NCBI GenBank assembly: GCA_964016885.1
Contig: OZ024743.1
Span: forward strand, 103,106,001-103,170,000
Length of the DNA stretch: 64,000 nucleotides
Direction: 5' to 3'
From: Eledone cirrhosa
Taxonomy: Eukaryota
Shown: positions 1 to 64,000 of the stretch, one piece after another
How the letters are laid out: the number at the start of each line of letters is the position of its first letter
Numbering within the stretch: position 1 is the stretch's first letter
Notes under the pieces: model-generated
What the model was told of the DNA's origin: nothing
Databases searched by the model: none
What the model saw: only the letters and a program-made list of their open reading frames with translations
Translations under genes and position numbers: made by a program

Positions 1-2741
1 GACTGTTCTTTAGTGGGGGTGTCTTAACTACGATGTTTATATCATCTACGTAGCGGGAGTACATTATCAGGGTTAAGCTGTCTTCTAATTGTTCATTAAG
101 TTTTTGTTTAAGTCTACTGTCCCACCATACCATGAATAAGTTAGCTATGTCGCCTGCAATGCTAACACCAATGGCTGCTCCTTCCTCTTGGGCATATGTT
201 TTACCATTAAATTTGAACATATGTTCCTTAAGGGTTAATTTTATGCTGGCCCCTACCGCATGTGCAATCATTTTCTTCAGTTCATCGTGGTTTTCGGGTG
301 TCCGTATGGCTCTGGTCCACCCGTTCCATCTATCTGTGTGGGTTTTCTTGGCCATTGAGGTAATGGTAGGTGGTCTGCCTCTTGCTGGTCTTGTAGGGCA
401 CAGGTTGCTAAGGTCATAAGTGTCTAGGTAACTATTACTATGGGTAAGCTTAAGTAGAAGTCCCAGCTCACTGGTATCAATCCCACGGAACTCAACCTTG
501 CTCTCGCTGATCATTTCGACGCATTTCTCCACAGCAAAATCCACGTTAATAGATGGATACAGGGACACAACATCCATACTGCCTATTATGCAGTTTGTTA
601 GGTCCCCAGATCGGTTACCCGCGCCGATTCTGCTGAGGAGGTCCTCCGTGCTGTCACACACATCTGGGGACATCTCAATGATGGGGCGTATGATCAGGGA
701 GAGGAAGTAGGACAGTCTGTAGTTACTAGCAATGTTAGCCCCACAGACTGGCCGTGTTGGTGGTCCCGCGACAGGGTCCCAGCCCGTTTTATGGTCTTTT
801 CGAAGCCCATACAACGCCGGCACGTCATTGTTCCAGGCCTGGAAGTTGTTGGCAGTCCTTTTCTTGGGCTGCATTATATTTGTCCACATCACCATATGGG
901 CATTGAGGGTTTTTTCTCTATCCTCATGCTCCTGTGGTGTTACCTCTCTTGTGTTAGTGATGTGGGGTTGCATTGCCTGGATGTAGTTTGGCAGGCTGTC
1001 AACCGACATTTTGCCAGACTTGTCTGTTGGAAAGCATACTATCTCTCCATTACGCGAGCGCTGCATGAGCTTACGCAAGCCATTTGCAGATTCTTCTCCC
1101 AGTTGCTGGGCCTCTATTCTATTATGCTTCTTGCTATACTGTTCTATAATATTTCTAAGTTCGGATTTAGCTATACTAAATTGTGCTTCTGTTTGTTCAT
1201 CGACCTGCGACGGCAACTGCGTGCGTTTGTTAAATGGCAAAGTCGTGGCGTGGACTCGTCGTAGGTCGAATGATTTATCGGAGGGGTTATAAAACGGAGA
1301 GTTCCAGGCTGCTGCTTTATGTGTACTAGTGCTATTGTTATTGTTAGTTGTGTTGTTTCTATTTCCACCAACAGCAGCAGCCTCAGCTTCATGGTTGTTT
1401 CTATGTCTCTCATAATTACTCCTGTCTCTTTCCACTGGCTCAATGTTGATATCTACCCTATTTTGTGTGTCTGTGTGTTCGTCTTGGTTATTCTCTTTGT
1501 CCTTAGTCTCCCATCTCCTTTTCCTTTTAATCCTATTACTTTCTCTTATTTCTCTGATTTCTGTGCTACTGTCATTACTTGTTTTCTGTGTCTGTGTGTT
1601 TGTTAAGATTGTGGTGGTGGTGAGAGGCATTGAATGCGTGTGTGTTGTTGTTGTTGATGTGTGTTGTTGTTGATGTGTGTTGTTGTTGTCTCCGTGTGTG
1701 TGTGTGTTATCGTTGTTGTGTGTTGTTATTGTTGTTTGTGTTTGCGTGTCTGTTGTTGTTGTATCTGGGTATGTTGCTATTGTTGTTGTTGTTGATGTGT
1801 GTGTTGTTGTTATTGTTGTCTCCGTGTGTGTTGTTATTATTGTTTGTGTCTGCGTGTCTGTTGTATCTGGGTATGTTGCTATTGTTGTTGTTGTATCTGG
1901 GTATGTTGCTATTGTTGTTGTTATTGTTGTTTGTGTCTGTGTGTCTGTTGTTGTTGGGATGTGTGTTGTATATGTGTGTGCGTATATTGTTGCTTTTGTT
2001 TTTGTTTTTGATGCTCCAGCGTAGTTTCGTAAATGATTTTTCTATTTCTGACAGACAACTAATCATATTTACCTTCTTGAATGTCGCAAATTTGGGTGGC
2101 AGACGTAACACAGACATTTCATTATTATCTATTTCCGTGTTTCCATAAATGTTGGTATTTTCATTGTTGAACTCTTCAGATAATGAGGTGTCGGCCATGT
2201 TGATACCGTCAATTTTGTCGGGATATCTATTGGTATACTCTATAGTATCCCGATTTAGCTTTGCCTGTTTAAGCCACTTTAATTTTCTGTTAAAGTGCTT
2301 ATTACATTCTTGAGTAATGTACTGTTCTTCGGGGCGTATAAGGCTTATAAATGTTAGTTTTTCTGCTGGTGTGGTGATTTTCGATATTTCATCTATTAGG
2401 TTACGCTTTAGTTTTTCTTGATGACTTAATTCTCTATAGATCTTCTTTTTTATGTTTAGAATTAAAGTTCGTTTTAGCCTATCTGCTTGTTTTTTGGTGA
2501 GTTGTAATCTTCTAACGTCGGTATTGATGGTGTTGGTGTAGATTCTAGAAGTGGTGCACAGTTTTATGAAGTGTAGTTGTCGAGATGTTATGGTTTTTCG
2601 TAGACAACAGAACATGGTGGTTTTCAGTATCTTGTTAGCCTGGCTAAGGCTTACGATATTTCGTTTCTGAATTTGTTTAGCAAGATTCTTTATCTGAAAT
2701 CGTGTGTTGAAACCGATATTGTTATACTTTGGGAGGGTCAT
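1..2741 (-). CDS. PLE polyprotein, N-terminus plus reverse transcriptase (Naiad-like); one frameshift in the N/T-rich low-complexity tract ~1707-2010
   Basis: ATG at 2741 (MTLPKYNN...LRLPPKFA). A second frame, translated by hand, stays open to base 1: PTDKSGK, LYGLRKDHK, GPPTRPVCGA, SMDVVSLYPSI, insertion-in-fingers-like CPTRPARGRPPTITS, QEEGAAIG...MVWWD, YSRYVDD. Confidence 0.85.
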
Positions 2742-2871
2742 GTTGCCAATAAGAAACACACGCAGACACCCGGATGTGGCGCATGCGCAAACTGAGCACG
2801 CAACCCACACACAAACAAAATGGCGTAGGATAGAAGAAAGGAAAGGCACAGAAACGAAGAAAGAAATCCCC

Positions 2872-2916
2872 AGTCACTGAAGAGGTCACAGAGTGTGTGA
2901 CGAAAGAACTATGACT
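2872..2916 (+). ncRNA. Minimal type I hammerhead ribozyme in pLTR
   Basis: AGTCA-CTGAAGA-G-GTCACA(GAGTG)TGTGAC-GAAA-GAAC-TA-TGACT: intact core, paired stems I and II, very short stem III. Confidence 0.8.
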
Positions 2917-3075
2917 ATATATATACAAACAACTATCTGGTTGTGGAACCAACCAACCAACCAGAAATTTATAAATTTATAAATTTGTAAATTTATAAAT
3001 ATATAATAAATTAAATTGAAGTGAAAGCAACTAGTGCGTGTGTTTCTTATTGGCAACATGACCCTCCCAAAGTAT

Positions 3076-3158
<83 letters not shown>

Positions 3159-3394
3159 AAACCAGCTGCTGAACATAAGTCCGAGACTTTATTGACAGCG
3201 AGATATGGAGTGCGAAGAAAAACAAATCTGACCTCGGCGGGAGTAGGCGAAAAGAGGCAGAGACGAGAGAAAACGGAAGTAGTAGGGGAGCAGAGAAAAA
3301 GAGAGTATAAGTGAGAGGGAGAGTGAGGGGGGAGAGAGAAAGAAAGGGAAAGGGTTAAGAATAACAAAGGAAATGTGGAGCAAAAATTAATAGA

Positions 3395-3750
3395 AATTTA
3401 GAAGAAACAAGGGGCTGTGTGGTTACTTGATAAAGTGTATTTAGAAATAAAAGGAAAGTACAAACGGTGTACAATCCCTTCTTCAAATATCTGCTGGAGA
3501 ACACGGACATTTCAATACATTAAAAACAATATGTCTAATTCCATTGCGTCAATAACTTGTTAAAGTTATTGAGGAGGGAAAAGGAGAGAGAAAAAAGGTT
3601 ATTGACGCACTGGAGTTAGTCATATTGTCTTTAATCCGTTGAAATGTCCGTGATCTACAGCAGACAACTGAAGAAGGGATTGTCACCCGTTTTTGCTTCC
3701 GTTTTATTTCTAAATACACTTAACCAAGCCCCTTGTTTCTTCTAAACTTT
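3395..3750. repeat. Degenerate ~160-bp inverted repeat, probably an old head-to-head pLTR pair
   Basis: 3395-3556 is an imperfect reverse complement of 3598-3750. It holds a decayed CTGAAGAAGGG...CCCG motif and abuts (TA)n. Confidence 0.55.
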
Positions 3751-3766
3751 ATATATATATATACAT

Positions 3767-3870
<104 letters not shown>

Positions 3871-4080
3871 CGTTTCTGAATTTGTTTAGCAAGATTCTTT
3901 ATCTGAAAACGTGTGTTGAAACCGATATTGTTATACTTTGGGAGGGTCATGTTGCCAATAAGAAACACACGCACCAGTTGCTTTCACTTCAATTTATTAT
4001 AAATTAAATTTATAAATTTAGGAATTTATAAATTTCCGGCTGGTTGGTTGGTTCCACAACCAGACGATTGTTCATATATT

Positions 4081-4123
4081 GTCAAAGTTCTTTCGTCACA
4101 CATTCTGTGACCTCTTCAGTGAC
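4081..4123 (-). ncRNA. Minimal type I hammerhead ribozyme in pLTR
   Basis: GTCA-CTGAAGA-G-GTCACA(GAATG)TGTGAC-GAAA-GAAC-TT-TGAC on the minus strand, sense to the endonuclease ORF. Confidence 0.75.
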
Positions 4124-4322
4124 TGGGGATTCTTTTCTTTGTTTTTGTGCCTCTCCTTTGTTCTGTCCTAAGCCATCTTGTTTTTGTATGTGTTGTGTGC
4201 TTAGTTTGCGCATGTGTTACATCCGGGTGTCTGTGTGTGTTTATATTTGTTTATTTATTTGTTTATTTACATGTTACTGGTTGGTTGTTTGTTCTATGTG
4301 TGTGTGTGTTTTCATTTTGTCC

Positions 4323-5290
4323 TTAATTGTAAGTTGTGATGTTGCTGTTCCATTCATGTTTTCTATTTAATTTTGGTTGGAGTTCATTTATGTTTATTGC
4401 CTCTGTGATTTGTCTAAACATTGCGTCTTTTCTGTGTGTAGATTCTATTTTTATTTCTATGTTCTCTAATTTACCCTTATGTTCTATTTTAGCATGTTGG
4501 TGGAGTACAGATGATTCTTGACTATCTTGAAGCTCTCGCCAGTGTTCATTTATCCGTTCCCCTATACTACGAACTGTCTCACCTATGTACACTATATTCT
4601 TATCTCTACATTGTCCTTCAGTACATCTTATGCTATATACTACATTTCTAGTTTTACAGTTAATATGGGGGCTTAGTTTACAGATTATACATTTCTTATC
4701 TATACAGGGAGGTCTTTGAAAAGGGTATGTATTGCTAATAAGTGTTTTTATGGAGGTACCTGGTCTTTCTACTATCTTAATATTGAATTTATGTTTATCT
4801 CGGGCCCTTCTAAATTTGTAAGCTAATTCACCTCTAGGGGTTGTATTGATGAACATTACACTCTGGTATTTATTGCTATCATACCATGAGTTTATTCTAT
4901 TAACCTTATTCCTAGTTCTTTCTATTCTATTCCAAAATTTGCTACTATAGAAGGGGCAGGTCCCATTTGTATCATTATTTACCATTTTTTCCCATTTGGT
5001 TCTGGCTCCTCTATATACTCCGATCTTATCTCTCTGATTGTAACCAGAGAACTGCATACGGTGGATGAAGTGTTGTATGTGTCTCTCTGGTTCTTTAGGG
5101 TTGCACATGCGGGACACGTTTTTCATCACCCGTACCAAATCCGCAATCAGTATGTTGATTTTGGTGTGGTCCGAAACAGCTGAGTTTCGGTGGATCAGAT
5201 ATTTGGAAGTCATGGGTTTGGCATAATGGGAATGGAGGATCTGTTTTTTGTTATTGATAATATCTAACCAGAGCTCTGTGTTTAGTACAG
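4323..5290 (-). CDS. PLE C-terminus: RT thumb, CxxxxCxxC zinc finger, GIY-YIG endonuclease (5'-truncated)
   Basis: YAKPMTSKYLIHRNSA, RMQFSGY, CIDKKCIIC, NVVYSIRC...VYIGETVRSIGERINEH, HQHAKIEH, RQITEA, LNRKHEW. Confidence 0.9.
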
Positions 5291-5852
5291 GTAATCAATA
5301 TTAAGATAGTAGAAAGACCAGGTACCTCCATAAAAACACGTATTAGCAATACATACCCTTTTCAAAGACCTCCCTGTATAGATAAGAAATGTATAATCTG
5401 TAAACTAAGCCCCCATATTAACTGTAAAACTAGAAATGTAGTATATAGCATAAGATGTACTGAAGGACAATGTAGAGGATAGAATATAGTGTACATAGGT
5501 GAGACAGCTTGTAGTATAGGAGAAAGGATAAATGAACACTGGTGAGAGCGTCAAGATAGTAAAGAATCATCTGTACTCTACCAACATGCTAAAGTAGAAC
5601 ATAAGGGTAAATGAAAGAACATAGAAAAAAAATAGAATCTACACACAGAAAAGACGCAATTACAATTAAGGACAAAATGAAAACACACACACACATAGAA
5701 CAAACAACCAACCAGCAACATGTAAATAAATAAATATAAACACACACAGACACCCGGATGTAACACATGCGCAAACTAAGCACACAACACACATAAAAAC
5801 AAGATGGCGTAAGACAGAACAAAGGAGAGGCACAAAAAGAAAAGAATCCCCA

Positions 5853-5895
5853 GTCACTAAAGAGGTCACAGAATGTGTGACGAAAGAACTTTGAC
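5853..5895 (+). pseudogene. Hammerhead copy with core mutation (CTAAAGA)
   Basis: Same motif as 4081-4123 but G5 changed to A. Confidence 0.7.
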
Positions 5896-7494
5896 AATAT
5901 ATGAACAATCGTCTGGTTGTGGAACCCACCAACCAACCGGAAATTTATAAATTCCTAAATTTATAAATTTAATTTATAATAAATTGAAGTGAAAGCAACT
6001 GGTGCGTGTGTTTCTTATTGACAACATGACCCTCCAAAAGTATAACAATATATATATATATATATATATATATGATCTTCTTGAAATTAAATTATCATTT
6101 ATATCTATACATTAACAATCAGAAATTCAGTATTTTAGTGTAATCTTTCAAAACATATGAATCACTCTCACGCGGATGGCGAATGATAAATTAAATAGAT
6201 AACTAAATACGTTGTATTGTGGAATTTAATAAAACTCCATAACGCTCTGTATTCAAACCCCGCTTATATCGATTTTAAATATATGCACAAGGCCAGCAAA
6301 GTTAATTAAGTTGACTCCAGTATGTAACTGGTATATTATTTATCAACCTCGGAAGGATGGCAACATTGACCTTGGTGGGATTTGAAAGCAAAATGTAAAG
6401 AGCTACATCAGATACTGCAATGGCATTTTATCTACCACCTTACCAATTCTGTCAGTCCTCTAGACTCAAACCGTGTACGAATATTAGAAATAATTGTTGT
6501 ATCTCTCAGCTTCAACACATTTAAACTTGTATTTTTCTCCAGACCATATATGATGTTATAACAGGCTTAAATTCTTTATAACTTTGTACAGTTTCAATTG
6601 AATAAATATGGGGATGTATTTTCGCGAACCCAAACATTTATACTCCATTGAGTTGAAGGCTAACTCTAGATGGATTTCCTTCGATGTTAAGCAGATGGAG
6701 AGAGATATTACTCCGGGTGAGTTGTCGGTGTATCACGGGTCATTTTCCTCTTATTCAAATTGTATACAGTAGAGTAAGCCAACGAAACATTGACCCGGGT
6801 TTTGAAGTACAATACATTGTCAAGGATCAACCAGCCATAAACAAGATTTTCCAGTTCATGGATTCTACGAAAAGATTCAACAACAGAAACTTTTAGTTGC
6901 TTTATAGTTGTCCTTGAATTTCACCTTTTTTATATATGCTCATTTTGCCTTCCGTTTTCTCCCACCCCCTATCTCTCCCTCTGTTTCTCTATTGTATTTG
7001 CTTTTTAGTTGTAAGGGGTATTAGATACCTGTCCAAATCTGTCACGACGTACTAACTTTATACTGGCGTTTAAATTGAAATAAATAAGTTAAAATGTGAG
7101 CTTTACAAAACTATCCAAAAAGGTTATCTTTAATGTTATAAGATCACTACATTGATTCATTCATAGGTTTGTAACTCAATCAACACTCATACAGGTTACG
7201 ATCATCTCAAGTGGAAATGTAAAAGGTTTGCTCGGTGAGAAAAATAGTTGTTTGAAATAATTCTGTGTATATGACATGTAGGCAAAGAAGTGCAGAATTT
7301 GAAATGAGTCGAATGAAATGAATTTAAGTTCTGCATTGAGGTGTACTAGACTATTTGAGAATTAATTTTGTTAGACCATAGAAACCCCAATACAGTAGCA
7401 GTGAAAGCAAAACTACACTGTGCCGATTCAAGCATTATTAAATTTACTTGACTTCTATTCGTTTATTATATCAACAAAATTATGTCCACAAAAG

Positions 7495-9845
7495 AAAGCG
7501 AAATTGCATAGCTGTTAGAATATCGGGTAGAATGTTTTGCGGTGCATGTTGTAGCTCTCTGCTTTCTGAGTTTAAATCGAGCCATGGTTAAATTTTGAGG
7601 TTGATAAATAAAGTGCCAGTCGAATGCTGGGAGCGATTTGCCTTCTATATATTTTAAAATTACTCTCTATTATATACACATACACATACATTACTTATTT
7701 CCTTCACCGGAAGAAATTCGATGCATTCAGACCTGGTGTGGGATGGGCTCCATCGTATTTAAAATGCCCAAGAAACGCCGTGCAGTTTAAGGTAGCTTTC
7801 GTATTGATGACCATTTTCCTACATTGATTTGAAAACTGTTTTCAATTCCCGATTGGATTTCACAGGAACGTTTCAACCAAAATGTATTGTCTGAGCTTTT
7901 GATGTATACTTCGAATTGCGTAAGGTAACGTAATTCGAGACGCCGAATTAGTAGAGCCGTTAGAACGTCGAATAGAATTATTTGCGATAACCTTTCTGCT
8001 ATCTGAGTTCAAGTCCTGCCGAGGTTAACTTTACTCTCATCCTTTTGTGGCCGATAAAAAATGTACTATTCTAGCCCTAACGTTGATTCCTTCTCTCTAT
8101 CACACTCACTCTCTCATCCCTTCTTTTGAAGAAATCGGGTGTGTTCAGACCTGGAAACGAACGGGCTCCTCAAGATATAGAACACTCAAGAAACCTCGTA
8201 TGTTACTACTGCACTCCCACGACTCAACTAGAAATTATTAATCAAAACGTATTCAAAGAAACGCCTTAACTGAAATTTACTCACTCATCTGTTCATGTAA
8301 AATTCTAATTGCGTAAGGTTAATGAAATTATAGGCGGCGAATTGGCAGTGTCTTTAGAGCATTGGATAGAACGCTTTGTGATATTCGTTCCGGCTTTCTG
8401 CTGTGTTCGAATCCCGCCGAGGTCAGAAAGAAATCTCTGTACTTATAGAAATATTTTCATTAGAATTATTGACATGAAGGCTCTCGCCACTCCACACCAA
8501 AATTGATGCAGTGATACTATGCTGATTTCAACAATGATCCGCCTTTGCAGTTTTCTTTGTATACCACCATTATATTGCTTGTATTATCTTATTTGGTCGA
8601 TTTGAAGATTTCCTTACATTCTTTATTTGCTTCCCTCTACATTCTAAAAATACTGGCCCCGACTTGAACGAAGATTACATACATGCAGCAACGGGAACAA
8701 CACCAGTAAAATGAGAAGTTAGAATGTATTGCAATAATAAAAAGTAAGCTTTGATTCGAATGATGCTATTCAGACAGACTAAGCTACTTATAAGTAAGGA
8801 TATCTCTTTATAGTCTTATAATAATCTAGTTTGCATGTGTGGTAATATGGCACAGTTAAAATATAGCTAGATCCGGCGATTAGTCAAGGTTTATTTAATT
8901 TTATTGTATTCAACAAATCAGTAATTCTTGCCTGGATATGAACTTCAAAGTCGTTAAAAGAGTTCGCGTAAAATTTGTCGCATTTATAACTTTCACAAAT
9001 TATTAATCTAGAGGTAGTGAGAATACATCTGATTGGTTTTCATAACAGGTTCATCGTCACGATCACTTGGTAAACACATTTCTTTGCAAAATAATGAATT
9101 CTACTTAAGACATAAGACCATTTTTTGTGGGAAAGGGAAAGTCAATTAAATCGACCCAAGTATTTGAGTTGACTTCGGCGAGATTTGAACTCAGAATGTA
9201 AAGGTTGTTACTAAATCCTGCAAAGCATTTTGTCTGACGCTCTTACGATTCTGCTAATCCACCACCTTGCTTTCATTATAAAATCATTTTTTTAACATTG
9301 TGCCAGCCATTGTACGTAATTTTATCGACCCGATATGGATGAAAGGAAATTTTGAACCCAGGACTTGGAACATAATAACTAGATCCGGTAAAGAATTTTG
9401 TCCGATGCTTTAACAACTCTGCCAATTAGGTGCTCAACTTCCATTGAAGAATACCGATTATTTACATTTGAACACTGCCGAATAGTAGAAAACGTAATAC
9501 TACACAAAAAGGTATTTCTGCCGGTCTAATGAATCGGGCCCTCTGATTGGAAACTTGCTTTATAAAATAATTGTATCTTTTTCAGGTATAAAGGCAGCAA
9601 TTTTGGAGGAGGGCAAAGTCATATATATTGACCCAGTACTTAGACTGTTACTTTGTGTTTTCTTAATAAAAAGAGACGTTATAGTTGATGCAGAAAGCAA
9701 ATTGGCAGATTTGTTAGATCATCGGATAGAATGCTTTGCGGTATTGTTTCGGCTTTCTGTTCTCTGAGTTCAAATCCCGCCGAGGTCAACTTTACCTTTC
9801 AGCCATTGGAGGTCAATAAAAAAGTAACAGTCTATATTGGGGATG
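7495..9845. repeat. Cluster of degenerate copies of the dominant SINE family (about 7495-7640+, 7940-8070+, 8333-8425+, 9120-9270-, 9300-9430-, 9695-9845+)
   Basis: Shared core GAGTTCAAATCCCGCCGAGGT(C/T)AACTTT...GATAAAATAAAGTACCAGT with A/B-box-like head. Confidence 0.75.
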
Positions 9846-10220
9846 ATTCTCACTCAATATATCTTTTTCACTTCCATTCTCTTCCTCTCTATCCTTCTCT
9901 TGGAGAAATCTGCTGTATTCAGATATGGAGAGGAGATGGGCTCGTCAGGTTTTTAAATATTCTAGAAACGACGTTGAAAAGAACCATAATACACAGTTAA
10001 TAAGTAGAAGTGCGAGATTTGAACGCGTAGCCTCCTCGTTAAGTGCACCCATCAGTAAGTTTATAATTACTAGTTAATTATAATAAACATATTAATAATT
10101 ATAAACGTTTGTATAGGTATAATAAAGCCAAAACAATGCAGGTATGGACATAGAATAAAGAATGCAAATGCAAAAGATATTGTTGACGATTAGTCTTTTA
10201 CCTTAGATTTATTTAAATGT

Positions 10221-10256
10221 CCTTAATTTTCAAGATAATATCTCTTCTTCGGAGGG
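10221..10256 (-). ncRNA. Hammerhead-like motif (U4C core) in pLTR
   Basis: CCT-CCGAAGA-A-GAGAT(ATT)ATCTT-GAAA-AT-TA-AGG, downstream of the endonuclease ORF and followed by AATAAA. Confidence 0.5.
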
Positions 10257-10656
10257 AAGTAAAGCGGTTAAACCAGTGTTCTAAATAGCTTGCCAAGTCT
10301 TGCTGACAGGAAATGGTATAGAGTATCTGTTCTATCTATAATGTCAAAGAGTTAAGGTTAGGTGGATAAAGAGTAGTCTCTCTTTAAAAGGTTTTTTTTT
10401 TGTACATGCCTGTTTAAGTGTGTGGGAAATGCATGAGGGTGTAAGTATGTGAGTGTGTGTGTGTGAGTGTGTGAAGATATGTCTATACGTAAATGTGGGG
10501 GATAGATGTTATCTCGTGTTAGAACTGGTCTTTGTGTGTGTATGTGTGTGTGTGAGAGAGAATAAGTGGAGGTGTAAGCGTGTGTGTGCGTGCGTGCGTG
10601 CGTGTGAGTGCGTGTGTGTGTGTGTGGGGGGTGTAAATATGGGGCTAGATGCTCTA

Positions 10657-11572
10657 TCAAGTTATTAATTGGGTATTGAGTTCTAGTCTATTATTGATTG
10701 GTGGTTGTATTTTGTCTATAATTAGTGCTTCCTTAATTCTAAGATTGCCGAGGTTTCTTTCCTTAGTTTCTATCCTAACTGTTATGGTTTTGTCGGTGTT
10801 TTTGCATTTAACTAGGTGTTTCTTAAATGAGGAAGCGTTAGTATTGAGGTCTTCTTTTATTCTTATGTGGAGTGGTCTGGTGGTGCTACCTATGTAGAAG
10901 TTGCTGCATTTGTCACACTCTAGACTGTATACGACGTAAGCCTGGTGGCATAGGTCTGTGTCGTTGATGGGGCAGTTGGCTAGCCTGCAGCAGTTGTCAT
11001 GTCTGGTGGAGTGTCTTTTGGTTAGCTGTCCGCGTAGAGAAGGACCTGAGTGGGCCAGTTGGATATCTAGTCCCTCTCGTCTGATAGCTTTGCGGATGGC
11101 TGTTGTTGTTTCGTCACTGAAGTGTGGGAGCTTCAGGAAGCAAGTGTTAGTGCCTCGGGTGTGGTGTCCTCTGTTCTTTCTGGCACGGTTTGTGGTGGAT
11201 GTCGTGTATCCGTTCAGTTTGAGTACTTCCAGGAAATGTGTGGTGTGTGTGTCTCGGTCTCTAGCATCGGTGCATTTGTTCCGGATACATGTTAGTTCGT
11301 TCCTTATGTATCCGAACTTAGCGCTGGCTGGGAGGGCCGATCTGAAATGTACGAACAGGTCCCTGCTGGCGACTTTTTTATAGAAGCAGGTGTGGATGTT
11401 GCCTTCCTCTGTTACCCTGAGTTGGAAGTCCAGTAGGGATAGGGATCCGCGGTCATCGGGGTGTTCCATGTTGTACTTTATACTGGCGTCCATGCTGGAG
11501 AATGTTGTGTATATTTTATCTGCCTCCTCACAGGATGATGTAAGGATGAGTATGTCATCTACATATCGGGTA
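10657..11572 (-). CDS. PLE RT C-terminus plus GIY-YIG endonuclease
   Basis: [32 protein letters not shown]...[35 protein letters not shown]...PPINNRLE. Confidence 0.88.
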
Positions 11573-11813
11573 GACAACACGTACTTCACCTTCCACCACC
11601 ACACATACAGACAGACAACAGGATTACCCATGGTATCCAGCCTATCGGGTCTGCTGGCCATCACTTATATCAACCAGCTAGAATGCCGAGCCCTCAACAC
11701 CTGCCATTCCCATACCTTCTTCACCCGATATGTAGATGACATACTCATCCTTACATCATCCCGTGAGGAGGCAGATAAAATATACACAACATTCTCCAGC
11801 ATGGACGCCAGTA

Positions 11814-12862
11814 TGTCGTCGGCAAATTCAGCATCCGATATATTTTTCGCCTTAACTGTCCTGCTCTGAGCCGGTGTTACAGTAAAGTCAGAGTCCTGGT
11901 GTTTCTCCAGCGCAAGACGCATACAATAGTCCACTGCGATGATAAAAAGGTAGGGAGCCAATGTATCTTCCTGGAGCACTCCAGCCAGTATCTCAAAGAA
12001 CTCTGTCATCCCATCAGGTGTAATGATTTGGGCTTTGGTGTTGGTGTAGAGCAGTGATATCAGGTCCACTATTTTCTTGAAGATTTCATAAGCCTGTAAG
12101 ATCTTCATCAGGCAGAGACGGTCCACAGAATCAAAGGCCTTCCTAAAGTCAATGAAAACCATGACTGCAGGAAGGCACTTTGCTCTAGCTCCCTCCTATA
12201 TCCTCCTTAGCATCAGGATGTGACTGGTGGTCGATCTTCCCTCTCCGAAGCCGTTCTCGTTGTCCCTGAGCTTCTTCTCCACTAATAATGTAGGCGGGAA
12301 GCCGCTAGAATTGGTTGACGACTTCCTGTATTTGGGAGCAAAGATTGGGAATACGGAAGATGATGTGGTCGAGAGGAAGAGCAAAGCCTGGGCGGCGTGC
12401 CACAGCTTGAGATCGGTGTGGAAGTCTGACCTTCGTAAAGACCCGAAGATCGGTCTCTTCTTTGCTGTAGTGGAGTCTGTGCTGCTGTACGGGTCTGAGA
12501 CTCGGACACTGATCAAGAAACTGACTCAGATGGTGGATGGGTGCTACACGAGAAATCAGTATACACTGAGGATGAAGAACTCAGAGCTGTACGGGAGCCT
12601 CCCAAAAGTCAGTTCGAAAGTGACACAAGGAGACTGAGGTTAGCTGGACATGCTCACCAACATACAAAGTTGATACTGCACTCAGTGCTCCTGTGGGAGC
12701 CCCTGCATAGACACACTGGAAGAGGAAGACCGAGATTAACATATGTTGAAACCCTAAGGACAGACACTGTTCTCTTGGAGACGCAGGAGATGGCAGTGAT
12801 AATGAGGGACAGAGGGCGCTGGAGAGAACTTGTCCATGGATCTCGGGAATTTTACCCGCCCT
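11814..12862 (+). mobile_element. RTE-superfamily LINE fragment with 5' inversion (11814-12283 inverted, 12284-12862 sense)
   Basis: Minus: NENGFGEGRST, FIDFRKAFDSV, GVLQEDTLAPYLF, EFADD. Plus: DFLYLG, VLLYGSET, RRLRLAGH, RGRPRLTY, DRGRWR. Ends at (TA)n. Confidence 0.85.
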
Positions 12863-12864
12863 AC

Positions 12865-12897
<33 letters not shown>

Positions 12898-13574
12898 AGT
12901 ATACAAAGATCGGAATTAAGAGTATTCCGCAGTTCACAGTAATAATAATAATAGAATTAGCTCGAAGAAGAATAGAGAATTTTCTTCTGAGCTCAAATGC
13001 AAATATATTACACAAAGAGAAGTGTGTTACACAGTGAGATGTGTGTAAAGAATTATTACAAGTGATAATATATATATATATATATATATACATATATGTA
13101 TGTATATATATACATATATATATACATATATATATAAAGAGAGAGAGGGGGAGACTGAGTGAAAAAGATAAGTAAACATAGATAGGTAGATATATTAAGA
13201 GTTCCATAATAGATCATTGTCATATTAAAACATTATATGCCATTGTAATCCAAAATAGGACATCACATCATCAGCAAAAACGACATCTTTATGTAATATT
13301 ACAAGAGTCCACTATTGCATATGCTATTGTTTGTGATCAGAATCATATATATAAGGTGAAAGTGACCTGAATTAACATTTCACATAAATAAATAGATAAA
13401 TAAATAAATGAATTAATAAATAAATAATAAATAAATAATAAATGTGTCACAGATGCTGCTTGTTAGAAGTTTATTATTTGCTCCCTACTGCTTATTGATT
13501 TCCGTGAAAAAAAACAACTTTTATGCCATAAATGTTACTTGCAGGTTTATATTACAGTTGCAGAATAGTTGTTG

Positions 13575-13730
13575 GATCTCCGTCGGCTCTGGCGAAGAGT
13601 ACTGCAGTTTTTCGATCAACGGAACTGCCTACTTGCTGAAGGACACAACGAGCCACCTGATTCGGGAATCAAGCACAGAACCTTACGATCATGACACGAA
13701 CACTCTAACTACCAAGTCACGCGCTTTCAC
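13575..13730 (-). mobile_element. Degenerate tRNA-derived SINE
   Basis: tRNA-like head followed by TGTGTCCTTCAGCAAG; related to 31118-31240. Confidence 0.5.
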
Positions 13731-15502
13731 ACAACAGCGGAATAGATTACTATAGAATATAGTTAAGCTAGTCCCATATTCTAGTGGGGCACCGAGATTG
13801 GCATAATCTTAATGCCCTATATAAAGAAGTTAGCCAAAGAAAGCTTAGACGTTTCAAGTTCAGACGGTATATAATTTCGAGCTGTATCGTCTGAACTTGA
13901 AAACAGCTGCAAACCAATAAAACATCGATTGATATTGAAGTAAACTGTAGAATCCACAGAAACTGTCTCGAGAATATAAGCAGTTTCCTACGAAACAATT
14001 TATTACACTTTCTAATTGGTTAATACAGTTTTGCTGTTGCTCGCAGTGGGGAGCTATATCTACTGTTGCAGAATATTTGCAAATTAATTTGCTAGACAAA
14101 ACACAGCACTGTGGAAAGGATAGTAAACCTCAGCACCCTATCACGCAATCGACTTGACCTGCTGCAACTACTAACAAAGATTTGCAAATGTAAATAAAAA
14201 GGAAAAATCCCAAAGCAATTATAATTTGTAAATTGTAAATGAGTAAGGTTTAAGCCTCTCGTTGATAACAAGGAAAATAATTATATCAAATTGTTATAAT
14301 TAAAAGATTTAAAAAGATGTCGCTATAAACACTTTCTAATCGTGTCTTCATTAGAATAACGCTGGTAAACTTATTCGTTGGAAGCTTATCACATGATCAA
14401 CTTACGTTCAACCTCTGTTTAGAACATTGTTAAATCTATAGAAACGCTGCTTTGTTCTAGTCCTACCAACCGTTCTTCGTAAGTCTCAAGGGAATACCGC
14501 ATTAATGTACTGATCCCAGGCCATTATTTTGTTATCGATAAAATAAAGTACCAGTAATGCACTGGATATTTGCTGGCCTTGTGCCAAACGTAGAAACAAT
14601 TATTTTGTTATCTTTAAAAATATTTACTCTATATTTCCAGTTGCTTTGTGAAAATAGAAAGGAGAAACACTAGATATGTTGAGAGAACCAGTGGGATTTG
14701 TCGGGGATGCACTTGTTGTTTGAGCAATCGACAGCAGGGAATATGACATCCAATTAAAAGAGACGGTTGATCAATCTGAACCTTCCTGGGAATATTGCAT
14801 TATTTTGGTGGAATTCGGAGACTAATTACATAAGCTGACGTCTGAAAATCAGACTTTGAATGAATGCAGATTGCTACATTGAAAGTTAAAGAGCAGGCAG
14901 CTGAAGACATAGATAATACGCTTGACACTGTTCCATGCGATTATGGAAACGAAGAAACTGATGTCAAAGGGAGAATCGGAATAGTGATATAAATTGTTTT
15001 TGTTGAAAAGTGTTATCTTATAGCATATCATTGAGCATTCATAACCTACATAGTTAGGTATATAATGTTCAACAATGAAAACATGAGGCAATATGAAATA
15101 GTTAATTAATCCATGTTCACGATCGTTTCAAGGGGAAAAAGTAAAATATACCGATATATAGACTCATTTATAGCAGTCATGCAACTCAATACTATTAACC
15201 TCAATGAAACACAAATACCGTGCCATCTATTTCGACTGTTTCATTTTTTTCTTCTAAACCCTCTCCCATCCTCTTCGCCCGCCTATCACCGCTGCCTTGG
15301 ATCTGTGTTGATTGTATCTATTGAAGAAAAACCTAGAAACCTGAAGATAGACGTCAGAAGGATGTGCTTGTTTTCAAAGCTAATAATATGGATTGCAACT
15401 GTATGGGTAATTTGTCACGTGGCCGGAAAGTGTCGTGAGAGTTTTTTTAGGGCTGGTAAAACTTGATTGGATTTTCCCATCAAAACAAAGTTTACAGGTT
15501 TT

Positions 15503-15545
<43 letters not shown>

Positions 15546-15639
15546 ATATATAAATATTTATATATATGGTGGATACCTAAATGTATTCATGAGTGAATAA
15601 CAATAATATTATAATAATATCATAACATTATTAATATTC

Positions 15640-15860
15640 GGTGGTGGATTGGCAGTATCGGTAGAGGGTCGGACGCCATGCTTTGACGCATAGAGTTACG
15701 GCGCTTGCCATTCTGAGTTCAAATCCCGCCGAGGTTAACTTTGCCTTTCATCCTTACGGGGTCGATAAAATAAAGTACCAGTCACGCAGTGGGGTCGATT
15801 TAATCGACTTCCCCCTCCCCCCAAAAATTGCTGGCCTTGTGCTTATATAAGAAACCAATA
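15640..15860 (+). mobile_element. Best-preserved copy of the dominant SINE family
   Basis: GGTGGTGGATTGGCAGTATCGGTAGA...GAGTTCAAATCCCGCCGAGGTTAACTTTGCC...GCTGGCCTTGTGC; many related copies in the window. Confidence 0.8.
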
Positions 15861-17489
15861 TGGAATTGGATAAATAGTGTAGATTAATCTACACAGGGAT
15901 ATATATCGAAAAGGTATTCCACTAAGATTCTGAGCAGAACATTTTATTCTGTTTCAGTTTAACTAGCTGTTGAGTTCAAGTAAGATATTTTATGGCAAAG
16001 CTATAGTTATTTTTAATAAATTAACTTTTGGTCTAAATAGTTCTTTGACTGTAATCTGATTAATGTTGCAAAAAAACGAGTTAATTCCCCACATCATTTA
16101 CACCTGTATTTCGTGAAATATATTAATTTATGTGTTTGCATATAATGTACACATTTGTGGAGAGAGACGGTGTAAGATATATACACATATAATTATATTT
16201 GTAGGTGCATTTGAATCTATATATAAATGTCTGTGATTCTGTCACAACACATAAAGAGAGAAAGAGAGGAGTAGTTTGACTAACTCATACTCCTCCTCTC
16301 TCTTTACGTCTGTTGCTGGCGTGAATGTATGTGTGTATAAAAGGAAGGCAGGGTGTGATGAAAAAACTATAGCAAAATAGTGGCTGGCGTTCCATTTGTT
16401 ATGCTGTGTATGTGTGTATGTGTTTATGTTGATGTATGTATCTGTTGTGTGAATGTATGTCTGAGTGTGTATTTTTGTAAGTGTGTCTGTGTTTGCACGC
16501 TTATATTTATATACTCATATATATGAAAGTATGCATATGCACATACACACACGCACCCATATATTCACATACGCGTCAGCGTGTTGAAAAAAATCCTAGT
16601 ATTATAAAAAGCCTTAAAAGCTACGTTTAGATTTAAGCTAGTCTAGATTTAAGCGTAACTATGAGGGAACAGAATCATAAAAGGTTTACCATTACTAAGG
16701 GCTTGCTAAAATAAGTTCTACACAAATTCTGGATTTGTTTAGGCTTAATTCAACATTGGTTTTAACCATGTAGGGTTTTTCAAAATATTAAGTATTATTG
16801 TGAGCTTCATACTTTTCCGATAGCAATATCGGCGAAAATAAAATGGTTTTCAAATGGTTTTGATTGAAAGCACAGTATTGCTTGATTCATATTATTGCAT
16901 TAAACCACAGGGTAGTTGAAGAGTAAACGGTTACAGCGTCGGACAAAATGTTTTTTAGCATATAGTTATGGCCATTTGCGTTTTGAGTTCGAATCCCACC
17001 AAGATCAACATTGCTGTTCATTCTTCCAAGGTAGGTAAAATAAAGCGCCAGGGTCAATTTAATCGAATTTCCCCTCCTCACAGATTCTTGAGCTTGTGCC
17101 TAAGTTAGGTATCGCCTTGCTTGATTCACATTATTTAATTAACCCTGGAAGGATGGGAAGTAAATACCAGTTAGGTGGGATTTGAAGTAAGAACTTAAAA
17201 GGACTTAACTAAATACCACCAGGTATTTTATCATGGACTACGTCCATCTTGCATAGGTTGCAAGAGGAACCTAAATAATACTGGTTTCGTTAGACTGGTG
17301 AGAACTCTCTATATATTCATGAGGGGATTGTATTCCACCTGCATTTTTCAAGGGCATTATTTGTGTAAGTGATATGAAATGATACGGGAATTGATATAGC
17401 CAGACCATAACTGCTATTATATTAATAAAAGAAAGGTTGATATACCATAACATCCCATTTTACTTCTACTTAGAAACGCAGTTATTAAT

Positions 17490-17990
17490 ACAACGTAGTG
17501 TAACTCTTTACAACATAATATATGTCCTGCCAACATAGCATATCTCCTTACAACATAATGTATCTCCTTATAACATAGTATATCACCTTATAACATAGTA
17601 TATATCCTTACAACATAGTATATCTCCTTACAGCATAGTACGAGGGTCTGCTGAAAACTTGCATGCATTAAGTTCAACAATTCTTATTAATAACTATATG
17701 TTGAAAAATAAACTTCATTTGGTCATTCAATGAGAGTATCTTTGTCAGCTTATGAACCTTTCAGCCGAAGTTCGTATCTTACATTCTAGCATAGTATATC
17801 TTTTTACATAGTATATCCCCCTGTAACATAGTATATCCTCCTATAACATAGTGTATCATCTTACAACATAGTATTTCCACTTATGCATAGTATATCAACA
17901 TCATATATCCTCTTCCATAAAGTATATATCTTTACAACATCGTATATCCTCATAACATAGTATATCCCCTTATATAGTTTATCACCTTGC
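17490..17990. repeat. ~21-22 bp minisatellite (TACAACATAGTATATCTCCT-like)
   Basis: Tandem degenerate units, interrupted by a MITE. Confidence 0.75.
17641..17774. mobile_element. Tc1/mariner-type MITE
   Basis: TA|CGAGGGTCTGCTGAAAA ... TTTCAGCCGAAGTTCG|TA: imperfect TIRs with a TA target duplication. Confidence 0.6.
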
Positions 17991-18957
17991 ATTATAGCGT
18001 ATTGCCTTATACTGCGTCTGTCATATTAATTGATTATGATTCAATTATTCCTCCACATTTGCAGGTACATACACATACATATATGCACATCTGTACACAC
18101 ACACACACACACACACATACAAACACTAATTTTCGTGTAAAAATGTTTATATATATATATATCCATAGAATGGAATTGATTTCTATGAAAGAATGGGAAG
18201 TATCACACAAAAATATCAAGAGAAGCATGAGTATAATATTGCTGTTTGCATGGTTTTAATAGATAATTTAATTATTTGGAACAAATGATTTTCGAGGCAC
18301 GACATTCCATCACATACGTTCGCACATATTCCAGTAAATAGACAGGTATTCGCGCTGTTTTGTACAAGCTCGCAGCCGTCTTATAGAGATTACATCTCTA
18401 TTTGACACCATTTCTCAGAAACACTTAATTTATTTCCCTCTGCAATAATCTGATTTAAAAAATAATAAAGTAAATTATCTCCTAACCATTTACTGTCTTC
18501 ATCCAACACGAATAGCAATTATCGATTATATTTCAAAACTATATAAAAAAAATAAATAAAACAATATGTTAATACTTACAGAATATCTCAGGCTATATTA
18601 GAATTGTTACTGTCGTTGATATTCTTTCTTTGTTCTGACAATAGTTGCAATGTTTGTTATCGCTACTTCAAATAGAGTGGACATTTTAATTGTGTTAACC
18701 ACTGTAAACAAACTTTTCCGTTTAATAACTTATCGGAATGTTCCGTTCATTTCTTGCTTTCTGAATTGATCAACACAAATGCATCATATTAATCCTAAAA
18801 TTTCTTTTCCTGTCAAAAAAAGATGGGTATGCACGCGTGTTTGTGTTAGTGTGTTTCTGGTGCAAATGCGTTTATTTATGTTTTGGCGTGTATCTGCGTG
18901 AATGTCAAGTACACACACACACACACACATATTTATATACACACACAAAAAAAACAG

Positions 18958-19010
<53 letters not shown>

Positions 19011-19619
19011 TAAATTGTGTTTTTATATTATTCAGTGAATCAGTGCATCTGTGTATATGATGCAGACAAAATAAAATAACGACACTTGTTGCATACCTTG
19101 TATTCAGACAGGCGACAAATTTATGACACCAAATATGAGAGTATTTACACTCTCAATAAAATGTGAAATAACTACCATGTATACTTTCACAAATCTGTCT
19201 GCAACTATATGTAGTTGCATTTATGTTTGCATGTATGTTTAAGCAAAAGTGTCTCGTTAGCCTATTATATGTCTCTAAGACATATGTGTGCTTTTTTTAG
19301 GAAAATATTCTGAAGTGAAAAACTGCAAGATTAGTTTTGATCTTTATGTTATCCAGTATAATCAATAATTATTTCTTCAGGCTGGAGGTGGAGGGAGCGA
19401 CGAAAATATGACGGTAGTCGAAACGTTTCCATAGTAACGTTTAGCACAAGAATATTCCTGTAAATATTCCATATGGTTACTTTGTTTTATCAATTTTACC
19501 ACAATTTAAAATCAATTTTGAATTAATTTTCTTTATCTTTTTACCATTTTGTCTTAGTAGCAGACGTAATTTTCATGATGTACAGTGTTAATTAAAAGTG
19601 AGAGTAAAAGGCAGGTATT

Positions 19620-20290
19620 AATAACAGCAGCTGCAACAACAGAAGCAACGACAGCTATATTAAGTACAGTAGCAGCAACAATAACATATTCTACAGCAGC
19701 AGCAATATCAGCAGCAATAGCAGCAGCAATAGCAGCAGCAATAACAGCAACAATAACATATTCTACAGCAGCAGCAATAGCAGCAACAATAACATATTCT
19801 ACAGCAGCAGCAATAGCAGCAGCAATAACAGCAGCAATAGCAGCAACAATAACAGCAGCAATAACAGCAGCAATAGCAGCAGCAATAGCAGCAGCATTAG
19901 CAGCAGCAATAACAGCAGCAATAACAACAGCAATAGCAGCAGCAATAACAGCAGCAATAGCAGCAGCAATAACAGCAACAATAGCAGCAGCAATAGCAGC
20001 AGCAATAACAGCAGCAATAGCAGCAGCAATAACAGCAGCAATAACAGCAGCAATAACAGCAGCAATAACAGCAGCAATAACAGCAGCAATAACAGCAGCA
20101 ATAGCAGCAGCAATAACATATTCTACAGCAGCAGCAATAGCAGCAGCAATAACAGCAGCAATAGCAGCAACAATAACATATTCTACAGCAGCAGCAATAG
20201 CAGCAGCAATAACAGCAGCAATAGCAGCAGCAATAACAGCAGCAATAACAGCAGCAATAACAGCAGCAATAACAGCAGCAATAGCAGCAG
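19620..20290. repeat. Compound trinucleotide/12-bp repeat (ATA(G/A)CAGCAGCA) with recurring ATAACATATTCTACA units
   Basis: Directly visible; the poly-Ala and poly-Leu ORFs are by-products. Confidence 0.9.
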
Positions 20291-20653
20291 TGTAAAACAG
20301 GGGATGCAATTTCAAAATTGTGCCGACGTAAAAGTGTGAATGCTATTTTATTAATGGATTAATAAAAAAAATATATTGTCTTGTCAAAAGCCGAGTTTAG
20401 CATCGCTACAACAGTAATAATTCCATCTGTTAAATTGTACATATCAATACTAATTACTCAACATATACATTTACCTGAAGATTGACACAAATAATGAGAA
20501 AATAGTGACAATCCATATAATATATATAATTAAGGTATAACGAGAGATACCTCATACGTATGTGAAATACAATCACACACTCTCTCTCTATCTCACACAC
20601 ACATACATACACACAAACACACATATATATATGTGTATATATATATTTGTGTG

Positions 20654-20795
<142 letters not shown>

Positions 20796-20847
20796 TATAT
20801 ATAAGAGAAATAGGATTTCGCTTCAAGCATAGCTTTGTACAATATGT

Positions 20848-21348
20848 ATAAATATTTCGTATCTCCAAAGAAATACGGTTTTAGGAAGTTTTAGCTATGC
20901 AAGCACCGGGGGGGGGGGGGGCTAACGCCCTCTGGTGATGTCCAGCAGAAGCAAGGGGGACAACCGTCTATGCATTTCAGGCTTAACTGGCCTTCGTCAG
21001 GACGGGCCCTCTCACCGCTTGCGACTGCTGGACTAGGAGACAGGCAAGAATATATAGTTTTCTCGTCTGTGTAAATGAGGTGATTTCTTTTTTTTATTAT
21101 AAGTTGAGCCAACTTATGCAGCTTCATATACAATTGAGATTAATCACTTCATTTACACAGACAAGAAAAGTATATATTCTTGCCTGTCCCCTAGTCCAGC
21201 AGTCGCAAGCGGTGAGAGGGACCGTCCTGGCGAAGGCCAGTTAAGCCTAAAATGCATAGACGATTGTCCCCCTTGCTTCTGCTGGACATCACCAGAGGGC
21301 TTGCATAGCTACGGCTTCCTAAAACAGTATTTCTTTGGAGATACGAAA

Positions 21349-21356
<8 letters not shown>
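20848..21356. mobile_element. Small head-to-head pLTR pair (non-autonomous PLE derivative) with HHR
   Basis: 20848-21085 is inverted relative to 21142-21356, with an HHR in each arm; right end in (TA)n. Confidence 0.75.
20965..21004 (-). ncRNA. Type I hammerhead (A10.1-U11.1 variant); mirror copy 21223-21262 (+) has core mutations
   Basis: CGTC-CTGACGA-AGGC(CAGTTAA)GCCT-GAAA-TGCA-TA-GACG. Confidence 0.75.
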
Positions 21357-21445
<89 letters not shown>

Positions 21446-21492
21446 AAGTGATATTTATACACACACACACAGACACACACACACACACACAT

Positions 21493-21531
<39 letters not shown>

Positions 21532-21743
21532 CAAATATAAATTAGCGAGAATCGTGTTTCGGCTTAGCAATTAACGAAAAACAACTTCCGAGATGTGTGG
21601 CAAGCGCTCGATGATTCAGATGAATCAGAGCTACAACATACGTTAAAGGCCAAACACACTGAGATGAGGGTTAAACAAAACATCCGCACAGCCAAAGAAA
21701 CGACCAAGTAATTCGGGTCAAACAATAAAAATATATGTGATTG

Positions 21744-21785
<42 letters not shown>

Positions 21786-21854
21786 GACGTAAAATAAGAA
21801 AATATTTTTTTAAAAAAATTAAAAAAAAAAAATTTTTTTCTTACTTAAATTTTC

Positions 21855-21936
21855 ACTCCAACTAATTAGTTTCTGCAATGGGATAAAGACAGTTACGTAA
21901 TCCAACTGTCGAGAATTCATTGCGTCATCAGGGAGT
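21855..21936 (-). ncRNA. Long-stem-II hammerhead, monomer copy 1
   Basis: Reverse complement of 23379-23460. Confidence 0.7.
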
Positions 21937-22420
21937 CTATTCTCAGTTAAGTCTCCAGGCAATGCGCGGACACTGGCGGCTCATATAAAAATAATAATAA
22001 TTCGGTAGATCGAACAGCTTGCGAGGACTGGATTCTATGTACCGAAATTCTCACTGCTTCAAGTCAAATGGCCGATTCTAAAGAATCAATCACGTGACAC
22101 AGAGGCTAGTTAGAAGGAATGGGATGGTAAGATGACTGACGCCTACTAACACCCCAAAAAAAATTTTTTTAGAAGTGGTTTTGACAAGTTTGCTCGACAA
22201 ATCAGTGATTTGGAGATAAATATAGATAATTTAATATATCAACTAACATAAGCGCACAGATGCACGCCCATGCCAGCAAATACACAGGTTATGTCATAGT
22301 ACCTAGGTGGTTCAATGCAGGAGAATGCAGAACAATAATATAAAGGACGTAAAATAAGAAAATATTTTTTTAAAAAAATTAAAAAAAAAAAAAAAAAATT
22401 TTTTTGTTACTTAAATTTTC

Positions 22421-22502
22421 ACTCCAACTAATTAGTTTCTGCAATGGGATAAAGACAGTTACGTAATCCAACTGTCGAGAATTCATTGCGTCATCAGGGA
22501 GT
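22421..22502 (-). ncRNA. Long-stem-II hammerhead, monomer copy 2
   Basis: Reverse complement of 23379-23460. Confidence 0.7.
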
Positions 22503-22980
22503 CTATTCTCAGTTAAGTCTCCAGGCAATGCGCGGACACTGGCGGCTCATATAAAAATAATAATAATTCGGTAGATCGAACAGCTTGCGAGGACTGGATT
22601 CTATGTACCGAAATTCTCACTGCTTCAAGTCAAATGGCCGATTCTAAAGAATCAATCACGTGACACAGAGGCTAGTTAGAAGGAATGGGATGGTAAGATG
22701 ACTGACGCCTACTAACACCCCAAAAAAAATTTTTTTAGAAGTGGTTTTGACAAGTTTGCTCGACAAATCAGTGATTTGGAGATAAATATAGATAATTTAA
22801 TATATCAACTAACATAAGCGCACAGATGCACGCCCATGCCAGCAAATACACAGGTTATGTCATAGTACCTAGGTGGTTCAATGCAGGAGAATGCAGAACA
22901 ATAATATAAAGGACGTAAAATAAGAAAATATTTTTTTTTAAAAATTAAAAAAAAAAAATTTTTTTCTTACTTAAATTTTC

Positions 22981-23062
22981 ACTCCAACTAATTAGTTTCT
23001 GCAATGGGATAAAGACAGTTACGTAATCCAACTGTCGAGAATTCATTGCGTCATCAGGGAGT
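22981..23062 (-). ncRNA. Long-stem-II hammerhead, monomer copy 3
   Basis: Reverse complement of 23379-23460. Confidence 0.7.
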
Positions 23063-23378
23063 CTATTCTCAGTTAAGTCTCCAGGCAATGCGCGGACACT
23101 GGCGGCTCATATAAAAATAATAATAATTCGGTAGATCGAACAGCTTGCGAGGACTGGATTCTATGTACCGAAATTCTCACTGCTTCAAGTCAAATGGCCG
23201 ATTCTAAAGAATCAATCACGTGACACAGAGGCTAGTTAGAAGGAATGGGATGGTAAGATGACTGACGCCTACTAACACCCCAAAAAAAAAAAAAAAAATC
23301 CCCAAAAAAAAAAATTATTATTATTTTTATATGAGCCGCCAGTGTCCGCGCATTGCCTGGAGACTTAACTGAGAATAG

Positions 23379-23460
23379 ACTCCCTGATGACGCAATGAAT
23401 TCTCGACAGTTGGATTACGTAACTGTCTTTATCCCATTGCAGAAACTAATTAGTTGGAGT
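23379..23460 (+). ncRNA. Long-stem-II hammerhead, monomer copy 4
   Basis: ACTCC-CTGATGA-C-GCAATG[..GACAGTT..AACTGTC..]CATTGC-A-GAAA-CTAATTAG-TT-GGAGT. Confidence 0.7.
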
Positions 23461-23939
23461 GAAAATTTAAGTAAGAAAAAAATTTTTTTTTTTTAAATTT
23501 TTTTAAAAAAATATTTTCTTATTTTACGTCCTTTATATTATTGTTCTGCATTCTCCTGCATTGAACCACCTAGGTACTATGACATAACCTGTGTATTTGC
23601 TGGCATGGGCGTGCATCTGTGCGCTTATGTTAGTTGATATATTAAATTATCTATATTTATCTCCAAATCACTGATTTGTCGAGCAAACTTGTCAAAACCA
23701 CTTCTAAAAAAATTTTTTTTGGGGTGTTAGTAGGCGTCAGTCATCTTACCATCCCATTCCTTCTAACTAGCCTCTGTGTCACGTGATTGATTCTTTAGAA
23801 TCGGCCATTTGACTTGAAGCAGTGAGAATTTCGGTACATAGAATCCAGTCCTCGCAAGCTGTTCGATCTACCGAATTATTATTATTTTTATATGAGCCGC
23901 CAGTGTCCGCGCATTGCCTGGAGACTTAACTGAGAATAG

Positions 23940-24021
23940 ACTCCCTGATGACGCAATGAATTCTCGACAGTTGGATTACGTAACTGTCTTTATCCCATTG
24001 CAGAAACTAATTAGTTGGAGT
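23940..24021 (+). ncRNA. Long-stem-II hammerhead, monomer copy 5
   Basis: Same motif as 23379-23460. Confidence 0.7.
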
Positions 24022-24500
24022 GAAAATTTAAGTAAGAAAAAAATTTTTTTTTTTAAAATTTTTTTAAAAAAATATTTTCTTATTTTACGTCCTTTATATT
24101 ATTGTTCTGCATTCTCCTGCATTGAACCACCTAGGTACTATGACATAACCTGTGTATTTGCTGGCATGGGCGTGCATCTGTGCGCTTATGTTAGTTGATA
24201 TATTAAATTATCTATATTTATCTCCAAATCACTGATTTGTCGAGCAAACTTGTCAAAACCACTTCTAAAAAAATTTTTTTTGGGGTGTTAGTAGGCGTCA
24301 GTCATCTTACCATCCCATTCCTTCTAACTAGCCTCTGTGTCACGTGATTGATTCTTTAGAATCGGCCATTTGACTTGAAGCAGTGAGAATTTCGGTACAT
24401 AGAATCCAGTCCTCGCAAGCTGTTCGATCTACCGAATTATTATTATTTTTATATGAGCCGCCAGTGTCCGCGCATTGCCTGGAGACTTAACTGAGAATAG

Positions 24501-24582
24501 ACTCCCTGATGACGCAATGAATTCTCGACAGTTGGATTACGTAACTGTCTTTATCCCATTGCAGAAACTAATTAGTTGGAGT
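24501..24582 (+). ncRNA. Long-stem-II hammerhead, monomer copy 6
   Basis: Same motif as 23379-23460. Confidence 0.7.
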
Positions 24583-24766
24583 GAAAATTTAAGTAAGAAA
24601 AAAATTTTTTTTTTTTTTTATTTTTTTAAAAAAATATTTTCTTATTTTACGTCCTTTATATTATTGTTCTGCATTCTCCTGCATTGAACCACCTAGGTAC
24701 TATGACATAACCTGTGTATTTGCTGGCATGGGCGTGCATCTGTGCGCTTATGTTAGTTGATATATT

Positions 24767-24819
<53 letters not shown>

Positions 24820-24823
<4 letters not shown>

Positions 24824-26088
24824 GGATGGATCGTGAAGAAACTTGTTTAACTAGGTTTTTTTCGTGTGCTTTCGACAAGTTCAACCTTCGACATGTTTCC
24901 AATCGCCTTCTTTTCCAAACATAATTGAACCCAAAATCTTCCCTGGATGTGGTAAGGGAGACATCGCATTTATATCTAGAATTCACTAATACCAACAGAT
25001 GTCCTCTTTCGTTGAAAATGATTGCAATTCCCAGTGAGAGTCAGTTATACAATGACCATTAAAAAACTCCCAAGGTAAAACACTGCAAGTTGTCTGTCTC
25101 CATCTAGAAGAGAGATGTTCCTCACATGGTCATTCGTAGGTAGCTTATTCCAGACTTGCAGGGACCTAAAAACTCTTCATATAGGCTCCAAAGAAAATAG
25201 TTAAAACATTGTATATATTGAAGTTCTGTAAATGTTTTATAATTTTCGTATGATACATTTTTCTATTATTTTCTTTCTTTATTATATATATCACCTTCTT
25301 TTCCTGAAATGGAATGGGGCGGGGACCATCGGATTTTCACAGCCTCAGAGATTACTTCGGTGCGAATAACAGGTGCAGAAAGGGAGGGGGACACTCGGAG
25401 TTACAGATAAGCTGCTTAAATTTATAGAAAAGCAATCTTTTCCTTGATACTGAAGGATGTTTTGATCCTTCGTTATTTTGTACTATTGTGGAAAGCGTTG
25501 TAAGCTTAATTAATTAAGTGTTCCCTAATTTCAAAATCCACTATTCCAATGAGGAGTGGCTGTGCAAAAGAGCAATCCTTGCACTCCAAAACATCACAGT
25601 GAATACCATCAACGGAATTTCTCTTAACTGAACCCTGGAGACCTATAAAATCTACCGATGCTAAAAATATTGTATATACTGAAGTTCAGTATGTGTTTTA
25701 TAATTTTCACAGAATTGAGAGATCACAACTCCGATGTTATGAGCATGTGGTTAGAATGTCTCAGTAAAGAATCGCTGGACACATTTTACAGGTAAAAACC
25801 AACCATCAAGAGACCCAGAGATAGACCCTGAGCAAGATAGTTGTATAACACCCATGAGCTTGGCTAGTCACGCTATTGGATCCAGCTGCATCAGTTAGAG
25901 ATGTTTGCTACTGACAGATTCGCTGGAAGGAGTGTTTGAGAAAGACTCTGCCCCCACGACTCTCTCAGAAATAAGTGGGTGAAGAAGAAGATATTGTCAA
26001 TTTACTTTTCAATTTACATATATCTATATGCATATATATTTGCGATAATACCAATATGCACACTACGGGGGCGGTTTTTCTGTTAGTA
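24820..26088 (+). mobile_element. Decayed Helitron remnant (PIF1-like helicase C-terminus at ~24985-25230)
   Basis: Broken frames give IPTDV..LQFPVRVSYTMTI..SQGKTLQVVCLHL...SHG..VAYSR..KNIVY. Boundaries approximate. Confidence 0.6.
25710..25991 (+). mobile_element. RTE LINE 3' end with (GAA)n tail
   Basis: Similar to 41200-41440 (IERSQLR..HVVRMS); ends GTGGGTGAAGAAGAAG. Confidence 0.65.
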
Positions 26089-26450
26089 TATATAATCGCA
26101 GCAAACATCTGAAAGTAATATTTTACACCGTGGTTAGTTCGAGGTCCACGTTACTTTATATAATATTATACAATTGAAGGCTTTATTAGAAAAACCTCCA
26201 GTAGTATCGAAATGCAGTAACAGGAAACTCGGAGTATAGAAAGAGTAAGATATCAAATTTGATAGCAGTTAAAGCGGTGGATTGGCAGAATCATTAGAGT
26301 AGTGCAAAAATACACTGTGATATGTGTTCCGAAATAATTGACTTTCCCCTTCTTCGAAATTTCTGGCCTGTGCCAATGTTAAAAATAATTAAATTCATTT
26401 ATTTCTTGAAGAGCTTTATTTACGTTGAACACATACACTCATACATATAC

Positions 26451-26531
<81 letters not shown>

Positions 26532-27319
26532 TATATATATATGTGTATGTATATATGGGTTCAAGGCCTGCAGATCATGCAATGGTGAAACATTATGGAT
26601 ATTGCATAATCTCCACAATAACAAACCACTTAACAGACGTAGAGAGTTCTTCTCGCGATGCTCTCATGCTTCTAAGTACCTTTTAAAGAACTGACCTCCT
26701 TAATATAGGTTTATGTGTTTCCCCCAAAAAATCATTCTTAATCTATCGATTTTTTTCTAGTCTTCTCATAATTATTAGGTAATTTAGCGTTTGATCGCAT
26801 TTTTTTCGGTCGTCAAATGGTCTCCTGTAGACCATCCACATTATCTGTCCTTGTTTTAGGGCTCTTCTCTTTTCCCCTATTGTTCTGTATTTTCTTTTTT
26901 GAGAAAACATTTTCCGGTTCATTTTCATCAACACAGGTTGAAAAAATTGGTCCGTACTTAGTATGGTGCTGTTGTTGTAGTAACTGGCCTAATAATTATA
27001 TTCAAACTTGCCCTACGGACATGAGTTGCTTTATACGTTGGATATGTTTACCATTTTTACCTATCTATTACTACTGTATATTTATCTCGGTTCGTATACA
27101 GTTTTATACAAACGAAAGAAAAATCAATAAACATAAAGTGAAAGTTGATTATTTATATTAACAGATTGACTTGACTCCGAACTTCAATCGGTTTCATGAC
27201 GAAAGCACGTTTCGAATGCACCTGATGATTTAGATGTGTTTCCATCGCCCTGAAAATTACGTTAAAGCTACACATGTCCACAAAGTGTTTAGCGACTTCT
27301 TACGTGTGAATCGGTGATT

Positions 27320-27437
27320 ACATTCATCATCATCATCTTCATCATCATCTTCTTCTTCTTCTTCTTCTTCTTCTTCTTCTTCTTCTTCTTCTTCTTCTTC
27401 TTCTTCTTCTTCTTCTTCTTCTTCTTCTTCTTCTTCT
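27320..27437. repeat. (TCA)n/(TTC)n microsatellite
   Basis: Directly visible. Confidence 0.95.
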
Positions 27438-27855
27438 CGACCCACATACATACAAGTAATTTTGACTTACATAACACACACCTGCACACGTGTGTGTGTG
27501 TGTCTTTTCTAAACTACTTTTACATTGAGTTATGTCTGCCTTCGGCTACGAGATATATTTCCTATCTTTCTCTTCCCCACTATCCCTTTTTATCGTTCGA
27601 ATTGTCTCTACTTAATAGGCCTGCTCTGTACTCTCTTTCCCCTTTATAAATTTTCCTCTTGAACAGTTGAAAGTCGAAGACAGTAGGGAAGAATTGCCAG
27701 TGTGCGCAAGTACTGGGGAAAAAAGACTGTGCGCAATAGTTACTAGAGATTATTGAGGTAGACACTATTAGTGACTACAACAATACAAAACAAGGAACTT
27801 GGGAGTGTCTGAGTCAAGCCAGTCCAGAGATCAGGGGCCACTATAGTAGCTGTAG

Positions 27856-27857
27856 AA

Positions 27858-27901
<44 letters not shown>

Positions 27902-28230
27902 GAGAGTACAAGAGGGAGAAAACAAAAGAGAGAGAGAGAGAGAGAACAAGAGAGAACGAGAGAGAGAGAGAAAGTGAGAGATAACAAGAGGGAGATAACA
28001 AGAGAGACCGAGAGAGAGAGAGAAAGAGAGAGGTAACAAGAGAGAGAGAGAAAAGGAAAGAGAGAGAACAAGAGTGAGAGAGAACAAGAGAGGGAGAGAA
28101 AGAGAGAACAAGAGAGAGAACAAGAGAGAGAGAACGAGAGAGCGAGAAAGAGAGAGAAAACAAGAGAGAGAGAGAACAAAAGAGGGAGAGCGAGAGAGAG
28201 AGAAAGAGAGCGCAATTGAGACAGAGAACG
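27856..28230. repeat. (GAAA)n and GA-rich low-complexity tract
   Basis: Directly visible. Confidence 0.9.
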
Positions 28231-28267
28231 AAGCGGGTGCGTCCTTGCACCAGTGGTTATGTCATGT

Positions 28268-28415
28268 TATGACGGAATGTTCTAATCTCAATAATTGTTT
28301 CTACTTTTGGCACAAGGCCTGCAATTACCCAGTACATTACTAATAAAGTACCAGTAATGTACTGTTAATTGCAGGCCTTGTGCCAAACGTAGAAACAATA
28401 TGTACATTCCGTCAT
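28268..28415. repeat. Fold-back hairpin made of two inverted SINE 3' ends
   Basis: ATTGTTTCTACTTTTGGCACAAGGCCTGCAATTA ... TAATTGCAGGCCTTGTGCCAAACGTAGAAACAAT, plus outer arms ATGACGGAATGT/ACATTCCGTCAT. Confidence 0.75.
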
Positions 28416-29075
28416 ATCAAATGACTTCATGGATATCGTACAATATGGAATTCTCTCGTTTTTTAAATTGTATTTTAAGTGATTATTTTCTGTTCCTTTA
28501 CGTTTGTTTGTTATATTTCACGGAACACATTCTATACTGGAACGGTTGCTATGCTGCTAGGATACGTTCTAATTAGTTTTCGCAATATCTCTTACACTGT
28601 TTATCTTTATCATTGTTATTAAATAAATGAGAAATTCTGGTGCGATTTTCGCTCCTACTTGAACACCTGCTCCTCCTTTTCTATTGTTAGAATTATGCAA
28701 GGATATTACTCGTGTTTACATCCAGCATTAGAGATAATCCTTTAGACTTGTTTTCCTATGTAAATTATAGTTAGCATTTATATTTTCCCACAATTGTTTT
28801 TAAATCTATAAAATTATAATACAATGTTTTCCAATTAATTTGTGTACCAATTTCCTATTTCTCAGTAGATGACATATAAGTGTGGAAAATTAATCAATAT
28901 TTTATTACGGATACACCACATTATTAAGCAATTGCTTGACAGAATTAACTACAGAAACAAACATCATACCTGAATTAATGTAAACGTTTGCTTGAAAAAT
29001 GTGATATAAGTTACCTCGTTTTTTTTAATTACACTATTAAGGTGTAAAACGAGCTGCCTTCATGGGAAGCATGAA

Positions 29076-29077
<2 letters not shown>

Positions 29078-29106
<29 letters not shown>

Positions 29107-29690
29107 CTTCTTCTTCATAGATGTTATCCAGCCATCTTCCTCGGTGTCTACTCCTGCGTCTCATGCCGGTGTTAGTTTTTACCCGTAAAATCTGTCCAGC
29201 GATTTTTTCCTGGGACATTCTTATCTCATGCCCATAGTTTCAGAGATGTGATCTCTAAATTTGGAGAAGTAGCGGTTCTACCTGGAGTGGCTCTCTGATC
29301 TTAGTGCTACGCACCCTATTGAGTAACGTTACTCCAAAAACCCTCCGGAGGAACCCCATTTCGGCCGCTTGTATTCGCGATCGTATTCTTTCGGTCATTA
29401 CTTAAAATTCATGATCCTTGGTAAGAGTTGGCAGGAATACCAGGAAGACAGCGAGTTTGGTTTTTACACCCCCCCCCCCCCACACCTTCATCTGATTGCC
29501 GAATGCTGAACCTGCGCATTACTGTACAAGCTTCTGCAATTATTGCTCTTAATTCAGTCTCCTGCCTTCCATCATTGGTGAATACGGCCGCCAGATACTT
29601 GAACTTCTCCATCTGCTTCAGTGGAACTGAATTTACATGTAGAGTACACTGCGTAGGCATTCCTGAGAGAGCGAATATCTCCATAAAAAT
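29078..29690 (-). mobile_element. RTE LINE 3' fragment with (GAA)n tail
   Basis: QMEKFKYL..F..DGRQETE, RIRSRIQAAEMGFLRR; homologous to 41123-41800. Confidence 0.8.
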
Positions 29691-30359
29691 CAATTAATAA
29701 ATTGCAAAGTAGTTTTGTCGCCTAGAAACGGTAGTCACAACTATGCTGAATATGTATGAACCCGTAACTCCTGATCAAGTCACATCGATGCCGTCGTGAC
29801 ATACGACGTGTCTTTGACATTTTTAACCTAACAGAGACCATCCCTTCTCCATGTCTGAATACGACCGATTTCTTTCAAAGAAGGAGTAAGAGGTATAGAG
29901 GAAGAGTCGACTCCAATACCGACACCGGGATGATGAAACAGACCTGTCAACTCTCCCCGTTTGACGGGGATATCACCCACCCACTTTAGGGTAGGTGAGA
30001 GATGTCTTCTCTTGCGAAAACAAGTATAGCTTTCATATTGTAAAATCTCCCCATTTTGCCTCATTTCTCCCCGTTTTGGAGCACTCTTTTTCATCGTTCT
30101 CGCCGTTTGGGTTTTTAGAGGTTGGCAGTTCTGGGTGAATGGTAAAGTTAATATCGTTGAGATATGAAATATGAAGTCAGCGCGAAAAGAACTGGAATGA
30201 ATACAACAAACCATTCTATCTTATGGATTTTTGACATAATTATTGTTTATTTAATTACGTGCCTTATCATTCCGTGTTCAACTTCCGTTCTTAATAACTC
30301 TAATGTTGTGGCCTTCCGCTTATTTTAAATAGCATAGCTTGAGATGACAGAATAAATAA

Positions 30360-30546
30360 TTGTTTCTACTTTTGGCACAAGGCCAGCAATTAACCAGTGC
30401 ATTACTGACACTTTATTTTATTGACCCCGTAAGGATGAAAGGCAAAGTTAACCTCGACGGGATTTGAATCAGACCGTAAAGGGACGTAACTATGCTGGAA
30501 ATCATGGCGTCCGACCCTCTACCGATACTGTCAATTCACCGCCCTT
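30360..30546 (-). mobile_element. Dominant SINE family copy
   Basis: Reverse complement of the 15640-15860 type. Confidence 0.75.
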
Positions 30547-31117
30547 CAACGAACATGGTTCGATGACAGAATAAATAATGTGACTTTTTTATATTAAGTT
30601 ACATTCCTTCTCGTTCAAATCACAGGGATGTTCAAATCACAGGGATGTCGAATTTGTCTTTTACCCTTCACGGGTCGACGAGTAGCGGACATATTTTACG
30701 TCTAAATCCAACGTGCAGTAGAGCAAGAGGTAAATCACCAGCAACATGGTTCGATAACATCCATAACCTCATTTGATCTCGGTTTATTCAAGGCTGAAGT
30801 AGATTCTGACTCGAAAGAGCAAGACCAGTCGTTGTGATGCAGTGGTAGCTATGTTCAGAATGTATATTCGATAAAAAAAAAGATCATTAGTGATAATAAG
30901 GTTGTTCCTTTGTAATGGCCTTGAGGGTCCTTTCTTCGTATAGCGCATGTTTTGGCAGAGTACAGTGGTTAACGAAACACGCATATTTTCCCCTGTAAAT
31001 ATTTTCTGTTTCTTCCATATATATATATTCCACCATACACACACATTTACGAACACACACATATATATATATATACATACATACATACACACACACACAC
31101 ATATATATATATAGTGA

Positions 31118-31240
31118 AGGCGTGTGGCTGAGTGGTTAGAGCATTGGATTCACAATCTTGAGGTTGTGAGTTCCATTCCCGGACCGGGCGATGCGTTATG
31201 TCCTTGAGCAAGACACTTTATTTCACGTTGCTCCTTCTAC
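31118..31240 (+). mobile_element. tRNA-derived SINE (second family); related copy ~46320-46411 (-)
   Basis: A-box TGGCTGAGTGG, B-box-like GAGTTCCATTCCC, then GTCCTTGAGCAAGACACTTTA. Confidence 0.7.
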
Positions 31241-31330
31241 CTGGAGTTGCGAGCGATAGATAGTATTCGCAACTGGAAAGACCAACGGAAACATTGTTTC
31301 CTCGGTCTGATTTTACGAAAGTCGATCGAT

Positions 31331-31368
<38 letters not shown>

Positions 31369-31489
31369 ACTGAGAGAGAAAGAGAAAGGGGGTGGGGAAG
31401 AGGCAATGATATGGGTAAATATATATAGGGGAGGTGAAAGAAATTATGGCACAATGCCACCAATTTGTGTGGTGAAGAAAGCCACTTTA

Positions 31490-32270
31490 CGGGTATTATA
31501 TTTTCTCGACGTCGAAAGGATGAAAGGCAAAGCTAACCTCAGTGGGATTTGAATTCAGAACGTACAGCGCCACAACTAAATGTTATAACAAATTTTATCC
31601 GACACTCTAACGTTTCTGCCAATCCACCACCCTTTTAGTAATGAGTCATTATTCTTTCTACTTTTGGCAGAAGGTTAGCAATTTGAAGGGAAGGGGAACG
31701 CCGTAAGGTTGAAAAGCAAAGCTAACCCCGACGGAATTTAAACTCTGAATGTAAAGGGCCATAAGTATATGCCACAAAGCATTCTCTTCGATATTCTAAT
31801 GATTATGCCAATCTACCGCGCTAATCACACTTAATAATGGTTTCTGTGGTTTCTGATTTAGGTACAAGGTAAACAATTTGAGGAAAAAGTCGATTAAATC
31901 CACCCACTGTATTAGTGATACTTTCTATTATCGACCTCCTAAGCTAACCTCAGCGGAATTTGAACTCTGAATGTAAAGAGCCGTAACTATATACCACAAA
32001 GTATTTTGTTCGATGTTCTAACCATTATGCCAATCAGTCACCCTAATCACGCATAATAAGGATTTCTAGTATAGGCACAAGGCCAGTAATTTTGGGGGAT
32101 GGGAAAGTCGGTTAAATCGACCCCAGTACGTTACTGGTGCTTTATTTTATGGGCCCCGTAAGGCAAAGTTAACCTCGGCGGGATTTGAACTCAGATCATA
32201 AAGGACCGTAACTCTATGCAGCTTAGTATGGCATCCGACCCTCTACCGATTCTGCCAATCCACCGCCCTC
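31490..32270 (-). repeat. Four head-to-tail copies of the dominant SINE
   Basis: Recurring AAAGCTAACCTC..GGAATTTGAACTC at ~200-bp spacing. Confidence 0.75.
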
Positions 32271-34908
32271 TAATCGAGCACAATAATAAAACAGCCTCCA
32301 TCCAGGTCACATCTTACCACAATAAAAAATGAAGGATATGATGGAAAGTATAATACTTAATTTGGTATTTCTTTGTGAGCATCAAATAATTTAAGACATT
32401 CTAGAATCCAAGGCTCCGAAGATTTATGCTTTTTACAAAATTCATGAAACACATCTGAGGATAATGAATGCTAATTTATTTAAAATATTCCTTAAATCTC
32501 AATTTAGACTGTTTGGAGTAAATGAATACGATACTTGATTGATTTATATTTCATCGATTCTAGGCAAAGTTGATACCAGCGGGAATGGAACACAAAGCCG
32601 AAAGCGATGCAATTGAAAACTTAACACATTGTTTTTTTAATTTCCCTACTAAGTCTAAGGCGGCGAATTGGCAAACATATTAGTACGTCAAATAGAATGC
32701 TTTGTAGTATTCTCTGCGACTCCTGGCAAAGTCAACAACGCATTCCATCTTTTCGTCGTCGATAAAAGAAGTACCAGTCTAGTGCTAGGGTTAAGTTTTC
32801 CTCTATATGCGTTTTCTTTTTTCAATTCTTCACTCGAAGAAATCAGCTGTGTTCAGATCTGGAGAGAGGATAAGCTTACCAGATTTGAAATGTCTAAATC
32901 AGGTTCTATGTCACGACGGTTCCCCACGACTTCCTCAGGAGTTACAGGTGTATACATAATAAATACAACTGATTTTGTCATGCATATAACTAATGCGATT
33001 AGTTATGACGGTGGTGCTTATTTAATAATTTATATTAATCTAATCAATAGATATTAATTTTGTATTTCTACTGAAACTATTCTGGAAACGCCTACATTTG
33101 TTGATTATACCAAGGCCACTCGTTTTGATATGGGGTAGGGGAGTAATCAACTACATTCCTTGTGTGATAATTATTTTATCAATCCAGAATAATGCAAAGT
33201 AAGTTGGGATTTGAATTCTGATCATAAACGAAAGTAACTAAATGTCTGCAGGCATCTACTGATTCTGCTGTTATCATCCTATTGAAAAGAACCCTGATGA
33301 TTAATAAGCAAATCATATACTGCAGAGAGCAGGAAAAATAAAAGATGAAACAAGATGGCGGCGATGATATGTGAGATTCTCAATTTAGATGAATGGACAC
33401 TCAAAGAAAGAGATTCTGATTATAGTTACTATAGTAACAATTTCTTTTCGTGCCATCGGAAATAAATATTTCATTCAATAAACGTCACTCTAGTAATTAA
33501 CCTAAATCAATTTATATGTTCAGTTGGCATATTGTCTAAAATCTAATACTTTATAACTATTATATTCAATCGAATTGCCACGGATTGATTGTTAAAATGC
33601 AACTAAGATCTATAACGAATTTTGTGTTTAAGGCGTTGGGTGGATGCTTGAAGTTGTTAACAATTCACATTTTCTAACCGTCACATCTGTCAATCACTTA
33701 CTAAATCTCTTAGTCATTAAATCTGCCTAGTTCTAAGAACCTACCAAATATACTATATAATGATAATTGCTTTAAGAAAATAACGTAATGTGTAATAGCT
33801 TAATATTTTGTTGGTTTTCACAAAATAAAGTAACTGAAATAAATCTGACGCTTCTATCATACAATTAAGAGTCATCTGTAACACTCACTTAAATACACAT
33901 CTGGATTGGAACACGACATATGATAAGAATGTATGTATGTATAGGCACATAACTCCTGATAGAGTCGCAGGGGCGCCGTAGTAACATACAGTGTCTTGGG
34001 CATTCTAAACCTGGCGGAGTACATCCTTTCTCTAGATTTGAACTCAGACGATTTCTTCAAGGGAGAGGGTGGGAGAAAAATATATACAGGAAAATCGACA
34101 TCAGTACAGGACTGATATATGTGTTATCGACCTCGAAAGGACTAAGTAATACTTTTTCGTTTCTACTTGAAAGGATGCTAACCTGTATAAATGTTGAATG
34201 AATTTCAAACCTATGATTGAATCAATGTAATGGTCATAAAACAGTAAAAGGTAATCTCTTGGATATTTTTCTTGGTAGAAAAGACACAAGATCTAAGGTA
34301 TTTCTTTTATTAAAGCTCACAATTTAAACGTTTGAATAGAGCTAGTAAGCCATAGCATATTAGGGGAAGCATTTAATACCTCTTATAATTAGGGGGGGGG
34401 GACGAGGCACAGAGAGTAAAAAGAAAAGAAAGAGAAAGAGAACGGGTGGCAAAAGAGGCATAAATGAGAAAAACGGTGAAACACTAGGACAAGTATAAAG
34501 CAGCTATATATTATGTTGTTGAATCTTTTCGTGGCTTCCATGTACTGAAAGATCATGTTTATAGTTGGTATATCTTTGACATAAGGTTTATCGATTTGCA
34601 GGTAAAAATTAGTATCGTTTTAGTTGCGAATAAAATGTAATTAAATTAAAATCGATCATTCTATTAAAGGTTACCAATCCTCTAAGTGTTATTTTAAAAC
34701 TGAATTAAACTAATGCACTGACAAGTTAATTTTACAACCCTAGATTATATATATAACGACATACATAATTAGCTTCCCAGTTAGTGCAATGAAAAACGAA
34801 AATATTATTTTACAATTCTACCTTACAGACTGTATAGAAACTGAAGCGAATTAGCACGACATTATTTGGTAAATAAAGACATCAACCATGATAAAACGTC
34901 ACATGTGT

Positions 34909-34943
<35 letters not shown>

Positions 34944-34951
34944 TATATATA

Positions 34952-35400
<449 letters not shown>

Positions 35401-35414
35401 TACTTTATTATATA

Positions 35415-36865
35415 TCTATAAATATATATAAAACTGAAATTGTCTCTGTGTGTGTCCTAACTTTTGCAAATTCTATACAAATCCACATTTCTACTCCGAT
35501 TGACTTCAAACTTGCATTTATATATTCCTTGCGGTCTAAAGATATTAACTGCAGCTTTTATTTTTCAATTTTCTGTTGTTAAAGGGGTGCTAGGCGCCGG
35601 TTAGCGATCTCTCTCTCTTTTTTAGTCTGTCTTTTTAGATAGATACATAGCTATAACGCCCCCCCCCCCCCCGCCATAATATCTGTCTGTATGTCTGGCT
35701 GTATGCATTACGACATTATGAAAACATTGTTCTCATTGCTGACGTATTGTCTTCGCTATCTTCCGTTCATTGCCAGGGAACGTCTTCACGAACCAAAGTA
35801 TCGTCTTCCTGTTTTCCTTAGGTTGCAACGTTTTTCGAAATATTTTCTGCGTTCAGAGATTGATTTTTTTTAGTTTCAGAAGATCCTGTTAAGGGTGAAA
35901 GCAGCAATTATTTGCTTGAACTTTAATCTGTTATTTTAATATATATATAGATATATATATAATTATATATTCGTGTACAGATATTTTTGCATACACAAAA
36001 ACAGAATATAAACAAACGTATTTATGACACGAAAGCACAGACGGCTTATCGTCATTGTTACTGCTGATATGCCACCCAAAAAGTCACACTACTTTTGGCA
36101 CAAGGCCAGCAATTACATAGTCAACGGTTCGGAAATCACATGCATCACTGATGAGTTTACTTCTTACTCTACCAGTTTGTCTTATTGTACTCGTCCTGTT
36201 TTTAGGTCATGCCTCGAAGGAAGAGATACTCCATTGGCCGAAATACTGCGAAAGAGGCAAGAAAAAGAACAAGGCAGGCAAACGAATCGACAGTGGAATC
36301 TGCTATTCGACGGTCGCTGAACGTACTGCCACCAGAAGAGCACTTGAAACAGACAACCAATGAACCATTCACCGAACCGTGTCAGCTTTGCAATGTCTAT
36401 CAACAAATCCCAGCTGTTGCTGGTCTTCTTTTGGAAGAGTCATGTTTTTCACACGGGCAACTATACGTTGGCTGCTCGAGAGTGGGAAGCAAGACAAATC
36501 TCTTTGCATATGCCGGACACGGAAAAACAAGGAACATTGTGTACAGGGAGGTGCTACAATCATTGTTTAGGTAGACGAGGCAGAAGGGGATATACACAAT
36601 TGGCTGAAGAAGGACGAGACTGTGTTAGTAGTACGACCAACGGCTGCTATCACACCAACAACAGCAAAAACAACAACAAAAAAGAAAGGGAACGTAATTA
36701 CATGCTTTTGAAAAATCTTAATGGAGAATGATTTGCCTAAGCACAAAATGTAGACACCATCCCCAGGCTGAGGTATTCCGTACTTCCCTGTACTGTTTCA
36801 GAAAGGAGGGATAAACATGCCAATCTAGGTTTAGAAGGCCGAGCAACGCCGGGCCATTCTGCTAG
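35415..36865 (+). mobile_element. Helitron (internally deleted)
   Basis: A|TCTATA 5' end, 3' hairpin CCGAGCAACGCCGG then CTAG|T. Helicase remnant FAMSINKSQ, FSHGQLYVGCSRVG, GKTRNIVYREVL. Confidence 0.85.
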
Positions 36866-37026
36866 TAATATATATATAATACGCCATTCCTCTCTCTTTC
36901 TTACTCTGTCCTTTTAGATAGATACATAGCTACAACGTCGCGCGCTTATAATTTCTGTCTGTATGTCTGCCTGTCTGCATTGACTTCGCTTCTAACCAAC
37001 TTTTAATTAATTCCCACACACTTCCC

Positions 37027-37058
37027 ACCTGAGGAAGGGCTTATGCCCGAAACGTCGT
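37027..37058 (+). ncRNA. Minimal type I hammerhead
   Basis: AC-CTGAGGA-A-GGGC(TTAT)GCCC-GAAA-CG-TC-GT; GUC cleavage triplet; stem I only 2 bp. Confidence 0.75.
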
Positions 37059-37321
37059 CCCCCACCAACACCCCACTCTCAAGAGCGTGAAATTAATAAA
37101 CATTTGTTGTACTGCCTCTCTGTTTTGTCCCTGTTCAAATTTTTCCATTATATATAATAGACGCTCACACCGCTTCCATTCCTTGGAACATAACTTAACT
37201 ACCGGCTCAACCCCGATCTAATCCGCCGTGACCTTTCTCCGAACTTTACACACCTTCCCACACTTGGTCTTTCCTTCCACGCCCCTACACACCCTTTGAA
37301 CTCTGTTCCCACACACTTCCC

Positions 37322-37353
37322 ACCTGAGGAAGGGCTTATGCCCGAAACGTCGT
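37322..37353 (+). ncRNA. Minimal type I hammerhead (second copy)
   Basis: Same as 37027-37058. Confidence 0.75.
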
Positions 37354-37474
37354 CCCCCACCAACACCCCACTCTCAAGAGCGTGAAATTAATAAACATTT
37401 GTTGTACTGCCTCTCTGTTTTGTCCCTGTTCAAATTTTTCCATTATATATATATATATAATTATATATTCGTGT

Positions 37475-39712
37475 ACATATTTTCAACAGTAATACTGTAC
37501 TATATATTTTCAACAGTAATACTATACTATATATTTTCAACCGTAGTACTGTACTATATATTTTCAACAGTAATACTATACTACATATTTTCAATAGTAA
37601 AACTATACTATACTATATATTTTCAACAGTGTTACTATACTATATATTTTCAACAGTACTACTGTACTATATATTTTCAACATTAATACTATACTAAACT
37701 ATATATTTTCAACAGTAATACTCTACTATCTATACTATAAAGCTGACGGCCGTATGTATGTAACAAACTTTCCGCCATACGGCTAGACCAAACTGCACCA
37801 CATTTGCACCATAGATGTACCTTTTTCCAAGTAAAAACGTGAGGGTAGTTGTGACTACTAAATTTTGTTAAAAGATTAAAGACATTATTTAAATATTCAC
37901 TTTTTTTAAATTTCAAATGTCAACACTTCCGGTTATACGTCATTCCTCACTTTTTCTTATGACGTCGCACAACATTTCCTTCTTTTTCTGAGTCTGTCTT
38001 TTTAGATAGATACATAGCTGTCTGCATTAGATAAGGTTTTTCGAAATATTTACTTCTGCATTCACAGACGGATTTTTTTAGTTTTAGAAGATCTCGTTAA
38101 GGGTGAAAACAGCGATTCTTTGCTTAAACTTTAATCTATTATTTTAATATATATATTCGTGTACGGATATTTTTGCATACGCAAAAACAAAAACCTATTT
38201 ATTTCACGAAAGCACAGACGGCTTATTGCCATCGTTACTGTTCGAGATTAGAGGACCACAGTCTTTCCAAGATCTGAGAACCATCAATGGCCATCAATGT
38301 TCCACTTACCGTTTGGATTGCTAGATGCGTGGTATGTTACACGATGGCAGCCGTTGGCACCTCACCCTTCAAGAAGCTGCAACTACTAAAGTCCCTTCTC
38401 AGCTGCGAACACTTTTTGCTATTATGTTGCACAACTGCGATCTCGCCGACCCTCTCGCACTGTGGAACAATCACCGTGAAAGTCTAGCTGAGGACATCCT
38501 CCACCGCACACGTAGACACAATCCAAACGTAACATACGATATCGTTTTCAATGAGGCGCTCATTTGTCTTGAAAACAGTGTCCTGGGGATTGGTGGTAGG
38601 CCTCTAAGTCACTACAGCTTACCTGATCCTGACAGACGAGCTACGAAATCAGTGACCCATGGTCAATTGTATGTAGGATGCTCTAGGGTGAGCTCGCCAA
38701 ACAATCTCTTCATCTTTGTATTGTATACTCCGAGGCTCTAACAATGTAATTTAAATATTTTCTGTTACTTGGAATTTCCATTATGGTTGTACAAATTATT
38801 GTTTGTTAAAAAATGTGTTAAAAAATGTTCAGCCTTTATTGTTGTAACTATCAATTTTCTTTAACGTACTGGCTACTGAACTGGGGAATCCTAAACACTA
38901 TTCAAACCCAACATCAGACCACGTTACCCCCCCCCCTCGCTGACTTGAGAGGGCGTGCGGTATCTTTGCACTGGAGTGTAGGGGGGATTCCTGAAAAGAT
39001 GAAATGCCGCTATACTTAGCCGTCCGCCAGTCAGACGGGCCAGCTAGTACTATATATTTTCAACAGTAATACTGTACTATATATTTTCAACAGTAATACT
39101 ATATATTTTCAACAGTAATACTATACTATATATTTTCAACAGTAATACTGTACTGTACTATATCTTCTCAAAAGTAATACTGTACTGTACTATATATTTT
39201 TAACAGTAATACTGTACTATATATTTTCAACATTAATACTATGCTATACTATATAATTTCAACAGTGATACTATACTATATCTTTTCAACAGTAATACTG
39301 TAATATACTATATATTTTCAAGAGTAATACTATACTATAATATATGTTTTCAACAGTAATATTATACTATATATTTTCAACAGTAATACTGTACTATATA
39401 TTTTCAACAGTAACACTGTACTATATATTTTCAACAGTGATACTATACTATATATTTTCAACAGTAACACTGTACTATATATTTTCAACAGTAATACTAT
39501 ACTATATATTTTCAACAGTAACACTGTACTATATATTTTCAACAGTAATACAATACTATATATTTTCAACAGTAATACTGTACTATATATTTTCAACAGT
39601 AATACAATACTATATATTTTCAACAGTAATACTGTACTATATATTTTCAACAGTAATAGTGTACTATATATTTTCAACTGTAATACTATACTATATATTT
39701 TCAACAGTAATA
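37475..39712. repeat. 27-bp minisatellite (TATATATTTTCAACAGTAATACT(G/A)TAC) split by a Helitron
   Basis: Arrays at 37475-37728 and 39048-39712. Confidence 0.9.
37729..39047 (+). mobile_element. Helitron (internally deleted) with Rep-Hel fragments
   Basis: A|TCTATACTATAAAG 5' end, CCGTC..GACGG hairpin, CTAG|T 3' end. GPQSFQDLRTING, TLQEAA..PSQLRTLFAIML..P.ALW, THGQLYVGCSRV. Confidence 0.85.
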
Positions 39713-39733
39713 ATATATACATATATGTGTATG

Positions 39734-39839
<106 letters not shown>

Positions 39840-39865
39840 TGTGTATGTATATGTATATATATATG

Positions 39866-39972
<107 letters not shown>

Positions 39973-40332
39973 CCGACTATACTATAACACTTGAAAATTT
40001 TCACACAGATACAAACACAAACTCAAAATACACGTCCTATCTTAATTATCTAGCTACAATAGTTCGCTCTACAATCACAGGGACCTGGGTTTTTATCATT
40101 CTTATCTTTTGCCATTCCTGCGTGTCAGTAAACAACGAAAACCATAAATCTATTAAAAAGCAAATTTCCCCAGTTTGTGTGAATGTTCCTATATCCGGGA
40201 ATTCTAGTCTATATGACAATCTAGACACCAAATACTAAATATGTTCAACGTTATTGTCGTCATTGGTGATGGCAATGGTCCATTGTGTCCGTTTGGTTCC
40301 TGATTAAAACACTTTATTTTTTGCTATTCCAG

Positions 40333-40415
40333 CCGACTCATCTGAAGTTGAGTACCAGCAGCAGCGCCTACAGGAGGTTAGCGCAGCAATAGACAAACAC
40401 CCTGTCTGGGAGAAG
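40333..40415 (+). CDS. Possible host exon (DSSEVEYQQQRLQEVSAAIDKHPVWEK), unassigned
   Basis: Polypyrimidine tract plus CAG acceptor and codon-like composition. Donor sites are weak (GT at 40377 or 40416). Confidence 0.25.
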
Positions 40416-41122
40416 GTCTTGTACGATCAGTCATTTAACGACAATGAAACCATCTATGAATATATATATACTACACTTATATACAATAAACAAATGGATA
40501 GCCTCGTTATCGAAGAAAAATATTTTTTCTTAACGAAAAGATATTATATTTTTTCTATTTTCCTCGGCGAATATATCACCGTATTGCCAGTATATTCTGA
40601 GAACGTCAGACAACGCTGTTTCAAGATTTGTTAATATTTCGTCAGGCATGAAATAGACTTAGTCTATATAGAATTTTGCGTGATTATCACTTGCTGGAGA
40701 TGTTCATTTACATATAAGAAATAGAAAACATTGGCTGGAAATAGTCATTTGCATACCGTGCTGGTTATATCTAATTGGCGATAACACTAAGACAGCGTTA
40801 AAGCATTATAGCGGTGTATATGAAAACATATATAAACATATATCATACGCTCATATGCAATAAACATAGTAGTTGCCTCTCTGCCGAAGAAAATATTTGT
40901 TCATAACGCATATGACTATTTCTAGCCGATGTTTTCTATTTTATTAACCTCAAAAGAATGAAAGACAAAGTTGGTTTCCGCGGGATTTAAATTCAGATAT
41001 AAATATGTTGCTAAGCATTTGTCTAACGCTCAACCAACTCTGCTAATCCACCGCCTTGTGTTATTTATAATACCTTCAAATATTGTTGAATAACCCGTAA
41101 CTTCTCATTGGGTACTTGGTAA

Positions 41123-42350
41123 TCTTCTTCTTCTTCTTCTTCTTCTTCTTCTTCTTCTTCTTCTTCTTCTTCTTCTTCTTCTTCTTCTTCTTCTTCTTCT
41201 TCTCCCACTCATTCCAGCGGGTCCTGTCAGAAGCAACCGTCTCCAACTGATCCGGCTGGATCCCCAAGCGAGACCAGCCAAGCTCATGCATGTTATCCAG
41301 CCATCTTGCTCGCAGTCTATTCCTGCTTCTCTTGCCTGTTGGTTTTGCTCGTAAAATCTGTCCAGCAATTCTTTCCTGAGACATTCTAACCCCATGACCA
41401 TAGTATCGGAGCTGTGATCTCTCAATTTGGAGAAGTACTATCTCTACCTGGAATTGCTCGCTTATCTCGAAGTTACGCACTTTATCGAATAACGTTACTC
41501 CAAGAACTCTTCGGAAGAACCCCCATTTCAGTCGCTTGTATTCGCGATCGTATTCCTTCGGTTATTACCCAAAATTCATAACCATAGGTAAGGGTTGGCA
41601 CAAATACCGAATTGAAGAATTGAAGTTTGGCTTTTACGCCTACCTCCCTTGTCATTACTGAATGCTATAGCTGACGCATTACTACACCAGCCTTTGGCAT
41701 TCTAGCATTTAATTCAGCCTCCTGCCTTCTCGTGACCAAGGCTCCGAGATACTTGAACTTCTCTACCTCTTCATGTAGAGTGCACTGCGCAGCCTTCCCT
41801 GAGAGGGCGAGAGTCTCAGTTTTCGCAGCACTCGGCATCAAACCTACCCAGTGCAAGTTGAAGATCATCTGTCGAGTTGAGTAACACCATGTCACCTGCA
41901 ATTCCCAGCCGACTGATTTTACACCCGCCAATCATGAATCCACTTCCAACCCGGCTGCGCTTGTCAATCCTGTTCTTGTAAAATAATGAATAGGAGAGGT
42001 GACAGTAGGCACCCTTGAATGGTTTTGATTTAGCACCATTTATCCGAACATAAATACTCGGGCATTCATATAGAGACATCAGAGTAGTAAGAAGGTGACC
42101 CTCAATCCCATTCTCCTGCGCAACCTTCCACAACAGGACCTGAGGAACGCGGTCATATGCTTTCTCAAGTTCGACAAAAGAAGAATATACTTCTTGGCAA
42201 TACTCCCACAATTTCTCGAATACATGGAAAGCAGTGATTGGAAAGAATGGCGACCTCAATCTCAATACGAATGGAGAGGCCTTACTAGACCTCTTTTTTA
42301 GCAATGGACTATCTATTATGAACACCTTCTTCCAGCACAGAGACATCCAT
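41123..42350 (-). mobile_element. RTE LINE, 5'-truncated and degenerate, with (GAA)n tail
   Basis: FVELEKAYDRVP, EVEKFKYLG, IERSQLRYYGH..RM, KPTGKRSR. Confidence 0.85.
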
Positions 42351-42459
42351 AAATATACAAGGTATAAGGGGAATCAAGGACAGAGATCATTAATTCATTT
42401 TGTTATTTGGTAATCATCATCATCAGATACAAGTTTGCTGACTGTCTCTTTAGTGATAA

Positions 42460-44453
42460 CACTGGTCAACAACCAAAATGCTTCTTACATGTGAATATGT
42501 GCATCCTACTAATTTCATAGCACTAAATTCAGTTTTGATATTCATTTTTTGCTATCGGACCAGAATGCCTTAATATGAGATCGAAAATATGTTCCTCGTA
42601 TTGCATTATTTATCCATTGTGTAACATATGATGACTTAGATATAAACATATTAACTTATTAATAAAAATATATAAACATATTTTTATTTATTTTTTTAAC
42701 ACTGAGTATATTAACAAAACATTTCTGAACAACATTCTGAACATAACAAAATATTTCAAAACATTTCTAAAAATATTTCTGTATTTTGCTTTTACGCTTG
42801 TTTTGCTGGCTCTCCTCACGTTGCAGTGTCCAGCAGTAGTCGCCCATCATGTTGGGATTGAACCGACCCTGATACCTACTCTCCATTATGGCAATGTCCT
42901 GGTGAAACCTCTCTCCATGTTCATCACTGATGTCTCCTAGATTACTTGGGAAGAAATCCAGATGAGAATGGAAGAAATAAAGCTTCAACGACATTCTTGA
43001 ACCCATAGCGCGATAATTTTGTATCATGGTTTCAACAATTTCTTTATAGTTGTCTGCACGGTGGTTTCCAAGAAAGTTCTGTGTCACATCTACAAATGAT
43101 TTCCATGCATTAGTCTCCAAAGGGTTTAGTGTTTTCGTAAACTCACTATCATTAACCAGCATACGATTCTGAGGACCATTCAAAACCCCTGCTTTTAACT
43201 TTGCTTCAGATACCACTCTATCCGATTTCTTACACACGTACTGAAACCCATTACCCGTATGATCCATGCTTTTAATAAAGTTTTTGGCCAAGCCTAATTT
43301 GAGATGTAATGGAGGGAGGAATACTTTTTCTGGATCCACGAGAGGTTTGTACAGACAGTTGAATCTACCGGGTGAATCTTTTGGTCTTGTTGGCCAATCC
43401 TTCTTCATGTAGTGCTCCGCATCTGCTCTACTATTCCACAAACATAGAAAACACATATGCTTTGTGTAACCAGTCTGAAGACCTAGAAGTAGACTAATTA
43501 AGTTGTTTATGACGATGACGAGCGGTTGTAATGCGGACGCCAGGTTCCAGCAGGTTTCGCTGCTTCAGTCTTGATTCCAGGAGCTCTGCCTTTTCTTTAG
43601 ACAAATGTAGGTCTCTAATGAGATCGTGAAGAGCTTCCTGGTTAAATGGTTTGGGTTCACTTGTCTCATGTTCGTCTTGATAGTAATCATCAATAGGGGT
43701 GCTACTGGAATCAGAATCAGAGATTAGCTCGTGTTCAGCAGGTGGAACTGAAACAGGTAATTCGTCACTGTGAGGTACTGGTCGGATTGCTGACGAGATG
43801 TCGGGGTATTGAAGTGTAGTTTGTGTCTTCACAGTTATTCCTTGGATGTTTATATGGCAGAAGTAGCAATCGTTATTGTGGTCTTTTGGTTCTCGCCACA
43901 CCATTGGTACGGCAAATGACAAACCAGAGCTTCGTTTCCCATTCTTCCATTCACTTAGGTTATTAACACATGACTATACACTATATAAGGCGCCCATTTC
44001 TTGTCCTGGTCTCCTAATTGACATTTGAAGTAGCATTTGTAGTTTACTCGAACTGCTTTTGTGATTGGTTTATTTATGCTTTCTGGGGTAAAGAGTTCAC
44101 AAATATAGCAAAATCGGTCCGAGTCATTTACACATTTCCGGCGTTCTATCTCTCCCACTAGTCAAAGTTGTTGTGAATTATCCAAGAATAGCTGAGGATA
44201 GTTACAATTCTGTGATCTAAAACAAAAGTAGTAAGTGTAAATTAGTTAACAACTAAATATAGTGGATACAATTGGATGAAGTAATATGATCCACATAGCT
44301 ATGGGTCATAAACATTGATATGCTTGTTCTCGAAAACTAGACCCGATACAGCTTAACCGTTGTCATATTCAGATTCTGCACACTTGATTACCCTAGAATC
44401 ATACTAAATTATACCAGAACCATGAAATGAATATCTTTTTTGTTGACCAGTTG
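42460..44453 (-). mobile_element. Chapaev3-like (CMC superfamily) DNA transposon, internally deleted and frameshifted
   Basis: TIRs TAA|CACTGGTCAACAA ... TTGTTGACCAGT(T)G. Transposase motifs LGDQDKKWAP, FAVPMVWREPKDH..DCYFC, LPPLHLKLG, HSHLDFFP..LG..SDEHGERFHQDI..ME.RYQG..DYCW. Confidence 0.75.
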
Positions 44454-44601
44454 AATATGAACGTGGCCTGCGAATCGAAATCTCTTCCAGCCATTTCATG
44501 CATTGTATACAACTATTTAAAACAATAAATACAACCTATAATTCTACTATGCCTTACCTCACATCTAGATCAGTTAAATTTAATCTATTGACACGCCTAT
44601 A

Positions 44602-45366
44602 TCTATATATATAAAACAGAGGATGTCTGTGTGTCTGTTTCCCTAAAGCTCGAGAAGTACCCAACCGGTTTTTTCAAACTTTATATATGACCCCGGAAGT
44701 GTTTTGAGCAAAAAAAAATTCAAATTTTCAATGTCCTAGCATTAGGCGATTTAACGATCTCTTTCTCTTTCTCTTAGTCTTTCTCTTATTAGATAGATAC
44801 ATAGATATGACGTCGCGCCTTCATAATATCTGTCTGTATGCCTGATGTCTGCATTACGTCATTATGACGCGATCAGTGTGTGTGTGTATATATATTCTTA
44901 TGCCAGGGAACGTCTTCACGAACCAAAGTATCGTCTTCCTGTTTTCCAGATTGATTTTTTTAGTTTCAGAAGATCCCGTTAAGGTTGAAAGCAGCGATTC
45001 TTTGCTTAAACATTAATATGTTATTTTAATATAGATATTCGTGTACAGATATTTTTGCATACACAAAAACAAAATATAAACAAACAAGGCCAAAGATTAC
45101 ATCAATTAGTCTTAGTGTACTGCATACTGCTTTTAGGTAGAATATCCCGTTAAGGGTGAAAGCAATGATTCTTTGCTTAAACTTTAGTCTGTTATTTTAA
45201 TATATATATATATATAATTATATATTCATGGACAGATATTTTTGCATACACAATAACAAAATATAAACAAACGTATTTATTTCACGAGGTTCGATAAGGA
45301 TAAATATATATCAAATATATAAGAACCCTATAGCAAATCCCGAGCAACGCCGGGCCATTCTGCTAG
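44602..45366 (+). mobile_element. Non-autonomous Helitron
   Basis: A|TCTATATATATAAAAC ... CCCGAGCAACGCCGGGCCATTCTGCTAG|T; same 3' end as 35415-36865. Confidence 0.8.
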
Positions 45367-46690
45367 TGTTATATATTTACATATATAAGTATGAAAATAT
45401 TGAACAGTATTTTATGATGATCTATAAAATATATTATCTTCATATTTTTTTTTCAATGCAATCTGCTGCCACATGTCATTCAAATATATAAGTTTCATAT
45501 CACACAATACAACATTCGTTTTCTAGAGGGTGTGGTTAATTTAGCGGGTTCTGCTGTTCTCGGAGGCAACGTCTCCGCCATGTTGTCAACGTGGTGCAAC
45601 AGAGCTATACCACTTAATCAGAAGTATAGAGTATACCGCTCACTCTCAATTTTTTCCTTACATTCCCTTTATAATTTTGTGCTCTTTCTTTTTCTGTTTT
45701 TTTAAAAAATCCAATTGAAATGTTTTAATATTAATCCGGTAGATTCAATCACTGTATACTGCTTTATAACATTTTATATGCATACTGGGGGCACTTGTCC
45801 CTCATGGGTTAAGTGTCGTTTATGTATCTACATTTTCTGAGGAGATATAAATAAAAAAATAATTAAAATATAATTGATCCGAATCGATAGGTTTATAAAC
45901 CTCATTCGCTTACCATCTGATGTGAAACTCTTCAGATCGGACCAAGGAAACAATGCTTCCATTGCGAGCGTGTTGGCTTGTCTCAAAGTGTTCTGTTCAC
46001 CCATATGATGTGCAGCCGATTGTCGCACTTATTAGTGAATTGATTGTCGTTTTCGTTTTTGTGTTTGGTTTCCACTTTTTTCTTTGTCTCGCTCTGGTCA
46101 TGCGTTTTGGTGCGTTGTTTTGTGAGGTTCCTGGTGATGTTTGGTTGTATTTGTTCATATGCGTTTATATTTATGTTTATGAACGACATTATATTTGTAA
46201 TGTTATTCTGAAAGAATTGTGAACAATCTGTAATGTTATTTATGTATATAGATAATATCTAATAGCATTTCTCACTGTTCCTATTGCTAATACTACCGGC
46301 CGCAGCTCCTGGAAAAAAGGATCCTCCTCAATGACGTAATGCATCGCCCGGCCCGGGAATCGAAATTACAACCTCACAATTGTGAATCCAGCTCTCTAAC
46401 CACTAGGCCACGTATATATAATATATATATATATATATAATATATATATATATATATACACGTAAACGTACATACATATATACACACGTAAACACACACA
46501 CACGTAAACGTACATACAAAAATATACATACACACATCCTCACACACATATGCACACATATACACACACATACATATACATACATGCATCATAAAAAAAA
46601 AACGAAAAAAATACCCTTCGGACCTAACGGGTTACTTCAATTCCCGTATGACCCCCCCCCCCTCACAATGTAATATATATATATATATAT

Positions 46691-46774
<84 letters not shown>

Positions 46775-47640
46775 CTCTTCTTAAAAGCGATATATTCCAA
46801 TTGATTATTTCGGCATGATTATTATTAAGGAAATATTCGCTATTTAATGATAGTATTCTAGGGTGAAACCTAAAAACGATGTACTCTTTATAATGGTGTG
46901 ATATTGTATGATGGTGCTGATAATTATAAATTAATCAGATTGTACATGAAAGTCGATTTGACAGAGTCGTTAAAGCGTTGGATATTTGTTTCTTGTCTCT
47001 GAGGTCAAATCAAAGTTCTCTTTGCCTTTCAACCTTTCGGGATCAATAACCAAAGTACCAGCGCAATTCTGGTGCACCCTCTCTCTTTCCAGCTGTTACA
47101 CTCTGAATGTTCCGATAGATGAACGAAATCTGGGTCGAGAAAAAGCCTGTTTCTGCCTCCAAATGCATGAGTACCTAAAATCCTATCGCGAAAACATAGT
47201 ACATATTATCAAGTCACACATGAATTCGACAAATGTAGTTAAACATGTTCGTTTTACTTTGAAAGAAATTCCGTTATGGAGAGGTGAGTATTTACCTTAA
47301 TTGTAAGAATTCATTTTACGAAATATGACACAATGAATGCTGTTAAAAAGGTGTTCGTCGACGTGTTCAAAGATTTAGATTTAAATATGAAAGTAAATAC
47401 ATATCCAATATGTTATTTCTTATATATAACTCTAGATTTAGGTACTCGTAAATACTGTCCCTGTAGTAGATCTAACATGCAACTATGGTTTATAAATACA
47501 AATTTCAAGCATTATCCAATAATGTGTAGAAATGTGCTTGATATTATTAAGCGTATGTCTAGCTTATGGTTTGTCCAGGAAATCAGAATAAAGACTTATG
47601 TCGGGTATTAAAAGTATAGAAAATCATTAGATATATCAAT
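46775..47640 (+). pseudogene. Highly decayed PLE RT (Hydra-clade-like), interrupted by a SINE at ~46955-47070
   Basis: YDGADNYKLIRLYM resembles YDGAE.CELVGL. KKVFVDVFKDLDL...FLYITLDL..RKYCP..N....INTNFKHYP resembles FLDVT.NL..Y.PYRKPN..Y.N..SNHPP. Confidence 0.5.
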
Positions 47641-47983
47641 TGTTTTACGTAGTGCTTGTATCTGAAAAACGTAACAATCTTTAAGGTGTATATATATATA
47701 TATATATATATATATGCGAGAAAAACTAAAACTGCTCCATCTCAATTCTACTTTTGAAAAGCACAAGGACTGCGAAACCGGTAAATGAACCAAATAAATA
47801 TTTTTAAAAAGGACCCAGCTGCATTTTCGATTTCATCTTTTTTCCTTATACTTTCACTCGTGTAGGACATCTCGTATTTTTTCATTTTGTAAAAAAAACC
47901 TCATTTTCTAATATATATATGTCCCAAGGCTCTGATACCATCAACACTATAAACACAGAGCTGACATATCTAAGAACTGACTA

Positions 47984-48039
47984 ACTGCCTGATGAGGTCA
48001 TAGCCATTCAATGGCTATCATCGAAATATATATAGCAGT
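47984..48039 (+). ncRNA. Canonical-core type I hammerhead
   Basis: ACTGC-CTGATGA-GGTCATAGCCATT(C)AATGGCTATCATC-GAAA-TATATA-TA-GCAGT, then AATAAA. Confidence 0.85.
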
Positions 48040-48080
48040 AAATAAAGGATTATGAGTTCATGCAATTGACTTATGTTTCG

Positions 48081-48150
<70 letters not shown>

Positions 48151-48194
48151 GAAAGAAGAGTGACACGGTTTGCTATACAAAAAAGGTTTTTAAT

Positions 48195-48313
48195 CTCATT
48201 GCTGACAATTGTTTCTCTGAACTGGTAGGTCTAGAGATCGCTACCCGCTTATTTTCACGTTATTCGATCACCAATACAAAGTTATAACCAGTCAATTCAT
48301 CGGAGCTTGTGAG
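48195..48313 (-). ncRNA. Long-stem-II hammerhead variant (mirror copy)
   Basis: Reverse complement of 49904-50022. Confidence 0.55.
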
Positions 48314-48771
48314 AATGAAAAGAATATACAGGCATGGCTACTATATATAATAGTAATGGCATTCAATCAGAACAACAACAACAATACTAACAATGCTAGC
48401 AATAAATTATTTGAAATAATCACAACATCAATCTAGGTGGGAAGTATAGTATATTTACGATATTAGCGTGTAAAACTAGCTGACATGAGGCAGATGTATA
48501 AAATTGACATGTAAAAGCTGTCATGGGGGTGTATTATATCTAGTGTAAAGATAAGCCGGTGGCTTTAAACAATATAGGTCTGGTGGCCGTAAGACTCATT
48601 TATTATCTGATAGATGAAGAATGTATCACTGTAGTGAGGATAGTAATATTTGTGTGGTCTATATTAGATGAAAGGGTTGTCTAGTTTTCTCATCATCAAT
48701 AACATACATGTATAAGACAACATTAACAGAGTAGCAATATAATGGGCAAGTTAATACAGAGATTAAGGAGG

Positions 48772-48814
<43 letters not shown>

Positions 48815-49903
48815 CACACAAACATATATATATATATATACATACACACATATACATACATATAAAGAGAAAACATGCTACAGTGGGACATACCGGTTGA
48901 TACTGTATTTGGTGTTGTTGTCCTTAAGTTCCCTTAGTATCAACTCGTCGAGGTTGTCGGCCGCAAAGACCTACAGTACCGGTATGTCCCACTGTAGGCT
49001 ATGTGATCTCGAATTACTGTATATCCTTAGAAATGTAAAAAGGCTACTTAACAACAAGTTAGAAAGATCAATCTTCTGCAGACACAGGATCGCCACTAAA
49101 TTCGCAAGATTTAAACCTCCGTGAATCGAACCGACGTAACTTAGCTTTCAACTTAGGATACCCACTACACTGCACGAACCACCACAGAAATATAATCATT
49201 AAGTACATTCTAGCCTTCTTAGTTCTATACCACACTAATGTCTGTAAGTACATCATCAACCCATAAATATATCTCTTCTCAGCTGCTGTCAGCACATGAA
49301 CCTAAATCCAAGAACATTTCAAAATACTACGACAACAGAACTTTACCTTCCCCCTGTTATAATTATAGTCAGTATGTTTTCTCTTTATATGTATATGTGT
49401 GTATGTATATATATATGTGTTTGTGTATATGTATATATATATATTGCCTCCTTAACCTCTGTATTAACTTGCCCATTATATTGCTACTCTGTTAATGTTG
49501 TCTTATACATGTATGATATTGATGGTGAGAAAGCTAGACAACCCTTTCATCTAATATAGACCACACAAATATTACTATCCTCACTACAGTGATAAATTCT
49601 TCATCTGTCAGATAATAAATGAGTCTTACGGCCACCAGACCTATATTGTTTAAAGCCACCGGCTTATCTTTACACTAGATATAATACACGCCATGACAGC
49701 TTTTACATGTCAATTTTATACATCTGCCTCATGTCAGCTAGTTTTACACGCTAATATCGTAAATATACTATACTTCCCACCTAGATTGATGTTGTGATTA
49801 TTTCAAATAATTTATTGCTAGCATTGTTAGTATTGTTGTTATTGTTCTGATTGAATGCCATTACTACTATATATAGTAGCCATGCCTGTATATTCTTTTC
49901 ATT

Positions 49904-50022
49904 CTCACAAGCTCCGATGAATTGACTGGTTATAACTTTGTATTGGTGATCGAATAACGTGAAAATAAGCGGGTAGCGATCTCTAGACCTACCAGTTCAG
50001 AGAAACAATTGTCAGCAATGAG
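49904..50022 (+). ncRNA. Long-stem-II hammerhead variant (CCGATGA core)
   Basis: CTCA.caa.GCT-CCGATGA-A-TTGACTGGT[~60 nt]ACCAGTTCAG-A-GAAA-CAATTG-TC-AGC.aa.TGAG. Confidence 0.55.
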
Positions 50023-50242
50023 ATTAAAAACCTTTTTTGTATAGCAAACCGTGTCACTCTTCTTTCCTGATTTATCATTACTCCAAGTGTTTACAACATA
50101 GGAATTACAGCGTACTCGTAATATCACTATGGAAACGCCTTGTTGAGTCAAACTTAGCCAAACGTTGATATCATCCACTACCCGGAGTACCATAACTGGA
50201 CTACACTTAAGTGGACTACCTATAACAATAATTTGTTACCCC

Positions 50243-50302
<60 letters not shown>

Positions 50303-50374
50303 TGCATATATATATTAGAAAGTGAGGTTTCTTTACAAAATGAAAAAAAAACGAGGTGTCCTACACGAGTGAAA

Positions 50375-50416
<42 letters not shown>

Positions 50417-50737
50417 AATTTGGCTCTACATGGCTGATTACAATAAATGTAATCTGAGTTTTTCGAATATTTATAACATTCGATTCGTTTGCAATTTTGC
50501 AAACAAGCCTCAATTTTATAGCCATGTCAGAAGAATGAACACTTCATTCTTGCTCTTGTGTTGGCATGCGAACAGAACCGCAGACACTAATGTTTCTGGG
50601 TATCACCCTTCATCAGTACAGCTCACTGTTCACCTGCCAACTGTCAGAGCTAATATCGTCCCAGGATGATATTTGTTTTTGAAATGGGCATAATAAAATA
50701 CATGGAACTTTTTTAACGATCTTTTAATTTCTTCTTA

Positions 50738-51016
<279 letters not shown>

Positions 51017-51525
51017 ATATTACATGCATAGATACACACACATATACATTGAATTATATGAAGTTACTGATCTAGCAAATACAGCTGTGAATAGAATATT
51101 GATGTCTGTCATAGACACAATACCACACATTTAGAAGGGAATAAATACATTTGATGACATCGATTCTTCTGCTTGATCAGTCATTTATTTTATCGATCTG
51201 AGAAAGATGAAGGGTGAAATCAAAGCCGATAAGAAAAGTAAAGCAACAAAAGACACTATTGTGTCCAATACTCAGTCTCTTTTGTCAGTCCGACTACGGT
51301 GAAATGGTAGACTCATACGATCGTTAGATGAAATATCTCATATTATTTGTTCCGGCCTCCGGTACTCTCAGTTCAAATCCCGAACAATCTCGGGACTGAT
51401 AATATAAAGTAACAGTCGATGGAGGAAAACTGACACAGTTGTTAGAGTGGCTTGTAACATTTGTTCTGGCTCTTTATGTCCAATGTTCACATCCAGCTGT
51501 AAACTAGTTACCTTTGTGTTCAGGC

Positions 51526-51595
<70 letters not shown>

Positions 51596-51627
51596 ATAGG
51601 TGCACAGACGAGTTTACATACGGAGGC

Positions 51628-51715
51628 TTATCTGAGGATCTTTCGATCCCAGAGTCAGATTTGATCAGTAATAGATCGTTTCACGAACTGATCGATAGTG
51701 AAACATATGTAATAT
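51628..51715 (+). ncRNA. Long-stem-II hammerhead variant (solitary)
   Basis: TAT-CTGAGGA-T-CTTTCGATC[~40 nt]GATCGATAG-T-GAAA-CATATG-TA-ATA. Confidence 0.55.
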
Positions 51716-51794
51716 GTTATTAAATATGTTATGATTCAACACTGATTCTTTGTTCCTTTATTCCTTTGTTCGTATATTATATATATACGAGTTT

Positions 51795-54700
51795 TATATA
51801 CACGGCATAATGGGTGACATCCTTTTTTTATAATGTTGACTTGGTCATTTTTTGTTGGCAGACACTTAAACGCGGGTTTCCTTGGATTTGCGATAAGTAA
51901 TCATTAGACCCCTTGGGTATCATTCCTAGAGCGCCTACAACCACTGGTATTGTTTTAGTTCTCAATTTCCACATTTTTCCAATTTCTATCTCCAGGTCCT
52001 TATACGTGCTCAATTTTTCAAATGTTTTTAAAGATACATTCTTGTCTATGTGTTTGATGTGGTTATATGCTGCTACTGTTGTATCTAGAGATATATCAGA
52101 TGAAAGAATAGTATTTAACTAATGTATTCGTACGCGATGCCCCCCCCCCCCACAGCCCCGGCCGACAGAATGGAGAAGGCGTTTCCCCGGAGTACGGCAA
52201 GGGAGACGCGCTGGAAAAGCCACTCCAACTCGCGGGGCTCACACCTGCGGCTGGCCAGCTCGGCGCCTATGGTGGTGAGTAAGGAGGTAGCCCTGGGGCC
52301 GAGGACACCAGAAGTCTCCACTGCCAGGGGAACGACCGCAAACCTGTCGCAGAGCGACCGGTATTTGAGGAGTTTGGCCCCCTCAGCCCGACATGCAGCA
52401 GAACCTGGGTTAGTCGCAGACTGCACCAGGTTGCGGCTGCAGAAAGTGTCAGTGCAAGTGGCATCCCAGACGAGGGGTTTGCCACCGCGGAACGGGAAGA
52501 TGATCATGCCATCTGGCCTTTTGCCGTCCCCTCGATCTAGCCCCACCGGCTCGAGCTGGGAAGGGAAGCCTGCAGAGTCCAAGCCATGCTTAATGACCTC
52601 GTTGAGGGCAGTATGGCGTGGAATGCAGCCGGCACTGTGGCGACAGAAAAGCGGGTGGAGGCCGAAAGAGTCCACGGTGGAACCGCAGCGACATTGGTGT
52701 GGCTGGCAGATCCGTAGGCCGAGCTTCAGGGAAACGCCGATTCGCCGGCTATGGTTGTCTAGCTGCGTGCCAGTGGAGAAGGAGGGCAGGGCATGGAGAC
52801 AGGCACCACTGTGGGGTTTGGAGGCCGCACGAAAACAAGCAAGGCGGTGCTGGTTAAGCTGGCGCGTGAACATGTCGGAGGCACGGCTGCACTGGATGGC
52901 ATCCCAAGTGCGTTGGGGGGACTTGACGTCAACAGGGGGAGAAGGAGGAGGGACGTCTACTGGGCTAAGTCCCAGCCGGTCCCACGTCTCACAGGCGGCC
53001 TCACGTTCTCTGAACACAGAGGGTTCTGTTGTGTTTTGAAGAACCCTGCTGACGAGGGCGCGGCACGAGGTTACCGACGAAAGATACGCCGGCAAAGCTA
53101 GTGAGATCGGGGACCGGAGGCCAAGACCGCCATACCTGACCGGTAAAGTGGCCTGTTGCCACCCTATGTCGTCAAACTTGACGTTGCATATCCCCTCTGC
53201 TGCTGCTCGGATACAAGTCTCGAGGTCAGCGGGGAGAGATGTCTGGGTGTAGCATGGAGCGCTGCGGAGTGTATAGAGGAGCTTCGGCATGGCAAAGCAG
53301 TTCCTCGGCAGAAAGAGAGCTGAGTGGCCTTCAATCAAGCCCAGTCGGCTCGTGAGAGTCTGGAATAGTTGAAGCCTGGACCTGATGGTGGAGCGGATGG
53401 CGGGCGGGTGGATCGGTGACCCGAGGATGAGGATATCCTCTTTGGGGTCACCAGAACCTGGCGGAGAATGGACCGCACGTCCAAGACGGAGGCTGCAAAG
53501 TTCGCAGCATCGAGGCTGACGTTCACCACCTCCGACTTGGCCGAGTTGACCCGGAGACCGATTCCCGCCAGGGCAGGAATCACCGATTGAAGTTCATAGC
53601 AGACCGTCCGTACGGGCCCGCCCAACGTAGCATCATCCAGATACCAAACGTTGAGAGGGACCATGATACTCCGGGCGATGTGGTCAATACCAAGGGCGAA
53701 CAGGAGGGGTCCGAAAGGGTCGCCTTGTTGGACCCCAGTAGCTGAGGGTATGACCGTATCAGCAGCTAGAAGCATGCTCGGGTCTCCATATGACAGGTAG
53801 GCAGAGGGGGCTCGGCTGAGGCAGGCCTCGAGCAGATGATCCCGGCGTAAAGAGTTAAAGGCATTCCTCATGTCAAGCTTGACAATGAGGTGCCTGGAGT
53901 CCCTGGATGCCGGTACCGATGGACAGCTGCTGAAGAACTGCCTAATTGCATGAGCGGCTCCTTCACAGCCACCGGACACGCAGACACCCAGTTACACCGG
54001 ACTAAACTCCTCACCCAGTTCGTGTGTGACGGACTTGCAGATCACCTTGGCAGCCAGCCTCCGGAAGACATTGCCCACAGCAATGGGCCGTATGCCACCC
54101 TTGGAACGGAGATATCAATTAGCAGGCATACCCTTTTTAAAAGTCCTTCGGTATTATATCAGGTCTATTTGCATCTATTTTTCGGTCTGTTTGGATGCTT
54201 AAGATTGAGATGTGATCTTTTTCAAGTCCGGGAGGTGGTTGATGCTCCCACCAATTCTTTTGATGGGGCAGATCAAAATGCTTACACATTATCCAATGTA
54301 TGTATTGTGCAGCTCTGTCATGCCTGTTTAGGTATTCGGTTGGAGCTAGAGGACTGCACATTGAAATTATATGATCAATGGTCTCTGGTTGTTTTTTACA
54401 TACACGGCATAATGTGTTGCATCCATTTTTTATTATGTTGGCTTGGTAATATTTTGTTGGCAAACACTGATCTTGTGCTGATATAATCAGTCCTTCAGTC
54501 TCCGATTTCAGTCCAGAGGATGCCAACCACTGATGGGTTAAAGTTTTGTCAACATCAGGATTGTTAACTCTTTCTGGGTATTTTCCATACAGAGGCTTTT
54601 CTTGCCATTTCTTAGCCAGTTTCTGTAGCAGTCCTTTCTTTGCAGTTACTTTTACCTGCTTTGCTTTTTCTGTGTTTTTCATTTCAACAGTAAATGGAAC

Positions 54701-55480
54701 TTCTGAAATTTGTAGTCCATTACTGTATCTTTGTGAATCTTTTGTAATGGAGTAAGATCTTTTGATTCTTTCGTGTTTCAAAACGAGTTGATCATCCAAT
54801 CATGTGATTCCCTTAGATATGTAGATAATCCAATTGTTGTAGTTTTCAACGCAATATTTAACTGGATTAACCCACGTCCTCCTTCTTTCCTAGGGAAATA
54901 TATTCTATCTGTATCTGCCTTAGGGTGATGCATTCTGTGCATGGTTAAGAATTTTCTAATTTTTGTATCGAGCCTACGGATCTCTGTGCTTCACCAGTTG
55001 ATGACATTGTAACTGTAGGTTACTACTGGTGTGGCAAGCGTGTTTATGGCATCGATCCTATTCCTTGCATTCAATTCCGTTCTTAAGATTGCTCTTACTC
55101 TGCGGTAACATTCCTTCCTTATCCTTTCCCTCATTGTCGAGTGCTTGATTCCGTCTCCTTCACAAACACCTAGATATTTGTAAGTTTCCCCTTGATCAAG
55201 TTCTCTTATCACATTCCCCCGATCAAGATTAATGTCTGAATTTTTCAGCAACTTTCCTCTGGTGAACGTTGCTTTGGAGCATTTATCTAGTCCAAACTCC
55301 ATTTTAATGTCATCACTGAACTGCTCCACAGTGGATAATAGCCCTTGCAATATTTCGTCATTTTTGGAAAATAGTTTCAGGTCATCCATGTAGATCAAGT
55401 GATTAATGGTTTTGTCATAGACTTTATACCCATGTTTTGTTTCATTGAGCATTTTACGTATAAGTGCGATGCAGAATAAA
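51795..55480 (-). mobile_element. R4/Dong-type non-LTR element, 5'-truncated, split by a CRE insertion
   Basis: Close paralogue of 62350-63930: YMDDLKLF, LKSETEG, CRVC, RHD, RPDII, KYKDLEIEI. Confidence 0.9.
52050..54102 (-). mobile_element. CRE-clade non-LTR retrotransposon, 5'-truncated, with at least one frameshift
   Basis: GGIRPIAVG, GGCEGAAH, KLDMRNAFN, GVQQGDPFGPLLF, WYLDD, LPVRYGGLG, CRCG..H..C zinc finger, RH, RPDG, WDATC, KY, AVETSG (restriction-like endonuclease). Confidence 0.85.
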
Positions 55481-58225
55481 TTATTATTATTATTATTATT
55501 GTTCTTTGAGTCTCAGTCATTGATGTTAGTTAACTGGAAAGTTTGTTGAAATGAATATCAAGCCACTACCTGCACCCTCAGATATTCAGGACGTATCGGA
55601 GGGTTCTTGCTGCTCCCAGCAGGCATGCCTTTTGAAGGGTTCAAAAAAGCGGGGAGGGGCCAATTTTCTTTAACCATCCCTGGAAACTTTTTGAGATAGT
55701 ACCTAGTGCGCCTATGACAATCGGGACCACTTTAACTTCATGGAAGTTCCAAATCCTTTTTACCTCCCACTTTAAGTCCTGGTATCGGTTAATTTTCTCC
55801 CTCTCCTTCTCTTGCACTCTCGTGTCGAATGGGCAGGCCACATCCACAATCAGACAGGATTTTTTTTCCTTGTCCAAAACCACCAGGTCAAGTCTATTGT
55901 GTTCCAGTTTCTTGTCCGTCTGTATCCTAAAATCCCCAGCACCTTCACCTGATCGTTTTCTATCACCCACTCTGGCTTGTGCTCATACCACTTCTCAGAA
56001 TGTGGTAAATTGTTTACTTTGCATAGGTGCTAGTGGATCACCCTGCCCATCATATTATGTCTCCAGCCTTTATAGTGAGTCTGGGCTAGGTGTTTACACT
56101 CGGATACAATGTGAGCCACAGTCTCCTCCCTCTCTCCACAGATCCTGCACAGTGGGCTAGCCTCCTCCTTGTAAATATGGTGTTTCAACCACTTCGCTTT
56201 GAGGGCCTGCTCTTGCGCAGCCATTAGCATTCCTTCTGTAGCCTTTTTAAGGTCTCCTCTTTTCAACTAGTTCCATGTCTGTGGATCTCTGAATTCAGTT
56301 TTCTTAAATAAGGTACTATGAAGGGATTTTTCATGAAGGCTGCTCTTTCTCCTTGTTGTTATTTCCTCCTTGGACATCCCCTGGTCTATTGTCCTCTCCT
56401 TCAGTACAATTCTGAGCATTGGCTCCTTACTATCAGTCACGTATTTGTGTAGGTTGTTTTTCTCCATCTGAACACAGTCCTCTATGCTGATAAGACCTCT
56501 TCCGCCTTCAGATCTCCTTAAGTAGATTCTATCGACATCACTACTCTTGTGGAACATGTTGTAGATAGTCAATAGCTTCCTAGTCTTCCTATCCATTTCT
56601 TTTTGTTCAGCAACATTCCATCTCAGAATTCCCGCACTGTACCTAATAATAGACACAGCTCGGGAATTTACTGCACTTATGGCCTTCCTACTGTTCAGAT
56701 GTGACTTTAATACGCTCCTTACTCTCCGAACCCCCAAATACTTGTATCCTTCTTCAGTGTCAATTTCCTTTATCATCTCACCTGTTGGTACCTGGGGCTG
56801 GTGATTTCCAGTTGGTTAGTTTTTTGGCCTGCCCCTTAAGTGTTTCAACTGTGATACTCAAATCAGTTTGTTGGTGTGCCTGTTCACTAATCTTCTTTTG
56901 TACTGTCTCAATCCACACTGCCTGGTCATTATGTTTAACATCCTACTCCTATATTCCTCTCCAGAATGTCTTAGTTTGTTCCGCCTCAGGGATCAAGTCG
57001 TTGCCTCTTTCTTTCCCTTCAAGCTGTCCAAACAGCATTTTCTGGTTGTTGTCAAAGAGTATAGAAAGAACCGCATGTTTGACAACAACCAGTTCTGACT
57101 ATACTGACTGACTCTGCTCTCGTATCGCCTGATTTTTGCACTCTTTGCTACAATGCGTTGCTTCAGTTCCTCTATGATAATATTTAGCTTTTTCCTCCTA
57201 GTTGTGTACTTTATTTCCAGTCTATTTTTAGTGTCTATGTTTTTTAGTGTCCCATTCAGTAGGGACTCAAGCTTTCCAATATCATTTCTCATTTCCCTGA
57301 TTTGACCATTCAATCGTTTCTTCCACCAAGGTTCTGATCTTTCTTGTTTGTTGTTTCCTCTCGCTTTTATGCCAAGTAATTTCCTCACCGCATTTGCTGT
57401 TGCTTTGAGGATATTGTTGCACTGGTGAAGGCTCCTCGCCTCAAAGTATGGGATGACTTTGTTTACCTTAGCTGTTGTTTCTTTTAACTTTTTCCTGTCT
57501 ACAAATCTTAGGTTCATAGGTTTGCCACTATCATTGTTCAATTCATCTACCACTAAGTTTAGGATATCAACCAAATCTTGTCCTAGCCCGTCAGCATTCA
57601 TCTCCTCAATGGCCGTATCTTTGTTCCAGCTATTATTTATTTCAGCATTCAGATCATTGTCTGCTTCGGATGGTTCCTACGTTCTCTCAAGCTCTTCACC
57701 TTCATTTCCCACTGGCTCGTTTGCCTAGCATACTCCACTTTCCATTTCCAACCTAATCTCTCTGCTCAGTTCATCCAGTTCCAGCTCGCTTATCCACCCA
57801 TTAGTTCTTATTATCCGAGCCTGCCCGGCCAATTTTTGTTCATCTAATTTAAATAGACCAATCTCGTTCCAAATGTTATGCATCCGTTTCCTATAGCCTT
57901 TCTCCTTGGGGTTACTATTCAGGTAACATTGCATAATGGTTCTATTCAATTCTTTCGTCCAGTTGGTTCTGGTCCCTTTCCTTCTTCTTCTTCCTCCGAC
58001 ACCAGCAGTATTTGGTTGACAGCCAGGTCCCTGCTGCTGAGCCAGGGAGCTCCTGCTGGGTGAGAGTCTGTCACACGACATTCCAGTCTCCACTTCACCG
58101 TTATTCGAACTGTTTAGGTTCGACATTTAAACACTCTTATCGAGGATTGGTGAATGTATGGTTACATAACCACCGGTGACTTCATCACCCCCGGTGATTT
58201 TAGTGTGGCACTATCACTCTGTAGA
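55481..58225 (-). mobile_element. Second R4/Dong-type family, near full span but RT core deleted; (AAT)n tail
   Basis: WTKELNRTIMQCY..GYRKRM, EPWWKKRL, YKYLG, RIYLRRSEGGRGL, AAQEQAL, CRICGEREETVAHIVSEC, IQTD..HNRLDL, DVACPFD, YQDLKWE. Confidence 0.85.
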
Positions 58226-58833
58226 CGAAGATAAATAAACAAACAAATAGGCAACCCCCCCCCCCCCCCCCCCAAAAAAAAAGAATAAGCATAAGTTTCA
58301 TTGTAATGTAATGTTTGAATGTCTGACTTAGTTTTTTATTTTCCTTCTCTGTCTGTCTGTTTGTTTTTTTTTCATTTTTCTTTTCTTTACGTTTTTCGTT
58401 GCTGCTGTGGTGTTTTGATTTTGATTTTTAGTTTTTTGATTTTTTGACCGGGTCATCAAATCAGTCTATTTATATATTTTGATGCCTTCCTCTTTTAGTG
58501 GGGACACTACGATGCATGTCTTAGCAGGAGGTAGTGGGAGAGAATAGCGCCGGTAGCGATAATGAGGCAGTGGTGGTGGTGGTGGTGGTGGTGGTGGTGG
58601 TGGTGGTGGTGGTGCTGTGCTAGTAGTACTTAGCAGGAGGTAGTGCGAGAGAATAGCGGCGGTAGCGGTAATGAGGCAGTGGTGCTGGTGATGTGATCTT
58701 AGTACTGTAGTGATGGTGTTGAATTTGAAGTAGAAATAGAAGTTGAGGTAACCTGACTAGAGTTTTGGGCGTGGTAGTGGTGATGGTGGCGGTGGTGTTG
58801 GTGGTGAAATTATTATTATTATTATTATTATTA

Positions 58834-58872
<39 letters not shown>

Positions 58873-58873
<1 letters not shown>

Positions 58874-58886
58874 GTTATCCTATATA

Positions 58887-58971
<85 letters not shown>

Positions 58972-59310
58972 TATAGGATAACAAAGTATCATTTAAAGTA
59001 ATCCAGTTAGGGTTGTGAGTACTCTGTGTTGAGGATAGTTATCACGAAGTTTCCGTAGACTGGTGGTCAGTTTAAGACAGTTCCTAGGCATGTGGTTCTC
59101 GGAGTAATAATAGTAAAAGAGTGAAGAATAACATGGTCGGCTCTACAAAAAGGGTTTATTTACAGTATTAACAATTGTTTCATTAATCAGGTGAGTCTAA
59201 AAGCCGCTGATCCCCCCTCCTCTGTCTACGCTATATAGAACAGCCAAACAACACCAATCTCACCAACACCAGAAACTAGATACACCTACCCCATCACCTC
59301 TCTGTGTACA
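58873..59310 (-). mobile_element. Possible solo LTR
   Basis: Minus-strand TATATAG (~59238), then AATAAA (~59160), ending ...ATAACA. No TSD found and the upstream boundary is unclear. Confidence 0.2.
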
Positions 59311-60169
59311 CTAAACACAACAGCCAGATAACGGCAATTTCACCACCACCACTCACTACTGCCATCATTACCACCACTACCCCATCACCGCCGCCACCAC
59401 TCCTTCATTGCTACCACCGCTACAACACCATCACTACAGTAATACGATCACATCACCACCACCACTGCCTCGGTATCGACATCACCACCACCACTGTCTC
59501 AGTATCGATACCGCCGCTACTGTCTCCCACATCACCCCGCTGGCTGCTGCCACCACATTATAGAATTACTATTATAGAATTACTATTATTATTGTCTCAA
59601 ATTTTACAAAAAAATGTTTAATTCCAATTTTACGGGAATATGTCAACACAAAATATAATAAAAATATATATTAAACATACGAACACAAACTCATAGATAC
59701 TACATATCAGTAACCACAACGCCACCGCTGCCACCACCCCACCCCATCCATCATTGCTACCACTATCCCATCGTCGCCGCCACCACTCCTTCAATGCTAC
59801 CACCACTATTCCCCTGTTAACTTGAGAGAGAGAGGGGAAGGTGGCGGTATCACTAGACAAGGGAGAGGCTAGCAAAAGATATAAATAGATTGACTTAGTG
59901 ACCTGGCCACCGGCCAAACGTCAACATCAACAACTATGGGACTGCTGGCTCACCCCTTCCTCACCAACAATATAAAAAGCCCCGGCACCACCACCGACAT
60001 AGCCAACAACAATAACAGCCAACTACAACAAAAAGTATATTATATTATTGTAATGCACTGGGTGATTGCTGGCCTTGTGCCTGGAGTGGAGACAATTATT
60101 AATAATTTCATTCTTAAGCCACGCAATGCTCACATTAAGGAACCACTCATGATAATAACAATTTAAAAA

Positions 60170-63100
60170 AACAACAAAAAGAAAACCCCGTGACCAAGAA
60201 ATACCGGGATGGCGGCCGGCGGGGAATAGCCGTGTCTCTAGGGGAGAACGACCCCTCTAGTCTTGGTTGACACTCGTTCTAGAAGTGGTAACACGAAATG
60301 ATTACCCCTTGGCGGATAAGGATAAAACGCGACAAAATAAAGTAAATGTCTAATGATAAAATCTCATACCGGATCGGCCGTCACCCGGGTAAAAAAGGGC
60401 CGCGTCCCTCAGAGAGGAACCAGACTGGGGTCGAAAAATCAGCTAATGGTTCAAACCTTCCCATCACTTCGGAGCTGGAGACCTCCCATACCGGAATACT
60501 CCTACTGTTGGCCCTCCATGCTCACCACCAAGAAATCCAAAGAAAAAGAGAGAAAAATGGTCAAGGGAAGATAATAAAGAAGTCCTTGAGGCTTTCTACA
60601 CTGCCATGTACTACCCATCAAATACATCGAATACAGAACAGACATATATCAACTGGAAAAATAAACATCCCGAAAACAGAGGCTATATTGACAGTAACAA
60701 ACTAGCCAATATACGAAGAAATATTGTAAGAAAAAAGTTACTAACTGATATAGAAATTGATCAGATCAAGCTATTAGCACAAAGTCAGCGAAGGGAAAAT
60801 GAAACATGTGTCAGTGAAAACGAGGTAAACTGTAACACTTCGAATCCCAGGGTTGGGGCGGAATCACTGGCAACAGAACAAATTAAAGAAAGGATCGAAA
60901 AAGTGGAGGGAGTGCATGCTCAGGATGAAACTCCAAATGAAAATGAGATCGTAAATGATAAAGAAATGAATGAGAATGAACTTGCCAACTTGAAGGATGA
61001 AATTATGATCGAATGGATGAAAATGAAAGAATCTGACATGGGGCAACGAGACACCCTCCCTAAGATCCAGAACTCCAAACAGAACCAAAAGATAATACAC
61101 AAGACTAACATAATTCTCAAAAACATTATCATCACAAACAAACTAAACATTACTGATTTAAATCACCTCTATTATGCATCGGCTAAAGTCACCACTCACT
61201 TATGTGGAGTGAAGATGAAAAAACAAAGGAATTCCCACAAGAAACCTACTTGGCAAGAGAACATCAATCGCCAAATAAACCTTCTCCGATCTGACATAGA
61301 AATTTTAACAAACTATAAAGTAGGTGAACATGTTAAACAAACTAAACTTAGAAAATTGAAAAAAAAGTACAGTATAAAATCAACATGTGACATAGACATG
61401 CTGATAGAAATAATCAAGCAAAAAGTGTCGGCCAAAGCTGCCTGTATAAGGCGCTTTGAAAAACGATCTAGATTCTATAAGGACAATAATATGTTCAAAA
61501 ACAACCAAAGAAACTTCTACAGAAAAATTGGTAAGTCAACAATAACTGCTAAATCAATACCACCCAAGGAGGAAGTGCAAGAATTCTGGGAAAAGATCTG
61601 GGCCGAAGAAAAAGTTCATAACATACATGCCCCATGGATAGACAGACAAATGAAACATACAGCTCACCTTGAGGAACAAACATGGGAAAATATAACAGTT
61701 GAACAGTTGCGCTTGGCTCTAAGAAAAACCAGCAAATGGAAATCCCCAGGAAAAGACAAAATACAAAACTTTTGGATAAATGCCTTCACAGAGTCTCATG
61801 AGCTGTTAGCCCAACTTTACAATGAAATAGTTAAGGAGCCAGAAAAGATACCTTCATGGCTAGTTAACGGCATTACATTCCTGCTTCCGAAGAATGATGA
61901 GACAAACAATCCCAAAAATTACAGACCGATAACTTGCTTGACCACAATGTATAAAATTTTAACATCAGTCCTAACTGAATACACATATGACCACCTGATA
62001 ACAAATGACCTATTTCCCATTGAGCAGAAAGGGTGTAAACGAGGCTCATATGGCTGTAAGGATCAGCTTCTGGTTAACAAAATGATACTGGAAGATTGTC
62101 ATAATAGACACAAAAATCTATCGATTGCTTGGATAGATTATAAAAAAGCATTTGATAGTTTGCCACACAGTTGGATTGAAAAATGTTTAGAGATTTTCAA
62201 AATATCCCCCGTTGTCAGGAGGTTTTTGTCATTCAGTATGAAGACATGGAAAACGACACTCCTTTTGAATAGTGAAACAAAATCACTGGAAGCTAGAGAA
62301 GTTAATATTAATTGTGGAATTTTTCAGGGTGAGTCTTTATCACCGCATTTATTCTGCATCGCACTTATACCATTAAGTAAAATGCTCAATGAAACAAAAC
62401 ATGGATATAAAGTCTATGACAAAACCATTAATCACCTGTTCTACATGGATGACCTGAAACTATTTGCAAAAAATGATGAACAATTGCAAGGGCTATTATC
62501 CACTGTGAAGCAGTTCAGTGATGACATTAAAATGGAGTTTGGACTAGATAAATGCGCCAAAGCAACGTTCACCAGAGGAAAGCTGCTGAAGAGTTCAGAC
62601 ATTAATCTTGATCGGCGGAACGTGATAAGAGAACTTGATCAAGAAAAAACTTACAAATATCTAGGTGTTTGTGAAGGAGACGGAATCAAGCACTCGACAA
62701 TGAGGGAAAGGATAAGGAAGGAATGTTACCGCAGAGTAAGAGCAATCTTAAGAACGGAATTGAATGCAAGGAATAGGATCGATGCCATAAACACGCTTGC
62801 CATACCAGTAGTAACCTACAGTTACAATGTCATCAACTGGTCAAGCACAGAGATCCGTAGGCGCGATACAAAAATTCGAAAATTCTTAACCATGCACAGA
62901 ATACATCACCCTAAGGCAGATATAGATAGAATATATCTCCCTAGGAAAGAAGGAGGACGTGGGTTAATCCAGTTAGACATTGCGTTGAAAACTGCAACAA
63001 TTGGTTTATCTACATATCTAAGGGAATCACATGATTGGATGATCAAACTCGTTTTGAAACACGAAAGCATCAAAAGATCATATTCCATTACAAAAGATGC

Positions 63101-64000
63101 ACAAAGATACAGTAATGGACTACAAATTTCAGAAGCCCCATTTACTGCTGAAATGGAAAACACAGAAAAAGCAAAGCAGGTAAAAGTAACTGCAAAGAAA
63201 GAACTGCTACAGAAACTGGCTAAGAAATGGCAAGAAAAGCCTCTGTATGGAAAATACCCAGAGCGAGCTAACAATCCTGATGTTGACAAAACTTTAACCC
63301 ATCAGTGGTTGGCATCCTCTTGACTGAAATCGGAGACTGAAGGACTGAAGGACTGATTATATTGGCACAAGATCAGTGTCTGCCAACAAAAAATTACCAA
63401 GCCAACATAATAAAAAATGGGTACAGCCCATTATGCCGTGTATGCAAAAAACAACCAGAGACCATTGACCATATAATTTCAATGTGCAGTCCTATAGCTC
63501 CAACCGAATACCTAAACAGGCATGACAGAGCTGCACAATACATACATTGGATAATGTGTAAGCATTTTGACCTGCCCATCAAAAGAATTGGTGGGAGCAT
63601 CAACCACCTCCCATACTTGAAAAAGATCACATCTCAATCTTGTGGAACTTTAGCATCCAAACAGACCGAAAAATAGATGCAAACAGACCTGATATAATAT
63701 TGAAAGACTTTCAAAAGAGGGTATGCCTGCTAATTGATATGTCTGTTCCAATAGACAAGAATGTATCTATAAAAACATTTGAAAAATTGAGCAAGTATAA
63801 GGACCTGGAGATAGAAATTGGAAAAATGTGGAAATTGAGAACTAAAACAATACCAGTGGTTGTAGGCGCTCTGGGAATGATACCTAAGGGGTCTAATGAT
63901 TACTTATCGCAAATCCCAGGAAACCCGCGTATAGGAGAAATACAAAAGATAGTACTAATGGGAACTGCCCATATACTAAGGAAGATTCTGTCAATATAAG
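60170..64000 (+). mobile_element. Near-full-length R4/Dong-type non-LTR retrotransposon
   Basis: GC-rich 5' leader, then a single RT-CCHC-restriction-like endonuclease ORF that reaches the window end. Confidence 0.92.
60346..63999 (+). pseudogene. R4/Dong ORF (RT, zinc knuckle, PD-(D/E)xK endonuclease) with frameshift ~60555, nonsense at 63321, 8-bp duplication ~63335-63357 and frameshift ~63580
   Basis: WKSPGKD, NYRPITCL, EQKGC, WIDYKKAFDS, GIFQGESLSP, YMDDLKLF, YKYLG, CRVC..ETIDHI, RHD, RPDII, KYKDL. The paralogue at ~54515 has GGA where this copy has TGA. Confidence 0.9.

What the first reader, a model, noticed from the sequence alone, without database searches (positions are those of the whole stretch)
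21781..24772. Palindromic, circularly permuted array of 561-nt hammerhead monomers: candidate retrozyme / circular-RNA parasite
Seen: six HHR-bearing, nearly identical monomer copies that differ mainly in A/T-tract lengths. About 2.7 units lie on the minus strand and 2.6 on the plus strand, joined 5'-to-5'. The four arm ends fall at four different phases of the monomer, both outer ends join (TA)n, and there is no coding capacity. Knowledge: metazoan non-LTR retrozymes are tandem type I HHR repeats that yield circular RNAs and are thought to use PLE proteins; the monomers I recall are shorter than this. Inference: read-through transcription plus self-cleavage gives a 561-nt monomer that circularises, and rolling-circle reverse transcription from both ends of a (TA)n break built this locus recently. 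It would also produce ~1.5 kb of near-perfect dsRNA.
Basis: partly seen in the sequence, partly recalled or inferred. Interest (0 to 1): 0.9.

Follow-up and report, generated by a model that had tools for sequence, protein, structure and literature searches.

The report
Two-ended retrozyme insertions by Penelope-like enzyme
This is one copy of a very young, genome-wide family of non-coding repeats carrying a hammerhead-ribozyme motif; nearly every two-armed copy examined ends at one fixed site on one side and a second fixed site on the other, which likely shows a Penelope-like retrotransposon enzyme copying one RNA onto both ends of a chromosome break.

Summary
Observation confirmed: two head-to-head arms (2.70 and 2.62 units of a ~561-nt monomer), six type I hammerhead cores, both outer ends fused to (TA)n. 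It is no artefact or single satellite: all 40 scored loci were fetched, ~0.2% diverged; relatives give 7,316 exact motif matches genome-wide. The hammerhead fold covaries across 13 subfamily representatives, with a conserved C·A mismatch at the base of stem II; cleavage is untested.

Correction: phases are not free. Outer (3') ends lie at two fixed UAUA-type sites, A and B, ~118 nt apart; 65 of 66 resolved two-armed loci have one A and one B end, and both arms always share haplotype (24/24; 26/26). A young autonomous Neptune-like PLE here (intact 1,210-aa ORF) obeys the same rule (18/18). This is the PLE 'tail at one end plus inverted copy' signature, on a retrozyme. Best model: one RNA, likely a circle, primed at A and B from both ends of a (TA)n break, cDNAs joined by microhomology. 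Variants recurring in non-adjacent units show that a monomer circle is not the only template. No RNA data; partner not proven. New variant of a known kind.

The parts
21746..21782 (.). (TA)n target tract fused to the 3' end of the left arm
21778..23289 (-). Left arm, 2.70 monomers; 3' end at site A (monomer phase ~83, ...GUCCUUUAUAU), 5' end truncated at phase ~258
21855..21953 (-). Type I hammerhead (core starts 21931; predicted cleavage 3' of 21860)
22421..22519 (-). Type I hammerhead (core starts 22497; predicted cleavage 3' of 22426)
22981..23079 (-). Type I hammerhead (core starts 23057; predicted cleavage 3' of 22986)
23290..23312 (.). Central head-to-head junction filler, 23 nt, repeating the CCCC-A-run at the end of the left arm (templated insertion, inferred end-joining product)
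23313..24772 (+). Right arm, 2.62 monomers; 5' end truncated at phase ~419, 3' end at site B (here 4 nt upstream of the usual UAUCUAUAU junction)
23362..23476 (+). Type I hammerhead: stem I ACUCC/GGAGU, CUGAUGA at 23384, C·A then stem II GCAAUG/CAUUGC, distal stem II hairpin, GAAA, palindromic stem III ACUAAUUAGU, GUU cleavage triplet (cut predicted 23455/23456), candidate loop I-loop II pseudoknot GAGAA/UUCUC
23456..24016 (+). Complete 561-nt cleavage-to-cleavage monomer (36% GC), the predicted circle
23523..23538 (+). Internal copy of priming site A (phase ~68-83)
23539..23656 (+). Internal copy of the ~118-nt 'tail' between sites A and B, with a conserved hairpin and a long stem ending just before B
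23923..24037 (+). Type I hammerhead (core 23945; predicted cut 24016/24017)
24017..24577 (+). Second complete 561-nt monomer
24484..24598 (+). Type I hammerhead (core 24506; predicted cut 24577/24578)
24773..24821 (.). (TA)n target tract fused to the 3' end of the right arm

Best explanation
This is one insertion of an active, non-coding, hammerhead-bearing retrozyme family whose two arms end at two different fixed sites and share one haplotype, and it was likely made when a Penelope-like (Neptune-type) RT/endonuclease cut a (TA)n tract and copied one RNA, probably a self-cleaved and ligated ~561-nt circle, onto both broken ends. Shown: family of dispersed young loci; 3' ends fixed at sites A and B, each ending in UAUA-type letters that match the target; one A and one B end per two-armed locus; both arms carry the same haplotype; either arm can be the longer; inner ends vary and are joined by microhomology or short fillers; junctions at the cleavage site are scar-free; an autonomous PLE in the same genome has the same architecture. 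Inferred: transcription, hammerhead cleavage and ligation to a circle (about 0.6); an enzyme dimer holding one RNA with one subunit at A and one at B; priming by pairing of the (TA)n 3' ends to UAUA; rolling reverse transcription of 0.2-9 units; joining of the two cDNAs by microhomology-mediated end joining; the young 4.1-kb Neptune-like family as the enzyme source (about 0.5).
For: 40 of 40 scored family-1 loci fetched (315 candidates): 29 two-armed, all A+B (2e-9 if the ends chose independently), 11 one-armed ending at A (6) or B (5). Family 2 (525 nt): 13 of 13 resolved two-armed loci A+B, sites 118 nt apart. Family 3: 11 of 12. Positional sample of the first 30 motif matches on C1 (21 clusters): 12 of 12 resolved. 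Arms concordant at position 488 in 24 of 24 loci (13 C/C, 11 T/T) and at a second marker in 26 of 26. Three rare all-unit variants (G519T, G525A, C243G) occur as single-unit variants in other loci, the mark of a monomer bottleneck. 191 of 195 cleavage-site crossings are unchanged, the other 4 carry one substitution or a 1-nt deletion beside the site. Central junctions: 19 overlaps of 1-13 nt, 3 blunt, 7 fillers. Hammerhead helices covary: 28 cells with both sides changed versus 8.9 in shuffles, 0/500. Young Neptune-like PLE: 150 of 150 scored matches 99-100% identical; 4,117-nt tandem units with an intact 1,210-aa ORF, (TA)n-fused ends, A+B in 18 of 18 resolved loci of 19 fetched. Literature: two RT start sites make the PLE tail, both strands are cut and extended, a dimer is predicted (PMC11167929); an inverted 5'-truncated copy and a tail at one end only are typical of PLEs (PMC8557442).
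Against: No RNA-level evidence was obtained. The core has an invariant C·A mismatch at the base of stem II (13/13) and single-sequence folding prefers a mis-paired core, so cleavage may be slow or need a dimer or protein; Li et al. saw cleavage in only 1 of 9 Xenopus dimers, and PAc inserted uncleaved RNA in vitro. Five variants recur in 2-3 but not all units of one locus (L013, L027, L030, L035, L042), which one monomer circle cannot give; one family-3 locus is A+A with a chimeric arm (L099). Inner ends do not pile up exactly at the cleavage site (2 of 29 plus arms within 4 nt, 0.4 expected) but are enriched in phases 535-60 (11 of 29 versus 4.5), which fits either RT stalling or linear, cut templates. 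No sequence similarity between retrozyme and either Neptune family, so the partner rests on target, age and architecture. PAc primed without homology in vitro, unlike the microhomology seen here.
Confidence: 0.78

Rival explanations
1. Same PLE two-site priming, but the template is a linear, uncleaved or partly cleaved multimeric transcript of a parent array (or several RNAs with template switching); the hammerhead is weak and circles play little part.
For: Variants recurring in non-adjacent units, some with period 2; chimeric arm in L099; C·A mismatch in the core; uncleaved RNA was the main PAc substrate in vitro; scar-free junctions fit this as well.
Against: Linear copying with 5' truncation can only shorten arrays, yet arms reach 9.1 units and rare single-unit variants are found fixed in all units of other loci; 44 private substitutions are almost never mirrored in the matching unit of the other arm; the ribozyme fold is kept by compensatory changes across subfamilies.
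Confidence: 0.15
2. A monomer or short pLTR-like piece inserts and is amplified locally afterwards by unequal crossing-over (satellite-birth model discussed by Li et al. 2026), with gene conversion homogenising the arms.
For: Partial sharing of variants among units shows some exchange; 11 of 40 loci are one-armed and some hold only ~1.1 units.
Against: Multimers on both arms in loci only ~0.1-0.2% diverged; no locus with mixed 488 alleles among 24; the autonomous PLE shows 99.95-100% identical 4.1-kb tandem units in the same layout.
Confidence: 0.04
3. One priming event only; the inverted arm is a fold-back copy of the first cDNA or of an antisense template (self-priming model of Arkhipova et al. 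2013), and the second end is trimmed by the endonuclease.
For: Explains head-to-head geometry, shared haplotype and a tail at one end.
Against: Either arm can be the longer (A longer in 12, B in 17 of 29); the inner ends of the two arms are at unrelated phases with no palindromic centre; private variants are not mirrored; one-armed loci end at A or B about equally.
Confidence: 0.02
4. Fold-back read or assembly artefact.
For: Long near-perfect inverted repeats with homopolymers are hard to assemble; no spanning raw reads were seen here.
Against: Different unique flanks on the two sides, two different fixed outer ends, locus-specific junctions, and the same rule in three retrozyme families, a positional sample and an autonomous PLE.
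Confidence: 0.01

Closest known systems
Metazoan non-LTR retrozymes (Cervera & de la Pena 2020, PMC7229834; Li, Clavereau & Pollet 2026, 10.64898/2026.07.22.740005)
   Same: Tandem non-coding repeats, low GC, a type I hammerhead in every unit, no LTR/PBS/PPT, size within the reported 51-972 bp range, co-occurring PLEs, proposed rolling-circle reverse transcription; a mismatch at the base of stem II and palindromic helix III have precedents in axolotl retrozymes.
   Different: Here the insertion anatomy is resolved: fixed A/B 3' ends, inverted two-arm layout, (TA)n target, shared haplotype of both arms. The word 'inverted' does not occur in the main text of PMC7229834. No pLTR homologue was found, unlike 24 of 57 Xenopus families. 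Extended stem II with a Watson-Crick loop I-loop II pairing in place of the usual tertiary contacts. Expression and circles not shown.
Insertion architecture of endonuclease-bearing Penelope-like elements: partial tandem, inverted 5'-truncated copy, 30-40-bp tail at one end (PMC8557442, PMC3846280); two internal RT start sites of Anolis Poseidon (PMC11167929)
   Same: Head-to-head inverted arms, tail on one end only, two internal start sites, AT-rich or (TA)n targets, microhomology at 5' junctions.
   Different: No ORF; tail ~118 nt (45-60 nt in the local Neptune-like families); both start sites are complementary to the target; the one-end-only rule is near absolute (65/66; 18/18) and both arms trace to one template, which favours twin priming over the self-priming and endonuclease-resolution ideas in those papers.
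Twin priming / 5' inversion of LINE-1 (recalled, not from a call)
   Same: Both target strands prime on one RNA and the two cDNAs join by microhomology, giving an inversion.
   Different: In L1 the second priming site is variable and upstream on a linear RNA, so the arms do not overlap; here it is fixed, 118 nt from the first, and both arms copy the same sequence many times.

Membership tests
Non-LTR retrozyme | Tandem repeats with a complete type I hammerhead in at least two consecutive units | tested here: met
   Three consecutive cores per arm; core CUGA(U/C)GA in 345 of 345 motif hits and AGAAACUAAUUAGUU exact in 331 of 345 (the search itself required the motif); helices covary.
Non-LTR retrozyme | Non-coding, low GC, no LTR/PBS/PPT | tested here: met
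   36% GC; no ORF of 150 aa or more; no terminal direct repeats. PBS/PPT not searched separately.
Non-LTR retrozyme | Dispersed multi-copy family with signs of retrotransposition | tested here: met
   40 loci on 14 contigs, fixed 3' and variable 5' ends; 7,316 exact matches to the shared site-A motif, 0 to the reversed control.
Non-LTR retrozyme | Canonical hammerhead core geometry (paired base of stem II, loop I-loop II contact) | tested here: inconclusive
   C·A at the first stem II position in 13 of 13; Rfam models do not hit; candidate pseudoknot 97% paired but only one double change.
Non-LTR retrozyme | Self-cleavage of the transcript | not testable with these tools
   Needs in vitro transcription.
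Non-LTR retrozyme | Accumulation of monomeric linear and circular RNA | not testable with these tools
   No RNA holder was listed; contigs cannot show circles.
PLE-mobilised element | Inverted 5'-truncated copy and tail on one end only | tested here: met
   65 of 66 resolved two-armed loci.
PLE-mobilised element | Co-existing active autonomous PLE with the same target | tested here: met
   Intact 1,210-aa ORFs, (TA)n-fused ends, 18/18 A+B; the related older family matches RT/HTH_animal/GIY-YIG clusters at 0.97. 'Neptune' is my label from the CxxxxCxxC motif before GIY-YIG, not from a tree; Pfam gave no hit.
PLE-mobilised element | Sequence homology to the pLTR of an autonomous PLE | tested here: not met
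   Only low-complexity matches to the two Neptune-like families examined; other PLE families of the genome were not screened.
PLE-mobilised element | Target-site duplication | tested here: inconclusive
   Hidden by the (TA)n target; no empty site was found.

The most novel reading that the evidence does not exclude
A PLE enzyme dimer grips one circular RNA at two fixed sites, primes one chromosome end at each and rolls round the circle, for retrozyme and autonomous element alike; while priming it stutters like telomerase on the short template, so these elements write part of the (TA)n and (TC)n microsatellites that flank them. Support: (TC)7-23 runs appear at B ends (6 of 12 in family 3; 5 of 19 in the positional sample, 0 of 14 A ends) while internal B sites of the same loci keep 1-2 TC and the partner ends show no (GA)n; the pure TA run is longer on the primed side in 18 of 19 one-armed loci. 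Against: family-2 A ends with a (TC)3 seed do not stutter, later slippage beside (TA)n and loss at the 5' join could give both patterns, and no empty site was found.
Probability: 0.3. Interest if true: 0.8.

Novelty: new variant of a known kind. Interest (0 to 1): 0.6.

Why it matters
How PLEs make their tandem and inverted insertions with a tail at one end is described as undefined (PMC8557442), and PLE mobilisation of animal retrozymes has been argued from co-occurrence and pLTR similarity. This genome offers thousands of young insertions whose ends behave as a near-absolute rule, a 561-nt RNA small enough to make in vitro, and a candidate enzyme with intact ORFs. That turns the dimer, two-site, one-RNA model and the circle-template model into direct experiments, and could tie telomerase-like repeat addition to microsatellite birth. 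If the partner is confirmed, a circle written as head-to-head multimers into (TA)n would also be a compact RNA-templated insertion system to study.

Tried and rejected
Rfam: no family at gathering threshold; three chance snoRNA matches at E<=10. Own-genome DNA search with the hammerhead stretch alone returned nothing because common words are skipped; no conclusion drawn. Sequencing runs: no RNA holder listed, no evidence either way. Twelve runs under nine organism codes held 0.2 or more of the words; four were laid: near-identical pieces at low depth in three, many variants in one that may be the assembly's own study; not usable for host range or horizontal transfer. Empty-site search among fetched loci: none found; the left flank belongs to a different repeat. 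Retrozyme versus Neptune-like sequences: no homology. Pfam did not recognise the PLE ORFs. The '488' column and the concordance count printed read the neighbouring bases and were discarded; the 488 counts come from the per-unit lists. Inner-end phases were biased by homopolymers and by selection of minus-strand hits, so only the plus-arm values were tested. The script scored two A ends as B by a threshold; they were re-read from the printed sequence. The 'fam2b' row was mis-sliced and ignored. The bacterial promoter scan is not relevant to an animal and was ignored. Eight literature searches were answered; none of the listings pointed to a paper that reports a one-A-one-B rule, inverted two-arm retrozyme insertions or repeat addition by a PLE RT, but the library is limited and supplements were not read.
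Full report
Observation. The array is as described: a minus-strand arm of 2.70 units (21778-23289), a 23-nt filler, and a plus-strand arm of 2.62 units (23313-24772), both outer ends fused to (TA)n. Six hammerhead cores are present; the four complete cleavage-to-cleavage units are 561, 561, 560 and 566 nt. No ORF of 150 aa overlaps it. Rfam does not detect the ribozyme.

The ribozyme. The motif reads as type I: stem I ACUCC/GGAGU, CUGAUGA, a C·A mismatch, stem II GCAAUG/CAUUGC with an internal loop and a distal hairpin, GAAA, a self-complementary stem III (ACUAAUUAGU) and a GUU triplet. From 345 motif hits in the fetched loci I took 13 of 16 cluster representatives, leaving out three that were 5'-truncated or damaged. 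On that alignment 96.6% of cells pair and 28 cells change on both sides (8.9 in shuffles, 0/500; slid controls 0-4); one stem II position shows all four Watson-Crick pairs. Relatedness inflates such scores, and I named the structure myself. The C·A is invariant (13/13). A GAGAA/UUCUC pairing between the internal loops of stems I and II is 97% paired with a single double change, so it is a candidate only. Single-sequence folding keeps stem II but mis-pairs the core. A mismatch at the base of stem II and rescue by dimers are described for axolotl retrozymes (PMC7229834). Activity is untested.

The family. The genome (G000, 3.0 Gb, animal by its repeats; not identified) gave 315 candidates, 40 scored; I fetched all 40 loci. 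Units differ from the window monomer at 0.22% of unmasked sites, 0.09% without the common 488 polymorphism. Related families of 525 nt (1,759 candidates) and ~534 nt (2,631) and further subfamilies exist; a motif shared by them has 7,316 exact matches, none for the reversed control.

The rule at the ends. Outer 3' ends are not random. They lie at site A (phase ~83...CCUUUAUAU) or site B (phase ~201...AUCUAUAU), although the monomer has four UAUAU motifs. All 29 two-armed family-1 loci have one A and one B end; the 11 one-armed loci end at A (6) or B (5). Family 2: of 19 distinct loci examined (20 of 40 scored were returned), 13 two-armed resolved, all A+B, 2 unresolved, 4 one-armed; the query favoured a B-ended first arm but not the nature of the second. 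Family 3: of 16 loci, 11 A+B, 1 A+A with a chimeric arm, 4 one-armed. A positional sample, the first 30 motif matches on C1 in 21 clusters, gave 12 of 12 resolved loci A+B; the rest were one-armed or ran beyond the 3-kb loci. Total 65 of 66. Inner ends vary; the 29 family-1 junctions show 19 overlaps of 1-13 nt, 3 blunt joins and 7 fillers of 1-23 nt.

One template for both arms. Both arms share the 488 allele in 24 of 24 loci with coverage (13 C/C, 11 T/T) and a second marker in 26 of 26; locus-specific variants run through all units of both arms (L014, L028, L030, L031, L032, L037, L040, L051). Either arm may be longer (A 12, B 17), and 44 private substitutions are not mirrored, so one arm is not a fold-back copy of the other. 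Three rare variants fixed in all units of a locus are single-unit variants elsewhere, as expected if one unit is cut out and re-amplified. Arms reach 5.1 kb (9.1 units) and 191 of 195 cleavage-site crossings are unchanged, so end-to-end jumping between cut monomers leaves no scar if it occurs. Against a pure monomer circle: five variants recur in two or three units only, sometimes two units apart or in both arms, which needs multimeric templates, template switching or later gene conversion. Plus-arm inner ends are enriched around the ribozyme and the A/U hairpins (11 of 29 in phases 535-60, 4.5 expected, p=0.003) but not at the cut itself.

The likely enzyme. The window holds an older Neptune-like PLE (about 3868-6048) with a hammerhead in its pLTR and two (TA)n-fused ends 57 nt apart; four apparently two-armed copies are A+B. 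A related family met in L013 is very young: 150 of 150 scored matches at 99-100%, 4,117-nt tandem units 99.95-100% identical with an intact 1,210-aa ORF, and 18 of 18 resolved loci A+B among 19 that I chose as opposed pairs. Both arms of a locus fall in the same subfamily. It has no detectable sequence similarity to the retrozyme, so partnership is inferred from target, age and architecture. The older family's ORF matches RT/HTH_animal/GIY-YIG clusters (0.97); the clade name is mine, from the cysteine motif.

Mechanism. Shown steps are the sequence facts above. Inferred: transcripts, probably from one-armed copies, self-cleave and are ligated; a PLE dimer binds the A-B region, cuts (TA)n on both strands, pairs each 3' end with UAUA at A or B, reverse-transcribes round the RNA until it falls off, and the two cDNAs are joined by microhomology. 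If one arm fails, a one-armed copy results. A transcript through this locus would form ~1.47 kb of duplex, with the antisense arm made first, so silencing is a more likely outcome here than circle production (inference).

Repeat addition, a bolder reading. B ends carry (TC)8-23 in 6 of 12 family-3 loci and (TC)7-13 in 5 of 19 sampled ends (0 of 14 A ends), while internal B sites of the same loci hold 1-2 TC and the partner ends begin with (AT)n. In one-armed loci the pure TA run is longer on the primed side in 18 of 19 (p=8e-5). This fits stuttering by a telomerase-related RT, but family-2 A ends with (TC)3 do not stutter, later slippage and 5' loss are open, and no empty site was found.

Comparison with print. 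Li et al. 2026 (parts 1-3 of 5 read: introduction to discussion) link retrozymes to PLEs by co-occurrence and pLTR similarity and discuss local amplification. Cervera & de la Pena 2020 (parts 2-4 of 6 and passages) show cleavage and circles and propose PLE mobilisation. Frangieh et al. 2024 (parts 1-2 of 4, the main text) show two start sites, extension of both strands and a predicted dimer. Craig et al. 2021 and Arkhipova et al. 2013 (passages only) describe inverted copies and the one-ended tail. L1 twin priming is recalled. Supplements were not read and may already show such retrozyme insertions. Earlier AI notes of this scan report PLE-type ends on other non-coding tandem elements; they were not checked here.

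Verdict. A real, very young non-LTR retrozyme insertion with PLE insertion anatomy: a new variant of a known kind. Its value is the near-absolute two-site, one-template rule shared with an intact autonomous PLE, which makes the PLE and retrozyme cycles testable. Interest 0.6.

Noticed in passing
window 3080-6073 (also 1707-2873): Older Neptune-like PLE pieces: ORF 4323-5294(-), pLTR hammerhead near 4120-4080(-), B end at 3871(-) and A end at 6048(+), both fused to (TA)n; family has 41,126 protein-search candidates at 91-95% identity among the best.
   Followed up: partly
G000 C1:307331900-307351500 (L188, L189) and L170-L187: Very young autonomous Neptune-like PLE with full-length 4,117-nt tandem units (1,210-aa ORF), two-armed, with two alternative B sites 45 and 60 nt after A; full-length tandem arms suggest that the autonomous RNA may also be copied as a circle.
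   Followed up: partly
window 21540-21745: Short piece of another repeat between two (TA)n tracts; 2,420 candidates, elsewhere in tandem with a 597-604-nt period; no hammerhead found in it by a simple scan.
   Followed up: partly
window 20842-21361: Fold-back element (159-nt arms 95% complementary plus 63-nt outer arms) ending in (TA)n, with a possible degenerate hammerhead at 21000(-); 2,441 candidates, several with opposed arms; may be another two-armed PLE-type stub.
   Followed up: partly
L099:1097-2574: Only A+A locus found; its long arm joins 99% and 88% units, a template switch or recombinant between subfamilies.
   Followed up: partly
L107:1308-2167: The same 13-nt flank sequence follows the (TA)n on both sides of the insertion in opposite orientation.
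   Followed up: no
L042:6757-6849: A 93-nt foreign insert inside a retrozyme unit with a 16-nt duplication.
   Followed up: no
window 10657-11664(-): Fragment of another PLE-type RT/GIY-YIG ORF with (CA)-rich 3' region; a 53% relative lies in L016.
   Followed up: no
window 60447-63323(+), 52115-53991(-), 42767-43973(-): 958-aa RT frame (RVT_1, E 1e-28) of a LINE-type element, a second LINE-like RT fragment, and transposase-like frames.
   Followed up: no
window 19697-20290: 12-nt tandem array (CAGCAGCAATAA, 49.5 copies).
   Followed up: no
runs X1, X2, X6, X7, X9-X12: Near-identical monomer words in runs under several organism codes, at low depth where laid; trace DNA, close relatives or transfer cannot be told apart.
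   Followed up: partly

Follow-up and report, generated by a model that had tools for sequence, protein, structure and literature searches.

The closest described systems to the motif analysed here are the hammerhead ribozymes of Penelope-like elements (PLEs) and the non-LTR retrozymes of animals. PLE hammerheads carry an extra base after A9, a long helix II, a short helix I and a palindromic helix III, and are dimeric; the 2014 descriptor allows 'a possible extra N10' and 'a possible extra N11' (Cervera and De la Pena, PMC4209133), and a hand count of Fig. S3 in that source gave U17 in 24 of the 56 rows and GUU in 15 of 56. PLE insertions show inverted 5' copies and (TA)n targets (PMC8557442), and one PLE protein has been described that both cuts and extends the two strands (PMC11167929). 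The hammerhead of the Anolis PLE depends on protein, and was dispensable for insertion in vitro (PMC11167929). As for retrozymes, the monomers of other animal members are circularised by a host ligase (PMC7229834), and one of nine Xenopus retrozyme dimers was cleaved in vitro (bioRxiv 2026.07.22.740005). A natural U10.1-U11.1 combination has been reported, U.U being the best-tolerated mismatch there (Perreault et al. 2011, PMC3088659). Further background on the subject is given in PMC6765202, PMC1636495 and PMC2837043.

The window analysed here, a stretch of 64,000 nt from Eledone cirrhosa (contig OZ024743.1, positions 103,106,001 to 103,170,000, forward strand), was rich in microsatellites, had a GC content of mostly 30-44% and was crowded with decayed retroelements. 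A preliminary description had called 23379-23460 on the plus strand an atypical hammerhead, and this assignment was upheld. The segment is a type I hammerhead of 82 nt, in which the core CUGANGA ... GAAA ... NUH lies at a three-way junction and ends at stem I. The core bases are all consensus, and stem I, the core, the C and A, stem II, the distal hairpin and GAAA-CTAATTAG-TT were each found at the position named in that description. The elements are as follows.

23379..23460, plus strand: the hammerhead of the preliminary description, type I
23379..23383, plus strand: 5' arm of stem I, 5 bp; partner 23456-23460, or the 3' arm of the next copy in the dimer
23384..23390, plus strand: core C3-A9, CTGATGA, consensus
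23391, plus strand: unpaired C; N10.1 of a C.A mismatch or a bulged 'extra N10'
23392..23440, plus strand: whole stem II; 6 bp, a 7x7 internal loop and a 7-bp distal hairpin with a 9-nt loop
23392-23397/23435-23440, plus strand: proximal helix of stem II, 6 bp, enclosing 37 nt
23405-23411/23421-23427, plus strand: distal hairpin, 7 bp
23441, plus strand: unpaired A; N11.1 of the mismatch or 'extra N11'
23442..23445, plus strand: core G12-A15.1, GAAA
23446-23453, plus strand: CTAATTAG, an 8-nt palindrome, followed by TT at 23454-23455
23444..23455, plus strand: 12-nt palindrome; 10-bp intermolecular stem III with possible A14-U17 pairs
after 23455 (GUU), plus strand: predicted cut site
23363-23368/23467-23472, plus strand: possible stem I extension ACTTAA/TTAAGT, weakly supported (pair probability 0.05-0.08)

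The Watson-Crick pair (usually G-C) that stands at 10.1-11.1 against A9 and G12 was absent, with C and A intervening. The two bases probably stack as a mismatched 10.1.11.1 pair rather than forming two separate bulges, because sister PLE families have G-C, U.U or U.C at this place. As U.U is the best-tolerated mismatch (PMC3088659), C.A should be slower. The PLE-type characters were present, namely an extra C after A9 followed by G..C, a 6-bp helix II and a 5-bp helix I, together with a palindromic helix III that is predicted by folding to allow a double hammerhead. The palindrome described earlier is real; its length is 12 nt and not 10, because A14 and U17 are complementary and can pair together. 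The sequences ACTTAA/TTAAGT, proposed earlier to extend stem I, also exist, but another register is preferred. They were rejected as a firm helix on account of their low pair probability and because most of the 3' arm falls within sequence that the family-variant comparison skipped.

The motif was then compared with chance and with existing models. A strict descriptor (stem I of at least 5, stem II of at least 6, a self-complementary stem III of 8-10 nt and loop 2 of at most 45) gave 6 matches in the real window against none in 150 dinucleotide shuffles of the window; the six matches represent one event, being six identical 82-nt copies. Rfam returned no match at gathering score in the whole window, and its 11 weak matches at E<=10 in 21000-25500 included no hammerhead. 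This Rfam test is insensitive to PLE-type motifs, because all the other hammerhead-like cores in the window were missed as well. The motif was not matched either by our re-implementation of the printed 2014 min-HHR descriptor (PMC4209133 Fig. S7; loop 2 of 3-10 nt, 2 nt between GAAA and UH), which agrees with the earlier expectation that standard descriptors would miss it. This failure is due not to the mismatch but to the lengths of loop 2 (37 nt) and stem III (8 nt), as the re-implemented descriptor matched the motif once loop 2 and stem III were lengthened, with the extra N11 still needed. Pattern scans of metagenome contigs and of viral contigs gave no match in either.

When compared with the metazoan PLE minimal hammerheads (PMC4209133), the motif shares the extra base after A9 followed by G..C, the long helix II, the short helix I, the palindromic helix III, the frequent GUU and the dimer mode. 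One of the 56 rows in that source has an extra A before GAAA; it is the 29th entry, which we infer to be the Cotesia row, and it also has GUU. The present motif differs from these hammerheads in two features that fall outside the descriptor, a stem III insert of 8 nt and a loop 2 that is branched and 37 nt long. PLE-X1_cBra of Chara braunii, listed under 'Canonical HHR Motifs' (Craig et al. 2021, PMC8557442 File S2), shows the same CTGATGA-C, a 6-bp stem II started by G-C, A-GAAA and a palindromic stem III, and differs in its 7-nt loop 2, cleavage after C and its origin in an algal, ORF-bearing element. In the Hydra-clade PLE hammerheads (PMC8557442 Files S1, S2), our hand counts found a mismatch at the base of stem II in 15 of 25 families (14 U.U and one U.C) and U at the cleavage site in 10 of 25. 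These hammerheads also have a near-palindromic stem III of 7-8 nt, Penelope-1/18_HM being one base off this motif, as well as (TA)n targets and an inverted 5' copy. The differences from that clade are C.A instead of U.U or U.C, a loop 2 of 37 nt instead of 3-10 nt, and no attached ORF. Long loops 2 occur in PLE-X1_sMoe and PLE-X1_sTam (about 34 and 29 nt by eye, PMC8557442 File S2), which are plant elements marked as deviating in that file, where a distal hairpin is unstated. The C-A, GUU and palindromic stem III had been taken to define an unrecognised class; all three features have in fact been published, and the motif is a Penelope-type hammerhead of known kind that leaves the known range of hammerhead cores unchanged. 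The sole uncommon trait is the branched 37-nt loop 2 with its apparently conserved stem II, and sources beyond those covered may describe it. Our literature search, whose coverage of PLE-hammerhead variants was incomplete, found nothing on such a branched stem II or on the 561-bp family described below.

The hammerhead sits in a 561-bp non-coding unit, and six identical 82-nt copies were found, three on each strand, arranged in two head-to-head arrays.

21778..24772: whole insertion of two head-to-head arrays; right end approximate, merging into a TA tract
23313..24772, plus strand: plus-strand array, 1460 nt or 2.6 units, 3 hammerheads
21778..23289, minus strand: minus-strand array, 1512 nt or 2.7 units, 3 hammerheads
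23290..23312: junction of the 5' ends of the two arrays, A-runs and a short repeat of the adjoining CCCC-A-run
21746..21782: left (TA)n tract, inferred target site
24771..24821: right (TA)n tract, inferred target site
23940..24021, plus strand: identical hammerhead copy
24501..24582, plus strand: identical hammerhead copy
22981..23062, minus strand: identical hammerhead copy
22421..22502, minus strand: identical hammerhead copy
21855..21936, minus strand: identical hammerhead copy

The outer end of the plus array lies approximately 195 nt beyond its last predicted cut, and that of the minus array approximately 83 nt beyond. A target-site duplication was looked for, and both outer ends were seen to run into (TA)n. 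The unit copies are 98-100% identical. The four cut-to-cut monomers, 560-566 nt in length, differ only in an A/T-rich stretch lying within 50 nt after the cut, and the insertion is therefore taken to be recent and single. The unit has a GC content of 0.36, with no Met-started ORF longer than 80 aa and no tRNA gene (ARAGORN, 0 genes), and no ORF with reverse transcriptase and GIY-YIG was found within 21778-24772. The locus has the sequence characters of a non-LTR retrozyme, with at least two consecutive tandem units each bearing a complete type I hammerhead (3 + 3 copies), in a non-coding unit of a few hundred bp with GC below 50%.

Animal non-LTR retrozymes are likewise non-coding tandem units with one type I hammerhead per unit (PMC7229834; bioRxiv 2026.07.22.740005), and the GC content of 36%, the well-folded predicted circle and the presence of PLEs in the same genome add to the likeness, which lies at the level of sequence and predicted fold. 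The length of 561 bp is inside the range of 51-972 bp given by Li, Clavereau and Pollet (bioRxiv 2026.07.22.740005) and above the 150-450 bp given by Cervera and de la Pena 2020 (PMC7229834). The present unit differs from these retrozymes in its PLE-like hammerhead, which lacks the canonical 6-bp/4-bp helices, and in the two head-to-head arrays.

Folding predictions were made for the monomer, the dimer, the natural tandem and the circle. In the isolated monomer, the 3' half of the palindrome was taken up by pairing with CUGAU (P 0.80-0.87), and stem III had P 0.11. Two strands reached -55.2 kcal/mol against -45.6 kcal/mol for two monomers, and their optimum was a double hammerhead, in which the neighbouring palindromes form a 10-bp stem III and the arms of stem I are swapped. 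In the natural tandem, the inter-copy stem III was predicted with P 0.96-0.99, a value from 561-nt pairing that ignores folding kinetics; the constrained double hammerhead lay 3.4 kcal/mol above the optimum, versus 15.5 for two monomer hammerheads. Cleavage in the dimer, the mode proposed earlier for tandem transcripts, is thus what folding predicts, with an inactive monomer and a dimer that forms the double hammerhead. Two details of the predicted dimer speak against its activity: the inner swapped stem I had P of only about 0.2, and A14-U17 pairing (P 0.87) would occupy core bases. The circular monomer folded with z=-3.8, and the antisense circle also folded well (z=-2.7). Within the circle, stem I and the core-palindrome pairing each had P 0.09, and the active form lay 4.4 kcal/mol above the optimum.

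The unusual stem II may be read in a further way. The motif would be an active hammerhead subtype whose conserved, branched stem II gives a new tertiary contact or a handle for a protein, offsetting C.A and GUU, and the stem III palindrome would also be an off-switch, masking the CUGAU core by pairing with it and giving way when a second copy takes its place. We regard this proposal as rather unlikely. Its off-switch part is opposed by the finding that pairing of core and palindrome prevails in the isolated motif alone (P 0.85), falling to P 0.09 in the full circle. As a general switch this pairing was rejected, being weak in the circle, and the hammerhead at 50616 folds no double hammerhead. 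The core spacing in the 561-bp-unit hammerhead is 51 nt, and that of the Naiad 'HHR_half_core' cases is 35-50 nt (PMC8557442). If the proposal were true, these wide-core Naiad cases could be overlooked working ribozymes.

Sequence variation in the family was examined in runs outside the window. Part of the unit was contained in 20 of 24 runs, and at least half of its words were found in 5 of 24; the six RNA runs listed contained a share of 0.04 of the words and were given no weight. The comparison of the family covered four of the 24 (X1, X13, X6 and X11). Run X1 gave 1001 contigs on the unit with many variants, as in a multi-copy family, this being a contig count and not a copy number. Run X13, with another organism code, gave 4 contigs, one of them with a head-to-tail joint. 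Two contigs came from each of X6 and X11; they were mostly at a depth of about 3 and identical to the window, and therefore added no variation. The unpaired C and A and U17 had no variant at or above 2% in X1 (39 of 40 variant rows), and X13 had no listed change at C, A or GUU. The possibility that C/A or U17 are private mutations of one copy was consequently rejected, as neither X1 nor X13 has a listed variant there; C/A and GUU are the family norm.

The 35 positions of the core, stem I and stem III had no listed variant in X1, when compared to 19 of 104 flanking positions (p=0.004; 39 of 40 rows). Against the whole unit, the same comparison was not significant (0/35 versus 37/446, p=0.10); other parts of the unit contain stretches of 84, 64 and 49 nt that are likewise invariant. 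Stem II contained 11 variable sites. At three pairs of stem II or the distal hairpin, both partners vary, and the changes together would re-establish Watson-Crick pairing, as judged from marginal frequencies only, and the putative partners are unequal in frequency, for example 3% versus 15% at one pair. Eight of nine substitutions at paired sites were compatible with pairing, and a relocation test for such variation gave P=0.007 and 0.013. One variant in X1 breaks the outer distal pair, and a change in one X13 contig breaks a stem II pair. Another view of X13, by eye in the table of loose ends, showed one contig with the C/A flanks kept, both halves of one such putative compensatory change and a much altered loop. 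The variation in these sequences fits compensatory change in a long stem II.

Other elements were observed in the window.

1707-6073: Penelope-like element, decayed, whose C-terminus resembles GIY-YIG by eye but has no Pfam match; inverted pieces; hammerhead-like cores at 2877 (plus) and 4119 (minus)
10657-11869: PLE fragment with reverse transcriptase-like and GIY-YIG-like parts (PF01541 E 0.009, below cut-off) and a 92-bp inverted copy
20842-21361: insertion of palindromic structure, carrying a hammerhead at 21000 (minus), A-U at the base of stem II and an AUA site; mirror copy near 21227 (plus) with two core changes
23771-23801, repeated at this place in every unit: block of 31 nt containing CACGTG and a short palindrome, which in X1 and X13 is also seen joined to other sequence
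37011-37156 and 37306-37451: identical 146-bp direct repeat, whose copies hold minimal PLE-type cores at 37029 and 37324, 295 bp apart
47847-50379: inverted repeat (48142-48845 versus 50075-49372, 96%) among TA tracts; hammerhead at 47989 (plus) with a long stem II and palindromic stem III
50561-50623, minus strand, core 50616: second, unrelated type I hammerhead, laid out alike, in which a 4-bp stem II has an A on either side; 8-nt stem III, near-palindromic, GUC site and long stem I, in a short piece between TA tracts; two-strand fold not a double hammerhead
53049, plus strand: CTGACGA...GAAA core in a GC-rich retroelement piece adjoining an ORF
54101-55481: copy related to the reverse transcriptase frame at 60447-63323
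60447-63323, plus strand: 958-aa open frame with a LINE-type reverse transcriptase domain (Pfam RVT_1, E 1.3e-28)

The 31-nt block is possibly a shared promoter-like or protein-binding module. Motif scans resolved no stems at the 53049 core, and aligning three hammerheads of the window gave no useful information. As a possible Hydra-clade driver, the PLE piece at 4323-5294 was considered and rejected, since it was unlike the Hydra alignment by eye and had no Pfam match.

The locus is likely, as judged from its sequence, to be a young insertion of a high-copy, non-coding, tandem non-LTR element of the retrozyme type with a PLE-type dimeric hammerhead, probably mobilised by a (TA)n-targeting Penelope-like element. 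A multimeric transcript would form double hammerheads and be cut slowly after GUU, perhaps with the assistance of a protein. Cleavage would release 561-nt monomers, which a host ligase would close into circles. The PLE protein targeting (TA)n would cut both strands of a TA tract, and each cut strand would prime reverse transcription outward-in on the circle (or a long multimer) for approximately 2.6 rounds. Joining of the two cDNAs at their ends would give the head-to-head array.

It is unlikely that the hammerhead fold is kept while cleaving little, or only with protein, so that uncut multimeric RNA moves and the motif acts as a binding or folding signal for the PLE protein. Such a role would agree with the Anolis PLE hammerhead, which needs protein and was not required for insertion in vitro (PMC11167929), with the eight of nine Xenopus dimers that stayed uncleaved (bioRxiv 2026.07.22.740005), and with the combination of C.A, U17 and the predicted A14-U17 pair in this motif; the cut site, moreover, coincides with neither outer end nor either 5' end. 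Against it, the core bases are all consensus with no listed variant in X1, the tandem animal hammerhead repeats tested in PMC7229834 cleave and circularise, and each arm crosses the cut site three times. A 561-nt circle would be the simpler explanation of this crossing, because the alternative is two long linear templates or one of at least 5.3 units. The unit could instead be the pseudo-LTR or 3' end of an autonomous PLE that was inserted in short tandem pieces, and so would not form a retrozyme family of its own. PLE insertions are indeed partial tandems with an inverted 5'-truncated copy (PMC8557442), retrozymes reportedly derive from pLTRs (bioRxiv 2026.07.22.740005), and in some contigs part of the unit is joined to other sequence at loose ends 23771 and 23801-23813. 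We nevertheless consider this origin improbable. The five full or partial units taken together contain no ORF, the share of X1 running on into unlike sequence is 0, the best of the loose ends listed are supported by 4-5 contigs, a direct head-to-tail joint was found in X13, and none of the PLE pieces of the window showed a match to the unit.

The near-identity of the copies (98-100%, differing only in the A/T homopolymer stretch after the motif) would also be expected from an assembly fold-back artefact, or from satellite expansion at the DNA level with a chance hammerhead look-alike. This is very improbable, as the sequences outside the two arms are unique and unlike each other, the arms stop at separate places in the unit, several runs and organism codes contain the unit, and 150 shuffles gave no chance match.

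As the motif shows, Rfam and short-loop descriptors undercount PLE-type hammerheads. The head-to-head arms of 2.6 rounds are consistent with a PLE protein that primes from two strands on a circle, and this clean, recent, six-copy insertion is useful for the question of how animal retrozymes insert, as well as for that of what stops retrozyme circles from cutting themselves, which is left open in PMC7229834.
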